In this document: positions 1 to 64,000 of the stretch, piece after piece
Layout: each line of letters opens with the position of its first letter
How positions within the stretch are numbered: the stretch's first letter is position 1
IMG/VR virus record: IMGVR_UViG_2695420859_000012
Strand: one strand, 5' to 3'
Length of the DNA stretch: 64,000 nt
Source: a virus
Taxonomy: Duplodnaviria > Heunggongvirae > Uroviricota > Caudoviricetes
Program-made: the position numbers and the translations under genes
Notes under the pieces: generated by a model
What the model was told of the DNA's origin: nothing
Databases searched by the model: none
Seen by the model: only the letters and a program-made list of their open reading frames with translations

Positions 1-972
1 GCCGTCTTTAATGTACTTCTGTTCAGACGCCCAACTCTTACCGTATGGCGGGTTAGACAACATAAAGTCAAAGCGTGAAGCCGCAAACTCGTCGGTAGAC
101 AAGGTTGAGCCTACCTTGATGTTCTCAGGGTTGTTACCTTTGATCATCATGTCCGATTTACAAATCGCGTAGGTCTCGTCATTGATCTCTTTGCCGTAAA
201 GGTAAATATCTCGGCTGTCGTTCGGGTATTTCTCTTCAATGAAGTTTTGAGATTCAGTGAGCATACCACCGCTACCACACGCAGGGTCGTAAACGGTCAT
301 GGTCAATGGTAGCTGCTCTTTCACTGGGTCAAAAACCAAGTGTGTCATCAGCTCAATCACTTCCCTAGGTGTAAAGTGCTCACCGGCTTCTTCGTTATTC
401 TCCTCGTTGAACTTACGGATCAACTCTTCGAACACGTACCCCATACCCAGGTTAGTAAGGGCTGGCATCTTGTTGCCATCTGGGTCTTCGATCGTTTCAT
501 GAGTTAAGTTGATGTAAGGGGAAACAAACTTTTCGACGACATCAAGAAGGACTTGCTTTGAGGCCATGTGACGAATTTGCAACTTGAGGTTAAAGCATTC
601 AATGATTTCTTTAACATTATCGCTAAAGCCAAGCAGGTACTCTTCAAAGTTGGCGAGTAATATCTGTTGGTTATTCGTTGCGGTGTTGAACAGGGATTTC
701 AGGGTCCATTTAGATGTATTGTAAAAAACATAACCACTAGCCGCCTTCAATGGTTCATCATCAAGCTCCGTGGCTTGCATCTCTTCTTTTTGGAACTTGA
801 CCTCTTCAAGCACGGCTTCTTTGGTGGGTTCAAGTAACGTATCTAAACGTCGTAATACCACCATAGGTAAAATCACATCGCGGTACTTACCGCGAACGTA
901 CACATCACGTAAACAGTCGTCGGCAATGTTCCATATAAATGAGATGAGCTTGTTATGTACACTATGATCCAT
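1..972 (-). CDS. hsdM: Type I restriction-modification methyltransferase subunit (HsdM-like), N-terminal part only; gene runs off the left edge
   Basis: Own minus-strand translation from ATG at 970-972: MDHSVHNKLISFIWNIADDCLRDVYVRGKYRDVILPMVVLRRLD..., FTPREVIELM, SAM motif DPACGSGGML, N6-adenine MTase motif NPPYG; no stop before position 1. Absent from ORF track because open-ended. Confidence 0.75.
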   Translation of the reverse strand, partial: MDHSVHNKLISFIWNIADDCLRDVYVRGKYRDVILPMVVLRRLDTLLEPTKEAVLEEVKFQKEEMQATELDDEPLKAASGYVFYNTSKWTLKSLFNTATNNQQILLANFEEYLLGFSDNVKEIIECFNLKLQIRHMASKQVLLDVVEKFVSPYINLTHETIEDPDGNKMPALTNLGMGYVFEELIRKFNEENNEEAGEHFTPREVIELMTHLVFDPVKEQLPLTMTVYDPACGSGGMLTESQNFIEEKYPNDSRDIYLYGKEINDETYAICKSDMMIKGNNPENIKVGSTLSTDEFAASRFDFMLSNPPYGKSWASEQKYIKDG

Positions 973-1134
973 TTTCTTTTCCTGTTCAGTGTTGGTTGCA
1001 CCCCACAAAGTTGCTGCAACGGCTTCACTATAAATTTAAAATTCTGTTCTTTCTGTAACGCCTAAATGGCCTCTACATCGTTCGATTAACTTGTTCTACC
1101 CGGCGCTAGATTTAAGTTTATGACACCATAAAGT

Positions 1135-1176
1135 GAATCGCCACAGGTTTAATAGACTGAATCGCCACAGGTTTAA
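1135..1176. repeat. Two 18-bp direct repeats (gaatcgccacaggtttaa) separated by 6 bp, upstream of hsdM
   Basis: Exact copies at 1135-1152 and 1159-1176. Confidence 0.6.
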
Positions 1177-1204
1177 CAGACACCTCAGAGTCATTTAAGA
1201 TGAC

Positions 1205-1396
1205 TTAAAGAGAGGTGTACAGCTCGGTATTCAGACCAGTCCACTGACGGCCAACGCCGACAACTTCACCGATACCTTTGTCTTCACCCAATTTGTTTAC
1301 TTTGATGCCAACGTACCCAGGCTCAACACGATCGCAGCCTGTAAGACCCATTGTGCAAACAGCAGCCACGATCACTGCCAGTAAACCTTTCTTCAT
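1205..1396 (-). CDS. Small lipoprotein, function unknown
   Basis: 63 aa; signal peptide with lipobox LTGC (MKKGLLAVIVAAVCTMGLTGC). Confidence 0.5.
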   Translation of the reverse strand: MKKGLLAVIVAAVCTMGLTGCDRVEPGYVGIKVNKLGEDKGIGEVVGVGRQWTGLNTELYTSL

Positions 1397-1399
1397 TAC

Positions 1400-1600
1400 T
1401 TACTTCCCCTTCGAATTAATTAGTGACTTCAGAAAGTTACGACCAACATTAAAGCCGATAACAGGAGCGCCAAAAGCAACAATGATTCCAAGCATTACGG
1501 CAATATCGCTTTTAGCCGAGATCAGCGACGGAACCAGCAAACAGTAGATGAAAACTACAGATATACCTGTAGCCACTGCCATCAGATAGAGTTTGATCAT
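1400..1600 (-). CDS. Small hydrophobic membrane protein, function unknown
   Basis: 66 aa, two hydrophobic segments; abuts the lipoprotein gene. Confidence 0.4.
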   Translation of the reverse strand: MIKLYLMAVATGISVVFIYCLLVPSLISAKSDIAVMLGIIVAFGAPVIGFNVGRNFLKSLINSKGK

Positions 1601-1690
1601 GTGTTTTCCTATGTGGCTATTGTGTGTAGATGGTGAGTAAGTGTTTATATATTTTCAAGGTATAAAGGCGTCCATTCGGACGCCTGAAAA

Positions 1691-4030
1691 TTAATCTTCT
1701 AATTCATCTGTCGGTGATGTCTTCTCGCGCCTGTCATCTATTGCCTGTAACGCAGCAATGATTTCAGCTAATGGCTTCTCCCGGTACATCTCGACGATCT
1801 GTGATTTGGTGTATTTCTTCTCGCCAATTTCCACACGCCCGCTGGCGCTCTTGGGCAGGTATCCTTCCTCCAGCATGTATTCAACCAGAGACTCGACGAC
1901 GTCCAGCCCGCGAGTCGGGTCGAAGTAGAATTTCCATGAGCATTTGCCAAACGGAGGCGCGACTTTGTTTTTAATGCACTCGGCGCCAACGTCCTGTCCG
2001 ATCTTCTCTTTGCCATCCTTCATGACGGATGCACCCAGACGGATGCGCACCGACGCGTAGAACTTCGGAGAGTCGCCACCCGGAGACGTAGTCGGATCGC
2101 CAAACATCACACCAATTTTGGTACGCACCTGGTTCAAGAAGATGATGCACGCGTTGTACTTACGCGCCCAAAGCGCCAGAGTAGGGAAGTTCGCACTTGT
2201 CGCGCGCGCCAGCGCCGTGTTGTCGTTCATGTTCAGCTGATCTTTGTCTTTCGCAGTGCCTTCTGCCATCTTGTCGAACTTCTCAGCCTTCGAGTTCGGA
2301 ACCATCGACGCCAGAGAGTCGGCTACGATGCAGATAGGGGCTGTTTCCGGAATAAGCTCTTCGTCGCGCACCAGCTTGAGGATTGTGCCGATCAGCTCTA
2401 CGGAGTCTTCGAAGGTATCCGGCTGTTTGTAGACCCACTGACCGTCATCCTCATCTGCGTTCAGGCCATTGGCTACAGCCAGGCCAACGTCAAAACTGTT
2501 TTCATGATCGAGGAATACCGCCAGACCATCTTGTTTTTGAGCGGAGATCATCGCTGCTGTTGCAAGGAATGTGTTGTGGCTGATAATCCCGTTAGACCAG
2601 AAAGAGTGTGTTTCCGGCATCGCTACGTCGAACGTTGGTGCTTCACCTTCCTCAATAGCCACGACTTCGTCGTAGAACAAGTTAGAGCCAATTACCGCTG
2701 CCAGTTGTGCAAACAGATGCTCGTTAAAACGATTCTTTCTGCCAATGAAGGAGACATAGATTTCTCGCAGTTTGTCTATTCCGACACGATCGCCGCGGCC
2801 AATAACGTGGTCTACCAGAGCGTAGTCTTCACGGGTGGTCTTGGTGAGCGACTCGTAGAGTGATTTCACTAAGCCGCTGATGTGCGGAACATAGCCTGAG
2901 TAAGTGCGGTCAAAACCAATGTCCCGTTTGGTTGCCACTGATAAACGTGCCGGAGATTCGAAACCAATCGTTGACAGAAAAAGGTCGTAATTAGAGCCAC
3001 TGAATGACAGCCGGTAATATGTATTTTCATAACCCGCGACGTGTTTTTCAGAGATAGTTGACGTAATCCCCAGATTCAGGAGCATGAGGCGAATTTGCTG
3101 TAGCAGCAGCCCACTCGCGCTCACAACCTCAATGCAGCGACCATCATTGACGTGGCATTCCAGCTCAAAGTAGCCGCGAAGGAATGCAATTTGAGCCTCG
3201 CTATTGGCGCGACGCACACTCAACGGAACCTGCTTGCCAGCAGCTTTCTCATACTCCAGACCATATTCTTTAAAAAGCAGCGAACGCACCTCTTTGCTAA
3301 ACAGCACATGGTCTTCCGAGCCGTTATGTTTTCTCGTAACTGGCATCTTGTCTGATACCAGCGAAATGAGGCGGTAGTACTCATCCTTGATGAAAGGATC
3401 TGTGTTAGAAAAATTCACTGAATTTTCAGAGGCGACGTATCCGTCAGCAATTAAATAGCCCATCAGTTTTGCGATATTGGCATCCAGGTGCTGATCGCCG
3501 AATTGATGTGTGCCAACCATTGAAGGAATCGTGTCGCCTACACTGATTTTTTCAGCATGTCGCCAGACGACATTACCTAAGTCGTCAACCACACGGATTG
3601 GGTGACGGAACGTAGCCTCGATATAACCGCCTGATGCCAGCTTAATACGCTTGAATTTGCGACGGTTGTTCCATGTCAGGTGTGAGGTCTTCTCTATCAC
3701 GCCATTTTCATTGATGAGTCCAACGTTATGCTCTACATCGCGAGTAGTGCATGTCGCTTTGTACCCTTCAATCTCAAACAACTCTTTCACTGTTACCATT
3801 CCACGCTCCGTCAGCAGCATGGTGTCTGCGGTAACACATTTCCCTGCACTTGGAGGACCGAATACTTCGACGATACGACCACATGGGAAGCCGCCATCGT
3901 AACGACCAGAAATAGCTTTGTTTAACGGTGGAAAGCCTGTATCAATCCAATGAGTTACTTTCTGAATTTCGTCGTTGCTACCGATTTTCTTTTTCAGAGC
4001 AAGTGCCAGTGCGGATTTTCCTTTTGCCAT
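1691..4030 (-). CDS. recA: RecA-family recombinase interrupted by an intein in the Walker A P-loop
   Basis: N-extein ends GRIVEVFGPPSAGK, C-extein resumes TFLATAAM... and contains IIFLNQVRTKIGVMFGDPTTSPGGDSPKFYASVRIRL, closely matching bacterial RecA as recalled; exteins total 357 aa. Confidence 0.85.
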   Translation of the reverse strand: MAKGKSALALALKKKIGSNDEIQKVTHWIDTGFPPLNKAISGRYDGGFPCGRIVEVFGPPSAGKCVTADTMLLTERGMVTVKELFEIEGYKATCTTRDVEHNVGLINENGVIEKTSHLTWNNRRKFKRIKLASGGYIEATFRHPIRVVDDLGNVVWRHAEKISVGDTIPSMVGTHQFGDQHLDANIAKLMGYLIADGYVASENSVNFSNTDPFIKDEYYRLISLVSDKMPVTRKHNGSEDHVLFSKEVRSLLFKEYGLEYEKAAGKQVPLSVRRANSEAQIAFLRGYFELECHVNDGRCIEVVSASGLLLQQIRLMLLNLGITSTISEKHVAGYENTYYRLSFSGSNYDLFLSTIGFESPARLSVATKRDIGFDRTYSGYVPHISGLVKSLYESLTKTTREDYALVDHVIGRGDRVGIDKLREIYVSFIGRKNRFNEHLFAQLAAVIGSNLFYDEVVAIEEGEAPTFDVAMPETHSFWSNGIISHNTFLATAAMISAQKQDGLAVFLDHENSFDVGLAVANGLNADEDDGQWVYKQPDTFEDSVELIGTILKLVRDEELIPETAPICIVADSLASMVPNSKAEKFDKMAEGTAKDKDQLNMNDNTALARATSANFPTLALWARKYNACIIFLNQVRTKIGVMFGDPTTSPGGDSPKFYASVRIRLGASVMKDGKEKIGQDVGAECIKNKVAPPFGKCSWKFYFDPTRGLDVVESLVEYMLEEGYLPKSASGRVEIGEKKYTKSQIVEMYREKPLAEIIAALQAIDDRREKTSPTDELED
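2573..3838 (-). mobile_element. Intein (about 422 aa) with LAGLIDADG homing-endonuclease domain, inside the recA P-loop
   Basis: Begins with Cys immediately after GPPSAGK and ends ...IISHN followed by Thr; LAGLIDADG-type blocks LMGYLIADGYV and FLRGYFELECHVNDG. Confidence 0.8.
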
Positions 4031-4032
4031 GA

Positions 4033-4305
4033 TCAGGCTCCTTTTGTTTCGTTGATTCGTTTTAAAGCGGCGGATTCATCGAATACAATCGCATCGTGGT
4101 TAAGGAGTCTGGATACACGAGCGAGGATTTTTACGACCTGCTCGCTGACTAATCCAAACTCGCGATCTGTCGCTTTCATTCCGGCAGCGCCTAGAATTGA
4201 CGGCAGTGCGATGACAGCGTACTCACCGTGATAAAAGACAATCTCTTTTGCCAGTTGGGCAGGGGTGGTTGTAGCGCCATTAATAATTGATTTAAGCATT
4301 AGCAA
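4033..4305 (-). CDS. Hypothetical protein
   Basis: 90-aa ORF packed between exonuclease and recA genes. Confidence 0.4.
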   Translation of the reverse strand: MLMLKSIINGATTTPAQLAKEIVFYHGEYAVIALPSILGAAGMKATDREFGLVSEQVVKILARVSRLLNHDAIVFDESAALKRINETKGA

Positions 4306-5294
4306 TACCTTTCGAATGGAAGAACATACACTTCAAGGTCTTCAAGGAACGAACGGAAATTCAGCTCGTAGCACAGTTGCTCGAATGCTTTCACGTCACG
4401 ATTGCCTTTGATTGTTTCGATTTCGGTAGGCGGAAACTTCGTCTCAATCAGGTTCATTAGCGTGATGTTTCTCTTGAACGCTTCGAGCATTCGACAGCCT
4501 GTTTTCTCGTTGAAGGCATTCTTCGCTAGTTTGTTGAAGGCGGTCTTATGGCGTCCTTTGTCAACCACGATTGAGCCGTCGTTGATGCCGCGTACCATCG
4601 TTGCGACACTTCCCCATTCATGCAGCAGCTCTTTCGCACCGCCAGCACCAATGCCACCAACACCGCTAATGTTGTCCGATTTATCGCCTTGTAATGCTTT
4701 TGCTTCCAAAAATGCGCGAGGAGTAGCGAATCCTGTCAGCTCCGCAAATTGCTCAAAATTAACCTGCTTGTTTTTGGCGTCTTCACGCAGGCTTACCCAG
4801 CTTACGTTTTCACGAACTAACTGAAGCCAGTCGCTATCGCCTGTTAACAGATAGATGTGTTCAACGGTTGGCTGCGGTGCCATGCGGGATACCAGCAGCC
4901 CGGCCAGATCATCCGCTTCTGCATCTTTTGCAATGAGTTGGGTAACTCCAAGCGCGGTCATCATTTTGAGGATGTATGGCTTCTGGATAGCAAAGCCTTC
5001 CTTCATCTTTTTCATATCAGGATCGTCGTCGCGATTTGCTTTGTAGTCCGGGTAAAAGTCGCGACGCTTGTCACTAAATCCATCCCAAAGAATCATAGGT
5101 CGGGCATGGAGGATGGAGGCATAACGACGGACGTTCTTAACAAAGCCGAAAGCAGCCTGTACTTCCATTTCGCCGTTGTGCAATTTGTCAGATTGTTGGT
5201 GGTAATAACCCAGGCTATTGCCATCTACGAAGAGATAATTCACCGGTACATTCCTTCCAAAAAGTAAGGCGTCCGTAGACGCCTTACTGGTCAC
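4299..5294 (-). CDS. 5'-3' exonuclease / flap endonuclease (FEN, RNase H-like)
   Basis: AKDAEADDLAG acidic motif and H3TH-like GDKSDNISGVGGIGAGGAKELL. Confidence 0.75.
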   Translation of the reverse strand: MTSKASTDALLFGRNVPVNYLFVDGNSLGYYHQQSDKLHNGEMEVQAAFGFVKNVRRYASILHARPMILWDGFSDKRRDFYPDYKANRDDDPDMKKMKEGFAIQKPYILKMMTALGVTQLIAKDAEADDLAGLLVSRMAPQPTVEHIYLLTGDSDWLQLVRENVSWVSLREDAKNKQVNFEQFAELTGFATPRAFLEAKALQGDKSDNISGVGGIGAGGAKELLHEWGSVATMVRGINDGSIVVDKGRHKTAFNKLAKNAFNEKTGCRMLEAFKRNITLMNLIETKFPPTEIETIKGNRDVKAFEQLCYELNFRSFLEDLEVYVLPFERYC

Positions 5295-5303
5295 GTAATG
5301 GGA

Positions 5304-6332
5304 TTACAGAGAGTCCAGCTCTCTCAGTAGGTCATCCAGACCTTCATCTTCCGTCGCAGATGCGGCTGCTACAGATGTCGTTGCGACTGCTTCAGACTCT
5401 TTGACTGATACTGCAACGGCAGCGGGACTTGCTTCTGGTTTAAATTCAGTTTCAACGGCACGGAGGATTTCTTCATCAACCAGACTGGTTGGTTCAGAAG
5501 CTGGGGTATGAGCGGTAGCTACAGCAGTCGCACCCTCCGTATGACCAGTGACAGAGCCAAATCCAGGTAGTGCCGCAGCCGATGTTTTCGCGGTTGAGGA
5601 AATTGCTGGTGCAGATGCTGCGGCAGTTGGTGCAGCGATGCCAATCAGACGACCCATAGTGCGAACTGTCGACAGAAGACGAGTTTCATCAGCCTGATTT
5701 GCGTATGCGATCAGATCATGCTGGGTATTCCAGAATTTATCTTCGATATCGCCTTTGTAGACTTTACGCTTAGGCGAGACGTCATATTTGGTATCGCGAC
5801 CAGAGCCAGTACGTTTAATCAGGAATGCGTAGCCTTCCTCTTTGCTCAGTGGATTGCCGATATCATCAGCGATGTCTTCGGTGATTGCTTTGCAGATATC
5901 ATCGAATACAGTAGACGGCAGCTCGATTAACTGGCATTTCTCAGCATCTGCGAAATCCTCACGAGCAGAAAGAATGCCGTTGACCAGGTAGCGAGGAGTG
6001 GCACGCATTTGACCGATGCGTTCTTCCATTGCTTTGTTACCCTTGTGACGAGCGCGACCTTCCATCACCATTTCGCATAGCTGACAAGCGCGACCGTGAG
6101 TATGTTGCTCACAAATATAAGCGTTGGTTGCTTCTTTACCTTCCTCGTTCTGATACTTAACGTAGTGCATACCGAAAGTCTGGAAGAACTTACCGTTTGG
6201 GTCGTCTTTATTCGGGAAGATGCGGATATAGTTGACGCCGTCTTTTAAGCGAGTCAGATCAACGTTGTTACCACGTTTGGCGGCAATGTCTTCACGAGTT
6301 TTGTTAAGCAAATCAAGTAATGTCTTAGACAT
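5304..6332 (-). CDS. Single-stranded DNA-binding protein, T4 gp32-like
   Basis: Recalled similarity to T4 gp32 around the zinc-binding region (IRIFPNKDDPNGKFF...CEQHTHGRACQLCE); Ala/Ser/Thr-rich acidic C-terminal tail. Confidence 0.6.
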   Translation of the reverse strand: MSKTLLDLLNKTREDIAAKRGNNVDLTRLKDGVNYIRIFPNKDDPNGKFFQTFGMHYVKYQNEEGKEATNAYICEQHTHGRACQLCEMVMEGRARHKGNKAMEERIGQMRATPRYLVNGILSAREDFADAEKCQLIELPSTVFDDICKAITEDIADDIGNPLSKEEGYAFLIKRTGSGRDTKYDVSPKRKVYKGDIEDKFWNTQHDLIAYANQADETRLLSTVRTMGRLIGIAAPTAAASAPAISSTAKTSAAALPGFGSVTGHTEGATAVATAHTPASEPTSLVDEEILRAVETEFKPEASPAAVAVSVKESEAVATTSVAAASATEDEGLDDLLRELDSL

Positions 6333-6449
6333 GTGTTTCTCCTTGTTGTGATTTGGCCGATGGCGCTATGCGCGTTGGGCTTTCGTTCATTCGTGGCTCT
6401 TTCGAGCTGTTAAATGATAGATCAGTACTTACTTATTATCTATCAAAAA

Positions 6450-6905
6450 TCAACGGGGAGTAATAAAGCGTTCAGAGCCTAATCGCTCTAATTCAACGAT
6501 GGCCATCTTTGACGCCTGAACGATCATGTCTCGGCGATGCGAAAAGGCGGCGACAGCATGTTTGTATATGTCTGCGATGTGCCGTGCTTCATCCAACTTC
6601 TGCCTTTTAGACAGATACTGTGGGTTTGTTTTAACCTTAGCGTCCAGTACAGATTCGTTGAACTTAATGCCGTTCATACTCAAGTTCTTACGCTCTGTGT
6701 CGTATAGCTTTGCTTCAACAGCTTCAAGGTTAAGTTTTGCCTCTGCGACACTTCTTTCTGCATGAGCGAGTTTTGAGCCATACTCCATTAAAAGGCGGGG
6801 TTGTCTACGCCAGACTTCCTCCAGATTGTCTCGGTCAAACTCGAGATCAGACATTATTTTCTCGTAAATATCGGCGATCATGCACATTTCCTTATCACTT
6901 ATCAT
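6450..6905 (-). CDS. Hypothetical protein (position suggests a replication/recombination accessory)
   Basis: 151-aa ORF between SSB and DnaE genes. Confidence 0.4.
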   Translation of the reverse strand: MISDKEMCMIADIYEKIMSDLEFDRDNLEEVWRRQPRLLMEYGSKLAHAERSVAEAKLNLEAVEAKLYDTERKNLSMNGIKFNESVLDAKVKTNPQYLSKRQKLDEARHIADIYKHAVAAFSHRRDMIVQASKMAIVELERLGSERFITPR

Positions 6906-7007
6906 TTTGTATTGATTATATCATTGTAATGATGAGGCAATGAGCTTGAAGATAGGGGGGGTGAGGGGATAAGGGAAAACATGGCCTTTATGGCCATGTT
7001 TATTGGA

Positions 7008-8177
7008 TCACGTCTTAATAGTTTCTGCTACGTCGGCTAATATCGCTTCTAGTCGTTCTCCCTCTTCAGGTCTGAAGTAAAGAATGTTGGGGTTAAACCC
7101 GTAAAAGACAGTAACGTCAAGGTCTGGAAGATACTCCTTCCTGCCGACCAAATCGGATGGCTTGTTTTTGTTGTTAAACAATGAAGTTGCCCGGCTGCCA
7201 CACGTCAGCACATAGGTCGGACGCACCAGATTGATCTCTTCACGCATAAAGTCGGTGAACTGGCCGATCTCGTCTTTGGTGTAGTCTTTTTCTTTGTCTT
7301 TAACCTTCTTGCAAACACCTGTGACATAGAGATCGCCCATGCGTAAATCTCCAGCCGTCAATAGCTTGGCCTTAAAGTCGTCGTATCCGTTCTCCATAAA
7401 GTAACCGGTTCGAGCATCATTGCCGTTCGCATTGTCCAGAATGATCATGATTTTCGGCTTAATACCAATGCTGGGGCGGATTAGTTCATCACCTAAGCCC
7501 ATTTCAGCCGCCATCCGCGTCATGAGTACGTTAATTTCAGCCGAACGTTTGGGGTTCATCTCAAACGGACGTGAGGCTTTAACTGCGTCTATGACAAGGT
7601 TTCCCATCAATTCAGCCTGGTCGCGTAGGCGCTCTGGATCAGTTGCTGGCAGACTGCCTGGCTCGATGGATGCAAACGCCCCTACTTTTTGCAGCGATTC
7701 GCGCACTCGACTATTACAGGCACGTTTCTCGACAGCTTCTTCGAATTGCGCCAGTGACTCGAATTTGCCGCCAACTTTTTCTCGCGCTCTCATGATGGCT
7801 TGGCAGCCATTCTCAGAACACCCCTTCACAGCAGAGAAGGGCGCATACAGCACCTGGCTGCCATCTTCAAGCGTGCGGATCTCGATTCGGTTAGATGACA
7901 CGTTAACGTCTGGTGGCAATACGCGAATGCCATAGGTCAGCGCATCTTTAACCAGCCCCTGGTGTTTATCTTCGCCAAGAATAGTGAGAGCAGCAGCGAA
8001 AAACTCTGCGGGATAATGAGTTTTCAACCACATAGATTGATAACTGATTAAGGAGTAAGCAACAGAGTGTGATTTGTTGAAGGCATACGCGCCGGATTTC
8101 TCAAACATATTCCAGATTTCTTCGGCTCGTTCGTGCGTCAGGCCATTGCTCTCTTCGACAACACCGGTAATTTTCAT
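7008..8177 (-). CDS. dnaE: DNA polymerase III alpha (DnaE-type), C-terminal fragment
   Basis: ERAEEIWNMFEKSGAYAFNKSHSVAYSLISYQSMWLKTHYPAEFFAA matches the DnaE finger region as recalled; GAGG 7 nt before the ATG, which overlaps the HNH stop (ATGA). Confidence 0.8.
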   Translation of the reverse strand: MKITGVVEESNGLTHERAEEIWNMFEKSGAYAFNKSHSVAYSLISYQSMWLKTHYPAEFFAAALTILGEDKHQGLVKDALTYGIRVLPPDVNVSSNRIEIRTLEDGSQVLYAPFSAVKGCSENGCQAIMRAREKVGGKFESLAQFEEAVEKRACNSRVRESLQKVGAFASIEPGSLPATDPERLRDQAELMGNLVIDAVKASRPFEMNPKRSAEINVLMTRMAAEMGLGDELIRPSIGIKPKIMIILDNANGNDARTGYFMENGYDDFKAKLLTAGDLRMGDLYVTGVCKKVKDKEKDYTKDEIGQFTDFMREEINLVRPTYVLTCGSRATSLFNNKNKPSDLVGRKEYLPDLDVTVFYGFNPNILYFRPEEGERLEAILADVAETIKT

Positions 8178-8908
8178 GCAGTCACCTCATCAATCTTCAC
8201 GAACTCATACCCATTGGAGGCCAGCCAGTTCCGTTGGCGCTCCCAGCTCCATATCTCTTCACGCATTTCACTATGCAGGCGAATGTGGGCGTCTTCTGGA
8301 AGTGCTACAAGATTCCCAGGGGCGTTATCTATCGTATCGCGGTTAATATGGTGGACATGTTCATCGTCACGTAGCTCCCGACCGAGACGTTCTTTCGCTA
8401 TCAATCGATGAACGTATTCGTATTGCGAAACGCCATTGTTACCAACCAGCTGCATCATGTAGCCGTTGGTTTTTACGATGATGCCACCTTTGTAGTTGTT
8501 CGCTTCTTCTCCGATCTTTCCGCGTTTGGCAGCCGCCAGCTTTTCCTTCGTCTCCGCGCGGATTGTTCTGCCGGTTAGCTTTTTCGAAACGGTGGCCACT
8601 CGCTCATCGATATCAGCACGCAGACCGGCATTCCACGAGGTTTTCCCATACATAGGGTTGCCAGTGCCAGTCCGGGCTTCGGAGAGACGCTTCATACGTT
8701 CGTCATTATTTTTGTTTTTGCCACGATTCCAGGCTGGGGTAGCGGAGATCCGCGCGCTTCCGCGCCTGATCCCCCATTTGGCTAATAAGCGGTCAATATT
8801 TGCCTTGCTGCAACCAGCTTCGGCGGCAATGTCTTCTTTTCTCATCAGGTCAACCATGTAACGCTGACGTAACCATTCTTCTGTGATTTTGTACTTCGTA
8901 CTCGGCAT
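8174..8908 (-). CDS. HNH homing endonuclease inserted within dnaE
   Basis: HNH motif EHVHHINRDTIDNAPGNLVALPEDAH; separate frame and start. Confidence 0.8.
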   Translation of the reverse strand: MPSTKYKITEEWLRQRYMVDLMRKEDIAAEAGCSKANIDRLLAKWGIRRGSARISATPAWNRGKNKNNDERMKRLSEARTGTGNPMYGKTSWNAGLRADIDERVATVSKKLTGRTIRAETKEKLAAAKRGKIGEEANNYKGGIIVKTNGYMMQLVGNNGVSQYEYVHRLIAKERLGRELRDDEHVHHINRDTIDNAPGNLVALPEDAHIRLHSEMREEIWSWERQRNWLASNGYEFVKIDEVTA

Positions 8909-8956
8909 TTCTAAGACTCACTAAACAAATTGTTTTCTTATCTTATAAATTAATTC

Positions 8957-11320
8957 TCAAATATCGAAGCTCGTTATGTCGGCATTTATTGCCATTGCTT
9001 CGGCATAAGTGCGACGCTCACCATCAGCACAAAGTAGGCGTGCTGCTTTATGGATTTTTCTCGTAGAACCATCATCCAGTGACACTGTCACCCAGCCTTC
9101 CTCCGCTCGCTTAATGAAGTCGCCGCCAATGGATTTCATTTTCTCCATATCTTTTTTCCCGATCGCTTTCCTGACCGAGTCTGCTTCCGCCATTGAGAAC
9201 CCCGCCAAGATTCGCGTAGCAGCCATGATCTGTTCCTGATAAATCAGAACTCCGTTTGTGTCGCGAGAGATGTCGTCCAGCATTGGGTGTAAGGAATGTG
9301 GGGCCATGAAGCCTTTGGCCACGGACACATAATCGTCCAACATGCCGGATTGAATCGGGCCAGGTCGGAAGAGCGCAGTTGTAGCGACGACCGTTTTAAA
9401 GCTCATTGGCTCAATTCCACCACCTAAATCTTTAAGCAGCTTGCGCATTGGGCCTGATTCAAGCTGGAATACGCCCTGTGTATACCCTGCAGCAAAACCA
9501 TCCAGCACCTTGCGATCTTCAAGAGAAATGGCATCAAGATTGATATCTTCACCTGTGTTCTCTTTTATGTAGCGTTTTGCACTATCGAGCAAATCGAGAG
9601 TTGCCAGGCCAAGCACGTCCAGCTTAATTAGGCCCATAGCCTCGCAGTAACGCTTGTCAAATGCGATACAACGCGCGTCACCACGGCGTTCAACCGGTGT
9701 ACGTTCTGTCAGAGGAACACCTGCTACGATCATCCCTGCCGCATGTCTACCAAAGCCACGCATAAGGCTTTGTAACTTGCAGGCTGCATTGAATGCATCA
9801 GGATATTTTGTTGCGTATTTGTCGAGACTTGCCAGTTGTTCGCGCAGCTCTTCCAATGGAAGGCTATCATCCTCGACGTTCTTCAGTTCTTTTGATACCG
9901 CCATATCTGCGGACTCCACACCATAAATACGAGCGGTGTCACGTAGTGCAGAGGCTGCGCCCAGGTAGGTGAAGTTCGGAATGCCTGCAACGTAATCTTC
10001 GCCGTAGCGTTCATTCAGATACTCGATCACCTCATGGCGACGTGCCTGGCTGAAGTCCAAGTCCGCATCCGGCAAGTCGAGACGCTCAGGGTTGATGAAA
10101 CGCTCAAACAGAAGACCGTGACGGATTGGGTCGACGTTGGTTATGCCTATGCACCACGCCACCAGAGAACCGGCAGAGGAACCACGACCAGGCCCGACAG
10201 GAATGCCAGTTTCACGGCTGTGATTCATCAGATCGCGTACCATCAGGAAGTAACCACAAAATCCCAGGCGAGTAAGCGTGTCCATTTCGTACTTAAGTCG
10301 CTCAACATAAACCCTGTTCTCAGAAGCAGGTGGTGTGTATCCAAACTCTTTTGTGGTAAGACGTTTACGCAGCCCTGCAACAGCCAGTTTCATCAGCGTT
10401 GCAGGTTCGTCGTCTGCCATCTTGGGCAGTGCTGGTGGCAATTCATGCCAGCGCCATGTGCAGGCATCGATAATGGAGTCCTGCGTTGTTGAGGCCATTG
10501 CAGCTGTTACCGGCACATCCATGCGAACGGAGAAGGCTTTAAGCGCCTCAAGGAGATGGCGACGACCATTGATGGCGTTATCTCGCTGGTGGGGGATACG
10601 CAGACGATGCGGCTGGTCGATTTTTATGTTGTTCGTAACCATGTGCGCAATGTCTTTAATGTCTGCATCGTCGATCGATTCGTAATAAGCGGGATAGAAC
10701 GCTACTGGCTCTATTTTCAGTGCGCTGGCGACTTTCATCGCCCGGACGTTAATCTGGTCGTAGAATGGGGTAGGGTGCGGATAAACCACACTATAGAAGT
10801 TGTCTTTTCCACCCGCTGTAATCAGTGTGCTTATGATTTTTGCAAAATCGTTGCGTTGGAACACGCTACCGATGTCGGAAGTAAGCAGGATGATGTTGCC
10901 TTTGGCATATGTAGAAACCAACTGTTCGAGCGAGAGACGCGGTACAAAGTAGAACTGTTCTCGTGTGTTGGCCGCCGTCATTAGTTCGCAGATGTCGCGA
11001 TATCCTTTCTCATTTTTAATTAGAGCGGTAAACGAGTAGTTACGTCCTCGCTCTAATGATTCCATACATCTCATAGATTCTTTAGCAAGTTTAGCCCGGT
11101 GCTCGTATGTGGGATCATCAACAATGTTTAGTTTCACACCACAAATAACCGCCATGTCGTCACCAGCGGCACGTTGTAGTGGAATAACGCTCGCAATATT
11201 CATGCTATCTGCTGAAATTACAGCGGTGTAGCCAGCTTCTCTGGCAATCTTCACCGCGTTTTCTGCTTTTAGAGCCGACTCCCCAAGTGAGAAGTCAGTT
11301 CGAACCATCAGTGCCTTCAT
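8957..11320 (-). CDS. dnaE: DNA polymerase III alpha (DnaE-type), N-terminal part
   Basis: GYFLMVRDLMNHSRETGIPVGPGRGSSAGSLVAWCIGITNVDPIRHGLLFERFINPERLDLPDADLDF matches the DnaE catalytic core as recalled; ORF stops 44 codons after the point where similarity to uninterrupted DnaE ends. Confidence 0.85.
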   Translation of the reverse strand: MKALMVRTDFSLGESALKAENAVKIAREAGYTAVISADSMNIASVIPLQRAAGDDMAVICGVKLNIVDDPTYEHRAKLAKESMRCMESLERGRNYSFTALIKNEKGYRDICELMTAANTREQFYFVPRLSLEQLVSTYAKGNIILLTSDIGSVFQRNDFAKIISTLITAGGKDNFYSVVYPHPTPFYDQINVRAMKVASALKIEPVAFYPAYYESIDDADIKDIAHMVTNNIKIDQPHRLRIPHQRDNAINGRRHLLEALKAFSVRMDVPVTAAMASTTQDSIIDACTWRWHELPPALPKMADDEPATLMKLAVAGLRKRLTTKEFGYTPPASENRVYVERLKYEMDTLTRLGFCGYFLMVRDLMNHSRETGIPVGPGRGSSAGSLVAWCIGITNVDPIRHGLLFERFINPERLDLPDADLDFSQARRHEVIEYLNERYGEDYVAGIPNFTYLGAASALRDTARIYGVESADMAVSKELKNVEDDSLPLEELREQLASLDKYATKYPDAFNAACKLQSLMRGFGRHAAGMIVAGVPLTERTPVERRGDARCIAFDKRYCEAMGLIKLDVLGLATLDLLDSAKRYIKENTGEDINLDAISLEDRKVLDGFAAGYTQGVFQLESGPMRKLLKDLGGGIEPMSFKTVVATTALFRPGPIQSGMLDDYVSVAKGFMAPHSLHPMLDDISRDTNGVLIYQEQIMAATRILAGFSMAEADSVRKAIGKKDMEKMKSIGGDFIKRAEEGWVTVSLDDGSTRKIHKAARLLCADGERRTYAEAMAINADITSFDI

Positions 11321-11498
11321 GTGTTTTTACCTTTCTGGTTTTTTTGATTTTGTCATTGGGGAAGCCTACGAACTTCCCATGCATCGAAATCGCAACTTCT
11401 TTTGCTGATTGGTGACAATCGGGCTTGTCTGGACACACCAGACAAGCCTTACCTGTTTCAGAAGCAGCGATAAGAGAGCCGAAACATCCTTTACGCAC
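11295..11498 (-). CDS. Small Cys-rich hypothetical protein
   Basis: 67 aa with CLVCPDKPDC; overlaps dnaE start by 26 bp. Confidence 0.3.
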   Translation of the reverse strand: MRKGCFGSLIAASETGKACLVCPDKPDCHQSAKEVAISMHGKFVGFPNDKIKKTRKVKTHEGTDGSN

Positions 11499-11500
11499 GA

Positions 11501-12736
11501 TTAACCAAATATTTTTTGAACAACTTCACGAGCCGCTTGTGCAGAAGCTGAAGGGAGTTTGTTAATGAAAGAACGCTCAATACCTGTCACAAAGTCGCCT
11601 CGCATCATTCCAATCTTGGCTGACAACAAAAGTTCACGAGGGCCAATTGGCTGACTAATAAGGTGTTCTTCGTATCCATCGCGAACGATACCGGCAAACT
11701 TAACCATCTTTTCAGCGTATTCATCCACGATGCCTGCATTTGTCAACATGTTGATCTCTGCGTCTTTGCTCATGTATTTCACATTCGAAACGATGCCAAA
11801 ACGCGAAAAGTTCGCGGCGTTCTGGATGTTTGTACCCTGGTACAAGCCGGTTTCATCACCAGATCCGTTCGTGTTGCCAGTGCCAATGAAAGCAAACCGT
11901 TCATGCGGAGTAATGCGACGCCATTCTGGAGTTGCCTCTTTGATGACCAACGCTTCACCTTCCAGCACTGGCTGATACACGCCAAGAATTTGTGGAAACG
12001 CAAAGTCGTATTCATCCGCGAGGTAAACCCAGCCATGCTTCATTGCGAGCGCAAGCAAGCCAGGTTCGAAATACGTAGAGCCATCACGCGCCAGAATTTG
12101 CCCCGTAACATGTGCCTCTTCCATTGATGCTGTATGTTGGGCACGGATCAACGGACGATTGAGCAAAGCACATAGCTGTGTAGGCAATGACGATTTGCCT
12201 GTTCCTGCATGACCCCACAAATAGCCAGGTATGCCAAGTTCAAGCATCATGAAAATATCTTTGATCAGTTCGAAGTCGCCATATACGTAGCCCTTCTTCA
12301 CTTCTGGAACGAACTCTGGATACGGCGTATTGACGTTGACGCTAACCATGAGCGGCGTCCCACGTTTTGTTCCGAGTTCTTCCACCGTTACGTTTAGCAG
12401 TTCGTGAGCTGCGACCAGATCTGTCTTGTACTCAACTGTGCCTGTGTAGCCAGGGCTACTGGTCAAGACAGAAGATTTGGCCATTTCGCTTTTTTGCTCG
12501 GCACGTTTAGCTTGAATTGCATCAAGTGCCTTTTTCGATAGCGTTGGTTCATCTGGAAACTGCGTTGTGTACATTTTCAGTACGGTGTCAGGATCGGCAT
12601 CTTTTACTGACTCAGGAATGCCCTCGCAATTACCATTGGCTACATGGGACTTAAAATAGTGAAATGATTTGCCGCACCACTTGCAAACAAGGTAATCAGA
12701 AGGATTTTTTTCATTTTGCAGTGCAGTAGTCGTCAT
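11501..12736 (-). CDS. AAA+ ATPase, MoxR/CobS-like
   Basis: Walker A GHAGTGKSS; N-terminal CxxC; adjacent to a vWA protein. Confidence 0.7.
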   Translation of the reverse strand: MTTTALQNEKNPSDYLVCKWCGKSFHYFKSHVANGNCEGIPESVKDADPDTVLKMYTTQFPDEPTLSKKALDAIQAKRAEQKSEMAKSSVLTSSPGYTGTVEYKTDLVAAHELLNVTVEELGTKRGTPLMVSVNVNTPYPEFVPEVKKGYVYGDFELIKDIFMMLELGIPGYLWGHAGTGKSSLPTQLCALLNRPLIRAQHTASMEEAHVTGQILARDGSTYFEPGLLALAMKHGWVYLADEYDFAFPQILGVYQPVLEGEALVIKEATPEWRRITPHERFAFIGTGNTNGSGDETGLYQGTNIQNAANFSRFGIVSNVKYMSKDAEINMLTNAGIVDEYAEKMVKFAGIVRDGYEEHLISQPIGPRELLLSAKIGMMRGDFVTGIERSFINKLPSASAQAAREVVQKIFG

Positions 12737-12831
12737 GCGTTTTTCCTTTGTTCTCTAATGAGCGTTCAACTTCTTATATAAATATATCATTATATATCGT
12801 AAGTGGTTACTTATCGTTAAGGCTGTTTTGT

Positions 12832-14940
12832 TCACTTTAAAATGATACGAGATAGTTCAGTAACTACAGATGAACCAAGACTATCAACGCTCGTTACCAG
12901 GGCATGATTTGAGTAAAATCTCTCCGGTGCGTCAGTCATGATGCCAATTGCCATCAAATCAATATCAGTCTGCGTTTCAATTTGCTTCGCAACTGAACGC
13001 AAATGAGCGTCAAAACCTCTCCCAACAGCCCACGGCGCGCCATCACTCAGAACAAGCATGATCTTCCTGTCCTCCATGCGACCGGAAAATAACGATGCAA
13101 GGCTGGCTATGCTTTCACCATCCACGTTATTAAGAAGTGGGAATGTGTAGCCTACGCACCCCATACGTGAGCGAACTTCGCGAGAATTTACCTTTTCATT
13201 CCAATTTTTGATGATAGGTAGCATTAAAGATTCAAAGCGAGAGAACTCATACTTGACAGCCTTAAGTTCTCCTGCCGCCATATGACTACCAAATGTAGTG
13301 AAGCCGGTGATAATGTTGGGAACATTTATTCGATCAAGGGCATCGGCGATGGTATATGCACTTGCAAGAGCCAGTTTAATCGTTATACCACTCATTGAAC
13401 CTGATAAATCAATCACTTGTTGAACACAGGCGTTAACGGCTTTAGATTCTTCTTTTTTACGAAACACGCGAGCATCATTCATTGCTAATCTGTAGATACT
13501 AGAACCATGAATGCGCCCCCGACGCTGGCCCGGTATAAACTGAACTCTGTTTCTGCTTGCTATTGCTCGCTCCAGGTCTTTTGCCAGCGTCGACGAAACA
13601 CCTGACGAAAGATGCTTTTCAATATATTTGTCGAAGAGCTGGTTGCCTTCAGGAACGATGCGATAGCGGCTGATTGGATATCCTCCCAAATCAATATCGG
13701 AGAATGTTTTAATAAGCCGTTTGATATGGGCTTCTGCCTGATCAATCGAGCCGATGAAGTCGTATGAGCGATTGTATGGCCTGTATTCGCTTTTCGAGCT
13801 TTCTGTTAACTCGCTTTTAATCGTTTCGGATAGAGCATCTTCTGTCATGCCTCCGACTTCATCTTCTATGCTATCCAGCTCCTCTAAAGCCTCTTCCAGA
13901 CTCATTTTTGACGGAGTTGGGATATCTGAAGAGCCATCTTCTGTCGTTTTTCTTTTTTCGTGGTCAGCGGTTAATGATTCTGACGCCGCGTTATCAGAAG
14001 CATCAGAATCTGATACCTCTTTATCATTTTCTGTATCATCGAATATTGTTTCTGATGATTCAGAATTATCTGAATCATCACTGTCGCTATTATCATGTTT
14101 GTACTTACTATGTGATTCTGATTTGATAGATTTGTGATTATCTAACACTGAGGGTGTCTCATGATCTTCGTTGTCTTCATTGTTTTCTCCAGAGGCATCC
14201 GTCTGGTCAGCGTCTGAAGGATCGGAAGTTTTTCCCGGAGCTGACTCCTTACCTTTGCTTTCACTTTCAGTGTCTTTGAGGATCTTAGCTATGGTCGCAG
14301 CCACCTTTACACAATCCTCGGTGCAAGACATGTTACGCACGGCCACATCGATACCATGTTCTTTTAATAATGAAATTGGTTTCTCAATGACAGGCCAATG
14401 TTCATCCATGAAATCTACGAACGGTGCTTGGCCATCCCAGGCTCTTACAACCGGACAGAGAAAGAAGTTTAGAAAAAGCGCGCGCTGATCTTTGCCACAA
14501 TAAGCAATAGCCTCTGAAGCCTTTGGTTTAAAGACTTTTTCGATTATAAGGCGCTGAGTTGCCATCAGATTACGTCTTGTTCCGTTAAAGACCTGACCCA
14601 TTTTTCGCTCGATGAACACGTCTTCTAAGGCATTCCATAGCGACCAGGAAGGAACGCGTCCTTTTTCTCTCATTTTGTTGGACACACGAATATCGGTAAA
14701 CAAAATGTGAGCAACCTCATGATCGAGAAATCCGCGCACAGCATTCATCAATGCCGGTGTTGCGTTATCCGGGATTGATGGGATGTTTACGAAAATTGGC
14801 TCTCCATCATCGTTATAGCGTACATAAGCGTCGTCCCCTCGTTCTGCAACAGGGATGTTTTTACCTGAAAGGAGAGCGACTACTCGTTTTACACTGTCAC
14901 GGAAGTCCTGAACCTCTTTGATGGAACGTTTTTTAGACAT
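12832..14940 (-). CDS. vWA-domain protein with acidic linker, CobT-like partner of the AAA+ ATPase
   Basis: C-terminal MIDAS-like DLSGSMSG; long Asp/Ser/Glu-rich low-complexity middle region. Confidence 0.65.
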   Translation of the reverse strand: MSKKRSIKEVQDFRDSVKRVVALLSGKNIPVAERGDDAYVRYNDDGEPIFVNIPSIPDNATPALMNAVRGFLDHEVAHILFTDIRVSNKMREKGRVPSWSLWNALEDVFIERKMGQVFNGTRRNLMATQRLIIEKVFKPKASEAIAYCGKDQRALFLNFFLCPVVRAWDGQAPFVDFMDEHWPVIEKPISLLKEHGIDVAVRNMSCTEDCVKVAATIAKILKDTESESKGKESAPGKTSDPSDADQTDASGENNEDNEDHETPSVLDNHKSIKSESHSKYKHDNSDSDDSDNSESSETIFDDTENDKEVSDSDASDNAASESLTADHEKRKTTEDGSSDIPTPSKMSLEEALEELDSIEDEVGGMTEDALSETIKSELTESSKSEYRPYNRSYDFIGSIDQAEAHIKRLIKTFSDIDLGGYPISRYRIVPEGNQLFDKYIEKHLSSGVSSTLAKDLERAIASRNRVQFIPGQRRGRIHGSSIYRLAMNDARVFRKKEESKAVNACVQQVIDLSGSMSGITIKLALASAYTIADALDRINVPNIITGFTTFGSHMAAGELKAVKYEFSRFESLMLPIIKNWNEKVNSREVRSRMGCVGYTFPLLNNVDGESIASLASLFSGRMEDRKIMLVLSDGAPWAVGRGFDAHLRSVAKQIETQTDIDLMAIGIMTDAPERFYSNHALVTSVDSLGSSVVTELSRIILK

Positions 14941-15038
14941 GGCTAATCCTTTGTTATGAAAACAAATTATTTACTAGTGTGTTTAATGTAGCACTGCGCG
15001 AATAGGGAACTAAGCCATTCGCGCAGGGAGAAGAGGGG

Positions 15039-15251
15039 TTAACAGATTCTGACGGCTAAAGACCCGGAGCCGATATTGAGAAGCGTGAAGCGTTTGTTGT
15101 TAAGTTCGAATATAAAGCCAGTTGTGTCATTCACACCAACCTGAATCTGCTCATTCGGTAGATCGGTGAGGATGTCAGCTACACACTCATCAGCTAATTT
15201 CTGTACGTGTCCGATCTCAAGAGCGATTAGGCTGGAAATAGTGGTGTTCAT
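15039..15251 (-). CDS. Hypothetical protein
   Basis: 70-aa ORF; preceded by hairpin ctgcgcgaat...attcgcgcag at about 14984-15026. Confidence 0.3.
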   Translation of the reverse strand: MNTTISSLIALEIGHVQKLADECVADILTDLPNEQIQVGVNDTTGFIFELNNKRFTLLNIGSGSLAVRIC

Positions 15252-15457
15252 TCAATCAATCCATTCTAACTTATACTATGGTAAGGAATACTACTAAAAT
15301 TTATATCAATACTGAATACATTCATATCATATGCAAGTTAATTTTCTTACCTGTTTTGGGCTAATTTTTCTCCGTGCAATGGCCTTTAACCGGTCTTTTA
15401 AGTGCCTATCGAAAAAAATGATAATAGCTTTACAACCCTAACCTTTGATGTAATATC

Positions 15458-15471
15458 GGTAAGCACTTACC
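15458..15471. promoter_or_regulatory. Dyad GGTAAG-CA-CTTACC upstream of the XRE regulator gene
   Basis: 14-bp palindrome about 30 bp upstream of the ATG at 15503. Confidence 0.4.
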
Positions 15472-15502
15472 AGAGAGAATTGAACGCGCAAAGGTTGTAA
15501 CA

Positions 15503-15889
15503 ATGTCTGACAACAAGATTGAATTTATAGAAAGTCGCTATGCTGCTTTTATCGCAGGGCTGATTGAATCCTCACCTATGAGTCAGGCCCAAATAGCCAG
15601 ACTTATTGGTTATAAAAATGCCAACAACCTTTCTTTAATTAAAAGTGGCAAAATTCCTTTGCCTATCGATAAGGTTCGTCCGTTGGCGCTGGCGCTGGGT
15701 ATTGAGCCAAGTCGTCTTATGATGATGGTGCTGGAAGAACGCCAACCTGAACTCGCAGCATTTTTATACAAAGAAGGCACCGCTCCTCTTAACGAGGACG
15801 AAAAACAGGTTCTTGCTGCATATAACGAGCGATTCGGTAAAGAGAAAGGCGCATCACAAAAGGTTGTTGAGGCCATAAAGTCTCTATGA
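15503..15889 (+). CDS. HTH transcriptional regulator (XRE-like)
   Basis: HTH-like segment MSQAQIARLIGYKNANNLSLIKSGK; plus strand, 3' end overlaps recombinase 3' end. Confidence 0.6.
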   Translation: MSDNKIEFIESRYAAFIAGLIESSPMSQAQIARLIGYKNANNLSLIKSGKIPLPIDKVRPLALALGIEPSRLMMMVLEERQPELAAFLYKEGTAPLNEDEKQVLAAYNERFGKEKGASQKVVEAIKSL

Positions 15890-16987
15890 AAAATTTACAC
15901 GAATAAGCTCTGTTGATAGACGATCTCCCTTGAATTTGTGGTCAATTTCGTCTAAATCCGGTTGCTCTACGATTGATGCGATGTACGTCGAGAAACTTTC
16001 TAAGGCGTCTCGCATCTCGTCCATATAATCGTGCCGGTCGTAGACTCGATCTATCCCCTCAAGACTGTGGTTCATGATTTTGCGTGATACCTCCTGGCTT
16101 ATGCCTAATGCTGGGAAGTAACTACGCGCAGTGCGGCGCAAGTCTCGGGGTGTAAATGGCTCAAGCTCCATCAGTTCTGGTCGTTCCAGAATACGACGTA
16201 ATGCCTGGGCTATTGCCACTTTAGACATAGGAAGGTCTTTCCCGATTTTTTTATTCGAAGGCACGAGCCACTGGCTGCCTTTACCGTATTCGAACAACTC
16301 TTCAATGCATGTGCGCATTAATGAGCTTAAAGGCAGAGAATGCTCACGGGCAGATTTGTTCCTCTTGCCTTGATTCCAAACCCCACGCTTAAGATTGAAC
16401 TCACTTTTTTTAGCCCGCAGTACTTCGTCAGGTCGTCTTGCGGATACAAGACATAGCCTGGCCGCCCATTTTGTACCAGCACACACATTGAAGTAGTCCC
16501 ATATATTCCAGAACACCCATACCTCTGCGTCGGTTAGCTTCCGCTCGCGAGGTGTGGGCTTTGCGCCACCGGCAACTTTGTTAAGTGACATATCGTTTAA
16601 CGGTGACACGTCGATCATCCCCTGGAAGGCGCACCAGCTGAGGAACTGCTTCATCAGAGAGAAAACGCGGCGACCCATAACAATTTTGCCATCCAGTATT
16701 AGTGGGTTGACCAGTTGGTTCACCATGAACCTATTAATATCACTTACTTTTACATCGGCAATGTGCGGCAAAACATGTATCAAAATACAATGAACAGCGA
16801 TCTCTGGCCGACGTCTTGTTATCAGCAGAGATAAGCGAGTGAATAACATGAATGCGTCCGAGAATCTCATGTCATTGCTGACCTGGGAGATCATAACGGC
16901 CTGCATTTGAGATGCTCTTTCGAGATACTCAATCGCCTCTTTTGAGGTGTTCTCCGCAGCGCGTGCTCTGTCAAAGCTATTTTTCAT
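15884..16987 (-). CDS. Tyrosine site-specific recombinase / integrase family
   Basis: LVSARRPDEV (catalytic Arg box), RDLRRTARS (HxxR-box variant), NHSLEGIDRVYDRHDY (nucleophile Tyr region). Confidence 0.75.
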   Translation of the reverse strand: MKNSFDRARAAENTSKEAIEYLERASQMQAVMISQVSNDMRFSDAFMLFTRLSLLITRRRPEIAVHCILIHVLPHIADVKVSDINRFMVNQLVNPLILDGKIVMGRRVFSLMKQFLSWCAFQGMIDVSPLNDMSLNKVAGGAKPTPRERKLTDAEVWVFWNIWDYFNVCAGTKWAARLCLVSARRPDEVLRAKKSEFNLKRGVWNQGKRNKSAREHSLPLSSLMRTCIEELFEYGKGSQWLVPSNKKIGKDLPMSKVAIAQALRRILERPELMELEPFTPRDLRRTARSYFPALGISQEVSRKIMNHSLEGIDRVYDRHDYMDEMRDALESFSTYIASIVEQPDLDEIDHKFKGDRLSTELIRVNFS

Positions 16988-17085
16988 ATGACAATCACCG
17001 AGTTACGCCGATGCACTGTATAAGTAAACAGTATATTAGGCATAGATTCTTATAGGATCAAGAGTAAAAGTAACTCATTTTCAGT

Positions 17086-17118
17086 AATGATTCCATACAT
17101 AGTAGGTATGGAATCATT
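17086..17118. other. Candidate recombination core site: 13-bp inverted repeats flanking a 7-bp spacer
   Basis: AATGATTCCATAC (17086-17098) / ATAGTAG / GTATGGAATCATT (17106-17118); arms are exact reverse complements; 130 bp upstream of the recombinase start. Confidence 0.45.
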
Positions 17119-17237
17119 GTAGGCCTTTTTTATAAAATCTGTGATTCTTCTCAGGATAAATTATCTAAACTAAAAATTGTGTTTTGTGTTGGCATCTGCT
17201 TGAATAGACGCATGTTTATTCAGATATGGAATAATCA

Positions 17238-17774
17238 GTGAACAACCAAATTCATTGGGACTACCCATTCTCAGAAGAATTCGGCAGTGGGATGGTACAC
17301 AGACAATTCACTGTGGGAAGCACTATTTATGCCGTTGGGTTTGAACAAATATTGACGATGGATGATTTCACACGTAAGGGAGTTGATATCCTAAATGTAC
17401 ATCCAACATTCCGGTTTCCTCTGAGTGGTGTATGGGGAGTGATTTTTGACGAAATTGACCCTGTAGAAATGGATTTCAAAGGATTTCGGCATATCCAACA
17501 TCAAGGCTTGGCAGGTGGTCAAGTGCTTTTGAATGTTGCAAGTATAATCTTTGACCATTATACTGTTTGTAACGCAGGAGCTTATGTCTTCTCCGCCGCA
17601 GACGACCATCAGCATTTACGCAGAACTGACTTGGTAGACATTTACTGTAAGATACTAGGTCTAAATGGAAAACGTAAAAGTAGATTGTTCGCCAATGGTT
17701 TTCCTGGATGGGAGGCATACTGTGATGTACCAACAGGAGGAAGAGGCTATGTCGTCACGACTGAAAGTTATTAA
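17238..17774 (+). CDS. Hypothetical protein, weak GNAT-like motif
   Basis: 178 aa; QHQGLAGGQVLL loosely resembles GNAT motif A; plus strand in accessory island. Confidence 0.4.
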   Translation: MNNQIHWDYPFSEEFGSGMVHRQFTVGSTIYAVGFEQILTMDDFTRKGVDILNVHPTFRFPLSGVWGVIFDEIDPVEMDFKGFRHIQHQGLAGGQVLLNVASIIFDHYTVCNAGAYVFSAADDHQHLRRTDLVDIYCKILGLNGKRKSRLFANGFPGWEAYCDVPTGGRGYVVTTESY

Positions 17775-17976
17775 TTATTACCCCACCTCTGCAGAACGTT
17801 TGAGCCTTGAAATGGGCGAAAGACTACAGAAAGCTGCTGGTCAGGATTTAAAGAACAAGTTGGGTTCAGGGGAAATTAAACTGATTAACGGTAAATATGT
17901 AGGTGAAAGCCTGAAAGTTAATAGCACCTCTATGCTAAAAGCGCGGTTGCGTAAAGCGTATATCTCCGCTAAATGA
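17749..17976 (+). CDS. Small hypothetical protein, overlapping downstream partner of 17238..17774
   Basis: Re-called start ATG at 17749 behind AGGAGG (MSSRLKVINYYPTSAERL..., 75 aa); track ORF 17665..17976 starts further upstream. Confidence 0.35.
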   Translation: MSSRLKVINYYPTSAERLSLEMGERLQKAAGQDLKNKLGSGEIKLINGKYVGESLKVNSTSMLKARLRKAYISAK

Positions 17977-18005
17977 AAAGGCCTATATGGGCCTTTTCAT
18001 TTTTA
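17976..18005. terminator. Intrinsic terminator hairpin between convergent genes
   Basis: aaaaggcc-tatatg-ggcctttt followed by cattttta. Confidence 0.6.
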
Positions 18006-18248
18006 TAGTGTACTCACCAGCGCCGCAAATTCCGTATACCCCCCAATATGCTCTCCATGTATGAATATCTGAGGTATGGTATCCACTGGTTTACCAACCT
18101 GGTTGCTCAACGTTTCTTTGTTGATCCCCGCAGATGTAATATCTATATACTCATAATCACCGTAGCCATGTCCCTTTAGTTGCTTCGCCAACTCGACCGC
18201 ACGTTTGCAGTATGAGCAGTTATCTCGTCCGTAGATAGTGATCGTCAT
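18003..18248 (-). CDS. Glutaredoxin (NrdH-like redoxin)
   Basis: 81 aa with CSYC active site (MTITIYGRDNCSYCKRAVELA). Confidence 0.8.
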   Translation of the reverse strand: MTITIYGRDNCSYCKRAVELAKQLKGHGYGDYEYIDITSAGINKETLSNQVGKPVDTIPQIFIHGEHIGGYTEFAALVSTL

Positions 18249-18421
18249 AACTTAACAAATACCTTTATAAATATTGATTCGAACATATCAGACTATACTA
18301 CAAACAGATTTTTTTGATAAGTATGTAGTAACTTATTGATTGACTAGTAAACAATTGAAGTGATTACGACAATAGATTACAGTAAGGATTGCCTTGAAAT
18401 GTACATTTTATAGAGGTTTTA

Positions 18422-19330
18422 ATGATTGGTAAGTTGTCTGATTCTTTGATTGAAAATAAATACAACGAATTTAGAGAAGAAATATCTTTACTTTTTGACT
18501 ATTTAAATCAGATAAATGATACAACAAAGAAAAATATAAAACGTCTTCTTAAAGAAGTGGAGTATGCACAAAATCCAGATACTATTATTAATATTAATGA
18601 AACTATTAAGATTAAGTGTGGCACAACGTTAGCTCGCCATTTATGTTCAAACCCATATACAGGTTCAACATTAGAGATAGGTAACAGCGCCATTGATTTA
18701 GAAGAAAAGATAAGATTGTGTAATACTTTGAAAAATAAACAATATCAGTGGGTTATTACTGAAGCCTATGAGTTACTGGAAGACTATATTGAGGCAATAT
18801 ATGTCTATACTGTATGTGTTCGAAATGATTTATGGTCCTCAAGTGATTTTGGTAAGGTTGAAGATGATGAAATTGGGAAAAGGGAAGTTTATTACAGATT
18901 ATTAAAAGCAAAAAGTAACCCATCGAAAAAAATAACTAAAATTTTCAGAAATAAAATACCTGGCTTCAAAGAGATAGAAACAAACAACAAGATTGGCAAA
19001 AACTATCGCTTTAACATCAAGCTAATTGAACTACTAAGACATACAATAGTACACAATAGTGGACGATTCAATGATACAGAAAAATTTATAAATAAGGTTT
19101 TAGATGAATCTGAAATAAACGGTAAGAAAAGAGTTATTGGAGAAAGAGCTGTTAGAAGTTACATTACTAAAGTGCAAGAAGATGATATTGTGATGCTCTT
19201 AGAAAGACCATCTGAAATTTTAGGTTCTTTTGGTGGGTATTTTAACAGAGCAAAATTTTTACTAAGTGATATTTTAGAATACTCACTAATCATTAAAGAA
19301 GAACTAAAATCATATCTAGGCAATCATTAA
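18422..19330 (+). CDS. AT-rich cargo protein with HEPN-like Rx4H motif; candidate abortive-infection/defence protein
   Basis: 302 aa; LLRHTIVHNSG (R206-x4-H211); Lys/Asn/Ile-rich; AGAGG RBS; own terminator. Confidence 0.45.
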   Translation: MIGKLSDSLIENKYNEFREEISLLFDYLNQINDTTKKNIKRLLKEVEYAQNPDTIININETIKIKCGTTLARHLCSNPYTGSTLEIGNSAIDLEEKIRLCNTLKNKQYQWVITEAYELLEDYIEAIYVYTVCVRNDLWSSSDFGKVEDDEIGKREVYYRLLKAKSNPSKKITKIFRNKIPGFKEIETNNKIGKNYRFNIKLIELLRHTIVHNSGRFNDTEKFINKVLDESEINGKKRVIGERAVRSYITKVQEDDIVMLLERPSEILGSFGGYFNRAKFLLSDILEYSLIIKEELKSYLGNH

Positions 19331-19331
19331 C

Positions 19332-19362
19332 AAAAAAGGGGCCGAAGCCCCTTTGGATTTTG
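19332..19362 (+). terminator. Rho-independent terminator
   Basis: aaaaggggc-cgaa-gcccctttt then ggatttt. Confidence 0.7.
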
Positions 19363-19427
19363 CGCTTAAAAAAGTGTTGCTAGGATGTTAGCAAGCTATG
19401 GTTAAGAACGTCTGCCGTAATTGTCTA

Positions 19428-19505
19428 TCACAGCGTTGAGCGGTCTGGTTTATGTTAGCGGAGTCTTAATCGAGTTGATTAAAAGGCCAAACCGCTCAAC
19501 GCTGT
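19428..19505. repeat. Long stem-loop (15-bp inverted repeat cacagcgttgagcgg / ccgctcaacgctgtg) abutting tRNA-Ser 3' end
   Basis: Perfect 15-bp arms, about 48-nt loop. Confidence 0.6.
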
Positions 19506-19507
19506 GT

Positions 19508-19594
19508 CTGGCGGAGAGTAATGGAATCGAACCATCATCGCTTGCGCAATGGGACGGTTTTCAAGACCGCTTGAGCACCATGCTCCCTACTCTC
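19508..19594 (-). tRNA. tRNA-Ser (anticodon UGA), type II, CCA encoded
   Basis: Own cloverleaf: acceptor GGAGAGU/ACUCUCC, anticodon loop CUUGAAA, long variable arm, T-loop GGTTCGATTCC. Confidence 0.7.
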
Positions 19595-19694
19595 CAGCTA
19601 TTGTGATGGTCGGTGCTGAACTCCGACACAGGGTTGTAGCAAGCCCCGCAAAGCGCGCACTACTGTAGTTGCGGCACATCAGCCTGTGCATTCA

Positions 19695-19773
19695 TCACAA
19701 CGGTAAGATCACTACCTTTCGACCAGTCATTGTGCACATGAACGACGATTAACCGTAATGATCTTATCGTTGT
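19695..19773. repeat. Stem-loop of the CACAACGGTAAGA family
   Basis: cacaacggtaagatcac pairs with atgatcttatcgttgtg. Confidence 0.55.
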
Positions 19774-19824
19774 GTTGTGAAGCCAGATGCTTATCTTCTG
19801 GTTGCTTCAAAGAGCTGCACTTCC

Positions 19825-19913
19825 TCACAACGGTAAGAGCACTGGTCTGACTCTATCGATTTACGGCCTTGTGGGTCAGTATCGCCGATTCGCCCAATGC
19901 TCTTACCTGTTGT
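19825..19913. repeat. Stem-loop of the CACAACGGTAAGA family abutting tRNA-Thr 3' end
   Basis: cacaacggtaagagca pairs with tgctcttacctgttgtg. Confidence 0.55.
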
Positions 19914-19914
19914 G

Positions 19915-19990
19915 TTGGTGCCGGTTAACGGACTTGAACCGCTGGCCATTCGCTTACAAAGCGACTGCTCTACCAACTGAGCTAAACCGG
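19915..19990 (-). tRNA. tRNA-Thr (anticodon UGU), CCA encoded
   Basis: Own cloverleaf: acceptor GCCGGUU/AACCGGC, anticodon loop UUUGUAA, T-loop GGTTCAAGTCC; 76 nt. Confidence 0.65.
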
Positions 19991-19994
19991 CAAT

Positions 19995-20081
19995 TTGGTG
20001 GGGAGTGATGGAGTCGAACCACCCGAGTCGCCATGACAGTAGATTTACAGTCTACACCGCTACCTCTACGGACTAACTCCC
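19995..20081 (-). tRNA. tRNA-Tyr (anticodon GUA), type II, CCA encoded
   Basis: Acceptor GGGGAGU/ACUCCCC, anticodon stem GUAGA/UCUAC with loop CUGUAAA, long variable arm. Confidence 0.7.
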
Positions 20082-20086
20082 CTAAA

Positions 20087-20161
20087 TTGGCGATGGTGGG
20101 TGGATTCGAACCACCGACCAGTTGGTTAACAGCCAACTGCTCTACCGCTGAGCTACACCAT
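20087..20161 (-). tRNA. tRNA-Asn (anticodon GUU), CCA encoded
   Basis: Acceptor GAUGGUG/CACCAUC, anticodon stem GUUGG/CCAAC with loop CUGUUAA, T-loop GGTTCGAATCC. Confidence 0.75.
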
Positions 20162-20430
20162 CAATTCAGCACTGCCAGTATTTATTACTCAACAGTGCCA
20201 ATCGCGACGGTTTAGTTTCTGCCAGGAAACGCACCGCTACTTGCACTTTTCGTTAGTGCCAGACGCTTTCGACTTCGCTCAATAGTAGAAGGCAAAATCT
20301 TTAAGTAGATGATGTTTCTGAGGACAGCACCTACTTTGTAATTTATACAATGTGATGTATGGAATCATTTGTTGTGAAAACAGGCACCAATGGCAACAGT
20401 GGTTAAACCTACACAACAATCCCGTCTTCA

Positions 20431-20550
20431 CAACGTTGAGGCCACTACTCCGATTGAATGTTTGCCCAACATGTTACATATCAACGCTCGCCGGTATCTC
20501 TGTGAATAGAACCTTAGAATTGATAAAAATGTAATGGCCTCAACGTTGTG
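20431..20550. repeat. Long stem-loop (cacaacgttgaggcc / ggcctcaacgttgtg)
   Basis: Perfect 15-bp inverted repeat, about 90-nt loop; shares CACAACG start with the other tRNA-region stem-loops. Confidence 0.55.
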
Positions 20551-20711
20551 TGCTGGCTAACCATACCAGCCGGGCTACGTCGCCGCTTTTTAACCCAGTA
20601 TAAACGACATAATTGAACAAAATGACGTAACAGGATGGGCGGTCAGTGGCTAAGAATCCGGGAGTCATATGGAGTTGAAAATATACCAACCGCCCATTCT
20701 GTTACTTCATC

Positions 20712-20735
20712 GGAGGGAACATGAATGTTCCCTCC
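20712..20735. repeat. Perfect palindrome ggagggaacat-ga-atgttccctcc
   Basis: 11-bp arms, 2-bp spacer, no T-run. Confidence 0.6.
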
Positions 20736-20940
20736 TGCGTTCTGCAATCACACTCGCTCAGTGTGTCCCATTTCGGTAACGAGGCTGGAAACTGACCTCG
20801 CTGGTGTTTGGCTTATTAGGCTACTGCCAGATAGACTTCTTCGTTTGCACTTGTATTTAAGTTCAAACAGTCGCGTCTCAACGAAAACAAAGTCATCTTA
20901 TACATAAAAGATAGGTAAGTAAATACTTATCGAAATGTTT

Positions 20941-21231
20941 TTATTCGGTTGTGACTTTTTTGATCAAGGCCACTCTACGATCAGGTGTTCTTGTGATGGT
21001 GGCAGTGAATCGTTTCGCTTGGATAGTAATGGTTTCGTTCTCATTAAGTTGCCCGTAGCGAGTTTCCACAAGGGTACCAAGACGCCACAGGCCATCATCA
21101 ATACGTTTATGGCTAGCAAATTTAATCAGCAGCAGTTTTACGACTAACTGCCCTACGTAAAAAGCGAATGCGACTCCGGCTGCCATAAAATAGGTTGCCA
21201 ACCACCATTCCCAAGAAGTTAAATTGCTCAT
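20941..21231 (-). CDS. Small membrane protein
   Basis: 96 aa with N-terminal hydrophobic segment. Confidence 0.4.
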   Translation of the reverse strand: MSNLTSWEWWLATYFMAAGVAFAFYVGQLVVKLLLIKFASHKRIDDGLWRLGTLVETRYGQLNENETITIQAKRFTATITRTPDRRVALIKKVTTE

Positions 21232-21376
21232 TTTCTCACCTTTGTTTCATGAACTACCCGATACACACGCTTTCCGATGCACAGTGTTTTGGTTTTAAGT
21301 TCCTGCTTAATTAAGTCACGACAGATGCCGAAGCCGATAAGGAAGCCACCCATAAAAGCTAATGAGATGTATGGAA
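21224..21376 (-). CDS. Very small membrane protein (not in ORF track)
   Basis: Own translation: MIPYISLAFMGGFLIGFGICRDLIKQELKTKTLCIGKRVYRVVHETKVRK; start coincides with one copy of the GTATGGAATCATT motif. Confidence 0.3.
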
Positions 21377-21592
21377 TCATTTTAACACTCCTGATTCTAC
21401 TAATTGCTGTAGCAATACTTTCCCTTTATCAGTTAACTGGTAGTTGGCCGAACACTTCGTTTCAGAAACGTTTGCAACCAACCCTAAACGCTCTAACTTA
21501 GCTCGCGTTTTAGGCTTCCAGTACTCAGGGAACTCCGGCCACTTACTGATTTCATGAAGCGTTTCCTTCTCCCGTTTACTTAATACGATCAT
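21377..21592 (-). CDS. Small hypothetical protein
   Basis: 71-aa ORF. Confidence 0.4.
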   Translation of the reverse strand: MIVLSKREKETLHEISKWPEFPEYWKPKTRAKLERLGLVANVSETKCSANYQLTDKGKVLLQQLVESGVLK

Positions 21593-21751
21593 CCTTAATC
21601 TCCTTCACGGTGTTGGTTATTTCTACAATGCGATAAATGCGACCGCGTCTTTCTATAACACCGTTTTTAATGTAGTCATTAATGCAACTGGACATCACCA
21701 CAATACCGATGAAAAAACCAACTGCTAAAAATGCAATCATCCAGCCGAGCA

Positions 21752-23074
21752 TCATTCTTTATCTCCGATTCGATCTTCTGTATCGCGTAAGCAACGCGGC
21801 CATTTCAGTCGTGGGTGGCGTAAGCTGCCATCAGGTGTTTTCTCGTGACAATGAACCTCGACAATACGACCACGGTACTTCTCTTTGTTGTTCCAGATCT
21901 CGTCCAGATATTTATGCTTAATGCCGCTCGCACGAACGATGACGCCGTTTTCAAGACGAATAACAATTTTTCCAAGCGTGTTGGCAAAACCAGAGTCCGG
22001 GTCGCCCGGCTCAAAATCGATAATTTCACCATCTTCTGAATCTTCGTCTTTTAACTTCCACCAGCTGCGGGTACGTTTAAATTCGTAAACAGAGTTCGGA
22101 TCTTTGCCCATCTCCCCTTCTTCGTTATCGTCCAGGCGTTTCATGAAGCGTTCGATGAAGTCTTCGTGGCTATGGATGATGTAGAACGGATGCAGGTGAA
22201 TGTCTTGTGCGTAGCCTTCACTGCGATCGTTTTTGAACAACGCCACGAGCATAGCCAGGCGCTCTTTCAGCTTCATACCTGTCTTTGCATACTCTTTGGA
22301 TTTAGCCTGTGCTCGCCATTCCGGTAGGAAGAAGTCGAAAACATGATAAATAGCGCCAATTGCCTGCACGTTCTTTTTGCGCAATGCAGATACGGACTGG
22401 TTAAATGAACCGGCTGTGCCTTCACCATCGAAGAAGATGTGTTTGTGGCCTGAAAGTTTGCCTAATTCGAGCATGGCTGGCTTTAGGTGATCGAGAGACG
22501 TGATTGGATTACCAGTACGAGAAAGGAAGTTAACCTCTTCTTCGTCAACAATAACCTCGCAAATTACTCGCAAACCATCGAGCTTAAGGCTGCCAATCAT
22601 CGGCCATTTTGCTTTAGGGTTTGGCTTGAAGGGGTATTTGTCGCCTTTTTCTTTATACGGTGACGCCAGCTGCACCTCGAATTTCGGAATGGGATTTTCA
22701 AAAACCTTGTTACATAGGCTAATCCCAACGCCAGCTTTCGGATCTTTTAAGAGGAAACGACGGAAGACGTCCTGCCCATCGGCGCACATTGACGCCACGA
22801 TAGACTCAACAGCAACTATTGCTGCGTTCCCCGTCAGCTCGCGAGAGGCCAGCTTATTCAGTATATCAATGGCTTTTTCGTCACTTGGGACGGACTCACT
22901 AAGCGGCTCTGCCACTTTGTATTTTTTTACCCCAAAACGGATGAAAGGGTTGAGCATCAATGAAACCATGCTTTGCTCGAAGTCATCCATGTTGGCCAAT
23001 GCCTCTTTTTTTGCATTGGTTCCCATAGCTTTCATTTCGTCCAGCTTATGCTTAAGTGCGATCAACTTTTTCAT
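21752..23074 (-). CDS. ATP-dependent DNA ligase
   Basis: Adenylation motif KLDGLR; downstream FFDGEG and WWKLK motifs. Confidence 0.85.
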   Translation of the reverse strand: MKKLIALKHKLDEMKAMGTNAKKEALANMDDFEQSMVSLMLNPFIRFGVKKYKVAEPLSESVPSDEKAIDILNKLASRELTGNAAIVAVESIVASMCADGQDVFRRFLLKDPKAGVGISLCNKVFENPIPKFEVQLASPYKEKGDKYPFKPNPKAKWPMIGSLKLDGLRVICEVIVDEEEVNFLSRTGNPITSLDHLKPAMLELGKLSGHKHIFFDGEGTAGSFNQSVSALRKKNVQAIGAIYHVFDFFLPEWRAQAKSKEYAKTGMKLKERLAMLVALFKNDRSEGYAQDIHLHPFYIIHSHEDFIERFMKRLDDNEEGEMGKDPNSVYEFKRTRSWWKLKDEDSEDGEIIDFEPGDPDSGFANTLGKIVIRLENGVIVRASGIKHKYLDEIWNNKEKYRGRIVEVHCHEKTPDGSLRHPRLKWPRCLRDTEDRIGDKE

Positions 23075-23541
23075 TGTTGTTTTACCTCCATATGTTGATC
23101 GATTTGCTCATGTGTTTCTTTTGTTGTTTCTTCAAGCAACGCCGCATACACGTCAGTGATCGCTGTTTGTGATGTGGTGCTCTTCTTAACCATGCTATTA
23201 ATCGTTACACTGTCACGTTTTCGTTTTATAGTTCTGGCTTGTTTATTCCGTTCTTCAACCTCCTTAATGAGCGCGGTCATATCTTCGAAATACAGAGATT
23301 CTCCTTTACGAATCTCTTCAACCATCATTTTTAACGCCTTGCATTTGCCTGCTTTAATAGCGGTTGCGCACGACTGGAAAGAAGTTCGAGGAAGACGGTT
23401 TTCTTTGAAGGCAAGAATGGTGTGCTGGCAAACGGAATAGCTGCAATATGTCGACTCACCGTTTATCTTTACTTCCTCACAACGAAGTGAATAACCGTTA
23501 TTTCCTGAAATAGAAGGGATTTTTGACAAATCAGCTTTCAC
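23071..23541 (-). CDS. Hypothetical Cys-containing protein
   Basis: 156 aa, apparent GTG start, weak RBS. Confidence 0.35.
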   Translation of the reverse strand: MKADLSKIPSISGNNGYSLRCEEVKINGESTYCSYSVCQHTILAFKENRLPRTSFQSCATAIKAGKCKALKMMVEEIRKGESLYFEDMTALIKEVEERNKQARTIKRKRDSVTINSMVKKSTTSQTAITDVYAALLEETTKETHEQIDQHMEVKQQ

Positions 23542-23607
23542 AATTACCGCCAGAAATAATCTTGTGCTTACCTATCATTATTTGCGTAAAAACGACACAC
23601 AGAGAGC

Positions 23608-24384
23608 TTACCAACTTCCCCAGCTAATCATCTTGCGCTGATCGCTTTCTAAGCGATAAGGGGCAAGAAGCTCTGTGACATGATTGGTGGCGTATGATTT
23701 AGCCTCTTGCTTAATCATCGGTAATTCGTTAGCAATCCTGACCATCTTCCCAGCAAATTCCGCCATTACGCCATCACAAGCCTTCCCCGCATCAACAACG
23801 ATATGCACAAGATCCAACTGGCTTTTGCACATATCCCAAAGAGACGCGTATTCACTCTCTCTGATTACATTTACGGCACTATTAGCCCCTTTATTAATCA
23901 AAACTTCCAACAGATTTTTCGGGGTAACGAAATCTGCTTTCAGAGATAATGTCTTTTCACCACTTATCGAACGCAAGTACTCTTCGTAGTTATTCTTCAT
24001 CAAACCGCTGCTGCGCATTGCTAGAACTGCTTCTTGAATGGCCGCTTCAATAGTTTCGTCGTTTGAAAGACAAAAAACGGTATTTGTGTAGATCACTCTG
24101 CCATCAAGCCATGCTCCAACCTGCACTTTAAGACTGAGCGGGTTTTCTTTGCTAATAAAAACAACTAATGCAGAACGCCGTGCACAAGAAGGTTCGCCCC
24201 ATACGTGTAACTCAACCTTCAGATAAGGCAACCCTGGTAGCGGGATCTCGTCCATACGAGCAGCGATATGATTCATTGCTGTATTGACGGCCTTTCCAAT
24301 GATGTCTAGTCGACTGCCCTCGCTGATTTCTAAACCTGTTTTATCAATGATGTCACAGGCCAATTTCTGAATTTCGTCTTTCAT
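23608..24384 (-). CDS. Hypothetical protein
   Basis: 258 aa; TAAGTA-N6-TACTTA dyad about 43 bp upstream. Confidence 0.4.
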   Translation of the reverse strand: MKDEIQKLACDIIDKTGLEISEGSRLDIIGKAVNTAMNHIAARMDEIPLPGLPYLKVELHVWGEPSCARRSALVVFISKENPLSLKVQVGAWLDGRVIYTNTVFCLSNDETIEAAIQEAVLAMRSSGLMKNNYEEYLRSISGEKTLSLKADFVTPKNLLEVLINKGANSAVNVIRESEYASLWDMCKSQLDLVHIVVDAGKACDGVMAEFAGKMVRIANELPMIKQEAKSYATNHVTELLAPYRLESDQRKMISWGSW

Positions 24385-24509
24385 ACCAACTCCTAGCTAA
24401 CAGATGAAAGTATTCTTACAAAAAACTAAGTATGTATCTACTTATCATTTTAGGCGCAATAGTTCCCTATACGAAGATGCCGGGCTTATAGTCTGCCCGG
24501 CATTCACCA

Positions 24510-24923
24510 TTAATGAGCTACAGCCTCACTGTTGCACATCTTTCTGTAGACCTGCTTATAACGCTGTAAGTCATGAGGATCATTAGGTGCCAACGACTTC
24601 GATAGGATTTTGTATACCACCCCTTTCGAAAACATGCCCTTTGGCTTCATTTCGAGTTCAACAACATATGAGTGATAGCCCACGTATGCACCAAAGCCAT
24701 TTTTGGCGTTCAATTCTCCGCACACAAAGCCTGTCACACTCCCATCGTCATGATCAGTCCTGACAAACTTATCTTTCCTAAACATCACCGACGTGGGATC
24801 TTTCATATCATCCGCAATTGCTTGTTGGCCCAGAGCAATAGCCTTCTCGTCTGTAGGCTTACACCCCACTAAAGCAAACAAAGACAATAAAGCTCCTGTT
24901 AAAATCAGCTTATTTTTGCTCAT
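24510..24923 (-). CDS. Lipoprotein, function unknown
   Basis: 137 aa; lipobox LVGC. Confidence 0.5.
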   Translation of the reverse strand: MSKNKLILTGALLSLFALVGCKPTDEKAIALGQQAIADDMKDPTSVMFRKDKFVRTDHDDGSVTGFVCGELNAKNGFGAYVGYHSYVVELEMKPKGMFSKGVVYKILSKSLAPNDPHDLQRYKQVYRKMCNSEAVAH

Positions 24924-25156
24924 GTTGGCTTCCCTTTATTTATATTTATCGCAGGTATTAGTTAATCAAAACACGAGCAGTGCCACAATAATTAAATGGC
25001 GTACTATTTCTTATGGTTATTAGTTTCCTAGTAACTTTACCGACCATAAACTAAATCAACAAAGCTGACATATTAACTAAATTTAAGTACCATTTTTCGC
25101 ACACTTGACACTTGCCGCGTCTAAACTGTTCATCCTATATCAACAGAACAAAAAAT

Positions 25157-26302
25157 ATGAAATACATAAAATCTTCATCGTTGCTGGCATTAACTTTGCT
25201 TTTTAGCTCTGGATTCGTTAACGCAGACAATAAACAAACGCTGATAGAAGCCGCTACCGCAGGGGATACCGCAGCACAAAGTGAGTTAGGGACAAATTAT
25301 TTTGATGGTATCAATGGTTTTGATAAGGATGTAGTTGAGGCCAAGAAGTGGATTGATCTCGCTGCAGAAAAGGGAGACAAAGTAGCATATTATGCACTTG
25401 GGGTTATGTACACATTTGGCGAGGGTGTAGATAAAGACTTAAATAAAGCAGTTGAGTACTACAAACTTGCGGGAGATGCTCGTGAAGGTAGAGCCTATAA
25501 CAATCTTGGTGCTATTTATCAAAAGGGGATGCTTGGTAAAGTAGATCATGCGCTCGCCATTAAATACTTCAAACTAGCCTCTGATGCCGGGTATGTTAAA
25601 GCTAGCTACCTTCTTGGTGCGTATTACCAATATGGTAAAGGTGTACAAAAGAGTTATAAAAAAGCTTTTACTTATTACAAAAAAGCGGCGGATCAAGGTA
25701 GTTCAGATGGCATGTTCGCATTAGGCACCTTATACGATGACGGTTTAGGTGTTAAACGCAACGATGCCGAAGCAATTAAGTGGTATAAAAAAGCTGCTGA
25801 ACTCGGAAACGCCGATGCCATGACAAATCTTGGCATTATGTATGAGTATGGTGAAGGGGTTAAAAAAGACTATAAAAAAGCAGCTGAGCTTTATCAGGCT
25901 GCTTGTGATAAAGAAGATAAAAATGGCTGTGATTACATTGCAGAACTGAAAGAAAGCGGCAAATATCGAGCGCCGGCTTCCAAAGCCAAAACAAAATCCG
26001 CCACCCAGCGACTTATTGCTAAATCCATTGATAAGGGCGTTAACGCTACATTTACCTGGCAGGGTGATGATGCTACCTTCACCGCTAATGATGGCAAAGT
26101 TGACTGCACCTTCCTGAAGGATTTTTCAGAGAAAGGAGGCAATCTGGCTACCTCGTTTGTTTGCACCGATAACGTTCAAATCATACTGAAGCAATTCAGA
26201 GATACCAAGAATGCCTACCTCGCGGTAATGACTGACAACTTCAACACAGAAGTTAAATCATTTTCGGTCAATGTGTACGTGACTAATACTGGTTCAAACT
26301 AA
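25157..26302 (+). CDS. Secreted Sel1-like repeat protein with unknown C-terminal domain
   Basis: Start re-called at ATG 25157 (MKYIKSSSLLALTLLFSSGFVNA); tandem Sel1-type repeats (KWYKKAAELGNADAMTNLGIMYEYGEGV...); about 115-aa non-repeat C-terminus. Confidence 0.7.
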   Translation: MKYIKSSSLLALTLLFSSGFVNADNKQTLIEAATAGDTAAQSELGTNYFDGINGFDKDVVEAKKWIDLAAEKGDKVAYYALGVMYTFGEGVDKDLNKAVEYYKLAGDAREGRAYNNLGAIYQKGMLGKVDHALAIKYFKLASDAGYVKASYLLGAYYQYGKGVQKSYKKAFTYYKKAADQGSSDGMFALGTLYDDGLGVKRNDAEAIKWYKKAAELGNADAMTNLGIMYEYGEGVKKDYKKAAELYQAACDKEDKNGCDYIAELKESGKYRAPASKAKTKSATQRLIAKSIDKGVNATFTWQGDDATFTANDGKVDCTFLKDFSEKGGNLATSFVCTDNVQIILKQFRDTKNAYLAVMTDNFNTEVKSFSVNVYVTNTGSN

Positions 26303-27547
26303 TGCTGCTATGCCTTTTACCTTGCTTAAAAGTTCAAGCTGTCGTGAGTAAGGTTTTGCGCAATAGTAGGCTTTGATAATCTGCCCCGGGGTCGCATCGC
26401 CGGGGTCGAGTCCTTCCTCGCCCAAACATGCAATTTTCACATTAAGACCGATACTGGTCAGTCGCCTGGCTGCGGCCATAGTGTTTCGTATAGCTTGCTT
26501 TTCACTATCCCACATCATGATCACATTACGTAATCCACGCGCCTTGAGCGTCAGGAACGCGCCCAACTGATCTTCTGCATCCTGAGTGGTGTTACCAGAT
26601 AGATGCATCCCGAACGTTCCTATTGGTTCCACGTAATCGCGTAATGTTTCTTCGTCAAAAATAGCTCGTTTGACCCCCATAACATCGAACGCCCCCTCAC
26701 AGACAACTACAGTCTGTTTGCCGACTGCATTGTGGCCGTTGTAGAGAAACTTACCTGAAGCTGGAAGCTGCATAGGAAAGAGGTAGCGGCGTTCTGCTGT
26801 ACCGGTAATGTCTCGTCCTTGAAATGTCTTCATTACCCCATCCAGATCGTAAACCGGTATCAGTATTCGCATATCGAAAATCTGTCCTTTAACCTGATCT
26901 GTATACGGATCTACATAAGCGTGCTTGCCTTCGACGCAGTATCGTAGGTCAAAATACTTTGCCATTTCAGGCGATATATTTCGTTCAACCAGATAGTCTG
27001 GAAGATGGCCATCTATAGGAAGATCGTAATGACGAGGGAGTGCAACTGGTCCCTCTAACTCGACTGTGCTTGCAAGCACTATCTCTTCTTTCTTTGGTGC
27101 CCACCCCTGGGAAAGAAGAGCGTTCTGCACATATTCCTCGAACTGTCGTCGTGATTTACCGCTGTAGTGCTTGAGGAAGACCAGCTTATTGAACTGAATC
27201 TCTTCGGGATGATCACCAGCGAAGCATTTACCGACGCCACTGGTCAGATTGAAATATACCTTCCAGTTGGAGCTGCCGCATACCGGACACTCCTTGATAT
27301 TCACTTCACGACCGCGAGTACTCACGCCTCCACGTCGATAAACGATACCTTCAGTATCCAACCATTGTTCAAAATCTAATTCGGTAATTAGCTCTTTCAG
27401 CTCGCTCACGATAATTCCACTTTTAACAGGCAATATTGTGACCAACCTAAATGTTGATATAACATAAAGGCTCATGTGTTTTTCTTTTGTGGTTTGGCAA
27501 AAGAAAAGTTGTTTCACCAATGAATCAAGCGTGGAGGTGTTCTCCAC
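26294..27547 (-). CDS. DNA primase (zinc finger + TOPRIM)
   Basis: CPVCGSSNWK...CFAGDHPE; TOPRIM-like VVVCEGAFDVMGV with downstream acidic residues; follows helicase gene. Confidence 0.7.
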   Translation of the reverse strand: MENTSTLDSLVKQLFFCQTTKEKHMSLYVISTFRLVTILPVKSGIIVSELKELITELDFEQWLDTEGIVYRRGGVSTRGREVNIKECPVCGSSNWKVYFNLTSGVGKCFAGDHPEEIQFNKLVFLKHYSGKSRRQFEEYVQNALLSQGWAPKKEEIVLASTVELEGPVALPRHYDLPIDGHLPDYLVERNISPEMAKYFDLRYCVEGKHAYVDPYTDQVKGQIFDMRILIPVYDLDGVMKTFQGRDITGTAERRYLFPMQLPASGKFLYNGHNAVGKQTVVVCEGAFDVMGVKRAIFDEETLRDYVEPIGTFGMHLSGNTTQDAEDQLGAFLTLKARGLRNVIMMWDSEKQAIRNTMAAARRLTSIGLNVKIACLGEEGLDPGDATPGQIIKAYYCAKPYSRQLELLSKVKGIAALV

Positions 27548-27556
27548 GCTTATTTT

Positions 27557-28897
27557 TTAGGTAACGTCTAAGATTCGCTCAATGAAGCGCATTTGTTCGA
27601 GGTTTTGTTTAACGCGAATGCTGATCCCTCCCTGCTGGTTACGCGAACCAGCAAAGTAGAGACGAGCCTCTCCTTTCGCTTCTTCTTCTTCGGTTTTGTT
27701 GATCGTTATTACCAGGTCAGCAATACGTACTTTTTCGATGTTGTCGGCAGCGTGCATCATTGTGGCAACTTCTGACGCGCCACCTTCACGGTTTGTTTGC
27801 GACGCCGTGATACCAGCAACGTTATGCTTGTCATAAAGAGCACGTAAATCGGTGTAGATACTACGAATGTTGGCGCGATCATCACGAAGGTCATAACTGG
27901 CACGCATCAAATCTGCGTAGTCGACAACAACCATGTCAGGCACCATGCCATTGGCTTTCATACTGTTAAGCATACGGTCCAGATCTGCCGGTGACATACT
28001 TCCTGACGGACGCTCAACAACCCACAAACTACCAATCCCCTTCGTGGCTCCCAACTCTGCCAACTTGCGATGAACTTCATCGCGCCGTTCCACCAGCTTG
28101 GACATTTCCGTCTCCGACAATCTTGCATCAAAACGGTCGGACAAAATGGTGGTGTGAACCTCCAGCGAGAGATACAGAACATTGTAGCCAGCAAGCGTAG
28201 CGTTTATGGAAAACTCACCCATTGCGGTCGATTTACCGGATTTAGCAAAACCCATGAAGAGCACCATTTCGCGCTTTGCCCAGCCTTTTTGGTACAGCAA
28301 TCTATCAAGCAGAGGGAGTCCAGTTGTAATGCTGTTTGGCACATACTCCTCTGAAGCCTCATATTCACGCGCTTTCAATCGCTCACTTGCGGAGGTGTAG
28401 TAGTCATAGATTCCGGTCGCTTCGTTCGAGCCTATCTGCTGAACCTTGGCCATGATTGCCATCGCCCCCTGAAAGTCGCCCTTCTCTTTCAGTTCAGCAG
28501 CTTTAATCAGAGCATCATCAAACGCTACACTTTTTGCGAATGTGGATACCTGGTCAACCATGTACGAGGTATCAGACAATTTTTCTGCAAGGATGCGCTT
28601 AAACGCAGCAACAACATCCGGGAAGAGTTCCTCACGGATGGTCTTATCGCGTTTCGCACGCTTAAGCATATCCAGAATCGCAGATGAAGAAGGCGCGCTC
28701 TTGTACATACGGTAATAGCCCGAAACCATATTAACCAATATGGCATTGGCCGCATTGGCAAATTGGCTAGGCACAACCAGATCTCCCGCACGAGTAAGAA
28801 ACTCGTGATCACGACAAAAATATGCCGTCAGTCTGTTCTGGAAATCTTCATCAAACTCTTCGGACAGCCCGCGTCCTGTATGGCAAAGTTCGGTCAT
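27557..28897 (-). CDS. Replicative DNA helicase, DnaB-like
   Basis: Walker A FMGFAKSGKST; ADLVITINK strand. Confidence 0.75.
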   Translation of the reverse strand: MTELCHTGRGLSEEFDEDFQNRLTAYFCRDHEFLTRAGDLVVPSQFANAANAILVNMVSGYYRMYKSAPSSSAILDMLKRAKRDKTIREELFPDVVAAFKRILAEKLSDTSYMVDQVSTFAKSVAFDDALIKAAELKEKGDFQGAMAIMAKVQQIGSNEATGIYDYYTSASERLKAREYEASEEYVPNSITTGLPLLDRLLYQKGWAKREMVLFMGFAKSGKSTAMGEFSINATLAGYNVLYLSLEVHTTILSDRFDARLSETEMSKLVERRDEVHRKLAELGATKGIGSLWVVERPSGSMSPADLDRMLNSMKANGMVPDMVVVDYADLMRASYDLRDDRANIRSIYTDLRALYDKHNVAGITASQTNREGGASEVATMMHAADNIEKVRIADLVITINKTEEEEAKGEARLYFAGSRNQQGGISIRVKQNLEQMRFIERILDVT

Positions 28898-28940
28898 GTG
28901 CTTTCCTTTGTTTTTTAAACAAATTGTTTTCTAGTATTAG

Positions 28941-29681
28941 TTAATTAGATAGGGGATCAATAAACCGCCGTGCTTCTTCCAGTTCTTCTGGAAAGTGGGC
29001 GGAAATAAGGCGCTCTGGAACGATTTCCATTAGCCAGATAGCGGAGAAAATTGCGCGTATGCGCTTGCTGCGGGGGATGGTGCGTAAACGCTCCAGAATC
29101 CACTCAAAATAGCTTTCCTGGATCGGGTTGAACTGCATGTCTCCCATATGCTTAAAGCTAACTAGAGAGTCATCCAGACGGGTTGTTGCGCGTCTGGCTA
29201 ATTTCTCTTCGAATATCTCAACCAGCTCTGGCTGCCATAAATGCTGTGGGCGCGGCAGCTTGTCCCACAGCCGTCGTGCAGCTGCGGAAAGAACGGTGGA
29301 GATAAAGTAGTCGTATGAGCAGCAATAGCGGTCAGCAAACTGGCGTGCTTTCCATAGAGACGTTTTATTGGCAGTCGACAACTCCTGATAAGGCAGGCGT
29401 TTTAACCCGGTGGTGAACGGAGCTGTTTCAAAGTGTTCGCGACCGTGCGTCAGCATGATATTTGAGTACTGACGTTTGTATGCCTCCGTAAAAAGACAGG
29501 TGGCCATGAGAGGATGCATGTCGCGGTAATCAAACCACTTCGTCTCGAAGAGTTCAGCCTCGTCTTTACAGCGCGACAAACCAATGTTTTCAGCGACCCA
29601 CTTGTCCATAACAGCGGTATTCCACTCTGTCATGAAGTCGTACTGGTCGTTGTCGATGGTATCGAAAAAGATTTGGCTCAT
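28941..29681 (-). CDS. Hypothetical protein, first gene of helicase/primase operon
   Basis: Start moved to ATG at 29679-29681 (AGGTGAG RBS; track ORF starts at GTG 29690); no recognisable motifs. Confidence 0.4.
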   Translation of the reverse strand: MSQIFFDTIDNDQYDFMTEWNTAVMDKWVAENIGLSRCKDEAELFETKWFDYRDMHPLMATCLFTEAYKRQYSNIMLTHGREHFETAPFTTGLKRLPYQELSTANKTSLWKARQFADRYCCSYDYFISTVLSAAARRLWDKLPRPQHLWQPELVEIFEEKLARRATTRLDDSLVSFKHMGDMQFNPIQESYFEWILERLRTIPRSKRIRAIFSAIWLMEIVPERLISAHFPEELEEARRFIDPLSN

Positions 29682-29797
29682 GTGGCTCACCTGGTAGGTA
29701 GTTACTTACTTATCACAATGAGCGGATGATAGCGACTGGTGGCAGTTTTTGGAAGTGGAAACGGAAGGGAGTTGTTCTGGTGGTGTCTTTTAAAAGA

Positions 29798-29852
29798 CCT
29801 GCTTCCGTATATATTTAATAAGTTACTTATTATTTATATATACAGAAGCAGG
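29798..29852. repeat. 55-bp palindromic element, copy 1
   Basis: cctgcttccgtatatatttaataagttacttattatttatatatacagaagcagg; identical to 62647-62701. Confidence 0.9.
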
Positions 29853-29963
29853 CATAACTTGTCGTCTTAGACGCCCAGAAGCTCTACACTTTGAGCCTGT
29901 TAAATTGATTAAAAACTTATGTGTAAAATAGAACGCATTAGTCAGTAGCAAAGAGATGCAATA

Positions 29964-30731
29964 ATGGACGATTTATCGGTATACGCGAGATCATTGGATA
30001 AGGCTAAATACTATGTTTACTGTCTCTATGATACAGAAGACAAGATGAAAAGACCGTTTTACATAGGAAAAGGCAAATCGACTCGTTGTCTCGATCACAT
30101 CAAGTATCCCGATGACTCTCCCAAATCCATGCGGATCAAAGAACTTTTGGCTAATAAAAAATTAGGCATAGATATACTTCGTCATGGTATGGATGAAACC
30201 ACAGCCAAACTTGTTGAGGCGACATGCATCGACCTTATGGGGGTCGGAGAGCTTACGAATAAGGTACGAGGAAGTGGTTCCATGATGGGCAGAATATCAC
30301 TGGACGCCTACCATCACTTAGTGCTGCAAGAGGAAACTGAAATTGCTCCTGAGCACGCCGGTCTTGCCTTCCTGCTAAACAGCACCTACAAGTCAGGAAT
30401 GTCCGCTCTGGCATTATATGAGGCTACGCGTGGCGTATGGGCAAAGGTTCCAAGAGACGAGAATCTCAAATATGCCTACGCTACATATGGTGGGCTGATA
30501 ATGGAAGTTTATCAGATTGAATGCTGGGTCAAAGCCGGTTCTCAGCAGTACTTTACAAGGGATATAGCTCTTGGCCCCGACACAAAACGTTATGAATTTG
30601 TTGGCAGAATAGCCGATGAGCATATTAGAAAACTGTATGTAGGCAAATTAATCAAGAAGCCACCAAGCTACGGTAGCCCTTTTGTGAAGGTTGGGGTGGT
30701 TAGGACTGAACATAGTGTTAGCGCGGCATAA
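29964..30731 (+). CDS. GIY-YIG nuclease-domain protein (possible free-standing homing endonuclease or cargo nuclease)
   Basis: N-terminal YYVYCLYD...PFYIGKGKSTR; about 150-aa unknown C-terminal region. Confidence 0.6.
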   Translation: MDDLSVYARSLDKAKYYVYCLYDTEDKMKRPFYIGKGKSTRCLDHIKYPDDSPKSMRIKELLANKKLGIDILRHGMDETTAKLVEATCIDLMGVGELTNKVRGSGSMMGRISLDAYHHLVLQEETEIAPEHAGLAFLLNSTYKSGMSALALYEATRGVWAKVPRDENLKYAYATYGGLIMEVYQIECWVKAGSQQYFTRDIALGPDTKRYEFVGRIADEHIRKLYVGKLIKKPPSYGSPFVKVGVVRTEHSVSAA

Positions 30732-30749
30732 AGCTGACACTGTAGTTAT

Positions 30750-30786
30750 GCATTGGCGCAATGTACGCGCCAATGCATGATTTTTA
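30750..30786. terminator. Bidirectional intrinsic terminator between GIY-YIG gene and parG-like gene
   Basis: gcattggcgc-aatgtac-gcgccaatgc followed by atgattttta. Confidence 0.7.
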
Positions 30787-31143
30787 ACCTTTCTTCATCA
30801 ACTCTCGTTTGATTTCATCGGTACGCATCGTGACATCGGCAGCGGTGATCGCCTCATTCAATTTCACGATGTCCTCGATTTCCTGCGGTGACTTCTCTGC
30901 CAGATGGAAAATGGCTGCTCGAATCACGTCAGAACGAGTGAACTTCTCGAAGCGAGGGATGAACTTCATCATCTCCAGCAGTTCGAAGTATTCGTCCTCC
31001 AGTGACATTGTGCGGCTTTTAATTTTCTCTTTGCCACGAGTCGGGCGTCCCTGTGGTCTGACTGGTTGGCGCAAAGGAGTTGTGTTCTTAGCCGGTGCAT
31101 CAGGCTCTTTGCGCTTTGCTAGGTCACCCATTTTCATGGACAT
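30784..31143 (-). CDS. Small partition-operon partner protein (ParG/ParB-like)
   Basis: Immediately downstream of parA (ATGA overlap); basic N-terminal tail. Confidence 0.5.
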   Translation of the reverse strand: MSMKMGDLAKRKEPDAPAKNTTPLRQPVRPQGRPTRGKEKIKSRTMSLEDEYFELLEMMKFIPRFEKFTRSDVIRAAIFHLAEKSPQEIEDIVKLNEAITAADVTMRTDEIKRELMKKG

Positions 31144-31811
31144 TATTCTTCTTCCTCCAGACTCAACAGATAATCTACAAATTCTTCAAACTCGGCTTCC
31201 GCCTTTTTGTCGCGCTCGCTACCGGTCATTTCAAAGATAGAACGACCAGACTCTTCCGCATCATCATAGACGTTGCGGTTATATAGATTGACTGGCGCAG
31301 ACTCGATGCCAAACGTCTCAACAATCTCTTTAGCCGCCAGAATGCGAGACACTTGTGATGGCAAAGCCGGGCACTGGTTCATGACCGCGCGGACCTTCAC
31401 TTTATCGTTTACATTACGAACATTGTCGATAATAGGATCGATGTCACGCAGAGATTTCAAATCACGACGCTTAGGACGAAGCGGGATAATGATAACGTCG
31501 GCCATCAGCATCGCTTGTCGCTGAATTTCGGAGTCAAAGCCACCAGCATCTACCACTACATACTCAGCTCTACCCTGAAGCGATTTTAGGTGCTTAATGA
31601 TGTCATCCTGAACGTATGCAAAAGGAATCAGCTCAAGGTCTTCGTTCTGTCGACGGTCTTCACACCAGCTCGTTGTCGTGCGCTGAATATCTATATCGGT
31701 GATATAAACCTTCTTCTTCTTTTTGACTTTCAGGCAAACGGCAATTTGCTGGGCAACGGTGGATTTGCCAGGCCCGCCCTTTGTGCCGCCAACCACAAAG
31801 ATCTTGGTCAT
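31143..31811 (-). CDS. parA: ParA/ParF-family partition ATPase
   Basis: Deviant Walker A GGTKGGPGKST; 222 aa. Confidence 0.85.
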   Translation of the reverse strand: MTKIFVVGGTKGGPGKSTVAQQIAVCLKVKKKKKVYITDIDIQRTTTSWCEDRRQNEDLELIPFAYVQDDIIKHLKSLQGRAEYVVVDAGGFDSEIQRQAMLMADVIIIPLRPKRRDLKSLRDIDPIIDNVRNVNDKVKVRAVMNQCPALPSQVSRILAAKEIVETFGIESAPVNLYNRNVYDDAEESGRSIFEMTGSERDKKAEAEFEEFVDYLLSLEEEE

Positions 31812-31959
31812 TGGAGAGTTCCCTTTGCGTATATAATTATCGTCTGAAACAACTTGTTTTCTTATATGTGATATAGCCTAAATGCCTACGGCTGTGGTGT
31901 AAAGGTTAAATGGTAGGTGCTGCCTTAGAATTTTTAGGCGAGAATCAATGGCTGTTAAC

Positions 31960-31990
31960 AAAAAAGGCGACCAAAGTCGCCTTATTTTTA
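31960..31990. terminator. Intrinsic terminator
   Basis: aaggcgac-caaa-gtcgcctt followed by atttttaa. Confidence 0.65.
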
Positions 31991-32740
31991 ATCTTTTAGG
32001 TATAAACCTACTGGAGTTCTTGTTTTGCGGGAGATGATAAGTACGATAAATTTCTGAACGTTAACTTGCACTTTGTTTGGGAGCCAAGAGCTTAACTCTG
32101 CATCAAGCAACAATCCTCTGTTCCACGGCAAAAATCCGGTTTCTTTCCCCATCCCGTACTCGCCTAACACATCCTCGAACGTTTCTGTTTTGGCATTGTA
32201 TATACGCACATCGCCGGTTCGCATGAGAGGCCCTGCCCAGATCTTAGCACCAGGAATGGTTTGTGTATCGTCGCAGACTAAATGCTCATACCAATGAAGA
32301 AGAAAGAGATAGGTACGGTGACACAATCCTCGCTGACGACGCTCTCTGACAGTTTCGACACCGGCTACCTGGTAACATTCGATCTCATTACCGTCTTCAA
32401 CAAAACTATATTCACGCAGAGCTATCCTACCAGCGATCGTATTTTTGTTTTCGTCCAGAAGCCCGGACTGGAGCACCTCTTTGATAATCTCTTCTTCAGG
32501 GGCATCTTCATCCGCTCGATCTAAGATGAATTCGCTCAGGTCGCCTTGGTCGCGCGCACCTACAAGTTCCATAGAGACATACAGGCAAATGTCATCTTCT
32601 GGTTCAATGATTTCAATTTCTGAGATTTTATAGAGGGAGGCTTCATTGATAAGAAAGCCAAAACGAACAACACGAGTCTCCCCTTTATGAGGAAACTCGC
32701 TTAGATCTTTTGAATATGCGCTATCTAGTGTAGGAGCCAT
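31988..32740 (-). CDS. Hypothetical protein
   Basis: 250 aa, overlaps upstream ORF. Confidence 0.4.
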   Translation of the reverse strand: MAPTLDSAYSKDLSEFPHKGETRVVRFGFLINEASLYKISEIEIIEPEDDICLYVSMELVGARDQGDLSEFILDRADEDAPEEEIIKEVLQSGLLDENKNTIAGRIALREYSFVEDGNEIECYQVAGVETVRERRQRGLCHRTYLFLLHWYEHLVCDDTQTIPGAKIWAGPLMRTGDVRIYNAKTETFEDVLGEYGMGKETGFLPWNRGLLLDAELSSWLPNKVQVNVQKFIVLIISRKTRTPVGLYLKD

Positions 32741-33108
32741 TTTGTAGCAGAATCATCAGCCTTAACCGTGCTGACAATGCTACCATGATTGCGTAAGAAG
32801 CGGCGAATAGAATGTTCAATAACCTCCGAAAAAGCCTCGATAAAACGAGACAGCTCAGGGTACTGTTTAGCTGGCTTGACTACAAAACGAACACGACCAT
32901 TCAGGTAAATTGCTTCAGCTAATGGCTTCACGCTTGCACCAGCGCGCTCAACATCGTCTTTGAAGGTAACGATGAAGCGTGAGTCTTCCGGTTCAATAGC
33001 GTCATTATTGAGCTTACGTACTTCAAGCTTGTGCTGATTCAGCACATGAGTCTCGATAATACTCGTGCAATCGCGAATAGTTTGTATAGAACGTTTCTCG
33101 TTCAGCAT
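32725..33108 (-). CDS. Hypothetical protein
   Basis: 127-aa ORF. Confidence 0.4.
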   Translation of the reverse strand: MLNEKRSIQTIRDCTSIIETHVLNQHKLEVRKLNNDAIEPEDSRFIVTFKDDVERAGASVKPLAEAIYLNGRVRFVVKPAKQYPELSRFIEAFSEVIEHSIRRFLRNHGSIVSTVKADDSATKWLLH

Positions 33109-33332
33109 GTGTCCACCTTAGCCGTTAACACAAGTGTCATTGCGGCACCCCTCTCGGGGTTGAAGGCTACGAGGATGCGTAGCCTGTATGTGCCCACTTA
33201 CGTGGATGCCTAATAAATCTACATCAAATTACTAAATGATTCAACATGAGCTTGAGTGAACAGGCGTGTATATGAGTGAAGATGCCATCTTTAGGATAAA
33301 AGGTAAACTGAGACCACTCATCAATCATCGAC

Positions 33333-33560
33333 TCAGTTCAGGTGCCCCCACTCACACAACCTTTCACCTATCGTATTGTGGATAAGCAACTGTCGCTCCG
33401 TTTCCTCAGTCATAAAATCCTCTCTACTCACATAAATAGGATTTGCAGCATCGCAGAATAGCACGCCTGGAGCCTGCGTCTTAATCACGCACCCATTTAT
33501 CAAACAGCTCGCGATGAACACCAGAGGCATCTTTTTGCCGCACTTCATTAACCGTTTCAT
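33333..33560 (-). CDS. Outer-membrane spanin (Rz1-like lipoprotein), overlapping the i-spanin gene
   Basis: Frame overlapping 33481..33732; internal start MKRLMKCGKKMPLVFIASC with lipobox IASC; start choice approximate. Confidence 0.45.
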   Translation of the reverse strand: MKRLMKCGKKMPLVFIASCLINGCVIKTQAPGVLFCDAANPIYVSREDFMTEETERQLLIHNTIGERLCEWGHLN

Positions 33561-33732
33561 TTTTGACATCCACTGTGCTTTGAAGTCGTTTTCTGTCTTC
33601 CTGTTTTGCCTTCTCTTCCATTGCTCGTCGCGCCGCATTTCCGCCCATCGTGTAAGCGCCGACAAGAACGAAAAGAACGGCAGCCAGCGTAATCAAAGCA
33701 ACTTTTAGCTTTGTCATCAGGCTGCCTAGCAT
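33481..33732 (-). CDS. Inner-membrane spanin (Rz-like)
   Basis: 83 aa; N-terminal TM helix then charged segment. Confidence 0.5.
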   Translation of the reverse strand: MLGSLMTKLKVALITLAAVLFVLVGAYTMGGNAARRAMEEKAKQEDRKRLQSTVDVKNETVNEVRQKDASGVHRELFDKWVRD

Positions 33733-33733
33733 A

Positions 33734-34453
33734 TTAGACCATCCCTTTCTGGTGTTTTCTTACCTGCGACCAGGCAATGAATCCTGCCACAACAATAGTG
33801 GCAATACCGAAGATGATGCGTACTGTATCCCCGCTAGAGATATGACCTTGTGCTTTATCCATAGCAGCGGAAACCTGCGGCATAACATCGGCAAGCTGCG
33901 CCAGACCAATACCTGCTGTGACAGTTGCGCCTGCGGTTTCTTTAGTTACAGGAACAGCCTTCACGGTTTTCACCGGCTTAACGACGCCGGCTCGACGCAG
34001 ACCTTCCTCAATAACTTCTGCCGCATACCAGGTGTTCAGCGTTTTTAGTGGACCTCGACCATTCTCGTGGCGAATGATTGCCTCAACCAAAGGTCGAAGG
34101 ATGTCGTAATCATGCAGATCGATGATCATGTCTGCGGTTACACCAACGGCTTTAGACACCTCATTAATGTAGGCGTCAGTGTTGTTTTCATTCGGCGGTG
34201 CCCAACGTTCAATAACTTCACGAATGGTATCGATACTTGAGCCGTCTTTTGCGCGACGTTTGTCGTGGTAGGTAATTAGAGTCACCGCCAGCGCACGAAT
34301 CCCCCAAACAGGGTCTTTAAACGTGCAAAAGCGCGGTTCGTCTGGATTCGCAACCAGACCTTGCCACGGTGATCCTTTATCAAGATTACCGGGGTTATTA
34401 TTACGAATGCCTCTCGGAGTCTTCATCCTTGATCTCCTGTTATTGCAGTCCAT
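33734..34453 (-). CDS. Putative endolysin with C-terminal hydrophobic segment
   Basis: Assigned by position between holin-like and spanin genes; enzymatic family not identified by eye. Confidence 0.45.
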   Translation of the reverse strand: MDCNNRRSRMKTPRGIRNNNPGNLDKGSPWQGLVANPDEPRFCTFKDPVWGIRALAVTLITYHDKRRAKDGSSIDTIREVIERWAPPNENNTDAYINEVSKAVGVTADMIIDLHDYDILRPLVEAIIRHENGRGPLKTLNTWYAAEVIEEGLRRAGVVKPVKTVKAVPVTKETAGATVTAGIGLAQLADVMPQVSAAMDKAQGHISSGDTVRIIFGIATIVVAGFIAWSQVRKHQKGMV

Positions 34454-34763
34454 TTTTTACGCCATACGCGGCTAACCCCAAAAGCAGTGCAGTAATAATG
34501 AACGACGTTATTTTAGAAACAATGCCGCCAAAGAACCCACTGGAGATGGAATCTAACCGGTTAAGGAGTTTGTCCAGATTGGAGTGTTGAATACTATGTT
34601 GCGCCGGGGTCATATCACCAAAGTAGGTTTTCAGCTGATCATTGACCTCCTGGCCAATTTCTTCACGTAGCTCTTTACCTAATTTGCCAACAACCTCCCG
34701 AGCAACGATCGCGGCAATACGCTCAACTTGCTCTGTTGTAACGCTCGCCATCTCGTTCGACAT
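34440..34763 (-). CDS. Holin-like membrane protein
   Basis: Start re-called at M5 behind GGAGG (track 34440..34775); C-terminal TM ITSFIITALLLGLAAYGV. Confidence 0.45.
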   Translation of the reverse strand: MSNEMASVTTEQVERIAAIVAREVVGKLGKELREEIGQEVNDQLKTYFGDMTPAQHSIQHSNLDKLLNRLDSISSGFFGGIVSKITSFIITALLLGLAAYGVKNGLQ

Positions 34764-34844
34764 GTTTTCCTCCATGAAAAGTCAAATCGGGATGGCGGAT
34801 TTATATCACATTTCACCCTTTTATTGTAGGTGTGTACCTACCTA

Positions 34845-35078
34845 TCATTCAGCATTGCAACGGACTGATGAGAAAGCACCTACTCCTACCCATCGCCAGT
34901 TATAGATACTACCCGCTTTGTATAAGGTATAGTCGTTCACTTTTTTAACAGCATATATGGGTATGACTGTCTCCTGTCCACCAATGATAGCCTCACCGTA
35001 ACATATAGGTGTCGGCAATTTCTGGCAGCCAGTAAGAGAGAGAACAACAGCTATTATTAGAAATAATCTTTTCATCAT
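34845..35078 (-). CDS. Small lipoprotein next to tail-fibre genes (candidate superinfection-exclusion lipoprotein)
   Basis: 77 aa; lipobox LTGC. Confidence 0.45.
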   Translation of the reverse strand: MMKRLFLIIAVVLSLTGCQKLPTPICYGEAIIGGQETVIPIYAVKKVNDYTLYKAGSIYNWRWVGVGAFSSVRCNAE

Positions 35079-35085
35079 TTACTCA

Positions 35086-35694
35086 TCAGTTATACAGATT
35101 TCTATTTATTACCGGTACTCTGCCATTTACGCTAAAACTATGGCCGCCATTAAGTTGGTTTACGAATATCGAGCTAACAGTATTTCCATATGCCGCATAT
35201 CCATAAACCATTGTCATGGCTCCGCCCGGTACTGGAACAGCGAACACATTCGCATATGTTGGGATTATCGCTGGTGGGTAATCAAAAACATGCCCTCCAG
35301 AGCTGTTCCACTCCGTATTATTAAGAAAGGTAAATGAAAGTGGGATATTTGCCGTATTATAGATTTCCTCCCCTTGTGCATTGAAAAAACTCATGCCCCA
35401 AGTTTCTTTTTTGGCTATACCTTTCGAAAATACGTATATCGTGGCACTAGAGTCGCTACCCTGACCTCCGAAACTGTAAATCACCTGGTTGTTACGCACT
35501 ATTCTGTTGGCTATTAATGAAACAGCTTTCGAATAGGCAACAAAAATCATCGGTGAACGATCTGGAGATATTTGGGTGTTAAACTCTGTCCCGCCGGACA
35601 AAGAAACAACCTGCTTTCTCTGAAAAACGATAGGAGACAAAGAAGGAGACATCCAGACCTTCCCGTCAGATCGATATATCTTGCTTCCGTACAT
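35086..35694 (-). CDS. Hypothetical tail-fibre-associated protein
   Basis: 202 aa; translationally coupled to upstream ORF (TAATG); Gly/Ser/Asn-rich. Confidence 0.4.
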   Translation of the reverse strand: MYGSKIYRSDGKVWMSPSLSPIVFQRKQVVSLSGGTEFNTQISPDRSPMIFVAYSKAVSLIANRIVRNNQVIYSFGGQGSDSSATIYVFSKGIAKKETWGMSFFNAQGEEIYNTANIPLSFTFLNNTEWNSSGGHVFDYPPAIIPTYANVFAVPVPGGAMTMVYGYAAYGNTVSSIFVNQLNGGHSFSVNGRVPVINRNLYN

Positions 35695-35948
35695 TATTTT
35701 TGAAAAACCAATATGTTTAAATTACCACTAGCTCCAGACCACGAAATGGTATTTCCAGAAACCGTAAGACTTGTGTATTTTCCATTGGTTACGTCCATTA
35801 TGTAATAGTCGATTCCCAATCCCGCCTCAACCTCATATGTTCTACTTCCTGAACCAGAGGGAGTAAAATAATCGAGGTAATAAACAGGGGCCAACGCATC
35901 GACCATCTCCTGTCTTGATGGCGACCAAACCTGTGCACCATAGCTCAT
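35694..35948 (-). CDS. Hypothetical tail-fibre-associated protein
   Basis: 84 aa immediately downstream of tail-fibre gene. Confidence 0.4.
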   Translation of the reverse strand: MSYGAQVWSPSRQEMVDALAPVYYLDYFTPSGSGSRTYEVEAGLGIDYYIMDVTNGKYTSLTVSGNTISWSGASGNLNILVFQK

Positions 35949-36008
35949 AAATATATCCTTATACTTTTAAGCAGGGGCTGGTTTAGTTCCAGCCCCGATT
36001 GAAGTTGT

Positions 36009-39000
36009 TTATTCTTTAGGTGAATTTAACTTCGTTTCAAGCTCCTCAACCCTTTTGGTCAATTGCTGAATATGATGAATGAGTGGTACAACCAAACGCT
36101 CATACATCACTCCTTCAGCGACCATACCATTTGAGGAAATATCTTCTGGAGAATCATTATTTGTTGGTTCACGCCAATGGACATATTGCGGGGCAATCTC
36201 ACCAACCTCTTCAGCAATAAGGCCGTAATACCCCCAATCCTTTCGGTCACCTCGACAAATTGAACGATACCAAACAGGTCTTAATGACAAAAGTTCATCA
36301 GCATATCGATCTTGTAATGTTTCAATATCCTTTTTATAGCGCCTTGAAGAGGTTGAACGCCAAACTGTATTGATACCTGGGTTTGGATCAATGTACATAT
36401 TGGCACCGCTAGTAGTTGTGCCAATATCCCATATAGCAAACCCTCCACTACCGCCTGATTTGACAACCAGTGTTTCAGCAATAATATCCAGGTTGCCACT
36501 ATAGCCTGTCAGTGATGATCTGCTTGCATAGGAACTTAGAAGGTTTGTTACCTCTGTTTTCGTGTAAGCATTAAGGTTAGCCGCAGTCAAAGTTATATCG
36601 GCAGAGCCATCAAACGCCACACCAGCAATTTTCCTTGCTGTCTGCAATTTTGTGGCGGTTGCGGCATTACCAGTAGTGTTCTGATTACCAGTTGTATTCA
36701 CACCAGGGATTGAATCCTTAGCGGTATATACCTGCGCCCACGCTGACCATGCCGCACCTGTGTTATCTCTTCGTGAGCGAATGAAAACTGGCGCATGTGC
36801 ACCGCTCGTACCACTCCAGCCAATAAGCAACTCTCCCTCACCAGCAGCACTCGCACCTTTCATGTGCAATACGTTGCCATACATGGTCGGGTAGCTATTG
36901 TTGTACGCCTCGTACATTTGAATGCCAGCAGTGCCTTGAGTAGAGCCGCTTAACGCCGTAACTCGGCCACGAGATACCAATGTATTAATGTTGATATCGC
37001 CTGAGCCATCAAACTTAACACCATTGATGTTTCTCGCTGTTTGCAACTTCGTAGCTGTTGAAGCATTACCGTTCAAACTACCATTTACGCCACCAGTCAC
37101 ATTTAGTCCATTACCAATTGATACAGCACCGCTGGTATTATTAATTGTAATAGGTCGCAAACCGTTCCATGAACCTAATGTGTCTCCTGATGCTGTTAGC
37201 ATGAAATATGTGTTCGATCCATCATTACGGATAAAGAACCCAAAGCTACCGTAAGCAATGCGGAAACCATTTGCATATTTTGAAATGATCTCGCCAGAAG
37301 ATGTCAAACCTCCAGATAATGTACCACCGGTAAGAGGTAATGCACCGACATCAGAGGCTGTTGGTTTGTTTTTCGTGTTATATACTCTTCGCCATCCCGG
37401 AGAATAATCTGTGCCATTAAATACATAGATAAACTCCGCATTAGTGAGAGCACCAGAGACACTCGTCGTTGTGGCCGTTGTTATACGGATCGTATAATTG
37501 TTTGAGCTACTACCGTTATTAAATACCTCTATAACAGCTCCTGCCAATGGAATAACGCCACAACCAGTTTCACTATTTGGTATGGTTGCACTATTGGCAT
37601 AGGCCCACGCACATCGAGCAATCCATGACTTTGTGTTAAATGCTCCATTATTTTGCAATAACGTCACTAACTGTGCTGTTGTTATTGCTCCGCCATTACT
37701 TCCTGTAGTTAACCAACCAGTAGGAGATGCCGGGCAACCTATATTTGCTGGCGACAAGGAAATATTTGCCGAGCCGTCAAACGACACCCCATTGATAGTA
37801 CGCGCAGTCTGCAACTTCGTAGCAGTAGCCGCGTTGCCCGTTGTATTCTGATTACCAGTCGTATTAACACCTGGCAAATTAATATTCGCAGTACCATCAA
37901 AGCTCACGCCGCCGATAGTTCTTGCCGTCTGAAGTTTTGTAGCAGTTGCAGCATTACCAGTGGTGTTCTGATTACCCGTAGTATTTACACCTGGAAGGTT
38001 GATATTTGCAGAACCGTCGAAACCAACTCCACCGATAGATCTTGCCGTCTGCAATTTCGTTGCTGTACTTGCATTACCATTTAATGTTCCGGTGATCCCA
38101 CCAGTAACAGACAACGGACCTGAAACTGTTCCTCCGGTTGTTGGCAGTGCTCCAATATCTAACGGCGTCGGTTTCTGATGTGTGCTATACATCGTATAAA
38201 CAACACCATCGGTAACGCTGGAAGGCTTACTAGCTGAATATGTTGGCGATGTATAAATAGAAACTGTCGCATTTGCAGTACAATCCCAATGGATATTTAC
38301 ACGAGTCGCATAATTGCCAATCTCAACGTAAATATCATATGTATCGCCGGATGTGTTGATCCAGGCGAAATTCGTTAATCCGACAGCTGTACGCTTCCAC
38401 AAAGCACCTGTAATCCCTTTGGGGTTTCCATTGCCTGCTCGTAGAACCAGTTCTGAAATGCCTGCCTGATGTGGGGAGCCGACGTTGTAACCAGCGCCAC
38501 CAATCAATGCGATGTAAACGATGGAACTCGCTTGTGGCATGGTAACCGTAGCCAGTTTGAACCACCCTGCCCCGCCAGAGAAAGACATCGTTACTGAATT
38601 TAAAGTACCAATATCTTTCGGCGTTAATGTGATATCCGCAGTCAGTGCTTTACCGTTAACTTTTCGGTTAGATGGCACCCTGCTATTCGCATTGTCATTG
38701 GCTGCTTTAACTGCTTTTGGCGTTGCGGCCAGCGATTCACTGGTGCTGTCGACAGCACTGCTAAGTTTCACAACACCTTTAGTTGTAAGGCTTGCGTCTT
38801 CCATCGCAACTGCACCGGCAATCTCTTCAGCACGATCAGCAGCAGCTTCCGCACGGGTCGCAGCGGATTCAGCAGCAGTTTTGCTCTGAGATGCTGCCGT
38901 CGCACTGCCTGCCGCCTCTGTTGCTTTCGTGGATGCCGTCGTGGCGCTGCCCTTCGCTGCTGACGCCTGTCTGGTCGCCTCATCTTTTGAAGCAGACGCA

Positions 39001-40166
39001 GATGATGCCGATGACGCTGCCGAACTGGCGGACGATGCGGCTGCCGTTTTTGAGGATTCTGCACGGGTTTCCGACGCTTTCGCGTTCGTTTCGGATGTCT
39101 TCGCTGCGGAAGCAGACCTCGCTGCTGCGCTGGCCTGTTCAGTGGCTTCGCCAGCCTTCGTTGTGGCTGTTGAAGCAGACGATGCGGCACTTTCTGCCGA
39201 TTTTCCGGCGGCTGTGGCACTGGCTGAGGCCTGCCCGGCACTTGTTGACGCGGCACTGGCAGACGACGCAGCCGCTGTTTTTGAGCCTGCTGCAGCCGAG
39301 GCGCTCTGTCCCGCTGCCGTTTCAGAAGACCTGGCGTTCGTCTCGGACGTTTTTGCCGCCTTCGCGGAATTTCCTGCCGCCGTTGCCGAGGAAGCTGCGC
39401 TACTGGCGCTCGAGGATGCGTTCGTTTCTGATGATTTCGCTGCCTCTTTTGAGGCCGCCGCATCCCGGGCTGAGGTGGCAGCTTCTGACGCTTTCGTGGT
39501 CGCGGTGGATGCAGAAGTGGCTGCTGATTGTTGTGACGCTGCGGCATTCGTTTCAGATTTTTTCGCAGCAGTTGCACTCGCACTTGCGGCACTTTGTGAG
39601 GATGCCGCAGCGGATGCACTTTGAGACGCTTGAGAGGCTTTTTCTCCAGCGGTATTGGCGCTTTCTGCTGCTGCGGCAGCACTGGCCGCCGCCTCACGAG
39701 CTTTGTCGCCAGCAGCATCAATCGCGTCAGTGTTATTTTTATACCACTCAACGTTTTCGTTGTGCTCGTTGACGATCTGCATTAGCGGCTTAACGGTTAC
39801 TTCTGAACCGTCTTCACGCTCGATTGTCACCTCATCCAGAGCAGTCAACCAACTGCGCATGGACTTGGAATCAGCCGACATACGCGACATTAGTGCTGTA
39901 AAGCGCGCGCTAAACTGTGTTAAGTCGCCTTCATAGGTCGTAATGATTCGGCACGGAACTTCAGACTGAGTTTCGCCGGTATAAGGTTCTGAGAGAACAA
40001 TGTTCGTATCACTGGTTACGCGCTTGATCTCATACAGCTTATTGTCGGGGCCAATGACGATCATCCCCGGCAACACACCATTAGCTGTTACGTTCCAGGC
40101 TGTCCCTGCCCCAACCAGAGTATTGCTGCCCTGTGTAAATGTGATAGTACCTTCCCTGTACCACAT
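36009..40166 (-). CDS. Long tail fibre with C-terminal intramolecular-chaperone domain
   Basis: 1385 aa; Ala/Ser/Thr-rich shaft; repeated NAATATKLQTARTIGGVSFDG fibre motifs; C-terminal ...SSRRYKKDIETLQ... region resembles the S74-type chaperone as recalled. Confidence 0.8.
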   Translation of the reverse strand: MWYREGTITFTQGSNTLVGAGTAWNVTANGVLPGMIVIGPDNKLYEIKRVTSDTNIVLSEPYTGETQSEVPCRIITTYEGDLTQFSARFTALMSRMSADSKSMRSWLTALDEVTIEREDGSEVTVKPLMQIVNEHNENVEWYKNNTDAIDAAGDKAREAAASAAAAAESANTAGEKASQASQSASAAASSQSAASASATAAKKSETNAAASQQSAATSASTATTKASEAATSARDAAASKEAAKSSETNASSSASSAASSATAAGNSAKAAKTSETNARSSETAAGQSASAAAGSKTAAASSASAASTSAGQASASATAAGKSAESAASSASTATTKAGEATEQASAAARSASAAKTSETNAKASETRAESSKTAAASSASSAASSASSASASKDEATRQASAAKGSATTASTKATEAAGSATAASQSKTAAESAATRAEAAADRAEEIAGAVAMEDASLTTKGVVKLSSAVDSTSESLAATPKAVKAANDNANSRVPSNRKVNGKALTADITLTPKDIGTLNSVTMSFSGGAGWFKLATVTMPQASSIVYIALIGGAGYNVGSPHQAGISELVLRAGNGNPKGITGALWKRTAVGLTNFAWINTSGDTYDIYVEIGNYATRVNIHWDCTANATVSIYTSPTYSASKPSSVTDGVVYTMYSTHQKPTPLDIGALPTTGGTVSGPLSVTGGITGTLNGNASTATKLQTARSIGGVGFDGSANINLPGVNTTGNQNTTGNAATATKLQTARTIGGVSFDGTANINLPGVNTTGNQNTTGNAATATKLQTARTINGVSFDGSANISLSPANIGCPASPTGWLTTGSNGGAITTAQLVTLLQNNGAFNTKSWIARCAWAYANSATIPNSETGCGVIPLAGAVIEVFNNGSSSNNYTIRITTATTTSVSGALTNAEFIYVFNGTDYSPGWRRVYNTKNKPTASDVGALPLTGGTLSGGLTSSGEIISKYANGFRIAYGSFGFFIRNDGSNTYFMLTASGDTLGSWNGLRPITINNTSGAVSIGNGLNVTGGVNGSLNGNASTATKLQTARNINGVKFDGSGDININTLVSRGRVTALSGSTQGTAGIQMYEAYNNSYPTMYGNVLHMKGASAAGEGELLIGWSGTSGAHAPVFIRSRRDNTGAAWSAWAQVYTAKDSIPGVNTTGNQNTTGNAATATKLQTARKIAGVAFDGSADITLTAANLNAYTKTEVTNLLSSYASRSSLTGYSGNLDIIAETLVVKSGGSGGFAIWDIGTTTSGANMYIDPNPGINTVWRSTSSRRYKKDIETLQDRYADELLSLRPVWYRSICRGDRKDWGYYGLIAEEVGEIAPQYVHWREPTNNDSPEDISSNGMVAEGVMYERLVVPLIHHIQQLTKRVEELETKLNSPKE

Positions 40167-40258
40167 GTTGAATATGCTCCTTGATTTGGTGGGCTATCCT
40201 TGCCCACCATTAAGTATGTACCTACTTATTTTTACCGATATAAATATTTTTTTCTACA

Positions 40259-43200
40259 TTACAGAAGGCCAATTCTTACTCGTAGGACGTTGTTATCGTC
40301 ATAAACGTCAATCCGCTGACCATTTATGACCAGTCGCCCATTACCCCCGCTATTACCGTTGATCTCAAGCGTTCCATTTTTGCCGAACCGCCATCCAGAT
40401 CTACCGCTAACAAAATTGGTAGATTGCAGATCGCCTACTTTTGCATTGGTGATTGTGCCATCCTTGATATACGCACCATTCATATAGGCGATACTGTTTT
40501 CGATAACAAATGGCGTGGTGATCTTCCCGTTAACAGAGTTGACCAAACCAAACCTGTCAGCCTGCACCAAAAACTGAGAAAGGCCAGTGGTGTCGATACC
40601 AAGCGCAATACCAGCAACATACTTCTGCCCTCCGCTCGTTGAAGTTTCCATTTTCAACGTCCACGCGGTTGACACTTTTTTGTTGGTATCAGCAATAGCT
40701 GTTGCCTGCTGTTGAATTGTCGCGGTATTTCCATCCACCTCTGCTTTCAGAGTATCGATTCGCCCACTCAGAGCATTATCTGCCTGCGTTCTCGCTGTCG
40801 TTTCAGTTGTTACCGCCGCGGAAATGTTGGCTGCCGTTTGAGACTCTAAGTTTGTGATTTGAGTCGCCAATGCAGCATCTTGCTCTGTACGCGTTTTCGT
40901 TTCGGTTGCTACAGCCGCTTTAATATCCTCTTTGTATTGAGAGGTCAGCTTGGTGATCTGAGACGACAACGCCGAGTCAGCATCAGTTCGAGCCTGCGTT
41001 TCAACTGCAACGGCCGCACTAATATCTTTCGCTGTCTGTGCTTTTAAACTTGAAACCTCTTTTGTTAAAGCGGTATCACCATCAGCACGAGCCGTTGTTT
41101 CTCTGGCAAGAGATGCCTCGAGATCATTAGCTTTTGCTGTAAGAGACGAAATCTGAGTGGACAATGCACTATCGGCATCAGTCCTTGCCTTTGTCTCTAC
41201 AGCAACCGCTGCGGCAATATCAGTTCCGGTTTGTGCTCGCAGGCTGTTAATTTCTCGTGAGAGCGCCTGGTCAGCACTTGCTCTGGCCTCCTGCTCCTGA
41301 GTGATGGCAGCGGATATATCACCGTCAACCTTTGACTGAAGCTGGTTTATTTGTTTGGCTAACGCAGAGTCCCCGCTTGCTCGGGCCTCCTGCTCACTAC
41401 GTATTGCAGCAGAAATATCATCATCAACCTTTGCCTGAAGTTGGGTGATCTGGCTTGCCAGAGCCGAATCTTCCGTTGCTCGGGCTTCTTGCTCTTCCTT
41501 AATAGCTGCGACGATATCGTTGCTTACTTTCGACTCAAGCTGAGTGATCTGTGTCGTCAGAGCTTCATCGGCAGATGTGCGAGCCTCCTGCTCTGTACTA
41601 ATCGCCGCGCTGATATCTCCTTCAAACTTAGATTGCAGCTGAGTGACACGCTTTGCCAACGCTTCATCGCCATCGGCACGAGCGGTGGACTCTTCCAGAA
41701 TACTGGCCTTAATGTCTTCGCCAATTTCTACGCGAATTTCCTCAACCTTCGTGGCCATTGCAGACATATCATCAGCAAAGGTTTTCTGTGTTGTTGCGAT
41801 CTTCGCGTTATTGACCATCTGCTTGTGCTGGTCTTCATCTTGACGAAGAGCTAGGTCAATATTTGTTTTGGCTAACGCCTCAATGTTCGTAGTCAGTTCT
41901 GCACTGGCACGATCGACCTCTGCAACCGTCTTTTTCATTTCTTCAACGGCAGCGGAGCTTTCCTCTACCGTTGACTGCAACACTTCCAGTTGTTTAGCGT
42001 TTGCAGCATCGCCTTCAACACGAGCCTCGCTTTCCTTAGCAATAAGAGCCGCCGCTTCATCTCTTGCAGCCTTTATTGCCTCGACTGTATTAGCGAGAGC
42101 TTTATCGTGTTCAGATACGGTGTTTTCGATTTCAACAATTGCAGCATCAGTAGCATCAATTTTTTCAAACGCTTCATTGACCTTGTCGATCGTTGCCGAA
42201 ACCTCACCTTTAAGCTCGGTTTGTGCGTTCTCCAAAGCATCGCTACGCTCGTTGAATTTTATTTCAAAACCCGCGAGGTTATCGCTGAACTGCTTATCTA
42301 ATTCAGCTATATCTTCCTTAACGTCGTTTACCGACCCCTCCAAAGATTCGACGCTCTGGTTGATATGCTCATTTAACTCGTCAACTGCTTCTTGAGAGGC
42401 TTTGCTGTTGATGTCCTCAAGCAGAGCCTGACCAAGCTCGGAAGATGTAATTTTGCCAGCCAGGAACGACAGTACATCGCGAGTTGTCGCCTCTGTACCC
42501 AAGTTTGAGTTCGGAGGGCTTAACATACCTCGCTTGTTCGATGCTCGAACCCAGTAATACCACGTTTCGCTATCCCCAAGGCCAGCATGTGTAAAGGTGG
42601 TGCTTGCAGACTCTGCGATCAGTTTCGCCGTATCCAGATTGTTGGTCTGGGATGCGTAAACATTAATGTGATCAAGGTCTACCGAATCTGGATTAACCCA
42701 ATTCAGTATCACATTACGATAGTCTCCAACGGCCGTTAATGACGTTGGTGCATCCGGCGGTGTCATTGTGCCCAGCACCTGATAAACGGTACTGATAATT
42801 TCTGTTTTTTTACCGTTGAATGAAACCGCATACAGTTGGAAGTCGTAGCGTCCATTCTCCGCGACATTAACGATTTCGTATTGTTCTTCGGTTACACGCG
42901 CCGATTGCCAGTTCGATACATTGTTTTCATCAGAACGTCGCCAACTGATCCAATACTCTGGAGATTTCCCTTCCCATGTTGCAGTCAGTTTTACTGACAG
43001 GTTGCCCGGGCTTGAGAGGTAAGTCCCTTCAGTGATTTGCAAATTAGACGGCTTGGAGTAAGTCGGGTCCAATACCGTCGTATTCTGCGGGATAAGCGTT
43101 GCACCATTGTCGATCGCCTCATATTTAGACGGATTGTTTTCAACAGCGGTGATGTCAAAGCTACCCGACGTTTCCCCCTGAGCGATGTTAACGATGCGAA

Positions 43201-44989
43201 CGCGCATAGGTTCGAGATCTGGTTCTGTAATTGTCCAGACACCGTTCAAAACAGGCGTTTCCGCTGACGACAGAGCTTTTGAAAACGTAACCTTTGTTAT
43301 GTTTTCGCCAGTTTCAAGAACATCGCGCTCAACGATTTTGCCTTCCTGATTCAATATCCGAATAAAGCTGCCGCTTTTAGCTAACGACACAGGCGCATCG
43401 AGAGTGATGCTGTTTTTGGTAAACTCCACAATTCGACCGGAGTTACGTTTACCTGCACGATATTTGTTCTGAATCAGAACGGTTTCACCGGGCATCAGAA
43501 ATGAGGCGTCTAAGCCGGCAGTAAATGTAATTACATCCGACTCCATTCTGGCGGTATACAAAAGCCACAAACCAACTCGGTGAGCCTGGCCTCGGCTTGT
43601 ACATCCAAATGCTACGACTTCTGTTTTACGCTCACCATAACGGCGCATTGCGTCCTGATCTTCAACGTACTCGATGTTTTGCTTATAACCGTCCTCCTTG
43701 TTGTTGTAGGTTACGAGCGCAACGGATGGGCGATCTTTACGCGCAGAACCTTTATAGGTAAACAGTCCATCTTTGACGTTGGAGTTGGTAAACATCATTA
43801 CTGGATCTGATGGGCTATCCTGCATGATGTTAACCATGCCACCAGCCCAAAACACCATGCCGCGGAATGCACCGGCAATATCCTGAATTAATCGGTATGC
43901 GTCTTGTCGACTGGTGATCTGCGTATTGATTGCAAAGCGTTTCTCTTTACCCCCAAAGCCATCATCGACCTCTTCGTCACAATATCGACCAATCTGGTAG
44001 AGCTGGCCGAGGTCAATCATGGATTCCGACACAAATTGCCCAAGACCATACCGAGTATTGGTAAGCAAATCGTAGAGAATCCACGCAGGGTTTGAAGAAG
44101 ACAACAGCTTAAAAGTACCGTCCCATACGCCGACATAAGTATTGGTGTATTCGTTGTAGTTTGACGGTACTCGGATTTTGATACCGCGCACCAAATACGA
44201 ACGGGAAGGCATTGTGCTACCAAACTGCTCTGAATTGACCTTCAAGCCAACAAGAGCAGAGTTAGGGTAGTTCATTGGCGTGTCGACAATCTCACCTATG
44301 GAATCAACCCATGTGTCGTTGTAGAGGTACTGGCTACTGTTATCATCTGTAAGACGAATCACCCTAACCTTGTATGCACGACCAGGCTTAGGTAGTTTCA
44401 GCTCATAGCTACGGTAATACACGCCGGTTTTCTTTGCCGTTAGCGTGATATCAACGCTTTTCTCACCTTCTGCCACTACATCAGAAAATGTTGCGTCTCC
44501 GTTGGCGATCTGGAATTTGTACTTCACCGTAGTGCCATTTGTATCGCCAGAGCTTTTATCAACGCTACGTAAAGAGGGGAATTTCATGATGACACGAACG
44601 CGATCAGCTTCATCGTTATCGATTGAAACCGTAACGTCGTGTGTTTTTTTAAGCTGAATATTTACGGACTTAGGCGTTTCGACAAAATCAAAACCAGCCA
44701 TTGGCGTCTGGTCTTGTGAGCCGTCACGAAAATCCCATGTAATACCGCTGAAGTTGGAAGAGCCATCTTCATTCAAGATCGGTAAATCGTCGATGAAGAT
44801 CGACTTTGCGCCATTTACCAGGCCACCGATAACCCCCTCGCCAAGAAGGTCGAGGATGGCTGCCATAGCACGAGAATTGACAGTATCATCAGCTTCAACC
44901 GGGGTACGGCTGGAGCTTTTACTTTTCTTGCCACCAGCACCGGCAATAAGAAGCGGTAATTTTTTCTTCTTGAACTGTTCCATGTCCAA
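40259..44989 (-). CDS. Central tail fibre / host-specificity protein (lambda gpJ-like)
   Basis: 1576 aa following gpI-like gene; contains about 33-aa tandem coiled-coil repeats. Confidence 0.75.
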   Translation of the reverse strand: MDMEQFKKKKLPLLIAGAGGKKSKSSSRTPVEADDTVNSRAMAAILDLLGEGVIGGLVNGAKSIFIDDLPILNEDGSSNFSGITWDFRDGSQDQTPMAGFDFVETPKSVNIQLKKTHDVTVSIDNDEADRVRVIMKFPSLRSVDKSSGDTNGTTVKYKFQIANGDATFSDVVAEGEKSVDITLTAKKTGVYYRSYELKLPKPGRAYKVRVIRLTDDNSSQYLYNDTWVDSIGEIVDTPMNYPNSALVGLKVNSEQFGSTMPSRSYLVRGIKIRVPSNYNEYTNTYVGVWDGTFKLLSSSNPAWILYDLLTNTRYGLGQFVSESMIDLGQLYQIGRYCDEEVDDGFGGKEKRFAINTQITSRQDAYRLIQDIAGAFRGMVFWAGGMVNIMQDSPSDPVMMFTNSNVKDGLFTYKGSARKDRPSVALVTYNNKEDGYKQNIEYVEDQDAMRRYGERKTEVVAFGCTSRGQAHRVGLWLLYTARMESDVITFTAGLDASFLMPGETVLIQNKYRAGKRNSGRIVEFTKNSITLDAPVSLAKSGSFIRILNQEGKIVERDVLETGENITKVTFSKALSSAETPVLNGVWTITEPDLEPMRVRIVNIAQGETSGSFDITAVENNPSKYEAIDNGATLIPQNTTVLDPTYSKPSNLQITEGTYLSSPGNLSVKLTATWEGKSPEYWISWRRSDENNVSNWQSARVTEEQYEIVNVAENGRYDFQLYAVSFNGKKTEIISTVYQVLGTMTPPDAPTSLTAVGDYRNVILNWVNPDSVDLDHINVYASQTNNLDTAKLIAESASTTFTHAGLGDSETWYYWVRASNKRGMLSPPNSNLGTEATTRDVLSFLAGKITSSELGQALLEDINSKASQEAVDELNEHINQSVESLEGSVNDVKEDIAELDKQFSDNLAGFEIKFNERSDALENAQTELKGEVSATIDKVNEAFEKIDATDAAIVEIENTVSEHDKALANTVEAIKAARDEAAALIAKESEARVEGDAANAKQLEVLQSTVEESSAAVEEMKKTVAEVDRASAELTTNIEALAKTNIDLALRQDEDQHKQMVNNAKIATTQKTFADDMSAMATKVEEIRVEIGEDIKASILEESTARADGDEALAKRVTQLQSKFEGDISAAISTEQEARTSADEALTTQITQLESKVSNDIVAAIKEEQEARATEDSALASQITQLQAKVDDDISAAIRSEQEARASGDSALAKQINQLQSKVDGDISAAITQEQEARASADQALSREINSLRAQTGTDIAAAVAVETKARTDADSALSTQISSLTAKANDLEASLARETTARADGDTALTKEVSSLKAQTAKDISAAVAVETQARTDADSALSSQITKLTSQYKEDIKAAVATETKTRTEQDAALATQITNLESQTAANISAAVTTETTARTQADNALSGRIDTLKAEVDGNTATIQQQATAIADTNKKVSTAWTLKMETSTSGGQKYVAGIALGIDTTGLSQFLVQADRFGLVNSVNGKITTPFVIENSIAYMNGAYIKDGTITNAKVGDLQSTNFVSGRSGWRFGKNGTLEINGNSGGNGRLVINGQRIDVYDDNNVLRVRIGLL

Positions 44990-45000
44990 AAAATCCTTGA

Positions 45001-45591
45001 TTACATAAGCTGGTCGATGGTGATAGAAGAACTCACGACCTGTGAGCCAACTAAAATTTCCTCGCCATAGATAAGCTGTACAGGGTTCCCCTGGTTTGTT
45101 GTGTTTTGAGGTCCATCAAAGTAATAAGAGTTCGAGTTATCCGCCTGCCTCACACTTTCGTTAGTGGCTTGCGGAGATATGATTTGCGCTATACCGCCCA
45201 TCATCAGTGACAAACCGAGAGGCGCAAGAGCGGGCACCCATATCGAGGCAACCATTAATACTGCTCCAACAACCGTCTGAAACCATCCAAAAGCAGATCC
45301 ACCACTTCCTCGCGGAACAGGGGTAATGCGGATTTTTGCAATATTGTCAGACTGCCCCATCATCTGATATTCACTCTCGTCCACAGACCACTTGTGGCCC
45401 TGTTTATTGGTGATCTGGATGTGGTATCTGTCATAGGTTTTGATATTGCGCTTCATCCATGCTTTAAACCCAGGCTTGTTGGCCTCAATTAAATCCAGAG
45501 CCTGTTTTGTATTACGCACCTTTAGATGCCAGTGGCGGCCAAAATGTTTGGCCATAGGGCCGCCAAGCTGCACATGAACTAACTCAGACAC
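45001..45591 (-). CDS. Tail assembly protein (gpI-like)
   Basis: Gene order M-L-K-I-J; C-terminal hydrophobic segment. Confidence 0.6.
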   Translation of the reverse strand: MSELVHVQLGGPMAKHFGRHWHLKVRNTKQALDLIEANKPGFKAWMKRNIKTYDRYHIQITNKQGHKWSVDESEYQMMGQSDNIAKIRITPVPRGSGGSAFGWFQTVVGAVLMVASIWVPALAPLGLSLMMGGIAQIISPQATNESVRQADNSNSYYFDGPQNTTNQGNPVQLIYGEEILVGSQVVSSSITIDQLM

Positions 45592-46403
45592 GTCTCATCT
45601 CCCTTGAGCAAGTCTCTGTGACGCAAGTGATGCGTCGTATGTTTCTGATACATTCCGCCGTAATAAGCACGACAACTTAGGCGGTCGATCTGGTGATGAA
45701 GAATCATTCCATCGCCGATATAAACCGCGCAGTGGTCAGGCATTTTCCCGTATTGGATAAAGAATACGTCCCCACGTTGAGGCTCTGTTCCGGGCGCAAG
45801 ACGCACCAATCCCTCGTTACGGTAGTTCTGATCGAGAATGTCGTTATCGCCGGTGTACCACGATGGAATATGCAGGTGTGCGTTCGGGTTTAGTTCGACG
45901 TTAAACTCACGCTTCAAATAGTCCCGACACAACATCCAGCAATCAAATACGCCAAATACATACGGTCTGCCCAGGTATGGCATTTCGAAACCATCAGGTG
46001 TGATCACATTCATCTCGCTAAAATGGAAAGGGGCATCTCCCTCAACATTCTTGCGAATAGCCAGAATCATCCACGGAACTTCCGTCGCTTCGCAGCCTGC
46101 ACGATCGGCATCAGATGCTTCTGCTGATTCATCAGTATGTGAATGCCAGATTGCGATAACATCACCCGCATCCTCTGCCGCCATAATGTCGTCAACGTGC
46201 ATTACAAAAGTGTTCTGCGGGTTCTCCGAAACATTCCGCGCTTCCATAAAGCGATATTTGTCGCCATTAGTTCTAACCAGAAAGCCACACGCTTCATTAG
46301 GGTAGCGATTTATGGCGCAGAGATAGATTTGCTGCATAACGTCAGAGCCAAGCTCAGGGATTGCTTTATTACCCATACCGCGTAGCTCCAATAAATCCGC
46401 CAA
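45579..46403 (-). CDS. Tail assembly protein (gpK-like, JAB/MPN + NlpC/P60-type)
   Basis: HSHTDESAEASDADRAG metalloprotease-like motif; position between gpL-like and gpI-like. Confidence 0.6.
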   Translation of the reverse strand: MADLLELRGMGNKAIPELGSDVMQQIYLCAINRYPNEACGFLVRTNGDKYRFMEARNVSENPQNTFVMHVDDIMAAEDAGDVIAIWHSHTDESAEASDADRAGCEATEVPWMILAIRKNVEGDAPFHFSEMNVITPDGFEMPYLGRPYVFGVFDCWMLCRDYLKREFNVELNPNAHLHIPSWYTGDNDILDQNYRNEGLVRLAPGTEPQRGDVFFIQYGKMPDHCAVYIGDGMILHHQIDRLSCRAYYGGMYQKHTTHHLRHRDLLKGDETCLS

Positions 46404-47067
46404 AATGGATCACACCGTCGGCAAAATAATTCCGACGCGCATTACAGGCGTCATAACGTTTTGTGCAGTAATCCGCACCAGACATAGACGTCTGCTGGTT
46501 ATTTTTGTCGAAATATGGACCGGTATAGCCGCATTCTGGCCCTCGGTATTTCCACGGGCAGGTGTTTTTAATGATCTGACGATACGGCAGTTGCACCCCC
46601 ATCAAATCGAACACACTGGACAATTCAAACTCGACAACCTGATGAGTTTCGAGAGTTTTCTGTTCGATAAACCACATTTCATCCGGGAAATGTTGGTTTG
46701 GATCTGCTGTTGGGTTGCCGTCTTTAAAATTAACGGCATCGAGGAAGCGAGCCAGCGTCATCTTGCGAATAATGCGGCAGCCAACAAGATCGTCGTTCGC
46801 CTGAACTTCCGCAGAGACGGTTCCGGCAAAGTTCGATACCTGAATTTTTGGACGTGGCAACGTTCCCTGGCCCGTTTTGTCAAAGCCTGATGCTTTTATT
46901 GGCCACGGCTCGTATGTCACTCCTTGCCAGACGACCGGTTGCATCAGTTCGTTTGTTCCGGCGTGGAAGAATAGCTTCCCCCCTGAAGTTGTGTTCGACA
47001 TATCCAGTACGAACAACTCAATGAGTGCAGAGGGAGATAAGCTCTGAATATCAGCTTTAATTCCCAT
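46369..47067 (-). CDS. Minor tail protein (lambda gpL-like)
   Basis: C-terminal LARFLDAVNF...CPWKYRGPECGYTGP...CNARRNYFADGVIHFGGFIG matches lambda gpL as recalled; start moved to M12 behind AAGGA. Confidence 0.8.
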   Translation of the reverse strand: MGIKADIQSLSPSALIELFVLDMSNTTSGGKLFFHAGTNELMQPVVWQGVTYEPWPIKASGFDKTGQGTLPRPKIQVSNFAGTVSAEVQANDDLVGCRIIRKMTLARFLDAVNFKDGNPTADPNQHFPDEMWFIEQKTLETHQVVEFELSSVFDLMGVQLPYRQIIKNTCPWKYRGPECGYTGPYFDKNNQQTSMSGADYCTKRYDACNARRNYFADGVIHFGGFIGATRYG

Positions 47068-47149
47068 TGTTTCATCCTTGAAATAAGTAGGCGCTAACAT
47101 CCTGTCAGCGCCACAATGATAGTAAATTAGTACTTACTTATCCAGATAC

Positions 47150-47485
47150 TTAAGCCTCAAATACTTGTCTGAATGTAGCAGTTAAGACACAGTACCCCTG
47201 ATATCGCTTGACCGTATGACTGTCACATACAACTACAATCTGCTTGCCTCTTGGATTAACCCAATAGAACGATTCAACGCCTGATCGCTCAGTCAGGAAG
47301 TCATCGATTGCATTAATTTCGTTGTATGATCTGGTAAAGGTTAACGACCATTCTTCTTTAATACGATTAAGACCTTGAGCCTGTCGCTGCTCGTAGTCAT
47401 CACCAAAATTAAGTACCGTTACATTCGGTTTTACGCTTTTTTCAGATTCGTAATCTGGATACCAATTAAACGTTTGTCTTTCCAT
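47150..47485 (-). CDS. Minor tail protein (gpM-like)
   Basis: 111 aa between tape measure and gpL-like gene. Confidence 0.6.
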   Translation of the reverse strand: MERQTFNWYPDYESEKSVKPNVTVLNFGDDYEQRQAQGLNRIKEEWSLTFTRSYNEINAIDDFLTERSGVESFYWVNPRGKQIVVVCDSHTVKRYQGYCVLTATFRQVFEA

Positions 47486-47527
47486 CTCACATCCTTGTGA
47501 GACTGCCCCGGTCGGGGCAGTCGATAG

Positions 47528-50500
47528 TTAGTTACGTTGAGTGTTTGGGTTGAGAGATCCGCCAGGGCGTTTCTCTTGAGCGATAGTCTCAAGCGCGATT
47601 GCTTTCATCCGTTGAGCGGCATTGTTCCATATGCTTTCTGTATCGCCGGATTCAGTTGTGCTACCGTCACTATGGACGTTGATCTCAATTGATACCGGAG
47701 AAAGAACATTTCCTCCTCCACTCATACCATCGGTACTGAGCGTTACAGGGATTGTTCGACCATCAGGCAATGGAACATACGCCTCATTCATATCGCCTTC
47801 CCCAAACAACGCCAATTGAGGTGAGTTGGCGATACCGCCTTTCTGGTATGCCCGGAGCGGGATCACGCCGTCTTTTCCGAATATGCCACCATTTGCAAAC
47901 TTCGGAATTGCAGGAATACCATTCGTGCCATCGGCAGCAGAACTGGTCAGATTGTTGAACCCGGAAGTTGAGCCAGAAGAACCGGACATCAATCCATCGA
48001 ATCCACCACCAGCCCATACTGAAACCAAACCAGATGCAACTGTCGCGCCGAAATTCAACCACTTATTACCAGAGCCGGAAGCATTAGCTCCAAGCATTGC
48101 AAACGCGGCAGACAGAGCGCCGGTAACAGAGCTGAGGTTCTGCATCGAGAAGATGGAGTCCTTCACTGCTTTTGTCTCAGCATCTTTGGCTTCGGTGCTA
48201 TCAAATAGCCCCGATACCCAGCTACCAATCGCATTTGTTGCTGTGCCAATTGCGCTGGTGGTCTGCTGTGTTGTTTGCCCCAATCCAGTTACCGAACTGG
48301 ACGTCTCCTTCGTGGCTTCTCCTACCGACTTGTCGCCATTAACAGTGTTGCCCATTCGTACACCTTGATTGGCAACGGCAGAAGCAACTCCAGTGAGCAA
48401 ATTGCCACTCTGTGAACTACCAGCTGCGGTGGTTCCCATCCCCAACATGTTCATTAGAGGCAGCGTGATTTGCGACTTCACGACCATATTGGTGATATCT
48501 TTCAAAATGGACTGAGATAGGCTGGAGAAGCTCATCTTCCCGTTAATAACGAAATCAGTCAGGACATCAGTTAAGCCACTAAACAAATCAGTCCAGGTGC
48601 TTTCGATCTGCTCTGCCAAGTTTTCGTATTCCAGTGCCAACTTCTGCGTCGCAGTCCCCGTCTCTTTAATAAGCGCGGTATTGCCAGCAGCAATCAGTTG
48701 ATTGATTTTCTTTGTATAAAGCGCCACAACTTTAGGATCAGACGCCTTATCACGAAGTTCTATCAACGCTTTGAGATTGCGGTTGTAGGTGTCTTCGAAA
48801 TCGGCAACTTTCTCTTCGCGAGACGGCGTATAGCCAGCACTAATAATGGAATCCGCCTCCGGTGCCCAAGTGGAGATCATCTGCTCAACATTGCGGCGAT
48901 TAAACATCTCACGATATTCAGGTGTCGCATTTTTGAGGTCTTCAAGACGTTTTTTCGCCTTGTCGATCATCTCTTGAGTGATGAACTCGTTAGGAACCGC
49001 ATTAGCCAAATCTGTCAGCGATTTCGTTGTATCGCGAAGAGACTGATCAAACGATACCGTAGCCTTAGAGCTTTCACCCATTTGCCCCATAAGCTGATCG
49101 GCTTTGTCCAGAGCCTTCTGGTATCCGGCTGCCAGTTTCTGTTGCGCTGCCTGTTCCTTCTTGGCCGCACGCTGCGAGGCGTTAGCTGATCGTTGGGCTG
49201 CTTTCTCGGCAGCTGCTGCATCCTGTTCACGAGCTTTAGTTAGTGCAGCAATGGCTGCGGCACGCTCTTCATCGCTCATTTTCTCCAGAGAGCTGGCGCT
49301 GGATGCTTTCTGCAAATTAAGCTGCGTCTTGAGTTGTTTAGGCCCAATAATCGGCTTACCTTCGAAGTCCATCATCGGAGTGCCGTCAGGCAAAGTACGC
49401 TGATAAGTCGCAGAATCCATCTGGTTTCGCATATATTGCGCCAACGCCTTCTGAGCAGCTTTATCAGTTGTACCTAACCCAAGAACAGTCCCCTGGTTTG
49501 ACATTACGCCCTTACCAGTTTTGGCCGCGTTATCTCTCTCGAACTCTGCCTGAGTAAGTTCCTGAGCAACGGCTTCCAAATGCTCCTGATAACCACGAAT
49601 ACTGCCTTGCAGTTTCTGGATTTGCTCGGTATTGCCATCCTTTTTGGCTTTTTCAAGCTGATCATTAAGAGTCGCGATTTGCTTCTCGGTCGCATTCTTA
49701 CGAGAAGAAAGTGAATCAACCAGTTTTTGCGCAGGCTCCAGATAGCTTTTGTTTACCGTTTCACGTAACGGTGCCAATAGCTTGTTCTTTTCGTCATCTG
49801 AAAGTGAACCGTCATCATTGATTTTCTGGATCTTATCCAGAGCCTCCTGCCGGGCTTTCACGAATGTTGCCGCGAAAATCTGGTTTTCCGCTCGAATTTT
49901 CTCAATCTGAGATTCGGCAGCCTCTTTAGCCAAACGCTTTGCTACAGCGCCGTCACCAAGAGCTATCGTGCCGGTTATCTTTTGATACTCTTCCTGATTT
50001 TTTTTCAGGCGTGCTTCGATGTCAGCCTTCGACTCTTTGTGAGTAATAACACCGGCAGAGTTAGATACGTAATTAACACCCTCACCAGTTTTTAATGCTC
50101 GTTGATCAGCAAGAATCTGCTTTTCGAGCTTTTCTGCGCGGTCGGCCATTTGTGCACGTTTGGCCGCCGTCATCGCCTCTGGTATTTTCCTAATCTCGTC
50201 AACGACCTTTGAAGTTTCGCTGCGGAGCATGGTCATGTACGTGATTAGGCCAGCAACAGCTACAGTGGCAACTGTAAATGCTGCCCCTATAGGGTTTGCT
50301 GCAATGAACGCCGTTAATCCAGCAAAAGCGCCTTTAAGCCCCGTAATCGCCCCACGGATGGCGAAAATAAGAGAGGGGATCGGAGCCAGCCCCATACGTG
50401 CCGCACGATTGAATCGGGTTACTGCTGTAGCGCCGAGGTTAAATGGAGTCTGTATGGCGGTCGCCATCGTGGCAAAGGTGCTAACCATCTGGCTGCCTGC

Positions 50501-52120
50501 GCCAACTACCCCCATGATCCCTGCTCGCATCAGTTTGAACGCAACCATCGCGGCCACGACCTTACCGAGATTAATTACCAGCTCTTGGTTCTTTGCTAAC
50601 CATTGAGCAAGCTGACGCAACCCATCAATTGCCGTCGTTAACCCCGAGCCTAAAGAATTGGCAAACGAAATCCCTTCGGCGCTATTCATGATTGAAGCCA
50701 GTTCTTTCATCCCCTTCGATAGAGAATCCAGATATCCGGCCTGACCAACCCGATCAGCAAATAACGTGAATGACGTCTGAAGTTGCGCCAGCGCACCTGT
50801 GTAGGTTTGCATCATGTCTTTCGCTGCGTTCTCATTCTCCGCACGCAGACCAACAAACATCAGAGACAACGCCTGTTTTGCCTCAACCGTACCGCTGGCA
50901 ACGGCTTTAGTCAGTTCCCCCATAGTGATGCCTGCGGCGTCTGCCATTGCCTGCATCGCGTTAGGAACGGCTTCACCTAATTGCTGACGTAGCTCTTCCA
51001 TTGACACAACGCCCTTACCGGACATCTGCTGAACGGCCACAGCCGCACGTTTCAACAGCTCACTATCACCACCAAAACGAGCAACGGAGTCCACCAGCGC
51101 CTTCAGAGAACCATCGGTTGGATCTAAGCCAGCAGAACGAAACTTCACGAAGGAATCTGTTAACGCCTGCATCGCGAACGGCGCATTTTGCGCCATGTCT
51201 ACGATGTACTTCATATCATCAGCGGCAGCCTGGCCAGGGTTGGACTTCTCCTTATTCAACCCTCGAAGCATCACCCGCATACGTTCCATTTCGGCCGCAG
51301 CTTCAACAATAGGCTTCTGCCACCCAAACATGATGTCAGTAACCGTTCTGGCTGCATCTCCGATCTCGCCAAGCAGGAAAATGTTGCCACGAAGGCCAGA
51401 GAACATACCTCCTTCGTTACTTTTACCGCTATGGCCAGAAGCGCCGCTACGCCGCCCGCTACCACCATCGCCACTTCCAGATGTACGAACGCGTACCGGC
51501 TTGCTAATCAGTTGCTGACGTCCGATAACTTCGTCCATCTGCTCACGAACCTTTTTCAGTCCCTCGGCAGCCTGACTCGTTGTGACACCCCAATTACTGA
51601 GTCGCTTCGTCGTGGTATTAAGGCGCGTATTCATGCCACTCACGGACGCAGAGGCTTCTTTGACCTCCGTACCAAAGCGGCTTGCGCTTTTGCTTGCATA
51701 GGTCGCCCAATCAGAGAAATCATTTAGCTCTGATTGCACTTTACGTAATGACGCGGTGAGTTTATCTACTGAAGAAGTTGTCGTATCGACGCGCTCAATC
51801 AGGGCTTTAAGACCAGAATTGAGGCTGGTGATGTTGCCACGCATTTTACGCGTAGCATCTGAAGCAAGCTCAAAACCGGCAGCTACATCCTGTAGTTTAT
51901 CTGCTGTAGAATCGAGCTTGCTTTCCAGAACGCCAATGATACGGGCGACCGAACCCAAAGAGCGTTCAAAGGTTTGGATTTTTTGAGCAGGCTTTGTTAC
52001 CTGCTCACCAAATCGAGTAAGCAGTTTCCCCGCACGATCGATTGACGCTGTAAACTGTTTGTCTTCCAGCGACAGGATAAACTCTACGTTTTGTGACATT
52101 CCCTTGTCATCCTCTGCCAA
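47528..52120 (-). CDS. Tail tape measure protein
   Basis: 1530 aa, Ala/Gln-rich coiled-coil; follows G/GT chaperone genes. Confidence 0.85.
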   Translation of the reverse strand: MAEDDKGMSQNVEFILSLEDKQFTASIDRAGKLLTRFGEQVTKPAQKIQTFERSLGSVARIIGVLESKLDSTADKLQDVAAGFELASDATRKMRGNITSLNSGLKALIERVDTTTSSVDKLTASLRKVQSELNDFSDWATYASKSASRFGTEVKEASASVSGMNTRLNTTTKRLSNWGVTTSQAAEGLKKVREQMDEVIGRQQLISKPVRVRTSGSGDGGSGRRSGASGHSGKSNEGGMFSGLRGNIFLLGEIGDAARTVTDIMFGWQKPIVEAAAEMERMRVMLRGLNKEKSNPGQAAADDMKYIVDMAQNAPFAMQALTDSFVKFRSAGLDPTDGSLKALVDSVARFGGDSELLKRAAVAVQQMSGKGVVSMEELRQQLGEAVPNAMQAMADAAGITMGELTKAVASGTVEAKQALSLMFVGLRAENENAAKDMMQTYTGALAQLQTSFTLFADRVGQAGYLDSLSKGMKELASIMNSAEGISFANSLGSGLTTAIDGLRQLAQWLAKNQELVINLGKVVAAMVAFKLMRAGIMGVVGAGSQMVSTFATMATAIQTPFNLGATAVTRFNRAARMGLAPIPSLIFAIRGAITGLKGAFAGLTAFIAANPIGAAFTVATVAVAGLITYMTMLRSETSKVVDEIRKIPEAMTAAKRAQMADRAEKLEKQILADQRALKTGEGVNYVSNSAGVITHKESKADIEARLKKNQEEYQKITGTIALGDGAVAKRLAKEAAESQIEKIRAENQIFAATFVKARQEALDKIQKINDDGSLSDDEKNKLLAPLRETVNKSYLEPAQKLVDSLSSRKNATEKQIATLNDQLEKAKKDGNTEQIQKLQGSIRGYQEHLEAVAQELTQAEFERDNAAKTGKGVMSNQGTVLGLGTTDKAAQKALAQYMRNQMDSATYQRTLPDGTPMMDFEGKPIIGPKQLKTQLNLQKASSASSLEKMSDEERAAAIAALTKAREQDAAAAEKAAQRSANASQRAAKKEQAAQQKLAAGYQKALDKADQLMGQMGESSKATVSFDQSLRDTTKSLTDLANAVPNEFITQEMIDKAKKRLEDLKNATPEYREMFNRRNVEQMISTWAPEADSIISAGYTPSREEKVADFEDTYNRNLKALIELRDKASDPKVVALYTKKINQLIAAGNTALIKETGTATQKLALEYENLAEQIESTWTDLFSGLTDVLTDFVINGKMSFSSLSQSILKDITNMVVKSQITLPLMNMLGMGTTAAGSSQSGNLLTGVASAVANQGVRMGNTVNGDKSVGEATKETSSSVTGLGQTTQQTTSAIGTATNAIGSWVSGLFDSTEAKDAETKAVKDSIFSMQNLSSVTGALSAAFAMLGANASGSGNKWLNFGATVASGLVSVWAGGGFDGLMSGSSGSTSGFNNLTSSAADGTNGIPAIPKFANGGIFGKDGVIPLRAYQKGGIANSPQLALFGEGDMNEAYVPLPDGRTIPVTLSTDGMSGGGNVLSPVSIEINVHSDGSTTESGDTESIWNNAAQRMKAIALETIAQEKRPGGSLNPNTQRN

Positions 52121-52484
52121 ATATTTGCATCAGTTGCTCTTTGGCGTCAGGGTCTGCCTTATCCTGGCTTGGATCGTAGACTTTATCTGTTACGACTGGT
52201 CTTCCAATCCTGAGTTGCAAACCCTCCATGAACGCCTTCACAGCCTCGCCATCCGCCTGGGACGCACGAGCGACTTGTAAGTTGCGGACATCCTCTTCCG
52301 CACGCAGACGGTCTATATTGCGACTGAGCATCCAGAACATCGTGAGAGGAACGTTCAGTAGCTCTAATGGCGACACGGCGTAGTGAGCAACTACACGACT
52401 GAAATAGAATCCGAGATCTATTGAGACGGTCCTTGTCCCGGATTCATCGCGGGAAATTACTTTGCCCCTTCGCCAGCCGCTTTT
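52107..52484 (-). CDS. T-frame extension of tail assembly chaperone (GT product by -1 frameshift)
   Basis: -1 frame relative to G is open from 52493 down to 52107; A5 run (plus 52481-52485) allows Lys-tRNA re-pairing. Confidence 0.5.
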   Translation of the reverse strand, partial: KSGWRRGKVISRDESGTRTVSIDLGFYFSRVVAHYAVSPLELLNVPLTMFWMLSRNIDRLRAEEDVRNLQVARASQADGEAVKAFMEGLQLRIGRPVVTDKVYDPSQDKADPDAKEQLMQIFGRG

Positions 52485-52774
52485 TCGTTTTCTTCATCAA
52501 TCACTTCCATAGCGAAGGTGAAGATCTGCTGGAGTTGCGGAACAGTCAGTTTTTCAAGAACTTCATCAGGCACTGAAGGGATAACCTTACGAACCAGATC
52601 TGCATAAGCTGTCACTTGCTCAACAGGAGACATGTTCATGAGATCTTTGCCTTCCATCTGCTTGATGGAAACGAACAAACCTACCGTCATTTCAACGATG
52701 GGATATTCCTGACCGCCAAATTTGATGCTTTTCTTCGGAGGCAGAATGGAATCGAGATCGAGTAATTTGGTCAT
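52457..52774 (-). CDS. Tail assembly chaperone (gpG-like)
   Basis: 105 aa between major tail and tape measure genes; acidic C-terminus. Confidence 0.6.
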   Translation of the reverse strand: MTKLLDLDSILPPKKSIKFGGQEYPIVEMTVGLFVSIKQMEGKDLMNMSPVEQVTAYADLVRKVIPSVPDEVLEKLTVPQLQQIFTFAMEVIDEENEKAAGEGAK

Positions 52775-52829
52775 TGGTTTAAATCCTTTTAAAAGAGAGG
52801 CTCATCCTGAGCCTCTGCTTAGTTACTGA

Positions 52830-53576
52830 TTAATCTGCGGAGTTAATCGTTACTGACTTAGTAGCCTTCTTAGAACCGCTATTGCTGGTGAAGGAGATGT
52901 TTGCAGTACCCTGCGCCACACCGCGCACAAGACCCGTTTGATCTACCGTGGCCTTTTCCTGGTCTTCGGATTCCCAAACACCGGTTTTGTCTGCGGCATC
53001 AGCTGGAGTGATTTCGGCTGTCAGTTGCACAGTTTCTCCAGCTTTTACGGTTGGAGATTCCGGTTTGATCGACACGGTTTTTACCGGTTTAGGGCCGCTC
53101 ATTCTTCCCAGAACGCCTTCGTCATCAGGGTACGCACTGAACTGAACAGAGAACACACGAACATCATCAGACTGGTAAGTCATGGTGAAGTTACCTGCGG
53201 TCGCAGCTTTCGGGATGGTCAGAACGTAGTCGGTAGTGTCCTGCGGAGTCAGAACCAGCTCTTTGGCTACGTCGATCAGGTTGACACCCTGTGCGGAAGT
53301 GATGGTCACAGCGTTGTCGTCTTCGTTCAGAGTAGACCCCGGCATCAGATCGACCATATTTTTCAACACAGACTCGGCCAGCGGCGCAGTAATGGTAATG
53401 TTACGACCCTGCACCAGCTCGGACATAATTGTCTGCCCGTGCTGGTCGACAGTGACTTTCAGCGTTTCAGTGGCTACTTCAACCTGAACACCACCTTTGG
53501 TGTAACCCAAATCCACACCACCAAACGACACCTTACAGGCACCAAGTTTGATGTTTTTTACATGGGTATTAGACAT
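52830..53576 (-). CDS. Major tail protein with C-terminal Ig-like domain
   Basis: Start re-called at M13 behind AAGGAG (track 52830..53612); C-terminal Big_2-like segment. Confidence 0.65.
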   Translation of the reverse strand: MSNTHVKNIKLGACKVSFGGVDLGYTKGGVQVEVATETLKVTVDQHGQTIMSELVQGRNITITAPLAESVLKNMVDLMPGSTLNEDDNAVTITSAQGVNLIDVAKELVLTPQDTTDYVLTIPKAATAGNFTMTYQSDDVRVFSVQFSAYPDDEGVLGRMSGPKPVKTVSIKPESPTVKAGETVQLTAEITPADAADKTGVWESEDQEKATVDQTGLVRGVAQGTANISFTSNSGSKKATKSVTINSAD

Positions 53577-53650
53577 TGATGGAAAACTCCTTTTTCCGTT
53601 AATTCTACGCATTCATTGCGCTAATAGTAAGTATATACTTACCGATTAAC

Positions 53651-54157
53651 TTAATTCAATAAATAGCCAGCAAATTCAACAGGAATGCCTGCTTCTATTA
53701 ATGCTCCATCATTTTTGGGATAAATGATTGGCATCGCAATCGGTCGTACCAGTCGAAAATAAACACCACCAGATTCCGTTTCCTCTACTGGAAACATCTC
53801 AATGATTTTATTGGCTTTCTCAACCGTCGTAGTAATTGACGAACCACGCACAATGATTGTGAATGATTCGTGATAAAAGCCCTGTAGCTCATGATCGATG
53901 CTGATACCGGTATTTGGGTTAATAAGCAGGACGCCAGATTTCACATTGGCAGGCAAGTAGTGACAGAAAATGTCAGTCCCGACCGTGCCAATCTTTGCCT
54001 TCTGCATCAAACTTGCAAACGCTTCAATAAACACATTAACCTCTCGTAAATCCGGCTTTTCTGGCAGCCTCAAGAATCGCTTCTGAGAACTGCTTCTCGC
54101 TAATTTCCACCGCTCTTTCCAGAAAGTGTGGCCCAACACGGGGTTTAACACCGGCAA
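53651..54157 (-). CDS. Tail terminator / tail completion protein (by position)
   Basis: 168 aa upstream of major tail gene. Confidence 0.45.
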   Translation of the reverse strand: MPVLNPVLGHTFWKERWKLARSSSQKRFLRLPEKPDLREVNVFIEAFASLMQKAKIGTVGTDIFCHYLPANVKSGVLLINPNTGISIDHELQGFYHESFTIIVRGSSITTTVEKANKIIEMFPVEETESGGVYFRLVRPIAMPIIYPKNDGALIEAGIPVEFAGYLLN

Positions 54158-54509
54158 TTGGTGGGTTTGTCACGTTCTTCATTCGAGAAAGATAACCGAG
54201 TCGGTATTTACCCAGCTCCATGTACTTAGCATAGTCACCTACTTCTACGCCCGGATGCCCCTGACGTGGTTTTGCTCCAGACACAGAAAGCTCAATACGC
54301 AGCCCTGAATAACCTTCTTTAATCACCCTGGCAAAGATGGCTGTCTCCAGAGATCCGGTTTCCAGCGGGGCCATTGCACGGCTGAGGCGCTCAACCAAAC
54401 GCGCCAGCTTTTCCATGTCCCGAATAAGATATCGCTTAAATGCTTTCTGGCTGTTGTTGAGTCTATTCCCCGCACGTTTGAACTGATGCGCATCGTATTT
54501 CAGACCCAT
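54036..54509 (-). CDS. Head-tail joining protein (by position)
   Basis: 157 aa in head-tail connector cluster. Confidence 0.4.
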   Translation of the reverse strand: MGLKYDAHQFKRAGNRLNNSQKAFKRYLIRDMEKLARLVERLSRAMAPLETGSLETAIFARVIKEGYSGLRIELSVSGAKPRQGHPGVEVGDYAKYMELGKYRLGYLSRMKNVTNPPIAGVKPRVGPHFLERAVEISEKQFSEAILEAARKAGFTRG

Positions 54510-54940
54510 ATATTCGCCCCTACTTCAAGATGCCCAGGTCTTCCTCGTAGCCCCCAGCGGCGATGAACACTGGACACCTTTAATTTTTGACCTTCAAGGA
54601 TCAGTACATCATCAAGTTGTACAGCCGCTTCTAAAGGGACAACTAACACAGCATCAAACAGCTCCAGACTCGCCTTACCACGACTACCAGAGCTATCAGC
54701 ACGAACTGACGATTTCTCATTACTCTGTTCGAACTTAACCACGCCGACATTCGTCTTCCTGACGAATTGTAATTGCGCCTCACCGTAAACGTTCTTTGCG
54801 CCAAAGCGGTAGATCGCAATTTCTGTTTGCCATGAAATATTCATGCTCTCTCCCTGTTGTTGTCGGTCGCTCTCATTACTGGCCAAAAAACCTTTCGACC
54901 AAAAGTAAATAATGCGACTGGCGTTACGCACGGCGAACAA
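54500..54940 (-). CDS. Head-tail connector protein (by position)
   Basis: 146-aa ORF. Confidence 0.4.
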   Translation of the reverse strand: MFAVRNASRIIYFWSKGFLASNESDRQQQGESMNISWQTEIAIYRFGAKNVYGEAQLQFVRKTNVGVVKFEQSNEKSSVRADSSGSRGKASLELFDAVLVVPLEAAVQLDDVLILEGQKLKVSSVHRRWGLRGRPGHLEVGANIWV

Positions 54941-55757
54941 TCATACGGTTGTTGATGTAACTGACCAGCAAGCGCCAGGTACTACGAGCCACATGCACGT
55001 TTGCAGCTTTACCGGTACGGTACATGTTGGTTGTTTCACCGATGGACTCTGACAAAATGCCATCCTCTCGTGCTGCGGCTACATCATTGCCATTTGCGAT
55101 CTCACACGCTTCGTTGACAACGGCAAGCATCAACGCTTCTTTGAAGTAGTCAGGGAACTCTTCAAACTTCTCCTGCGTCATCTTTTCCCAATCGACTAAA
55201 TCATGCCGGTACGCTCCATCTGCTTCCCACGGAATGTCATACACATTCAGCATATTTTGAGGGCGATCGTATCGGTCAAAGTCGATACGTAGAATTTTGC
55301 GGATTGAGAACGGTAAAGTTTTAATTCGTCTGGTAGCCTCAATGAGACGCTTGCGCATTAAGCCTTCACCATCCGACAGCAAAGTGTCCCCATTCAGCAT
55401 ATCGATCGCCTGCATTTGAGCATCAGCGACAGTTGCAAACGACTGTTCTGGTATCGACAGTTCAAAACTATTCAGCAGAACATACATTTGCCGCTCTTCA
55501 TGCGTCAGACCCGATGCAACAGCCTTCACAATGACGTACCGCAGATCTCGCTCTTTCTCAGAGAGCTGGTTATATTCAGCCGACACGACAACCGGAATCG
55601 ACATTTGACCGCTGGTAATTTCTAGCGGCTCGCCATCAACGAGAATAGCCCCGGTGCTGTCCTTTACTGTGTAGGTGGCAGATTCGATATCCAGCACGTT
55701 GAAGGCAAATGAAAGAGAAACAGCTTCACCGCTACGATACGAGTCGATCTGCGCCAT
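54924..55757 (-). CDS. Head completion / connector protein (by position)
   Basis: 277-aa ORF. Confidence 0.4.
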   Translation of the reverse strand: MAQIDSYRSGEAVSLSFAFNVLDIESATYTVKDSTGAILVDGEPLEITSGQMSIPVVVSAEYNQLSEKERDLRYVIVKAVASGLTHEERQMYVLLNSFELSIPEQSFATVADAQMQAIDMLNGDTLLSDGEGLMRKRLIEATRRIKTLPFSIRKILRIDFDRYDRPQNMLNVYDIPWEADGAYRHDLVDWEKMTQEKFEEFPDYFKEALMLAVVNEACEIANGNDVAAAREDGILSESIGETTNMYRTGKAANVHVARSTWRLLVSYINNRMIVRRA

Positions 55758-56191
55758 TACTCACCGCCTTGTGCTTTCAGGATGCCGTCAATCATTTCGA
55801 CAATTCCTTTCGCTTTGACACCAACCTGATTACCAATAACTCGTAGACCGGCAATACCTTCGTTGTCTGCAATTGACTCCAGCTCTTCTCGTGTGAAAGT
55901 CTGGATCTGTTTGGCCGGTTCATCTGGTGTCCCACGTTTCATTGGCACAATGTCAGGCGCTGCTGGCTCGGTAATCAGGTCTGCTGTCAATTCACCACGA
56001 TCACTGTATGCGGCAGACGGAGAAACATTTTTGCCCTCTACTGTTGACGCTCGCATTGAAGCACAAATCCTCTGCTGATCGATAAAAGGCAACTCCGCTA
56101 CGGATACCCCGTTCTCGAACTGAACGCCACACAGCATTCCCGAATAACCGGAAAATTGCGGTTCTAATAAAACAATTTTTGCTGGTTTCAT
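55757..56191 (-). CDS. Hypothetical head-associated protein
   Basis: 144-aa ORF. Confidence 0.35.
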   Translation of the reverse strand: MKPAKIVLLEPQFSGYSGMLCGVQFENGVSVAELPFIDQQRICASMRASTVEGKNVSPSAAYSDRGELTADLITEPAAPDIVPMKRGTPDEPAKQIQTFTREELESIADNEGIAGLRVIGNQVGVKAKGIVEMIDGILKAQGGE

Positions 56192-56235
56192 AACGCTTTC
56201 TCTCCACTTGGGCGGCGAAAGCCGCCCAATATCGG

Positions 56236-57156
56236 TTATTCCTGTGCGGCAGTAACTTCTACAGTTGCTGTCGCTTTGTGGCTACCATCTTGGGTAGTAA
56301 CCTCGATTGTGGCAGTACCAGCCGCAACACCAGTTACAACACCGGTTTCGCTGTCAACCGTTGCAAACTCGGTATTTTTGGATTCCCAAGTAACGGTTTT
56401 ATTTGTGGCTCCTGCCGGCTCGACATTTGCTGTCAGCTGAACAGTTTTGTTTGCCTCAACGGTTGTGCTATTTGGGTCGATTTCGACGCCGGTAACAGCC
56501 ACAACAGGCGCAGTTACTTCCACCGTTGCAGTTGCCTTTTTGCTGCCATCTTGGGAAACGATCTCAATCGTCGCAGTGCCAACTTCTACACCAGTAACGT
56601 TCCCGCTCTGGTCTACCGTTGCCTTATCTTCATTTTTGGAAGACCAGGTAACAGCCTTATTCGTCGCATTTGACGGCTGAACATTCGCTTTCAGACTGAC
56701 TGATTTCCCTTTCTCAACAGACGTTGATTCTGGCGTTACCGTTACGGATTGAACGGCTACCGGATTTACGGTGACTTCCACTGAAGCGGAAAGCTGGGTT
56801 TCCTGATCAGTTGCAGTAATTTTTACTTTGCCTGGTGCTACGCCAGTTACTAATCCAGTGCCGTTAACGGTTGCAATTTGGTCATTGGCTGACTTCCAGG
56901 TGAATGAACTGGCACTCTTACCCATACTAATACCTGCACTAAGTTGAACAGTTTTCCCAACCAAAACTGACGGTGAAGCCGGGGTTATGTTTACGGATTG
57001 GGAGAGGGGAACCGCCTGCAAACAAGCAGATAGCTGACTTTGTTGCCGCTCGGTTAAAGGTTCATCGGAGATAGAATTGGTAAATCCGGCACGGCACATA
57101 TGCCCCGTAAAATCCGAAAATGCCTCTTCCGTAATCTTCATCTTTTGTTCTGGCAT
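56236..57156 (-). CDS. Ig-like (Big_2) repeat protein, probable capsid decoration protein
   Basis: Three Big_2-like repeats (e.g. VTPESTSVEKGKSVSLKANVQPSNATNKAVTWSSKNEDKATVDQSGNVTGVEVGTATIEIV); follows capsid gene. Confidence 0.6.
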   Translation of the reverse strand: MPEQKMKITEEAFSDFTGHMCRAGFTNSISDEPLTERQQSQLSACLQAVPLSQSVNITPASPSVLVGKTVQLSAGISMGKSASSFTWKSANDQIATVNGTGLVTGVAPGKVKITATDQETQLSASVEVTVNPVAVQSVTVTPESTSVEKGKSVSLKANVQPSNATNKAVTWSSKNEDKATVDQSGNVTGVEVGTATIEIVSQDGSKKATATVEVTAPVVAVTGVEIDPNSTTVEANKTVQLTANVEPAGATNKTVTWESKNTEFATVDSETGVVTGVAAGTATIEVTTQDGSHKATATVEVTAAQE

Positions 57157-57170
57157 TTCTCGCTCCTACA

Positions 57171-57200
57171 AAAAGGGTGGGCGTATAGCCCACCCTTTAA
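57171..57200. terminator. Hairpin agggtgggc-gtata-gcccaccct downstream of capsid gene
   Basis: 9-bp GC-rich stem with T-run on minus-strand transcript (CCCACCCTTTTTG). Confidence 0.6.
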
Positions 57201-57229
57201 CATAGATAACTACTTATCTACTACACTGA

Positions 57230-58105
57230 TTAAATTTTTACATTGGTCAGTGCAGCGATAGCCTTATCGTGCTTATTCGCCAGAGAGCAGTACCACTTCA
57301 CACGGGTACGTACTGCGTCTTTGTTCTGTACAGTACCAATGTTTTCAACAACGATACCTGCGTTATCGCCGCCATACAGACCAGTAACGCCGTTCTCTTC
57401 TGACAGATGCAAGCAGTAGATGCTTGCTTTGCCAGAATCAGTCGGGATGAAGTCGTTGATGATGAACGGAACGCCGTTATGACACAGCATCGGACGACCG
57501 AAGTTCTCCATCATGATTTCAGACGGACCTACGTTTACTGTACGCAGCAGCGCACGGTAAGCACGAAGGTGCTCTGAACGCATCATGATGCAGTCAGCAC
57601 CAAGATCTTTCACCGCATCGACCAGTTCGTCGAACATAGAGAAAGTCATAGATGCACCGGCGATATCGATCTTCTGATCTGCGTGCATCAGGCGTGGAAT
57701 GCCGTCAAACGCTTTGTTGTTGGTGCTGGAGTCACCCAAAATCAGATTGCGACGGAACGCACGAGCCAGACCTTTAACTTTCTGACGAACCTGAATAGCC
57801 AACTGGTTATTGGTGTCGGCCATAGTGGTTGCCAGGAATTTATCAACGTCTACGTCACCAGCCAGAATACGCAGTTTCGCAACGCATTCTTCGAAGGTTG
57901 CTGCACCTTCCGGGATGGTGTCGTTAACGTCGATGAAGGTAGCCTCACTCAGCGTTTTTTCACGGTTGTACAGATATGCCTTTGAAGTAATTTTCATAAA
58001 AGGCAGGATGGCAAACAGGTCATCGCGATCGATGATGGTTTCAATCACGCCCTGTTCAAGTTCGTTGTTAGACAGCTTTTCAGCTTCTTCACGCAGTAAT
58101 GGCAT
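57230..58105 (-). CDS. Putative major capsid protein
   Basis: 291 aa; position after scaffold, strong RBS AAAGGGAA, terminator downstream. Confidence 0.55.
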   Translation of the reverse strand: MPLLREEAEKLSNNELEQGVIETIIDRDDLFAILPFMKITSKAYLYNREKTLSEATFIDVNDTIPEGAATFEECVAKLRILAGDVDVDKFLATTMADTNNQLAIQVRQKVKGLARAFRRNLILGDSSTNNKAFDGIPRLMHADQKIDIAGASMTFSMFDELVDAVKDLGADCIMMRSEHLRAYRALLRTVNVGPSEIMMENFGRPMLCHNGVPFIINDFIPTDSGKASIYCLHLSEENGVTGLYGGDNAGIVVENIGTVQNKDAVRTRVKWYCSLANKHDKAIAALTNVKI

Positions 58106-58130
58106 CTATCAATTCCCTTTGATTTAGATG

Positions 58131-59018
58131 TTACTTAAGTCCAATTTTCCCCAGACCGGAGGCCAACTTATCCATAGTCGACTTGTTCTTCGGTTGGGAT
58201 ATTGTGTAGGTCGATTTGGAATGTGAGCCTACACCCTGCTTGGCTTCGCTACGCATCAATGCGTCAGCTTCCGGATCTGCCCGCACAATGCGTTCAATCG
58301 CGGATTCAAACGGCAACGGCTTACCTTCACCGTCAACCAGAACAGCTCGTTCTTTATGACCTGCCGGTTTGTCATAACCCACTACGCTACCGTCTTCACC
58401 CACTTCAAAATGAGAACCGTAGATCACGCGGGCTTTTGCCGGAGTCATCAGAACTTTGTCACGTAGGAAGAGAGAGTTACTGAAGGAAGCGCCCACGGTC
58501 ATCTCGACTAATTGAGATTTCAGTGATGCGTTTTCACTTTCCAGTGCTGCATAACGTTCGTCACGCTGTGCCAGCTCTGCCTGGTGTGCTTCGATCATCT
58601 GTTTTTTAACAGCATCGAACTCACCACGACGCTCCAGTTCAGCTTGCTCCGCCTCACGACGTGCGTTTTCTGCGGCCTGTTCAGCTTCTAAAAGCTGGCG
58701 AGCACGCGCCGGGTCGATTTCACCGTACTGAGCAAGCTGATCGGCCAATGTGCGCTCTTTCTCTTTGCGCTTCATGTTCTCTTTCAGCAGTTCAGCACCA
58801 GCTTTCTTGGTTTTGCGAAGTTCGGCCAGTAACTCTTCATGAGTCATGCCAGCGTATTCGTCATCACCCTTCGGCTGCTCTTTTTGTTCACCCTGCTTGT
58901 CAGGATCTTGTGTACTCTGCTCATTATCAGCAGCTACACCGCCAGCGCCCCCACGCTCATGCGCTTCAGCAACATCCATCAGACCACGACGGGCCAAAAG
59001 CATTTGCCACAGTTTCAT
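58131..59018 (-). CDS. Head scaffolding protein
   Basis: 295 aa, charged coiled-coil (AEQAAENARREAEQAELERR...). Confidence 0.6.
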   Translation of the reverse strand: MKLWQMLLARRGLMDVAEAHERGGAGGVAADNEQSTQDPDKQGEQKEQPKGDDEYAGMTHEELLAELRKTKKAGAELLKENMKRKEKERTLADQLAQYGEIDPARARQLLEAEQAAENARREAEQAELERRGEFDAVKKQMIEAHQAELAQRDERYAALESENASLKSQLVEMTVGASFSNSLFLRDKVLMTPAKARVIYGSHFEVGEDGSVVGYDKPAGHKERAVLVDGEGKPLPFESAIERIVRADPEADALMRSEAKQGVGSHSKSTYTISQPKNKSTMDKLASGLGKIGLK

Positions 59019-59039
59019 AAAAATTCCCTTTGTTACTTA

Positions 59040-60614
59040 TCACTCGTTCTCTTGAGTAGATGAGTCCCCATTCCCTCGGGGTTGATCTTGCCCGCTTTCT
59101 TGGGCTGCACCACGATCATAAGTAAGTACTGACTTATTTTCAAGGGTATTTAGATCATTTTTTGGCGGAAAATTCAAGAGATCTTTATCAAATTCCTTTT
59201 TCATCGCCTCAGTAATGTTCGGGAAAATCTTCTCAATAAGCATTTCCATCTGGTGACGACGTACAGAGTCCGGTGCCTGAAGTAATGACAGTTTCTCGGC
59301 AACAGAAAATTCATCTGTAAGGCCACGAATATCGAAACTTTCTGGATACGCAATTAAAGAGTGGTCTTCGTCCAGATCTACCCCCATCCATTTCGCAACC
59401 AGTAGCATGATTTGGCGTTCAGCCCTTTCCAGACGCTCTGCTTTTGTGACAAGCAAGCTATTTACACGCTGGAAGTCATACATTTTTGCGGCACCAGATG
59501 AGTTATCAATTCCCTGTGCGTTGTCCTGCTTCGTTCGCTCACCAGCGACACCAACTGAATGGTAGATTTCGTTAATCACCGTCTTAATCGTAGTGATGAT
59601 CATCTGAGCTTGTTTCGGGTCTGGTGACAAATAAAACGGCTGGTTTCCACCTTCAGAATCGTAGGTGAAGACTCGCTTTGTGCCCATTTCAAGCACTTTA
59701 GTGTGGTTTTCATCACCAGGTAAAAGCGACTGTACCGGTATAGCCAACTGGCTAAATGTCTGATCCTGAATAATGGCATCAAGGTTTGACAGATAGTTTG
59801 CAACCGCACGATCAAGATAAGCGATATCATCGATCAACGATGGGCTGAAATACGGTGATTCACTTTCTCCAATACAATCAACAGGAAACACAGGAACTAC
59901 GCTGAGATTATGCTCACCGCTATCCTCTAAAATAACTTTTGCCTGACGGCGACCTGCTCCACCAGCGCCCTTCTTCACTTCCTCACGGAACAGATACCAC
60001 TCGTTTTGTGTCCACAGACGATAACGTTGGTATTCCTGACCTGTAGAAGTAAAAGGATCTGCATCATCACGAGCGACTTCCACAATTAACGCCCACAACA
60101 TATTCCCGTCGTCGTCCCATGCCACATCCAGCATTTGCTGAGGTGAAATCCAGTAGGCGTAGGCGCGAGCATCTTTCTTTTTCTCGTCAGCTACTGACTC
60201 AACATCACCACTCATCGTGCTATCGACAACAACCCATATGCGACCGTAAATAGACGACTGCAAATCAATAGCGGCCATAAATGAGTCAATAGAGGCATTC
60301 TGGCGAGTCGCACGTTTCCAGAAATTGCGGATCTGCTCTGGTGCCTCTTCGATATTTCTATGAATGTCTTCTTTAAAGAGATATTTGTTGATGAGGTTTA
60401 CCACCTCACGAGTGTGGTTGAAGCGATAAGCACGCTCAACTCGCTCCTTAAACTCCTGATCTCCCTCTTTAAAGTAACGAAAGATATTGTCTGTAAACCA
60501 ACCACGCCCGCCAGCGTAAGTGCTGGCGAGGAAGTCCCAATGTTCTTTTTTCTTTTCGTATTCCGGGTGGCGTCGCGCCACCAGATCCTTAATTTGTTTG
60601 TCGTTCAATTCCAT
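59040..60614 (-). CDS. Portal protein
   Basis: 524 aa directly downstream of large terminase. Confidence 0.7.
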   Translation of the reverse strand: MELNDKQIKDLVARRHPEYEKKKEHWDFLASTYAGGRGWFTDNIFRYFKEGDQEFKERVERAYRFNHTREVVNLINKYLFKEDIHRNIEEAPEQIRNFWKRATRQNASIDSFMAAIDLQSSIYGRIWVVVDSTMSGDVESVADEKKKDARAYAYWISPQQMLDVAWDDDGNMLWALIVEVARDDADPFTSTGQEYQRYRLWTQNEWYLFREEVKKGAGGAGRRQAKVILEDSGEHNLSVVPVFPVDCIGESESPYFSPSLIDDIAYLDRAVANYLSNLDAIIQDQTFSQLAIPVQSLLPGDENHTKVLEMGTKRVFTYDSEGGNQPFYLSPDPKQAQMIITTIKTVINEIYHSVGVAGERTKQDNAQGIDNSSGAAKMYDFQRVNSLLVTKAERLERAERQIMLLVAKWMGVDLDEDHSLIAYPESFDIRGLTDEFSVAEKLSLLQAPDSVRRHQMEMLIEKIFPNITEAMKKEFDKDLLNFPPKNDLNTLENKSVLTYDRGAAQESGQDQPRGNGDSSTQENE

Positions 60615-60640
60615 TTGAATAACCTTAGATAATTACCTAC

Positions 60641-61897
60641 CTATCGAGAACCACCAAGAATAACACGGTTTTTGACTGGATACCTACGATGTACTGGATA
60701 GCCCAATGCGTCTGCACTATGCTCAATGCCACCTGTCTTATCCATATCTCGTGTTCCAGGCTTGTAGATGACTTTTTCCAGTGAATCAATCAAATGCTTG
60801 CACTTCGGATCGATATACAACCGGATATCTCCAGATGCGGTCATCAGCATTCGGTTAACAGCATTAACACGATCCGCAATTGGCGGGTGCTTTTTCGAAT
60901 AATCGACACGTAAGAATCCCTTCTCTTTGAATATGTCGACGTCAGACTCCCCGCGAGCATGTTGGCGATAAGCACCTGCCGGATCTGGAAATACCGTTAT
61001 CTGTGATTTCCAGCGCCAGAAGCGTCTCTCAAGCTCATCACAAACCTCTGCCGTGTTAGAGGAAAAGAGCACCAATTCATCAATTGCCCATAGCTCACCA
61101 TTTGGCTGAGGTTGCAAAATTACTGAAGACATCGGGTCAATGTTGAAGTCCTGCCCTACCCATATAGGCAACCGAGGGTTGAACTGAAGCGGTTTTACAT
61201 GCACGTTACGATCGAACGGGTAGTAAACGCGCCCGGACATGTTCTCAAAGCTCGCCAGGTACTCCTGAGCGAACGATTTCGGGTCCATATCGTTCTTAGC
61301 AGCTTCAATTTCCGCCGTAGGCACAAACGGAGAATCGGCAGTTACAAACTGCCAGCTCTTCCACTGTCCCTTTCTTTGCAGCTCTACGTTCTGGCCTATA
61401 GTCCACAGTTTGTGAAATTCCGAGAAACCTTTTGGCGTACCAATGATAAGTGCACCGCCGCGTGTCGATGAAAGAGTAGGTCGTAACACCTTGTACCAGG
61501 TGTCAGCCTTCATATCCTGAAATTCATCAAGCACTACAAAATGCAACGCTACGCCGCGCAGAGTGTCAGGCTTATCAGCACCTTTGAGGGCGATCTCCGA
61601 ACCGTTCTTCAACACGATTGTCATCGTGGTGTCGTTCTTTTTCCTAACCCACTTACGAGGCAGAACTTCCTGTAGATCGTCCCACAAAATCTGGCGAGCC
61701 ATCTGGTAAGTAGGAGCGACATACCAGACCCTTTGCTTTTTTTCCTTTGCCGCCGCACGAATAATAGTGGAGATCGACAACCGGGATTTTCCCCAGCGTC
61801 GACCAGCACAAACAACTTTAAATCGATGCGGAGACTGGAAGACTTTCATCTGTCCAGAATGCAGTTGCACAAGACTGAGCGAGGACGGGATTGCCAT
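60641..61897 (-). CDS. Terminase large subunit
   Basis: Walker A VVCAGRRWGKS, Walker B VVLDEF; nuclease-region acidic residues. Confidence 0.8.
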   Translation of the reverse strand: MAIPSSLSLVQLHSGQMKVFQSPHRFKVVCAGRRWGKSRLSISTIIRAAAKEKKQRVWYVAPTYQMARQILWDDLQEVLPRKWVRKKNDTTMTIVLKNGSEIALKGADKPDTLRGVALHFVVLDEFQDMKADTWYKVLRPTLSSTRGGALIIGTPKGFSEFHKLWTIGQNVELQRKGQWKSWQFVTADSPFVPTAEIEAAKNDMDPKSFAQEYLASFENMSGRVYYPFDRNVHVKPLQFNPRLPIWVGQDFNIDPMSSVILQPQPNGELWAIDELVLFSSNTAEVCDELERRFWRWKSQITVFPDPAGAYRQHARGESDVDIFKEKGFLRVDYSKKHPPIADRVNAVNRMLMTASGDIRLYIDPKCKHLIDSLEKVIYKPGTRDMDKTGGIEHSADALGYPVHRRYPVKNRVILGGSR

Positions 61898-62529
61898 TAT
61901 TCGTCCTCCCCTTCACTTCCATCATCTGTCGCATCAAATTCGCTTAGAGCTTCTTCTTCCAACGTCTCAAGCAATTCGTCATCGATGATTTCAGGCTCGT
62001 CGTCTTCCTGACGTAATTTCGCCACCTGGGAAGGCGTAAGCTCACCAAATACCAGGTTCGGAATTTCTTCCTCGTCATTTTCCGCATGATCCATGCCCAA
62101 TGCTTTGGACGAAACTTCAAAGCATTTTGCAAGGGTATTACTGGCTCTCTGTAAGCTCTTGAGAGAATCCTCAATCGCCCCTAAAGGCTTACCCTCACGT
62201 TTGGCCGTAGTGACTTCGACCATCACCATCTGCCCCAACGCATACGCCCAGCCGTCATAACGTGTACGACGTTCTTCTATCTTTTCCGCACGGGCTTTAG
62301 CGCGAAGCTCTGCGTCAGATTTAAGAGACTCACGAACCATCTTCCCAACAGAGTCCGCGCCTTTCTCTAATCCTCGCTTTTTGAAATGTCTGGAGAGTGT
62401 TTCACGACGAATGCCGTACTCTTCCTCCAGCTTTGAGAGTGTATATTCGCCTGACGTCCATTTGGCTTCAGCTTCGGCCCACTCCGCTGGTGTCAGGCGA
62501 GTTTTTACCTCGTCTTTTTCGACCGTCAT
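61897..62529 (-). CDS. Terminase small subunit
   Basis: 210 aa upstream of TerL with ATGA coupling; HTH-like N-terminus; acidic C-terminus. Confidence 0.6.
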   Translation of the reverse strand: MTVEKDEVKTRLTPAEWAEAEAKWTSGEYTLSKLEEEYGIRRETLSRHFKKRGLEKGADSVGKMVRESLKSDAELRAKARAEKIEERRTRYDGWAYALGQMVMVEVTTAKREGKPLGAIEDSLKSLQRASNTLAKCFEVSSKALGMDHAENDEEEIPNLVFGELTPSQVAKLRQEDDEPEIIDDELLETLEEEALSEFDATDDGSEGEDE

Positions 62530-62646
62530 AGATCCCTCTAAAACACACAGAGCGCGTCCATGCGCTCTAAAACAACTTGTTTACTGCATTTTCTAACCAA
62601 CTTGTTTTCTGGGTTGTTTAATTAGGTCTGGGCATGTCTTATTAAG

Positions 62647-62701
62647 CCTGCTTCCGTATATATTTAATAAGTTACTTATTATTTATATATACAGAAGCAG
62701 G
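62647..62701. repeat. 55-bp palindromic element, copy 2
   Basis: Identical to 29798-29852; between terS start and the 88-aa gene. Confidence 0.9.
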
Positions 62702-62725
62702 TCTTTAAATAAGCTCCCAGACCGA

Positions 62726-62992
62726 TTACATCACCAGTAACTTCGCTTTGGCTCGACCTAAAGTGGTTAACCCAAGAGTTCGGCGGTGATAGCGATTGTC
62801 ACTGCGTTGGCGCGTATGCCCTTTCTCCACAAGCCCCTTTTTTATCAGAGCGCGAATTGAGAACTGGATACTTTGCTTGGTTGTCTTGTACGGCAAAACT
62901 TCAAGCAATTCGTCCAGATCAAGTAGATAACCTCGCTCATAACCGAGATTGAGCGTTTTGATGATGTCCTTTTGTTTATCGGTTAACGTCAT
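62726..62992 (-). CDS. Small basic protein, possible DNA-binding regulator
   Basis: 88 aa, Lys/Arg-rich C-terminus. Confidence 0.4.
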   Translation of the reverse strand: MTLTDKQKDIIKTLNLGYERGYLLDLDELLEVLPYKTTKQSIQFSIRALIKKGLVEKGHTRQRSDNRYHRRTLGLTTLGRAKAKLLVM

Positions 62993-63001
62993 GGCAAATC
63001 C

Positions 63002-63892
63002 TTATGCCGGTAAAGCAATTTCTAACGGTTTATCCAAAGGTTGTTTGTCGAATGCCAGCAGTGGCAGCGTGTCAGGCAGTCGACGACCAAAGTCAGGGTT
63101 TCGATACACCCCATACAACGGAGACGTAAAGCTCAGGTTGTGAATGTCCTTGAGCAACTTCACAATGCTGGCCTCGTCCACCAGACTGTCGGCAATGTCC
63201 TGAATCGTCGTGCCACGATTCCGCCCAGCTTTTGCCAGGGAACTGTTCTTGTGGTAGTCCGCCACCAGATCACGCAGTGCACGGCGACGACGAGACTCGC
63301 TCATTGCGAACAACTCTTTGACGATCGCCTCGTTATCACCCGGGTCGGAACGGAAATGGCGCTGGAATACACGCAGTGCACTTTCATAGCTCTTCGGTCG
63401 CTCAGGGCGGATGAACTTAAACCCTGCTTTCATGGCGAAGGGATTGTATTTGCTCATCGAGGACTGGATCTCAATGATTGGCCGGTCATGCATCCTGCTA
63501 ACCAGGTTAATCATTCGATAAGAGACGCCTACGCCACGATACTGAGTATCCACAACTGAGCGACTGATCACCGCAAAGTTGTTATTCACGTACCGACCCC
63601 AGTACTGGTTAGCCACGGTGGTATTAGTGGTTGGTTTCAACTTAGGAAACATGCGGTGGCGAGGTGCCAACAGTAGTTTCGGGTAAGCCATAACCACGAC
63701 GCCCACCAGACGGTCATCAAGTTCGCAGCGATAGTAAGTTGGCGCGAAAGGTTTGCCGTCTGTTTTGTAGTGAAGCGACTTAAGAGCGTGCCAGTCCTCT
63801 ACAGTTCCCTTTGTAACAGTCATTCGCTCCAGAAAGTCCAGATGACGCGGAAACTCTTCAGGGCGGTAGCGTTTAATGATGATGTCCGTCAT
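63002..63892 (-). CDS. Hypothetical protein (weak GNAT-like motif)
   Basis: 296 aa; YRGVGVSYRMINL resembles acetyltransferase motif A. Confidence 0.35.
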   Translation of the reverse strand: MTDIIIKRYRPEEFPRHLDFLERMTVTKGTVEDWHALKSLHYKTDGKPFAPTYYRCELDDRLVGVVVMAYPKLLLAPRHRMFPKLKPTTNTTVANQYWGRYVNNNFAVISRSVVDTQYRGVGVSYRMINLVSRMHDRPIIEIQSSMSKYNPFAMKAGFKFIRPERPKSYESALRVFQRHFRSDPGDNEAIVKELFAMSESRRRRALRDLVADYHKNSSLAKAGRNRGTTIQDIADSLVDEASIVKLLKDIHNLSFTSPLYGVYRNPDFGRRLPDTLPLLAFDKQPLDKPLEIALPA

Positions 63893-64000
63893 GAATGGAC
63901 CTCATCGTGACTACCATTGCGATATTCCACCTTCACGCGTTCTTTGTAGTGCTTGGTGATCTGCATATCCGGGCGCAGCGCGTTCTTCAGGTCTTCGTGA
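63889..64000 (-). CDS. Hypothetical protein, 3' end only (gene enters from right edge)
   Basis: Open frame ending ...HEDLKNALRPDMQITKHYKERVKVEYRNGSHDEVHS with TGA at 63889-63891. Confidence 0.4.
   Translation of the reverse strand, partial: HEDLKNALRPDMQITKHYKERVKVEYRNGSHDEVHS

Follow-up and report, generated by a model that had tools for sequence, protein, structure and literature searches.

A probable cargo island encoding a predicted lipoprotein and a predicted exported Sel1-repeat protein in the replication region of an SSU5-like phage-plasmid

Results

Two divergent genes and their genomic setting

The window analyzed here, a stretch of 64,000 nucleotides of viral DNA, contains two divergently oriented genes: one on the minus strand coding for a lipoprotein of 137 residues (24510..24923), and one on the plus strand coding for a Sel1-repeat protein of 381 residues (25157..26302). 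They are separated by an AT-rich intergenic region of 233 bp (24924..25156; GC content 0.32), which presumably harbors the promoter of one or both genes. The 2.2 kb around this locus are 100% identical to the E. coli plasmid pM160133_p3 (NZ_CP022167.1, 113 kb), for which the RefSeq annotation lists both open reading frames with coordinates identical to those given here. Identity to the locus amounts to 96–99% for dozens of further E. coli plasmids of ∼110 kb that are non-mobilizable, pECOH89 among them, and the related ∼110 kb plasmids number in the hundreds; the flanking sequences have additional matches in the phages CMS-2020a, PhiR41_1 and Cyrano. The two genes are located among those for an ATP-dependent DNA ligase, a DNA primase and a DnaB-like helicase, and ParA-like, tail-fibre, tail-tip and tape-measure genes are found farther along the element. 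Being a plasmid of ∼110 kb that is collinear with phages and combines the tail genes of a siphophage with replication and partition genes, the element is, by its gene content, an SSU5-like phage-plasmid; this group has been described and named previously (PMC7969092).

The lipoprotein

The N-terminus of the lipoprotein reads MSKNKLILTGALLSLFALVG up to the residue preceding Cys21, and comprises a basic n-region followed by a hydrophobic core with a peak Kyte-Doolittle value of 2.78; a ribosome-binding site, AAAGGGAAG, is located 6 nt upstream of the ATG. The segment ALLSLFALVGC (lipobox L-V-G-C21) fits the PROSITE-style lipobox [LVI][ASTVI][GAS]C, with Cys21 being the lipid-carrying cysteine. 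The lipobox cysteine is invariant in the ten closest relatives and visible in most of the 68 relatives that were aligned. The residue at position +2 is Lys, and according to the ‘+2 rule’ a Lys (and not an Asp) at this position predicts sorting to the outer membrane, so that an outer-membrane location is predicted for the protein. Apart from the lipobox, the 68-member alignment exhibits the motif LKDPxSAxFR...VCGEVNAKNSFGAYxG and a conserved C-terminal Cys; C68 and C130 are kept in at least 90% of the relatives, as is expected of a disulfide-bonded exported protein.

Structural modelling suggests that the mature domain adopts a cystatin/NTF2-like α+β fold. The best matches for the modelled fold include cystatins and latexin, with NTF2-like and VirB8-like folds scoring equally, and the similarity is weak and generic. 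Scans of the lipoprotein against Pfam, NCBIfam and PADLOC yielded no match. For Pfam this holds at E-values up to 10, and the Bor/Iss and TraT profiles are thus likewise unmatched. The profile of the lipoprotein family did not match any sequence in the PDB.

The Sel1-repeat protein

The Sel1-repeat protein is composed of a signal peptide, a Sel1 solenoid, a linker and a C-terminal β-domain. The signal peptide (residues 1–23; 25225 being the last nucleotide of the segment 25157..25225, plus strand) has the sequence MKYIKSSSLLALTLLFSSGFVNA and is followed by DN; it exhibits a basic n-region, a core with a Kyte-Doolittle value of 2.46, and V-x-A at positions −3/−1, with cleavage being predicted between VNA and DN. 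Full-length homologues likewise possess signal-peptide-like N-termini. An alternative TTG start further upstream, at 25112, was rejected since the signal peptide would then be buried, and since RefSeq starts the gene at the ATG at 25157.

The solenoid of Sel1-like repeats (residues 24–270; 25226..25966) is recognized by the Pfam family Sel1 (PF08238) with 175.9 bits versus a cut-off of 30.7, and six repeats are identified. An AlphaFold2 model, built with 13 homologues, displays 14 helices with pLDDT values >95, which are predicted to form about seven hairpins of an α/α hairpin solenoid having the pair Cys250–Cys258 in its last repeat. The ensuing hypervariable linker (residues 271–282; 25967..26002) is rich in Lys, Ala and Ser; it is disordered in the model for residues 275–282 (pLDDT <50), and its sequence identity among homologues is 8–58%, compared with 64–100% for the adjoining C-terminal domain. 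The latter (residues 283–378, ∼96 residues; 26003..26290) is modelled, with moderate confidence only (pLDDT 59–72), as an all-β domain of eight strands, which contains the pair Cys317–Cys336. It exhibits 36 invariant alignment columns and has no match in Pfam; scans against NCBIfam and PADLOC yielded nothing beyond repeat-level hits, and no match was obtained when the domain, or the profile of the family, was compared with the sequences in the PDB.

The four cysteines of the Sel1 protein (250/258 and 317/336) are invariant or nearly so. Considering both proteins, all cysteines other than the lipid-carrying one are therefore found in conserved pairs, which fits folding in the oxidizing periplasm; taking these together with the sequence rules for signal peptides and lipoboxes, we strongly infer that both proteins are exported. 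These results agree with a preliminary description of the locus, in which a lipobox lipoprotein at 24510..24923 (minus strand) and a signal-peptide-bearing Sel1-like protein with a novel C-terminal domain at 25157..26302 (plus strand) had been proposed: both reading frames are as described there, the lipobox is canonical and its Cys21 invariant in the ten closest relatives, the signal is of the Sec type, and Pfam identifies the Sel1 repeats. The C-terminal domain is indeed novel as far as matches to Pfam and to PDB sequences are concerned, and the structure prediction proposed as a check for this domain resulted in the eight-stranded all-β model described above.

An accessory insert with two independently distributed genes

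Both genes reside in an accessory insert of ∼1.84 kb (24457..∼26293), which is located between the promoter/operator region of the gene phrog_4248 and the stop codon of the primase gene. Homology to relatives in which this slot is empty ends at 24456 and restarts at 26310–26349. When compared with PhiR41_1, the backbone is collinear up to 24445–24456 and then again from the primase stop region onwards, and both PhiR41_1 and the E. hormaechei plasmid pFJMB80005_2 have ∼14–22 bp in place of the insert. A query of 2801 bp spanning the site matched 365 plasmids, 53 of which cover 80% or more of its length; among the matches sampled, E. coli relatives aligning with both flanks extend over no more than 952–967 bp, that is, the site is empty. 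Most related E. coli plasmids are devoid of the insert, which is present in 61 of 72,556 plasmids in PLSDB and in 62 of 5426 complete E. coli genomes, where it is always plasmid-borne and never chromosomal. The GC content is 0.32 for the intergenic spacer and ∼0.40 for the Sel1 gene, versus 0.45–0.51 for the backbone. A search for repeats at the borders of the insert revealed neither a target-site duplication nor att-like repeats.

Four states of the slot are encountered among related phage-plasmids, namely empty, lipoprotein gene only, Sel1 gene only, and both genes. The lipoprotein gene is found alone in Cronobacter sakazakii pCsaC757b and Salmonella pZ1322HSL0038-2 (59–61% protein identity), where it is located 32–56 bp downstream of the primase gene, is co-directional with it and has no obvious promoter of its own; in these plasmids it may be expressed along with the lytic replication genes rather than in lysogeny. 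The Sel1 gene is found alone in Enterobacter cloacae pG6809-1 and in one E. coli contig; in the latter, the gene is a mosaic, because its 5′ half is unrelated and homology restarts within the gene at 25772. Furthermore, plasmid CP088502.1 carries a deletion scar of 276 bp in which only the 3′ ends of both genes are retained, and CP099103.1 harbors unrelated cargo at the site (IS3, ISVsa5 and a sulfatase maturase). Searches with tblastn located the Sel1 C-terminal domain in 91 plasmids (from Escherichia, Enterobacter and Citrobacter) and the lipoprotein in 81 plasmids (from Escherichia, Cronobacter, Klebsiella and others).

Since each gene occurs alone in the slot and the two differ in their distribution among genera, the divergent layout is a by-product of two separate acquisitions. 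An obligate pair was rejected on the grounds that either gene is found by itself in the slot of other phage-plasmids. The comparison of plasmids thus shows, at the level of gene content, that both genes are optional cargo of the phage-plasmid, and that they constitute independent cargo (‘morons’) accumulated at one hotspot and not a functional pair. The preliminary description had assigned the two genes to the replication region of a temperate element and had regarded them as cargo; these assignments are all corroborated by the ligase, primase and helicase neighbors, by the SSU5-like nature of the element, and by the fact that both genes are missing from most collinear relatives. Its notion of a divergent ‘pair’, however, had to be abandoned in view of the plasmids from Cronobacter and Salmonella having the lipoprotein gene only, and of those from Enterobacter and some E. 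coli having the Sel1 gene only.

Borders of the insert and intergenic signals

A G+C-rich, terminator-like stem-loop with a 9-bp stem (24476..24508, minus strand) directly follows the stop codon of the lipoprotein gene (−24 kcal/mol, z = −2.87). A stem-loop is present at the equivalent position in the lipoprotein-only plasmids of Cronobacter, where it has a U-tract, and of Salmonella; by this comparison, the putative terminator travels with the lipoprotein gene across genera. No terminator was found downstream of the Sel1 gene, whose 3′ end extends into the primase gene: the stop regions of these convergent genes overlap by 9 bp (26294..26302), an overlap shared by relatives from Enterobacter and E. 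coli. When the spacer was scanned for promoters, a single weak σ70-like site was obtained on the plus strand (25065–25093; 9 of 12 matches) and none on the minus strand; the number of sites does not exceed chance, and the scan thus provided no convincing promoter for either gene.

Just outside the left border of the insert, the backbone contains the palindrome TAAGTA-N6-TACTTA (24427..24444), which is kept in relatives with and without the insert. Six copies are present in the window, compared with 0.15 expected, mostly located shortly upstream of gene starts, and the copy at 24427..24444 marks the start of the next transcription unit. The slot is an inter-operon hotspot between the end of the helicase–primase unit and the promoter/operator of the unit that follows.

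Occurrence of the two families in other phages

Searching with the word index, the lipoprotein retrieved close relatives only, whereas an exhaustive HMMER search (E-values up to 1e-3) expanded its family to 1346 cluster representatives. No member matches Pfam over the lipoprotein core; a few carry C-terminal SPOR or SH3 (SH3_3) domains, which bind peptidoglycan, and the annotation of phage homologues lists SPOR or PG_binding_1. For two relatives of the lipoprotein, only contigs of ∼1 kb were retrieved. A member of the family is located (i) between ogr and int in the P2-like Salmonella phage SEN5, (ii) between tail genes K and I/J in phage Fraca and a Xenorhabdus prophage, and (iii) directly upstream of the tape-measure gene in prophages of Klebsiella, Enterobacter and Pseudomonas. 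We surveyed the nearest upstream and downstream open reading frame of each genomic locus of the family, 150 open reading frames in total. The Pfam families encountered most often were those of tape-measure proteins (TMP_3 in 9, TMP_2 in 4 and HK97_TLTM in 3) and of CI-type repressors (Peptidase_S24 and HTH_3, each in 6). As judged from these contexts, which include the tail operons of siphophages, the lipoprotein belongs to a large, unnamed family of phage-borne cargo.

Full-length homologues of the Sel1 protein with 50–60% identity have the same architecture. They are encoded in the same slot of Enterobacter and Citrobacter phage-plasmids, at the ends of prophages after tail-fibre genes, in a Pantoea chromosome, and in a Pseudenterobacter chromosome amid CdiA fragments and IS elements; recurrence of this family as temperate-phage cargo is thus shown by its genomic neighborhoods. 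The number of repeats varies, yielding proteins of 335, 381 and 417–422 residues. In distant homologues the C-terminal domain is the best-conserved part (64–78% identity versus 50–59% for the repeats); used alone in the word-index search, it retrieved only three near-identical fragments. The closest structures to the Sel1 protein are those of generic secreted Sel1 proteins, that is, EsiB (c5321), HcpC, LpnE and proteins from Oxalobacter, while the Sel1-repeat immunity proteins PA5086–PA5088 are weaker matches than these.

Discussion

We suggest, with a probability of about 0.45, that the locus represents a cargo island of two independently acquired genes whose products both act in the cell envelope in favor of the lysogen or the phage. 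The two genes were acquired separately at the inter-operon hotspot, and the most likely role that we infer for their products is that of envelope-located factors protecting the lysogen. The lipoprotein may then block an outer-membrane or periplasmic step in the infection by incoming phages, in analogy to Llp and Cor. Possibly, it inhibits a tail-borne cell-wall enzyme, as is suggested by the fusion of family members to peptidoglycan-binding domains and by the adjacency of the family to tape-measure genes; the siting of the family in other phages provides circumstantial support for a role of the lipoprotein in superinfection exclusion or envelope modulation, as envisaged for exported cargo in the preliminary description. 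The Sel1 protein, on the other hand, would be a soluble protein of the periplasm, in which a variable, recombining solenoid serves as a specificity surface for protein binding and is joined by the flexible linker to the conserved small β-domain. It may bind, and then neutralize or recruit, a periplasmic protein partner.

The presence of both genes in a single insert could also reflect a two-component unit in which, for example, the Sel1 protein docks onto the lipoprotein to form a complex tethered to the outer membrane, with the divergent promoter region co-regulating both genes. In Escherichia phage-plasmids, either gene is nearly always accompanied by the other (the entire insert is covered to 80% or more in 49 plasmids), the 233-bp intergenic region is common to them, and both products are predicted to be periplasmic. 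However, either gene can occupy the slot of related phage-plasmids by itself, the genus distributions differ, and the genomic contexts of the two families are distinct outside of phage-plasmids, where they were never encountered side by side, which makes such a unit very unlikely. It is even harder to reconcile with the data that the insert is selectively neutral passenger DNA that currently has no function. Certainly, the insert is dispensable, most relatives lack it, and IS-disrupted and deleted versions exist; yet both reading frames are intact across 80–100% nucleotide divergence, and homologues with 50–61% protein identity have retained the signal peptides, the cysteines and the 36 invariant positions of the C-terminal domain, so that we consider this explanation highly improbable.

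Three further alternatives pertain to one protein each. The lipoprotein might be a periplasmic inhibitor of peptidoglycan hydrolases which, like Spackle of phage T4, stops incoming tails at the cell wall. Enzyme inhibitors (cystatins and latexin) are among the best matches for its modelled fold, the family includes fusions to the peptidoglycan-binding SPOR, SH3_3 or PG_binding_1 domains, and its genes are often located directly upstream of those for tape-measure proteins, which frequently contain cell-wall-degrading domains. The fold similarity is weak and generic, though, as evidenced by the equal scores of NTF2-like and VirB8-like folds, and there is no similarity to the inhibitors Spackle, Ivy, MliC or Pli; we thus regard the specific assignment as unlikely. 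For the Sel1 protein, it is similarly doubtful that it is an orphan immunity protein which protects lysogens against a toxin acting in the periplasm, such as a T6SS effector, a CDI toxin or a colicin: an effector gene is located next to it neither at this locus nor in any of the phage contexts, resemblance to immunity proteins does not go beyond the repeats and is much weaker than that to generic Sel1 proteins, the known immunity proteins do not possess the conserved β-domain, and Sel1E is not clearly predicted to be exported. Finally, a host-interaction or virulence factor resembling EsiB (which binds IgA), HcpC or LpnE, and aiding lysogens of pathogenic E. coli in animals, appears quite improbable, since it is the repeat fold that these proteins have in common (28–32% identity), the Sec signal alone offers no route across the outer membrane, and homologues are likewise present in Pantoea associated with plants and in isolates from the environment and from livestock.

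In extension of the cargo-island reading, it is tempting to speculate that the two proteins represent two new classes of prophage envelope defence, that is, a lipoprotein family blocking a periplasmic step and a Sel1 β-domain module, even if we deem this rather unlikely. The lipoproteins would then be sited next to tape-measure and tail-tip genes in order to neutralize the wall-crossing machinery of the tail, and the β-domain would be a new periplasmic module anchoring a rapidly diversifying Sel1 binding surface. If this were true, the lipoprotein would be the member by which a very large family was first noticed, a family that has neither a name nor a Pfam model and comprises 1346 cluster representatives from across the Proteobacteria.

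Clinical Enterobacterales commonly harbor SSU5-like phage-plasmids, which are known to carry resistance genes. Mapping their cargo hotspots along with the respective contents helps to interpret the accessory content of these elements. The lipoprotein family, which is strongly tied to the tail and immunity regions of temperate phages, provides a cheap and well-defined candidate for exclusion screens. The Sel1 protein illustrates, in compact form, how a conserved orphan domain can be combined with a variable solenoid that is predicted to serve in binding.

Comparison with known systems

Literature searches did not reveal a paper on either protein in phage-plasmids, and comparisons at the level of sequence, profile and fold revealed no resemblance to Llp, Cor, Bor, TraT or Spackle, nor to a defence model of PADLOC. 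More specifically, the PADLOC models gave no match for the lipoprotein and, for the Sel1 protein, only a repeat-level match to the TPR part of PtuA (E-value 1.8e-5). Membership of the lipoprotein in the Llp, Cor or Bor families was rejected for lack of similarity. According to one report (10.64898/2026.03.26.714494), Llp of phage T5 is a lipoprotein at the inner leaflet of the outer membrane which binds and blocks the phage receptor FhuA. Like Llp and the Cor proteins of φ80, N15 and T1-like phages, the lipoprotein described here is small, phage-encoded and predicted to be located at the inner leaflet of the outer membrane, and its family is often linked to tail genes. Unlike these, it is about twice as large and has a predicted cystatin/NTF2-like fold, and no similarity in sequence or fold was detected; moreover, its gene resides in a replication module, whereas llp and cor are located beside receptor-binding genes. 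Spackle, the periplasmic inhibitor of the gp5 tail lysozyme of T4, is a possible functional analogue only, in that a superinfecting phage would be halted at the cell-wall step. The fold of Spackle is helical, and the fold predicted for the lipoprotein is unrelated to it.

Among secreted or periplasmic bacterial Sel1-repeat proteins, none of EsiB (c5321), HcpC, LpnE and the Oxalobacter proteins possesses a C-terminal β-domain, and their functions (binding of IgA, host-cell interaction) require that they be secreted or exposed at the surface, for which there is no indication in the present protein. A functional precedent for a Sel1 protein acting as an immunity protein is Sel1E of Klebsiella (PMC7108748). 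The protein described here shares with Sel1E and PA5086–PA5088 the Sel1 solenoid, which in those proteins binds and neutralizes an incoming toxin (similarity with E-values of ∼1e-14 to 1e-16). It differs from them in having an extra β-domain and no neighboring effector, and in that the similarity is generic for the repeats. The neighbors of its gene are replication genes at the present locus and tail-fibre, IS or unrelated genes elsewhere, with CdiA fragments occurring only in Pseudenterobacter.

Morons are independent transcription units that have spread among phages (PMC3594210). The two genes resemble them in being optional genes between conserved genes of collinear genomes, in their lower GC content and in encoding (predicted) exported products; the lipoprotein gene, in addition, is followed by a terminator-like hairpin of its own, and members of both families are repeatedly encountered at sites that are classical for morons, that is, between ogr and int of P2-like phages, in tail operons and at prophage ends. 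A difference from a typical moron is that in the relatives having the lipoprotein gene only, this gene looks appended to the primase operon. A divergent arrangement of genes for exported cargo is ordinary for temperate phages. Our findings overturn nothing in the current understanding: the locus is an ordinary moron island, with both of its proteins belonging to uncharacterized families, in a well-known group of phage-plasmids.

Insertion slot at the primase stop codon

The slot at the primase stop codon, which in the window holds the lipoprotein and Sel1 genes, is a general cargo hotspot, subject to gain as well as loss. In CP099103.1 (989-3513) it is filled by IS3 and ISVsa5 together with an anaerobic sulfatase maturase, and in CP088502.1 the same place bears a scar of 276 bp (2501-2776), left by deletion of the lipoprotein/Sel1 cassette. 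The primase ORF itself extends over 26294-27547 on the minus strand when read from a possible GTG start (417 aa); annotated lengths differ, being 371 aa in RefSeq (26294..27409) versus 393 aa in PhiR41_1. The gene shares a 9-bp overlap with the convergent Sel1 gene, and its final ~5 codons are not the same in relatives with the insert as in those without it.

Upstream of several genes of the phage-plasmid lies the palindrome TAAGTA-N6-TACTTA, of which the window contains six copies (18318, 20912, 24427, 29695, 40211 and 59119) versus 0.15 expected by chance. Most are followed within a short distance by a gene start, the genes concerned being 18422, phrog_4248, 28941..29690 and that for the tail fibre, and the palindrome is likewise kept in relatives from Enterobacter, Cronobacter and Salmonella. 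The motif probably serves as a phage-specific promoter or operator, marking where transcription units start. Four clustered tRNA genes, for Ser-TGA, Thr-TGT, Tyr-GTA and Asn-GTT, are also present on the phage-plasmid (19509-20162, minus strand).

The lipoprotein and Sel1 families

A C-terminal SPOR, SH3_3 or PG_binding_1 domain is present in some proteins of the lipoprotein family (P0192, P0180 and others in the family alignment A2, as well as the phage matches H57 and H59-H61), and these fusions hint at a peptidoglycan-proximal role. The hairpin that follows the lipoprotein gene (24476-24508) is present in three genera, being found also in the lipoprotein-only relatives L103 (about 3925-3945) and L104 (about 3925-3950), yet with its arms swapped (GCCGGGC...GCCCGGC versus GCCCGGC...GCCGGGC). 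It is the structure, rather than the sequence, that is conserved.

The Sel1 gene is a mosaic: in one E. coli variant the 5' half is unrelated, the junction falling at window position 25772, and alleles vary in repeat number, with lengths of 335, 381 and 417-422 aa (window 25772 onward; relatives L010, 5861-6477, and L016, 2206-3459). Taken together, these differences suggest recombination inside the repeats. In Pseudenterobacter timonensis (L005, 3768-11894), a chromosomal Sel1 homologue resides within an island of CdiA fragments (Fil_haemagg_2, PT-VENN and DUF6862), a NERD protein and IS elements. A link to contact-dependent inhibition and toxin-immunity islands is possible.

Follow-up and report, generated by a model that had tools for sequence, protein, structure and literature searches.

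An uncharacterised protein family that precedes and co-diverges with the gp41-like helicase of SSU5-like phage-plasmids as a candidate helicase-loading factor

The closest described systems for the locus presented here are the helicase loaders and replication initiators of bacteriophages T4, lambda and SPP1. T4 gp59 is all-helical, lambda P is about 233 aa long, and the lambda O and SPP1 G38P initiators bind iterons within their own genes and carry winged-helix domains. Acidic C-terminal tails recruit partner proteins in T4 gp32 and bacterial SSB. SSU5-type phage-plasmids, for their part, spread resistance genes, and to our knowledge their replication initiation is not understood. The T4 helicase gp41 self-loads inefficiently, and gp59 is needed for efficient loading in vivo (PMC10187150). 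The VdhL loader is G39P-like and represents a different family from the one described below (PMC11087808).

The DNA analysed here is a stretch of 64,000 nucleotides from a member of the Caudoviricetes (IMG/VR record IMGVR_UViG_2695420859_000012), hereafter the window, which protein and DNA searches identify as part of an Escherichia coli SSU5-like phage-plasmid. Bases 15000-31900 are 100% identical to the E. coli plasmid pM160133_p3, and the protein of interest, given the working label X, is 99% identical to that of Escherichia phages CMS-2020a and Cyrano and 89% to that of Salmonella phage SSU5. As the initial annotation had stated, X lies directly upstream of DnaB-like helicase and primase genes. 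All three are on the minus strand; the stop codon of X is followed after 43 nt by the helicase, and the primase comes next after another 147 nt. The features concerned are as follows.

28941..29681, minus strand: gene X (working label), encoding a 246-aa all-alpha protein of phrog_2500 and heading the X-helicase-primase unit
29686..29692, minus strand: Shine-Dalgarno sequence AGGTGAG for X, read off the sequence, 4-5 nt 5' of the ATG at 29681
27557..28897, minus strand: replicative helicase of the DnaB family (DnaB_C, E = 3.9e-13; phrog_19, E = 1.2e-87)
26294..27409, minus strand: primase of the DnaG/gp61 type (DNAG_N and Toprim_2; phrog_47, E = 1e-62), 371 aa from the RefSeq start

Two open reading frames are possible for X, one from a GTG (29690..28941, 249 aa) and one from an ATG (29681..28941, 246 aa). 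The ATG at 29681 is taken as the true start because a Shine-Dalgarno sequence lies upstream of it, the alternative GTG at 29690 falls inside that very sequence, the alignments of homologues begin at MSQIFF, i.e. at the ATG, and the RefSeq entry (WP_021512317.1, 'hypothetical protein') is likewise 246 aa long. The coordinates 28941-29681 given initially are thereby retained, and the accompanying length of 249 aa is three residues too many. X matches phrog_2500, a family of unknown function, with E = 3.1e-113, its residues 4-244 covering positions 1-247 of the 248-position profile, and a distant metagenomic family member matches the same profile with E = 5e-62; since phrog_2500 carries no functional annotation, membership names X and does not explain it. 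An exhaustive profile search (E <= 0.001) gathered 914 clusters at 50% identity in two length classes, a short class of about 230-260 aa and a long class of about 310-370 aa. The phrog_2500 match and the 914 family clusters establish X as a genuine gene and not a chance open reading frame. Searches of Pfam, NCBIfam, PADLOC and PDB sequences, with the single protein and with profiles, gave no match above threshold (in Pfam nothing at E <= 0.1), and X has no Walker motif; the first impression that it holds no recognisable motif was accurate. Having no PADLOC match, X was also rejected as a defence protein. Searches of the literature on SSU5 replication and on new phage loaders turned up no account of the family.

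The AlphaFold2 model of X, built with 24 homologues, is confident (pLDDT 85, pTM 0.83) and consists of about 15 helices and no strands, with a floppy loop at residues 84-91. Foldseek searches of this model against PDB and BFVD returned nothing at E < 0.1, so the fold has no demonstrable known relative. Structure prediction and profile search, both proposed in the initial annotation as checks, thus yielded a confident all-alpha model, membership of phrog_2500 and no clear homology to an unrelated function, and the family as a whole is large, uncharacterised and structurally orphan. Several residues are invariant (K48, W49, D51, Y52, R53; W110, R113, Q114, D117; Y123; P143, R144, P145), and presumably the polar and aromatic ones among them make up a site that binds DNA or a partner. 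With a pI of 5.8 the window protein is mildly acidic and so unlike a general DNA binder.

The replication set of the window includes a RecA/UvsX-like protein, a 5'-3' exonuclease, a gp32-like SSB (PF08804, E = 1.7e-66), Pol III alpha, a ligase, the helicase and the primase; a partition gene of the ParA type is also in the window, and a weak UvsY-like candidate gene is present in the element. The best PDB sequence matches of the window helicase are 8DUE and 8DTP (E ~1e-11), which are structures of T4 gp41 (PMC10187150), and the sole other helicase matched in PDB, 6kza ('Replicative DNA helicase'), is far weaker at E = 7e-4. The SSB ends in the acidic tail EDEGLDDLLRELDSL. None of the replication-region genes scanned matches gp59, lambda P, DnaC, DciA or another known loader family, and the loader slot among them is therefore open. 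Several other features of the window are of note in their own right. The RecA/UvsX-like gene at 1691-4030 (minus strand) contains an intein that carries a homing endonuclease domain of the LAGLIDADG type (RecA, E = 1.5e-36; LAGLIDADG_3, E = 2.4e-17; Intein_splicing, E = 2.1e-11; all Pfam), and DNA polymerase III alpha is in two pieces within 7008-11320 (minus strand). At 11501-14940 (minus strand), inside the replication region, a gene for an AAA_5 (MoxR/CobS-like) ATPase adjoins one for a CobT-like VWA protein, a pairing known from other large phages. An open reading frame of 302 aa at 18422-19330 (plus strand) is very A+T-rich (GC ~0.29-0.32) and looks foreign in composition beside the DNA around it; it aligns full-length with phrog_35492, a family of unknown function, and gave no hit in Pfam or NCBIfam. 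A perfect hairpin with an 11-bp stem (27527-27551) follows directly after the helicase stop codon; it has no U-tract on the operon strand, and since its T-run belongs to the opposite, plus strand, it would stop plus-strand transcripts coming from the side of the Sel1/TPR gene.

5304-6332, minus strand: gp32-like SSB; its linker is long and rich in Ala, Ser and Thr, and its C-terminal tail (…TEDEGLDDLLRELDSL) is acidic
8957-11320, minus strand: Pol III alpha piece 1, with PHP, NTPase and finger domains
7008-8177, minus strand: Pol III alpha piece 2, with an HHH_6 domain
8174-8908: free-standing HNH/NUMOD3 homing endonuclease gene separating the two Pol III alpha pieces

The association of X with the helicase extends far beyond the window. 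Among 82 diverse viral loci of the short class (mean X p-distance 0.60), 75 extend far enough to be evaluated, and all 75 carry a homologue of the window helicase on the same strand at position +2 (69 loci) or +1 (6 loci) of X. The order X-helicase-primase also occurs in SSU5, Cyrano, Pseudomonas phage nickie and Rhizobium phage RHEph10. The usual array reads metallophosphoesterase, PhoH, X, an Hfq/Sm-like protein, helicase, primase and a WGR protein. The window and SSU5-like elements have none of the PhoH, Hfq-like, WGR and metallophosphoesterase genes of this ancestral block, and the members kept in the window are X, helicase, primase, a conserved 156-aa gene (c6) and the ligase. Complete contigs with a short-class X cluster at ~105-115 kb. 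Of the 72,556 plasmids in PLSDB, 925 carry a member of the family; almost all of these are phage-plasmids of ~103-120 kb, a few are larger replicons and none is a small plasmid; the idea that X is a small-plasmid replicon was rejected because the family is confined in this way. The Hfq/Sm-like gene (PF17209, E down to 3e-9; 90-175 aa; cluster c4) lies between X and the helicase in most relatives, for instance at L129 6733-7023, L152 6665-7027 and in 57 other viral loci. It often overlaps the helicase start codon, an arrangement of translational coupling, and is missing from the window and SSU5-like elements; we know of no study of such a coupling between a ring helicase and an Sm protein that forms rings.

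Co-divergence was evaluated by correlating distance matrices across 46 non-redundant loci, with the values listed here.

X and helicase: 0.93
helicase and primase: 0.88
X and primase: 0.87
X and PhoH: 0.73
X and helicase, partial correlation controlling for primase: 0.70
X and primase, partial correlation controlling for helicase: 0.33

Synteny and mirror-tree signals can also come from plain linkage in a single block that is inherited vertically, and linkage can inflate such correlations; PhoH, however, is equally near X and yet tracks its divergence much less well than the helicase does. Over the same 46 loci X evolves faster than both helicase and primase, as accessory factors often do. X is thus syntenic and co-diverging with a gp41-like helicase across a large clade of ~105-115-kb siphoviruses and phage-plasmids.

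Upstream of X, the 55-bp palindrome mentioned in the initial annotation is present at 29798-29852, 117 nt from the ATG, and its suggested relation to an origin was not supported by closer analysis.

29792..29852, minus strand: 55-nt hairpin (29798-29852) with a TCTTTT tract (29792-29797), a predicted intrinsic terminator on the X sense strand
29726..29754, minus strand: putative operon promoter, TTCCAA-17 nt-TATCAT (TATGAT in SSU5), in a block kept in 62 of 62 upstream sequences

Folded as RNA, the window hairpin reaches -30.2 kcal/mol (z = -8.2 versus shuffles). In a comparison of the 14-bp basal stem over 30 distinct variants from SSU5-like elements, the X-sense strand showed 383 Watson-Crick, 33 G-U and only 4 mismatched pairs, whereas the same changes give 35 mismatches (A-C) on the antisense strand. 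Stem position 9 covaries (T-A / C-G / T-G), the upper stem and loop vary freely, and a TCTTTT tail follows in nearly all variants, the 8 nt after the hairpin averaging 5.3 T. The sense fold was stabler than the antisense fold in 26 of the 30 variants (mean -22.4 versus -18.3 kcal/mol). A simple consensus scan did not call a terminator at 29792..29852, because the stem is long and bulged. The palindrome is, as predicted from these patterns, a conserved intrinsic terminator read in the X direction, and it probably shields the replication operon from transcription of the partition genes. It could instead act at the DNA level as a cruciform origin, partition site or operator, and its long stem (about 27 bp), its near-pure A+T centre of ~35 bp between G+C clamps, which resembles an unwinding element, and its position at a mosaic junction between the partition genes and the replication operon would fit such a role. 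We regard this as very unlikely, since G-U pairs are tolerated on the sense strand only (33 G-U against 35 A-C mismatches opposite), one stem position covaries while the upper stem and loop are free in sequence, a T-tract follows, and neither iterons nor a skew switch accompany it; the GC skew is monotonic over the whole window.

The 62 distinct upstream regions of SSU5-like elements are conserved from the hairpin to the X start and mosaic beyond the hairpin. The promoter within the conserved block is putative, as its weak sigma-70-like hexamers were not called by a consensus scan. Judged from this layout, X appears to be grouped transcriptionally with helicase and primase, behind the predicted terminator and the conserved upstream block. 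On the far side of the hairpin, a gene divergent from X (29964-30731, plus strand) codes for a GIY-YIG protein of the LEM-3-like type, with a match to PD-T4-3, which is known from anti-phage defence (PADLOC, E = 1.3e-23; Pfam PF22945, E = 5.5e-7); the slot it occupies between partition genes and terminator is mosaic, and other SSU5-like elements hold different genes there.

Signals of an origin were also sought elsewhere. The gene-poor segment at 19.3-21.7 kb was considered as an origin region and rejected, as it holds four tRNA genes and not iterons.

19509-20162, minus strand: four tRNA genes (Ser-TGA, Thr-TGT, Tyr-GTA, Asn-GTT)

Outside the window, positions 84449-86010 of the pM160133_p3 record (locus L208 6450-8010) comprise 1.5 kb without an annotated or plausible gene. 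This segment contains several degenerate direct repeats, among them three to four copies of a GTGTATGGAGTAATGGCA-like element and a 31-nt tandem pair, and since no Rep is annotated in the parts of the record covered (1-41193 and 73000-113428) it is a candidate plasmid-mode origin.

The long class of the family offers a different genomic setting. Its members consist of the X core with the same invariant residues, followed by a C-terminal Cys-x14-Cys-x2-Cys-x5-Cys motif and an Arg/Lys-rich tail, and the AlphaFold2 model of a long form (pLDDT 94.4, pTM 0.89) shows the cysteine module ordered and a long basic helix at residues 295-319. E41, K48, D51, Y52, R53, R113, Q114, D117, Y123 and Q188 are common to the phage and island forms. 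The long-form genes are chromosomal and mostly alphaproteobacterial (loci L085-L115, e.g. L085 8001-9002), and among the 27 loci where a long-form X was called a tyrosine integrase lies nearby in 20 and a type I restriction R subunit in 11. These islands carry type I restriction-modification or CRISPR-Cas genes and may be satellite-like or a defence-island core. A Pfam census of 150 neighbours at 17 loci counted Phage_integrase (13), ResIII (10), HSDR_N (7), N6_Mtase (5), Resolvase (4) and Cas proteins (2), and these head the 25 commonest families, none of which is a DnaB, primase or Rep family. Within 8 kb of a long-form X, neither a helicase nor a primase of the SSU5 type was detected, and homologues of the window helicase and primase were found only in the five short-class genomic loci. 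Because the invariant core is present where no SSU5-type helicase is nearby, the conserved site is unlikely to be a lineage-specific helicase interface; this setting implies that the site recognises something common to both contexts, such as a DNA or RNA structure, a nucleotide or a conserved host factor.

The reading we favour, with a probability of roughly 0.45, is that X is a helicase recruitment or loading factor non-homologous to known loaders. X would be a conserved accessory protein of the phage gp41-type helicase-primase module, would recruit or load the helicase onto DNA as the functional counterpart of T4 gp59 or lambda P, and would do so with a helical-repeat-like fold unrelated to theirs; physical contact with the helicase and loading activity are what we infer from the genomic association. 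This reading is preferred because of the operon with its 43-nt gap, the synteny in 75 of 75 loci, the selective retention of X, the correlation of r = 0.93 and a T4-like replication set in which no loader is recognised, and the size and all-alpha nature of X, which resemble those of gp59 and lambda P, were counted for it as well. Against it stand the lack of detectable homology to any loader in Pfam, NCBIfam or PDB sequences and the mild acidity of the window protein. The heaviest counter-evidence is the island form with no SSU5-type helicase nearby, together with the alternative partner offered by the Hfq/Sm-like protein, which is coupled to the helicase in most relatives and could be the true ring-loading partner. 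The original proposal that X may be a helicase loader or replication initiator is accordingly supported as far as the helicase link goes (75/75, retention, r = 0.93); the loader or initiator role itself is a reasonable but putative one, and no sequence or fold homology to known loaders or initiators was found.

Other functions have to be weighed against loading, and they draw partly on the same observations. X could be a replication initiator that recognises and opens or marks the origin and then passes it to the helicase, in the manner of lambda O or SPP1 G38P. It is first in the replication operon, no plasmid-type Rep is annotated (RefSeq, PLSDB) in positions 1-41193 and 73000-113428 of the pM160133_p3 record, and the long form, whose added four-cysteine module is ordered and whose long basic helix would suit binding to DNA, sits beside integrases, where island replication initiators often occur. 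Yet there are no iterons in or near X (the repeats in 28800-30100 are weak and two-copy), searches detected neither a winged helix nor any other domain for DNA binding in it, the window protein is acidic, the GC skew does not switch at X, the nearby palindrome is a predicted terminator, and among 72,556 plasmids X is never the replicon of a small plasmid, so that we consider an initiator unlikely. A role as transcription regulator (an activator, anti-repressor or RNA-polymerase-binding protein) for the replication or middle genes would make the adjacency of the helicase incidental; X is the first gene after the terminator, behind a weak promoter that may need activation, and the island form has a basic, DNA-binding-like tail and is sometimes divergent from a small protein that looks HTH-like by eye (with no domain-search support). 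This too seems improbable, more so than an initiator, because X has no HTH or sigma-like domain (Foldseek retrieved sigma-factor chains only at E about 4-6) and regulators seldom keep such strict synteny and co-divergence with a single enzyme gene between sequences this far apart.

Somewhat less remote, although still doubtful, is the possibility that X is a nucleic-acid-processing enzyme or a structure-specific DNA or RNA binder that accompanies the replication block and is not a helicase loader. Possible targets would be forks, D-loops, R-loops or primers, with the same core serving as an accessory factor in the integrase islands. The invariant polar and aromatic set common to phage and island forms is typical of an active or ligand site, the ancestral neighbours act on nucleic acid (metallophosphoesterase, PhoH ATPase, Hfq/Sm-like, WGR, ligase), and the island form again has no SSU5-type helicase nearby; but X matches no enzyme family or fold, co-diverges most with the helicase and not with PhoH, and stays with helicase and primase where the PhoH, Hfq-like and WGR genes are lost. 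The two settings of the family might also be joined under the loading function, with the X core as a new class of replicative-helicase recruiters, without structural precedent, whose long form captures the helicase of a helper phage or the host, a speculation that we would call unlikely as a whole. In phages, X would work in cis with the gp41-like helicase encoded beside it; in islands, the four-cysteine module (Zn or Fe-S) and the basic helix that are fused to the core would tether it to the island DNA. The satellite-like island could then capture either host DnaB or the helicase-primase of a helper phage of the RHEph10 type that infects the cell, and be replicated once excised.

Were this joint reading true, X would be the missing initiator-side factor of SSU5-type phage-plasmids. 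These elements are common in clinical Enterobacteriaceae, as the 925 plasmid records carrying X illustrate, and a family that is always encoded ahead of the helicase and diverges along with it is an obvious candidate for the missing loading step. The long form in integrase and defence islands provides a second, independent handle on what the X core binds. If X is a loader, it would add a further non-homologous helicase-loading solution beside DnaC, DciA, lambda P, gp59 and G39P/VdhL.

A comparison with these systems places X as follows. Like lambda O and SPP1 G38P, X heads a replication operon and precedes the gene for the loader or helicase; unlike them and Rep_3-type initiators, it has no winged-helix domain in Pfam searches and no iteron array. 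With T4 gp59 (217 aa in the T4 record) X (246 aa) has in common that both are small, the model of X being all-alpha, and the setting is gp59-like in that the element combines a helicase of the gp41 type with an acidic-tailed SSB of the gp32 type, a likeness of genomic co-occurrence only. At the sequence level, X gave no match to the gp59 families of Pfam (PF08993/PF08994; T4_Gp59_N / T4_gp59_C) at E <= 0.1, and hhalign with a 52-sequence X profile gave probabilities of 0.03 against T4 gp59 and 0.06 against a 16-sequence gp59 profile. No sequence or fold similarity to lambda P was found, and none in fold to the G39P N-terminal domain of the SPP1 G39P and VdhL loaders. Unlike the AAA+ loaders DnaC/DnaI, X has no GxxxxGK[ST] P-loop, no AAA match and no beta-strands in its model, and unlike DciA (DUF721, KH-like alpha-beta) it has no DUF721 match and an all-alpha model. 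What X is proposed to share with DnaC/DnaI and DciA is the outcome, a DnaB-family hexamer placed on DNA.

Follow-up and report, generated by a model that had tools for sequence, protein, structure and literature searches.

A conserved 55-bp palindrome at module junctions of SSU5-like phage-plasmids and its probable role as a terminator-type hairpin

Results

Genes and repeats at the locus

The DNA analyzed here, a 64-kb stretch referred to below as the window, is part of an E. coli SSU5-like phage-plasmid of ~108 kb. We make this assignment because the window matches CMS-2020a, PhiR41_1 and Cyrano, and because a repeated element within it matches SSU5 and Klebsiella phage-plasmids. Specifically, the region around the first copy of the element shares 99.5% identity with Escherichia phage CMS-2020a (CP053388.1) and 98.8% with PhiR41_1, Cyrano is related, and matches to the element alone extend to Salmonella phage SSU5 and to phage-plasmids of Klebsiella. 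The window is inverted relative to the SSU5 record, and nearly all of its genes lie on the minus strand. The initial annotation placed one copy of the element between a replication operon and a GIY-YIG gene, and the other just upstream of the terS/packaging operon; Pfam and PHROG scans bear out this context, and also confirm a ParA-like gene among the neighbors. The genes and repeats concerned are:

27557..28897, minus strand: DnaB-like replicative helicase (Pfam DnaB_C, 3.9e-13; phrog_19)
28941..29681, minus strand: first replication-operon gene, 246 aa (phrog_2500), homologue of SSU5_038 and CYRAN_31
29798..29852, sense strand minus: copy 1, palindrome at the replication-operon junction, CCTGCTTCTGTATATATAAATAATAAGTAACTTATTAAATATATACGGAAGCAGG
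29964..30731, plus strand: GIY-YIG-domain gene, divergent from the replication operon (Pfam LEM-3_GIY-YIG, 5.5e-07)
60641..61897, minus strand: TerL, large terminase (Pfam Terminase_6N, 3.1e-09; phrog_10250, phrog_2)
61897..62529, minus strand: DNA-binding protein of 210 aa, presumed TerS (phrog_867; without a Pfam match)
62647..62701, minus strand: copy 2, palindrome at the terS/late-operon junction, same sequence as copy 1
62726..62992, minus strand: 88-aa gene (phrog_900), homologue of SSU5_130 and CYRAN_123

The ATG of the 246-aa gene, at 29681, is 116 nt past copy 1. The presumed TerS, whose Cyrano homologue is annotated as the terminase small subunit, is encoded by the first gene past copy 2 (117 nt). 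A constant spacing to the start codon was considered as a feature of the element on the basis of three genomes (115-118 nt), and was dropped when a wider sample gave roughly 105-121 nt. The GIY-YIG gene fills a hypervariable slot upstream of copy 1, and is missing from that place in Cyrano, SSU5, and many contigs.

A repeat search of the window recovered the 55-nt direct repeat at 29798-29852 and 62647-62701 with 100% identity and an offset of 32849 nt, in agreement with the exact 55-mer, present twice ~33 kb apart, that had been noticed at the outset. An exact pair of this length within 64 kb cannot have arisen by chance. Each copy is, as was also noticed, an imperfect palindrome: there is a single mismatch between the two 17-nt arms, which reads as G-U on the minus strand and as C-A on the plus strand. 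The center is AT-rich and holds the palindrome TAATAAGT-N-ACTTATTA; read from the sequence, the sense-strand center contains TATAAATA. There is no third copy or half-copy in the window, where the 17-nt arm pattern, allowing up to three mismatches (0.15 matches expected), matched only the four known arms, and the palindrome's center likewise had no extra copies at up to three mismatches. The homologues of copy 1 lie at 33458-33513 in SSU5 and 75115-75169 in PhiR41_1, and those of copy 2 at 45582-45636 in PhiR41_1 and 103263..18 in SSU5, the latter running across the record ends.

The element occupies three fixed positions in one family

SSU5 and PhiR41_1 each carry the element three times, at matching places: (i) upstream of terS, (ii) upstream of the operon that encodes SSU5_038, helicase, and primase, and (iii) between the methyltransferase gene SSU5_088 and SSU5_089. 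The third of these junctions falls outside the window. Per genome, the two copies away from terS lie 25-45 kb from it. When viral contigs were scanned with an exact pattern, the complete elements sampled (96 of 96) all mapped to these three homologous junctions. Among complete E. coli genomes, 260 of 5426 (~5%) contain the element; of its 1043 places in them, 1041 are on plasmids, mostly of 100-113 kb among those listed. The element is therefore specific to the family and fixed at three positions, which rules out a chromosomal REP or MITE. These sites split the genome, nearly all of whose genes point the same way, into co-directional blocks, one for packaging, structure, lysis, and partition, one for replication and nucleotide metabolism, and one that is accessory and regulatory.

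The element is kept in members of the family from E. coli, Salmonella, and Klebsiella while its flanks diverge, which upholds the original suggestion of a constrained functional site at module boundaries. Its 16-nt arms (CCTGCTTCYGTATATA) are near-invariant at the three junctions, which are not homologous to one another, and across several host genera. Variants are 52-57 nt long with arms 20-25 nt apart, and the AT-rich center is variable in length and differs by junction type. In the E. coli lineage of the window the replication copy bears a terS-type center, other lineages have a separate replication-type center (ACTAAGTTACTTATTATTATTTATAC), and in one other lineage GTATATTAAATAATAAAT is common to all three copies. 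From this sharing of centers between junction types it follows that paralogous copies are occasionally homogenized, by recombination or gene conversion, which is why the two window copies are identical. The exact identity had been taken as a sign of function; the element is indeed constrained, but the identity of its copies reflects homogenization, not added constraint. That the replication and terS copies evolve in concert genome-wide was considered and rejected, as their types assort almost independently (p = 0.13) and homogenization is only sporadic.

More than 10 unrelated upstream contexts are joined ~10-40 nt from the replication-junction 55-mer, and the match to Cyrano, like that to a second CMS-2020a record, stops 3-10 nt past the element. 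Mosaic breakpoints thus cluster at the element, which may be merely the edge of a conserved block.

Predicted folding and tests of the stem

RNA hairpins formed by the element have predicted energies of -23.7 to -34.1 kcal/mol (z = -5.7 to -10.9), and no shuffled sequence equaled them; the 55-mer alone gives -27.7 kcal/mol and, in an 81-nt context, -34.1 kcal/mol (z down to -10.9). The corresponding DNA hairpins, predicted at -12.9 and -15.2 kcal/mol, likewise surpass shuffled sequences by a wide margin. The base of the RNA stem, ~10 bp, is GC-rich (CCUGCUUCYG/CRGAAGCAGG) and contains six G-C pairs, as in a stable GC-based terminator stem. Above it the stem is AT-rich and bulged, and the 24-25 paired positions within the 55-mer provide the double-stranded RNA of at least 20 bp that is expected of an RNase III site.

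Comparison among variants was less informative about the stem. Hairpin stability showed no consistent strand bias across 39 distinct variants (p = 0.36). The G-U versus C-A asymmetry, considered as a sign of minus-strand RNA, proved to be a property of the window only: the 39 variants favor no consistent strand, and all four combinations of the asymmetric arm pair are found among them. For the ten outer pairs, 96% of the cells in the alignment were paired and double-sided changes numbered zero, and shuffled controls equaled the real alignment. Covariation was therefore set aside as support for the stem, and the hairpin is neither supported nor refuted by it. The majority of arm substitutions break a pair, and the dyad symmetry is held by sequence conservation alone. 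A self-complementary center, considered as a universal feature, was significant in terS-type copies only.

A simple terminator scan left the element unflagged both in the window and in the corresponding Cyrano spacer, because its stem is long, bulged, and AT-rich. Rfam gave no match at gathering score; the sub-threshold hits were to miRNA-precursor models and one lncRNA model, at 14-26 bits against 55-211.

T-runs, an outer repeat, and promoter-like sites flank the element

The sequences that surround the two copies include the following:

29726..29754, minus strand: putative sigma-70-type promoter of the replication operon, TTCCAA (29754-29749), 17-nt spacer, TATCAT (29731-29726)
29774..29783, minus strand: 3' half of the outer inverted repeat of copy 1, CCACCAGAAC
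29789..29797, minus strand: T-run directly 3' of copy 1, TCTTTTAAA
29874..29881, minus strand: 5' half of the outer inverted repeat of copy 1, CTTCTGGG
62548..62569, minus strand: second, GC-rich hairpin with T-run in the terS leader, outside the repeat; flagged by the scan and abutting the terS ribosome-binding site
62625..62632, minus strand: 3' half of the outer inverted repeat of copy 2, CCCAGACC; pairs with 62714..62723 in the extended fold
62638..62646, minus strand: weak tail 3' of copy 2, CTTAATAAG, 3 T of 9
62714..62723, minus strand: 5' half of the outer inverted repeat of copy 2, GGTCTGGGAG; starts directly past the 88-aa gene's stop codon

Copies at the replication junction have 5-7 T in the first 9 nt 3' of the hairpin in all sampled contexts but one, and those at the methyltransferase junction usually have 4-6 T of 9, again in all contexts but one; copies at the terS junction have merely 2-4 T of 9. 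In the alignment, the T-run is kept though neighboring bases differ (TCTTTTAAA, TCTTTTTCT, CTGTTTTGT, and CTTTTTAAG). In SSU5 and PhiR41_1, 23-28 nt separate the start of the element from the stop codon of a co-oriented upstream gene, and copy 2 of the window lies 24 nt past that of the 88-aa gene. All three sites in SSU5 and in Cyrano follow a co-oriented gene. Copy 1 of the window has no co-oriented gene upstream, the divergent GIY-YIG gene being there instead.

At all three junctions an outer inverted repeat, (G)GTCTGGG...CCCAGAC(C), surrounds the 55-mer. Its downstream half lies at a distance that varies from 12 to 27 nt, and it sits past the U-run, so that it would be absent from a terminated RNA. 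A TCTGG word ~20-25 nt upstream of the replication-junction copies is kept in most of the differing upstream contexts. With the outer repeat included, a hairpin of ~100 nt is predicted at -56.1 and -43.3 kcal/mol (z = -10.4 and -5.8), the former for copy 2, with ~40 paired positions for 55-mer and outer repeat together. CCAGAC/CCAGAA boxes continue from the outer repeat to the -10 of the downstream promoter-like sites.

Promoter-like sequences are found ~65-85 nt past the element at the replication and methyltransferase junctions. The putative replication promoter is conserved in the alignment (its -10 is TATGAT in SSU5), and its -35 and -10 lie 43 nt and 66 nt, respectively, past the end of copy 1. 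The promoter scan of the window left this TTCCAA-17-TATCAT site unflagged; it did flag the homologous site of K. oxytoca, TTCAAA-16-TATCAT. Downstream of the methyltransferase junction a promoter-like TAGAAT, TAAAAT, or TATCAT is kept among relatives, and in SSU5 80 nt separate the element end from the -10-like hexamer. At the terS junction the scan found no sigma-70-like site, and a AAACAAGTTG box occurs twice. The second hairpin in the terS leader shows compensatory changes among relatives, and an Acinetobacter relative has an equivalent hairpin with T8 ahead of terS.

Terminator-like hairpins at the same junctions of distant relatives

In K. oxytoca pCAV1099-111, whose TerS is ~64% identical, the palindrome is degenerate or absent. 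Its terS junction has a recognizable left arm and a right-arm-like word, with the canonical terminator CAGAGCACGGCTCTG followed by T8, and at its replication junction the conserved promoter comes after a GC-rich terminator of 13 bp; the scan flags canonical intrinsic terminators at both. Another hairpin was read by eye at the methyltransferase junction of the same plasmid. The terS junction of K. pneumoniae pVH1-2-1 resembles that of pCAV1099-111. Farther away, in Acinetobacter pORAB01-1 (TerS ~32% identical), a stop codon is followed by an AT-rich hairpin and T-run upstream of terS, and a GC-rich hairpin with T8 lies ahead of terS. What is conserved at long distance is a terminator-like hairpin together with the next block's own control region, not the 55-mer. 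Homology between the element's center and a multi-copy Acinetobacter palindrome, TTAGTAAGCGCTTACTAA, was considered and is unproven, only the words TAATAAG/CTTATTA being in common; no further copies of a TTAGTAAGCGCTTACTAA-like motif were found in the window, SSU5, or K. oxytoca.

Expression falls across the replication junction of a lysogen

The LF82 phage-plasmid Cyrano, a close relative, has an element variant of 53 nt that lies ~25 nt past the stop codon of the co-oriented gene CYRAN_30 and is followed by TCTTTT. Per-gene RNA-seq of the LF82 lysogen gives 5.2-10.8 'log2p5fpkm' for the co-oriented CYRAN_28-30, which are partition and toxin-like genes, and 2.3-4.2 for CYRAN_31, the first gene past the element, the table minimum being 2.32 (PMC9928086, S1 Table). 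CYRAN_30 alone is at 5.7-10.4 'log2p5fpkm', and the fall from CYRAN_30 to CYRAN_31 amounts to 2.9-7.9 log2 units and is seen in every condition (PMC9928086, S1 Table). In overnight LB, for example, normalized counts across the replication junction go from 54.6 to 6.2, with a minimum of 4.99 (PMC9928086, S1 Table). At the terS junction, comparison of CYRAN_123 with CYRAN_1 shows a small drop (PMC9928086, S1 Table), which fits the weak U-run there, and the methyltransferase junction is uninformative because its upstream gene is silent (PMC9928086, S1 Table). The palindrome with its UCUUUU is the sole strong hairpin in the 193-nt Cyrano spacer, where no other terminator-like sites were found. These data, which are per gene and come from a relative with the 53-nt variant, show that Cyrano transcription, or RNA, stops somewhere within the spacer.

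Discussion

A terminator-type insulator hairpin

The position of the element past stop codons, the T-runs that follow it, the terminators of relatives at the same junctions, and the expression drop in the lysogen together lead us to infer that the element is probably an insulator hairpin of the intrinsic-terminator type, a reading absent from the possibilities first listed for it. We propose that RNA copied from the end of a block would fold into a long stem with a GC-rich base and an AT-rich upper part, and that RNA polymerase would stop at the replication and methyltransferase junctions because a U-run directly follows the stem. The downstream block would then rely on its own promoter, which for the replication operon of the window would be TTCCAA-17-TATCAT. 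In the plasmid-prophage state such an insulator would keep the transcription of partition genes, toxin-like genes, and morons out of the lytic operons. The terS copy, with its poor U-run, is probably leaky, and would be backed up by the hairpin and T-run of the terS leader.

Like known intrinsic terminators, the element is a GC-based stem-loop soon past a stop codon, with a T-run at the replication and methyltransferase junctions and the next promoter downstream; relatives have canonical terminators at the same junctions, and lysogen expression drops at the replication junction. Unlike them, it has a far longer stem (~25 bp) that is bulged and AT-rich above its base, it is reused at three junctions and conserved across genera, one of its copies has a poor U-run, and an outer repeat surrounds it. 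Several observations count against termination: the miss by the terminator scan, the poor U-run at terS, the lack of covariation and of strand bias, and the placement of the outer repeat past the U-run. Moreover, arm invariance at three non-homologous junctions and in several genera is more than a terminator needs. That invariance, the outer repeat with its CCAGAC boxes, and the retention of copy 1 beside the divergent GIY-YIG gene are left unexplained by a terminator. The element is real and conserved, and most likely a fairly ordinary piece of genetic punctuation.

Alternative functions

Because the arms are invariant without compensatory changes, a sequence-specific reader deserves consideration alongside termination. 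We entertain, tentatively, the idea that the hairpin is a switch point read by a phage-plasmid factor, be it an antiterminator, a protein that recognizes RNA, or one that recognizes DNA as a duplex or a cruciform. If so, the factor would open or close all three junctions at once, coupling the plasmid-prophage state to the lytic program, and the uncompensated arm invariance and accompanying CCAGAC-type boxes would be accounted for. A purely DNA-level site, at which a phage-plasmid protein binds both arms as duplex or cruciform, coordinates the three blocks, and in the prophage serves as a roadblock or silencer, much as mycobacteriophage stoperators or KorB operators act at a distance, is in our view unlikely. 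It would suit the near-invariance of the CCTGCTTCYGTATATA arms at unrelated junctions and in different genera, with substitutions uncompensated, as well as a hairpin stability that, as a DNA palindrome predicts, has no transcribed-strand bias; the CCAGAC/CCAGAA boxes extending from the outer repeat to the downstream -10, the ParB-like and other DNA-binding proteins that the family encodes, and an AT-rich center that would favor cruciform extrusion point the same way. However, the varying arm spacing (52-57 nt in total) puts the arms as much as half a helical turn out of phase, the element ends ~65-80 nt upstream of the nearest -10 without overlapping a promoter, relatives have ordinary terminators at the same places, and the T-runs are unaccounted for. 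No cognate protein came to light, and the small proteins encoded nearby gave no informative Pfam matches. Regulator binding, one of the roles proposed initially, is disfavored in the form of a classical operator because the spacing of the arms varies, in elements of 52-57 nt, and the nearest -10 is ~65 nt off: arms 20-25 nt apart lack the fixed half-site spacing of a dimeric regulator's operator, and 43 nt to the -35 and 66 nt to the -10 leave the element neither overlapping nor abutting the promoter. Mycobacteriophage cluster A stoperators and the KorB operators of IncP plasmids are dispersed repressor sites, 13-bp sequences in a dozen or more copies with known binders. The element resembles them as a short conserved sequence repeated in a mobile element and tied to the silence of lytic or transfer genes, and differs from them in its three copies, its 55-bp palindrome with variable arm spacing, and the lack of a known binder. 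At the level of RNA, the element might serve processing or stability, instead of or besides termination, if RNase III cut the duplex of 55-mer and outer repeat in read-through RNA; cleavage would part the mRNAs of neighboring blocks, with hairpins left to protect their 3' ends, by analogy with T7. The 24-25 paired positions, the ~100-nt hairpin with the outer repeat (-56.1 and -43.3 kcal/mol), and the weak terS U-run, which suits a read-through junction, are all compatible with this, and an outer repeat past the U-run makes sense only in read-through RNA or in DNA. Phage T7 has RNase III sites (R0.3, R0.5, R1.1, and others) that are similar hairpins of ~50-60 nt between gene groups. The near-identical copies at block junctions may recall that layout, both cases having several hairpins between the gene groups of a largely one-direction phage; unlike the T7 sites, the element has T-runs and downstream RNA loss that indicate termination. 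As the variable distance of the outer repeat (12-27 nt) creates asymmetric internal loops, neither covariation nor an Rfam family match was seen, and the drop at the replication junction requires loss of the downstream RNA, beyond cleavage, we judge a processing element to be quite improbable.

Two further groups of readings we regard as very unlikely. One is that the element is a recombination linker or hotspot at module boundaries, a patch of homology or a break-prone palindrome for the exchange of blocks and the uptake of cargo. It would draw on the end of homology to Cyrano and the second CMS-2020a record 3-10 nt past the element, on the more than 10 unrelated contexts within ~10-40 nt of the replication copy, and on the almost independent assortment of replication and terS types (p = 0.13) with copies sometimes homogenized. 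Yet selection alone predicts breakpoints at the edge of an essential conserved block, the T-runs and the position past stop codons are not accounted for, and copies arranged as direct repeats would, if they recombined often, cause the loss of a third of the genome. Recombination at the element is best seen as a consequence, not a selected function. The boundary linkers of lambdoid phages are likewise short conserved sequences at module junctions with clustered mosaic breakpoints; theirs, unlike the element, usually sit at gene boundaries without a palindrome, and the clustering seen here is maybe a by-product. The other group, a pac or cos site, a replication origin, or a promoter within the palindrome, is just as improbable. 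One copy does lie 117 nt upstream of the presumed terS and one adjoins the replication genes, the linear SSU5 GenBank record opens inside the terS copy, and the AT-rich center has TATAAATA on the sense strand. Against these points, the packaging or pac role suggested initially is unlikely because each genome has the element at three junctions and just one of these is near terS. A packaging site is a single site beside the terminase genes at which the ends of virion DNA are generated; two of the three copies are distant from terS, TerL matches Terminase_6N, and a record start within a repeat is what is expected of an assembly break or an arbitrary choice. An origin-like role, also on the original list, gains no support, there being no iterons or DnaA-type boxes by the copies, and the plasmid iterons and rep gene lying elsewhere. 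For an internal promoter, no sigma-70-like site was found in or at the element and no phage sigma factor or late activator is annotated; a T4-late-like promoter at TATAAATA was rejected on the same grounds, the scan giving no match and the annotation holding no sigma or activator gene. An integron attC, an imperfect palindrome after a cassette ORF enclosed by R''/R' core sites (RYYYAAC ... GTTRRRY), was rejected, as the copies at the terS and methyltransferase junctions are not enclosed by such a pair; a phage-integron paper examined for this deals with sites other than those of SSU5. So was a mobile palindrome of the REP or MITE kind, with 2 of 1043 E. coli places off plasmids and 96 of 96 viral-contig copies at the three homologous junctions: REP, BIME, and MITE sequences are also intergenic palindromes repeated after genes, but the element is near-absent from chromosomes, has three fixed homologous positions, and shows no sign of mobility. 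The telRL target of N15-type protelomerases is a 56-bp palindrome, and so is like the element in size, in dyad symmetry, and in occurring in a phage-plasmid. It differs in that the element is present three times and telRL once, PhiR41_1 and related plasmids are circular records, and no protelomerase is annotated; no sequence likeness was noted on informal comparison.

Significance for the SSU5-like family

SSU5-like phage-plasmids are common in clinical Enterobacteriaceae and are able to carry resistance genes; to our knowledge, their transcriptional organization is essentially unmapped. Nothing specific on the palindrome, or on transcript mapping in SSU5-like elements, turned up in the literature searched. 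The three copies mark the limits of three large transcription blocks, and offer a simple annotation landmark for the family. In Cyrano the replication copy stands where genes active in the plasmid state give way abruptly to a silent lytic replication operon. The element is also a candidate strong insulator part, and its copies offer three defined targets for asking how these phage-plasmids silence their lytic genes and still express those for partition and cargo. The wider interest is modest, unless a specific reader of the hairpin turns up. Separately, cargo genes are swapped in and out of a slot immediately ahead of the replication-junction copy.

Leader hairpin and upstream palindromes

Two palindromic elements were found close to gene starts in the window, one in the terS leader and the other at several places:

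62548-62569, minus strand: GC-rich hairpin with T-run, directly 5' of the terS ribosome-binding site
8923-8935, 14960-14972, 28917-28929, 31847-31859, 62570-62582 and 62595-62607: 13-bp palindrome AAACAA-N-TTGTTT, frequently inside AGAAAACAAnTTGTTTAG

The terS leader hairpin carries compensatory changes in relatives (GAGCGC..GCGCTC to GAGCAC..GTGCTC), among which a G-U variant also occurs, and the Acinetobacter relative has an equivalent hairpin followed by T8 5' of its terS. This element appears to be a conserved terminator or attenuator in the late-operon leader; if it is, control by antitermination is implied.

The AAACAA-N-TTGTTT palindrome lies 20-45 nt 5' of several minus-strand gene starts, including those of the helicase, ParA and terS. 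With up to two mismatches allowed, the window holds eight matches, against 2.6 expected, and intergenic regions of K. oxytoca pCAV1099-111 contain the box as well. A regulator of the family may use it as an operator or as a promoter box.

A different palindrome, TTA-TTAGTAAGCGCTTACTA-TAAT, is present in about 30 copies 5' of early and late genes of Acinetobacter pORAB01-1 (CP015484.1; loci L208-L210), for example at positions 25030, 35684, 38541, 80081 and 94113. Its centre lies about 10 nt 5' of a TATAAT-like hexamer, and a -35 element is absent at these pORAB01-1 sites. The whole resembles a promoter into which a palindromic site for a regulator is built.

Sequences around the junctions

Several further features accompany the junctions in the window and its relatives:

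Window 29774-29783 and 29732-29745: CCAGAC, CCAGAA and CCACCAG words
Window 29853-30780, and viral-contig loci: hypervariable slot upstream of the replication-junction copy of the 55-mer
K. oxytoca pCAV1099-111 56264-56318 (6264-6318 of its locus L204) and 108521-108576 (8521-8576 of its locus L205): 56-nt direct repeat
SSU5 NC_018843.1 103263-103299 and 1-18 (SSU5 loci L001/L003): split terS-junction 55-mer

The short words, also seen at SSU5 and K. oxytoca junctions, are repeated between the junction hairpin and the -10 of downstream promoter-like sites, for example in CCACCAGTCGC-TATCAT. The junction terminators of K. oxytoca are flanked by, or made of, CCAGAG/CTCTGG words. The non-palindromic 56-nt repeat, whose copies are 91% identical, stands 5' of canonical terminators at both the replication and the methyltransferase junctions of that plasmid; its 3' end (TTTAAATACTATCYRGAGCMAGG) is similar to the right arm of the 55-mer.

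The slot at the replication junction holds a GIY-YIG-domain gene in the window, a DUF2971 gene in SSU5 and, in Cyrano, the gene CYRAN_30; viral contigs show more than 10 further contexts at this place. Homology between the window and Cyrano stops 10 nt past the 55-mer.

The linear GenBank record of SSU5 opens within the palindrome of the terS junction, 37 nt inside the 55-mer. Rather than a physical end of the DNA, this opening is probably a break in the assembly or an arbitrarily chosen start.

Other hairpins, repeats and tRNA genes

The window contains these additional features:

30748-30778: perfect 10-bp hairpin ATGCATTGGCGCAATGTACGCGCCAATGCAT, between the convergent GIY-YIG gene and 119-aa gene 3' of parA
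27527-27551, 47501-47522 and 56208-56229: examples of further unique GC-rich hairpins
17086-17118: palindrome with 11-bp arms, AATGATTCCATAC...GTATGGAATCATT
41246-41641 and 36577-38078: 99-nt tandem repeat in four copies that share 62-72% identity, and repeats with a period of 120 nt
19919-20162, minus strand: three adjacent tRNA genes

The perfect hairpin is likely a bidirectional terminator. The 11-bp-arm palindrome, possibly the site of a regulator or of a recombinase, is similar to TGTGATTCCATAC..GTATGGAATCACA, a palindrome that K. oxytoca pCAV1099-111 has immediately 5' of its integrase gene. Judged from the gene order of SSU5, both sets of repeats probably fall inside long tail or tape-measure genes.

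What the first reader, a model, noticed from the sequence alone, without database searches (positions are those of the whole stretch)
30784..31811. Plasmid-type ParA partition operon inside a phage genome (phage-plasmid lifestyle)
A 222-aa ParA/ParF-type ATPase with deviant Walker A (KGGPGKST) and a small downstream partner sit between the lysis and replication modules. Together with the tyrosine recombinase this points to maintenance as an extrachromosomal plasmid prophage rather than a purely lytic or integrating phage.
Basis: partly seen in the sequence, partly recalled or inferred. Interest (0 to 1): 0.55.

Follow-up and report, generated by a model that had tools for sequence, protein, structure and literature searches.

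The report
Known SSU5-type phage-plasmid partition operon

Summary
A 222-aa ParA ORF (31143-31811, minus strand, Walker A KGGPGKST) overlaps by TAATG a 119-aa ORF (30784-31143). The pair lies between the lysis genes and the DnaB helicase/primase genes.

The window is 100% identical to the circular 113-kb E. coli plasmid pSJC33-2, a member of the SSU5 phage-plasmid supergroup. The cassette occurs in 264 of 5,426 complete E. coli genomes, always on plasmids and never on a chromosome.

ParA is a small type Ib ATPase. Its best solved relative is ParF of TP228. Its best NCBIfam model is 'ParA family partition ATPase', although the score is below that model's cut-off.

The partner is annotated 'hypothetical' everywhere. 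It is homologous (hhalign 98.9%) to the small proteins encoded after related ParAs. Those proteins score just below threshold as CopG-type ribbon-helix-helix proteins. It also has a disordered tail with a conserved MGDLAKR motif.

No centromere repeat array was found. The only conserved symmetric element in the par promoter is AAACAAGTTGTTT. The same motif sits at about 20 other promoters of the element, and what binds it is unknown.

Verdict: real, interpretation supported, already known, low interest.

The parts
31143..31811 (-). parA: a 222-aa type Ib (ParF-like) Walker-type partition ATPase. The deviant Walker A KGGPGKST is at nt 31758-31781. The subfamily motif P-x-RPKRRD is at residues 110-117.
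   Evidence: ParF 4dzz, E 3e-10, residues 9-199 against 8-189; phrog_164, E 2e-51; NF041546, E 2e-33; 92% identical to SSU5_033.
30784..31143 (-). The parB-like adaptor gene (119 aa). The N-terminal tail is disordered and carries the conserved MGDLAKR motif (nt 31111-31134). A basic linker follows. The putative ribbon-helix-helix core IKSRTMSLEDEY...FTRSDVIRAAI is at nt 30889-31023. Two further helices lie at the C-terminus.
   Evidence: AF2, pLDDT above 90 for residues 48-117; residues 1-47 disordered; hhalign 98.9% to partners of related ParAs; RHH_1 and CopG hits below threshold.
31139..31148 (-). The TAATG stop/start overlap between parA and the adaptor gene, which implies translational coupling.
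   Evidence: conserved in SSU5.
31875..31903 (-). The predicted par promoter: -35 TTTACA (31898-31903), a 17-nt spacer, and -10 TAGGCT (31875-31880).
   Evidence: The same -35 / 17 nt / -10 geometry is conserved in five diverged lineages. It is a prediction only, and the generic scan did not list it.
31847..31859 (-). The 13-bp palindrome AAACAAGTTGTTT (extended form AGAAAACAAGTTGTTT), about +8 to +21 from the predicted start and 36 nt before the parA ATG. It is the candidate operator. It is only a speculative centromere.
   Evidence: (6 sites in the window against 0.51 expected).
31812..31921 (-). The upstream non-coding part of the mobile par cassette. Similarity to SSU5, Klebsiella and most E. 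coli relatives stops at about 31918-31921. Any cis site carried with the cassette should therefore lie here or inside the genes.
   Evidence: query 1-1135 is matched in most records.
30748..30778 (.). A 12-bp-stem hairpin between the convergent adaptor gene and the GIY-YIG gene, probably a terminator. It lies outside the conserved cassette.
   Evidence: -22.6 kcal/mol, z -4.2; not conserved in SSU5.
15884..16987 (-). A tyrosine recombinase gene (367 aa). A role in multimer resolution is inferred and was not tested.
   Evidence: A syntenic 'site-specific integrase' is annotated in pMT1, Moellerella and Klebsiella relatives.

Best explanation
The locus is the active-partition operon of an SSU5-supergroup phage-plasmid. 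Such an element is a temperate siphovirus whose prophage is a low-copy circular plasmid of about 110 kb.

ParA is a small type Ib deviant-Walker-A ATPase of the ParF kind. The translationally coupled 119-aa product is its adaptor. It most likely dimerises through a ribbon-helix-helix core to bind DNA at or near the par promoter. Its conserved, disordered N-terminal tail (MGDLAKR, with nearly invariant L8 and K10) most likely contacts ParA and stimulates its ATPase. ParA-ATP on the nucleoid would then move or space the adaptor-bound plasmid copies so that each daughter cell inherits one.

Shown here:
- gene structure;
- family relationships;
- plasmid-only location;
- synteny.

Inferred from the ParF/ParG and delta/omega systems:
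- DNA binding;
- ATPase stimulation;
- autoregulation;
- the centromere.
For: Plasmid identity and location:
- 100% identity and collinearity to the circular plasmid pSJC33-2 over 29000-34000 and 39001-64000; 99.8-99.9% over 95% of 1-25000 to sister plasmids.
- 737 plasmid records match, and 703 of them are non-mobilizable.
- 265 of 265 placements in complete E. coli genomes are on plasmids, with one copy per genome.
- The RepB-family initiator is elsewhere on the same plasmid.

ParA:
- Full-length match to ParF and to NF041546 'ParA family partition ATPase'.
- PHROG ParA-like partition protein.

The operon and the partner:
- TAATG coupling.
- A parA plus small-ORF pair is conserved at the same place (after the lysis genes, before dnaB) in Klebsiella, Cronobacter, Xenorhabdus and Moellerella elements.
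- The partner profile aligns with the partners of related ParAs from Acinetobacter, Pseudomonas and Shewanella at 98.9% probability and E 2e-17.
- Members of both sets hit Pfam RHH_1 or RHH_3 at E 1e-3 to 4e-3.
- The best solved match of the relatives' profile is CopG over its whole length.
- NCBIfam aCcr1 hit at E 2e-4; that aCcr1 is an RHH protein is from my own knowledge.
- AF2 gives a disordered N-terminal 47 residues and a confident helical core.

Literature and neighbourhood:
- The SSU5 supergroup is described as phage-plasmids.
- Relatives carry toxin-antitoxin modules next to parA.
Against: - No repeat array typical of type Ib centromeres is present in or next to the cassette. More distant ParA/RHH pairs do have such arrays.
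- The window protein itself gives no Pfam or PDB hit.
- Comparison with ParG, using a sequence recalled from memory, was negative.
- ParA scores 115.5 bits against an NF041546 cut-off of 180.
- No experimental test of this par locus was found in the searched literature.
Confidence: 0.85

Rival explanations
1. This extends the main model. The ribbon-helix-helix partner is also a global regulator. It would bind the AGAAAACAAnTTGTTT palindrome at the par promoter and at about 20 other promoters of the element. Those promoters serve dnaB, cobT, nrdA, terS and other genes. The dispersed sites would act as both operators and centromeres, as with KorB on RK2, omega on pSM19035, or the dispersed SopB sites of N15.
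For: - The palindrome is the only conserved symmetric element in the par promoter.
- It occurs 6 times in the window against 0.51 expected, and no shuffle out of 100 reached 6.
- There are about 19-20 sites per element, all 15-45 nt before start codons and just after a -10 box.
- The half-site GAAAACAA is present upstream of parA in all 8 lineages compared. These include Xenorhabdus and Moellerella, which lack the dispersed motif.
- The putative DNA-reading strand KSRT(M/V)S is invariant or nearly so.
- The region around the CI-like HTH regulator gene has no copy of the motif.
- A 13-bp symmetric site suits a CopG-type protein. This last point is from my own knowledge.
Against: - pMT1 has lost the cassette but keeps the palindromes. 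This is weak evidence, because pMT1 is evolutionarily young.
- Moellerella has the cassette but no dispersed motif.
- Morganella lacks GAAAAC upstream of parA.
- The resemblance to the Acinetobacter iteron is incidental, because the triplet concerned varies between strains.
- No covariation test was possible, because the protein strand and the motif are both constant wherever both occur.
Confidence: 0.2
2. The real centromere-binding partner of this ParA is one of the two ParB/Srx N-terminal-domain proteins encoded about 33 kb away, just beyond the window end. The 119-aa protein would then be only a transcriptional regulator.
For: - Two ParB-domain genes are conserved in the backbone of E. coli, Klebsiella, Moellerella and pMT1 elements.
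- One surveillance study uses an SSU5 'parB' as a marker gene.
Against: - These genes are retained in pMT1, which lacks this ParA and uses a different ParB-family partition gene set.
- They are not linked to parA.
- The 119-aa gene is translationally coupled to parA. It moves with parA as a cassette with sharp boundaries.
- It is paired with this ParA subfamily far outside phage-plasmids.
- Small ParAs without an N-terminal domain normally work with small adaptors encoded next to them. This is from established knowledge of type Ib systems.
Confidence: 0.06
3. The ATPase is a MinD/MipZ-like positioning protein that the phage uses for something other than plasmid partition. Some RefSeq records do name it 'division plane positioning ATPase MipZ'.
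For: - Pfam MipZ hit at 50 bits.
- PGAP names in some records.
Against: - The MipZ match covers only the P-loop half of the model (positions 2-150 of 262).
- MinD models score 29.5 bits against a cut-off of 212.9, while the ParA partition model gives E 2e-33 over its full length.
- ParF is the best solved relative.
- The C-terminus has no amphipathic helix.
- The gene is always on low-copy plasmids.
Confidence: 0.04
4. The window is an integrated prophage, and the ParA gene is a relic.
For: A tyrosine recombinase gene is present.
Against: - There are 0 chromosomal placements out of 265.
- Window 29000-34000 and 39001-64000 are collinear with circular plasmid pSJC33-2, and 1-25000 with sister plasmid records at 95% coverage.
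- ParA and its partner are intact and conserved.
Confidence: 0.01

Closest known systems
SSU5 / pHCM2-type phage-plasmid par locus (SSU5_033 'ParA-like partition protein' plus SSU5_034)
   Same: - It is the same cassette: ParA is 92% identical and the DNA is 86.6% identical from the partner's stop codon to about 110 bp upstream of parA.
- It has the same position between the lysis and replication genes.
   Different: - The flanking genes differ, because the cassette is mosaic.
- SSU5_034 is annotated from an internal Met, which omits the conserved N-terminal motif.
- Here a GIY-YIG gene lies next to the operon.
ParF/ParG/parH of plasmid TP228 (type Ib partition)
   Same: - Both have a small deviant-Walker-A ATPase of about 200-220 aa. 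ParF is the best solved match at E 3e-10.
- Both have a small adaptor gene immediately downstream.
- The adaptor has a flexible N-terminal tail and a putative RHH core.
   Different: - No sequence similarity to ParG was detectable (the ParG sequence was recalled from memory).
- The adaptor is longer (119 against 76 aa), with a long helix1-helix2 loop and two extra C-terminal helices.
- No array of short repeats like parH lies upstream.
- ParA carries a subfamily-specific RPKRRD motif.
delta/omega of pSM19035 and IncC/KorB of RK2 (partition adaptors that are also global regulators)
   Same: This applies only under the speculative reading. In that reading a partition adaptor's binding motif is found at many promoters of the replicon.
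   Different: - Binding was not shown.
- Omega sites are heptad arrays.
- KorB is an HTH ParB, not an RHH protein.
P1 ParA/ParB/parS and N15 SopA/SopB (partition systems of the classical phage-plasmids)
   Same: They share the biological role of active partition of a plasmid prophage.
   Different: Those are type Ia systems. They have a large ParA with an N-terminal regulatory domain, an HTH ParB, and parS/sopC sites. Here ParA has no N-terminal domain and the adaptor is not a ParB-family protein.

Membership tests
Type Ib (small, ParF-like) ParA partition ATPases | Deviant Walker A KGGxxK[ST] with the signature lysine | tested here: met
   K11-GGPGK-S17-T18. G8, G9, K11, G12, G13, G15, K16 and S17 are invariant across 17 homologues.
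Type Ib (small, ParF-like) ParA partition ATPases | About 200-230 aa with no N-terminal HTH or regulatory domain | tested here: met
   The protein is 222 aa. It aligns end to end with ParF (8-189 of 206) and with NF041546 (6-202 of 203).
Type Ib (small, ParF-like) ParA partition ATPases | Score above the curated cut-off of NCBIfam NF041546 'ParA family partition ATPase' (equivalog) | tested here: not met
   The score is 115.5 bits against a cut-off of 180. It is therefore a distinct subfamily of the class and not a member of that equivalog. Pfam AAA_31, CbiA and ParA thresholds are passed.
Type Ib (small, ParF-like) ParA partition ATPases | Small non-ParB adaptor gene immediately downstream in the same operon | tested here: met
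   There is a TAATG overlap. The pairing is conserved in all relatives examined.
Type Ib (small, ParF-like) ParA partition ATPases | Centromere of iterated short repeats next to the operon | tested here: inconclusive
   No array was found. There is only one 13-bp palindrome and a weak TAGGC direct pair in the promoter. Arrays do exist in Acinetobacter and Pseudomonas relatives.
Type Ib (small, ParF-like) ParA partition ATPases | Stabilises a low-copy replicon, with ATPase stimulated by the adaptor | not testable with these tools
   This needs stability and ATPase assays.
Ribbon-helix-helix (CopG/Arc/MetJ) DNA-binding proteins, as in ParG/omega adaptors | Strand-helix-helix core recognisable by family models | tested here: inconclusive
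   - The window protein gives no hit.
- Distant family members P0129 and P0125 hit RHH_1 at E 1.2e-3 and 3.9e-3, just under the cut-off.
- Partners of related ParAs hit RHH_1 or RHH_3 at E 1e-3.
- CopG is the best PDB hit at E 0.065.
- aCcr1 hit at E 2e-4.
- The family is linked to those relatives by hhalign at 98.9%.
Ribbon-helix-helix (CopG/Arc/MetJ) DNA-binding proteins, as in ParG/omega adaptors | Fold match of a structural model to solved RHH proteins | tested here: not met
Ribbon-helix-helix (CopG/Arc/MetJ) DNA-binding proteins, as in ParG/omega adaptors | Flexible N-terminal tail carrying a conserved basic residue that acts on ParA | tested here: inconclusive
   Residues 1-47 have low pLDDT. 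L8 is invariant and K10 nearly so. The motif M-G-D/G-L-x-K is shared with the GLxGLKK motif of the relatives. Its function was not tested.
SSU5-supergroup phage-plasmids | Tailed-phage structural, packaging and lysis genes on a circular, non-integrated replicon with a plasmid initiator | tested here: met
   - Terminase, portal, tape measure, tail, endolysin and spanin genes are present.
- The identical plasmid is circular and carries a RepB-family initiator.
- All 265 of 265 placements are on plasmids.
- The group is described in PMC7969092.
SSU5-supergroup phage-plasmids | Production of infective virions by this particular element | not testable with these tools
   Related isolated phages exist, such as SSU5, Cyrano and PhiR41_1.
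MinD / MipZ positioning ATPases | Full-length match to MinD or MipZ models, and for MinD a C-terminal membrane-targeting helix | tested here: not met
   MinD scores 29.5 bits against a cut-off of 212.9. MipZ matches only model positions 2-150 of 262. The C-terminus is LLSLEEEE.
Type Ia ParABS (P1, F, N15) | Large ParA with an N-terminal DNA-binding domain, and an HTH ParB partner | tested here: not met
   ParA is 222 aa with the P-loop at residue 11. The partner has no ParB-family hit.

The most novel reading that the evidence does not exclude
The 119-aa ribbon-helix-helix adaptor is both the partition adaptor and the master regulator of the prophage. It would bind the AGAAAACAAnTTGTTT palindrome at its own promoter and at about 20 promoters of replication, nucleotide-metabolism and packaging genes. 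Plasmid segregation and silencing of the lytic programme would then be run by one protein through dispersed operator/centromere sites.
Probability: 0.15. Interest if true: 0.65.

Novelty: already known. Interest (0 to 1): 0.2.

Why it matters
SSU5-type phage-plasmids are common in clinical E. coli, Salmonella, Shigella and Klebsiella, and they carry resistance genes. Their stable inheritance depends on loci like this one. That the element is a phage-plasmid with a ParA gene is established, so the finding adds nothing at that level.

Three modest additions came out of the check.
- The 'hypothetical' partner can be annotated as an RHH-type adaptor, and its start codon corrected in SSU5.
- Unlike its relatives, the cassette has no obvious repeat-array centromere.
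- The par promoter shares a palindromic element with about 20 other promoters of the element. This is a testable lead to how plasmid maintenance and phage gene expression are coordinated.

Tried and rejected
- Direct Pfam and PDB sequence searches with the partner and with its family profile gave nothing.
- hhalign against ParG, using a sequence recalled from memory, gave 0.3% probability.
- The first AF2 model was poor (pLDDT 62), and the Foldseek search with it gave nothing.
- Repeat searches and k-mer counts in the parA upstream region found no array.
- I first took the 13-bp palindrome for the par-specific operator or centromere. I dropped that as a firm claim when it turned out to be dispersed.
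- The motif is retained in pMT1, which lacks the cassette.
- The motif is not dispersed in Moellerella, which has the cassette.
- A second Klebsiella lineage had both the cassette and the motif, so it gave no discrimination.
- A scan of IMG/VR for the motif gave a mix of SSU5-like contigs and chance hits and was uninformative.
- The apparent similarity to the Acinetobacter iteron (GGAAAAC) was rejected, because that triplet varies between strains.
- Rfam found only three tRNAs in the window and nothing at the par locus.

Full report
**Observation.**
ORF 31143..31811 (-) encodes 222 aa beginning MTKIFVVGGTKGGPGKST. KGGPGKST is residues 11-18 (nt 31758-31781). ORF 30784..31143 (-) encodes 119 aa, and its ATG overlaps the parA stop codon as TAATG. 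The ParA ORF matches PHROG 164 'ParA-like partition protein' at E 2e-51, and Pfam AAA_31, MipZ, CbiA, ParA and VirC1 above their thresholds.

On the upstream side of the operon lie the endolysin gene (33734-34453) and an Rz-like spanin gene (33481-33732), then two genes of unknown function. On the downstream side lie a convergent GIY-YIG gene, a gene of unknown function, the DnaB-like helicase gene (27557-28897) and the primase gene (26294-27547). A tyrosine recombinase gene is present at 15884-16987.

**What the window is.**
Window 29000-34000 and 39001-64000 are 100% identical to the circular 113,446-bp E. coli plasmid pSJC33-2. Window 1-25000 matches sister plasmids at 99.8-99.9%.
- 737 PLSDB records match the par region, and 703 of them are non-mobilizable.
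- Eleven phage records also match, among them the isolated phages SSU5, Cyrano and PhiR41_1.
- In 5,426 complete E. coli genomes the cassette occurs in 264. All 265 placements are on plasmids and none is on a chromosome, with a median of one copy per genome.
- The rest of pSJC33-2 carries a RepB-family plasmid initiator.

This is the SSU5 supergroup, which the literature already describes as phage-plasmids (PMC7969092).

**ParA.**
The best solved relative is the type Ib partition ATPase ParF of TP228 (E 3e-10, residues 9-199 against 8-189 of 206). The best NCBIfam model is NF041546 'ParA family partition ATPase' (E 2e-33, model positions 6-202 of 203). Its score of 115.5 bits is below the equivalog cut-off of 180. 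MinD models score 29.5 bits at best. The MipZ Pfam match, which explains the 'MipZ' name in some RefSeq records, covers only the P-loop half of the model. There is no N-terminal domain, and the C-terminus is acidic.

Seventeen homologues down to 36% identity share GGxKGGxGKS, DxDxQxT..W, DxGG.D, P-x-RPKRRD, QCP..P and RN.YDD. I place it in the type Ib class as a distinct subfamily.

**The partner.**
Every source annotates it as hypothetical (phrog_5111 'unknown function'). Its family is very narrow, with 25 clusters in 5.8 billion proteins and 19 representatives in 1.84 billion.

The alignment shows three conserved parts:
- an N-terminal motif M-G-D/G-L-x-K, with L8 invariant and K10 nearly so;
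- a variable linker followed by a basic stretch;
- a highly conserved core, IKSRT(M/V)S-x-E-D/E-E-Y/F ... (F/L)(T/S)RSD(V/I)xRAA(I/L).

The window protein alone gives no Pfam or PDB hit. With a 17-sequence alignment AF2 gives pLDDT above 90 for helices 48-59, 70-82, 86-97 and 101-117, and a disordered N-terminal 47 residues. Monomer fold searches were not informative.

The decisive step was comparative. A scan of 185,579 species genomes for this ParA subfamily found 493 relatives. In most of the kept loci an ORF of about 60-125 aa starts at or shortly after the ParA stop. Many of these ORFs have an MxGLxGLKK or MSLxDLKRK N-terminus and a (K/R)xxTF(S/T)L...(K/R)S(x)(I/L)(I/V)R core. The evidence linking them to the SSU5 partner and to the RHH fold is:
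- A profile of these partners aligns with the SSU5-type partner profile at 98.9% probability, E 2e-17, over 103 columns.
- Members of both sets hit Pfam RHH_1 or RHH_3 at E 1e-3 to 4e-3, just under the cut-off.
- The best solved match of the relatives' profile is CopG over its whole 45 residues.
- The window protein has a weak match to the aCcr1 family. I know aCcr1 to be an RHH protein; that is from my own knowledge.

I conclude with about 0.8 confidence that the partner is a ribbon-helix-helix adaptor of the ParG/omega functional type, with a longer helix1-helix2 loop and two extra C-terminal helices. It is not detectably related to ParG itself (the ParG sequence was recalled from memory).

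**The cassette and its cis sites.**
Similarity to SSU5 (86.6%), to Klebsiella elements (about 80%) and to most E. coli relatives starts at the partner's stop codon and ends at about 31918-31921, some 107-110 bp upstream of parA. The unit that recombines between backbones is therefore promoter plus parA plus partner.

Alignment of the upstream regions from five alignable lineages shows a conserved promoter geometry. The -35 box is TTTACA (31898-31903), the spacer is 17 nt, and the -10 box is TAGGCT (31875-31880). The sequence ACATATAAG-AAAACAAGTTGTTT follows, and the 13-bp palindrome is at 31847-31859.

No iterated repeat array is present. More distant ParA/RHH pairs do have textbook arrays upstream of parA:
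- six or seven 22-bp iterons in Acinetobacter;
- 9-bp ATACCGTGC repeats in Pseudomonas;
- eight GTTATGTAA repeats in another Acinetobacter.

The centromere of the SSU5-type cassette therefore remains unidentified.

**The palindrome is not specific to par.**
AAACAAnTTGTTT, allowing one mismatch, occurs six times in the window against 0.51 expected, and none of 100 shuffles reached six. The six sites lie upstream of:
- an HNH endonuclease gene (site at 8923);
- the CobT-like gene (site at 14960);
- dnaB (site at 28917);
- parA (site at 31847);
- the putative small terminase gene, which has two sites (62570 and 62595).

The whole plasmid has about 19 sites. All are 15-45 nt before a start codon and just downstream of a -10-like box, with a constant 5' extension AGA on the gene's strand. 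A second Klebsiella lineage has 20 sites.

What binds the motif is unknown.
- Evidence for the partner:
  - it is the only conserved symmetric element in the par promoter;
  - the half-site GAAAACAA lies upstream of parA in all eight lineages compared, including Xenorhabdus and Moellerella;
  - the region around the CI-like regulator gene has no copy.
- Evidence against, or neutral:
  - pMT1 keeps the sites but lacks the cassette, although pMT1 is young;
  - Moellerella has the cassette but no dispersed motif;
  - Morganella lacks the half-site.

I give the 'adaptor is also a global regulator' reading 0.15-0.2.

**Rivals.**
The two ParB/Srx-domain genes of the backbone lie just beyond the window end. 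They are unlikely partners. They persist in pMT1 without this ParA and are unlinked to it. The 119-aa gene, in contrast, is translationally coupled to parA and co-inherited with it. The MinD/MipZ and integrated-prophage readings are contradicted, as set out above.

**Tyrosine recombinase.**
The gene is present and syntenic in pMT1, Moellerella and Klebsiella relatives. Because the element is never chromosomal, multimer resolution as with Cre of P1 is a reasonable inference. Nothing here tests it.

**Verdict.**
The finding is real and its interpretation is supported. It describes an already known kind of element, and the sequence is identical to a deposited plasmid. Interest is low. The residual value lies in the annotation of the partner, the missing centromere, and the shared promoter palindrome.

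Noticed in passing
window 8923-8935, 14960-14972, 28917-28929, 31847-31859, 62570-62582, 62595-62607: A dispersed palindrome AAACAAnTTGTTT (extended form AGAAAACAAnTTGTTT) lies just downstream of -10-like boxes and 15-45 nt before start codons. There are 6 sites in the window against 0.5 expected, and about 19-20 per SSU5-type plasmid. It looks like the operator set of a regulon. What binds it is unknown.
   Followed up: partly
window 7008-11320 (-): The DNA polymerase III alpha gene is split into two ORFs. One is 8957-11320 (PHP, NTPase and finger domains). The other is 7008-8177 (HHH_6 domain). An HNH/NUMOD3 homing-endonuclease ORF (8174-8908) sits between them. In pMT1 dnaE is a single ORF.
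   Followed up: no
window 1691-4030 (-): A RecA-like gene of 779 aa is interrupted by an intein that carries a LAGLIDADG endonuclease domain.
   Followed up: no
window 19919-20162 (-): Three clustered tRNA genes (Rfam tRNA, 41.6-75.5 bits).
   Followed up: no
window 15252-15889: An HTH transcriptional regulator gene (15503-15889, +, phrog_8) lies next to the integrase gene. The intergenic region upstream of it has its own palindrome, GGTAAGCACTTACC, at 15458. That region has no copy of the dispersed motif. This is a candidate lysogeny switch.
   Followed up: partly
window 29964-30731 (+) and 30748-30778: A LEM-3-like GIY-YIG gene is convergent with the par operon. A 12-bp-stem hairpin (-22.6 kcal/mol, z -4.2) lies between them and is followed by a T-run on the + strand. 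SSU5 has neither the gene nor the hairpin at this position.
   Followed up: partly
L002 (SSU5) 5999-6360; pSJC33-2 12363-12716: The partner gene start is annotated inconsistently. SSU5_034 starts at an internal Met (96 aa), and PGAP starts at Met3. The full 119-aa ORF with the TAATG overlap and the conserved MGDLAKR motif is intact in both.
   Followed up: yes
window about 62642-62709: A stretch of about 66 bp upstream of the putative small terminase gene recurs at 2-7 places per SSU5-like plasmid. In pYY76-1-1 it lies in the intergenic region upstream of the GIY-YIG gene. It is probably a repeated promoter segment.
   Followed up: partly
window 31988-33108 and the same slot in relatives (L214, L219, phage Cyrano): The slot between the lysis genes and parA is variable. 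Here it holds two genes of unknown function (phrog_3307 and phrog_2594). Relatives hold toxin-antitoxin modules there: DUF1778/GNAT KacT-type in Cyrano and pYY76-1-1, and Phd/ParE plus VapBC in Photorhabdus.
   Followed up: no
L022, L029, L034, L039, L044, L051 (upstream of parA): Related ParA/RHH pairs in Acinetobacter and Pseudomonas have clear repeat arrays upstream of parA. These are 22-bp AGGAAnnnGTCCA iterons, 9-bp ATACCGTGC repeats, and eight copies of GTTATGTAA. This ParA subfamily is widespread in Gammaproteobacteria, and some copies are on chromosomes of Alteromonas.
   Followed up: partly
pSJC33-2 record 46130-47478 (just beyond window end) and 58115-61406: Two ParB/Srx N-terminal-domain genes sit next to an ABC-ATPase-like gene in the phage backbone. 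The plasmid also carries chromosomal-type metG and apbC genes.
   Followed up: no
window 11501-14940 (-): A MoxR-like AAA_5 ATPase gene (11501-12736) is paired with a CobT/VWA gene (12832-14940). The pair is conserved in pMT1, and its role in the phage is unknown.
   Followed up: no
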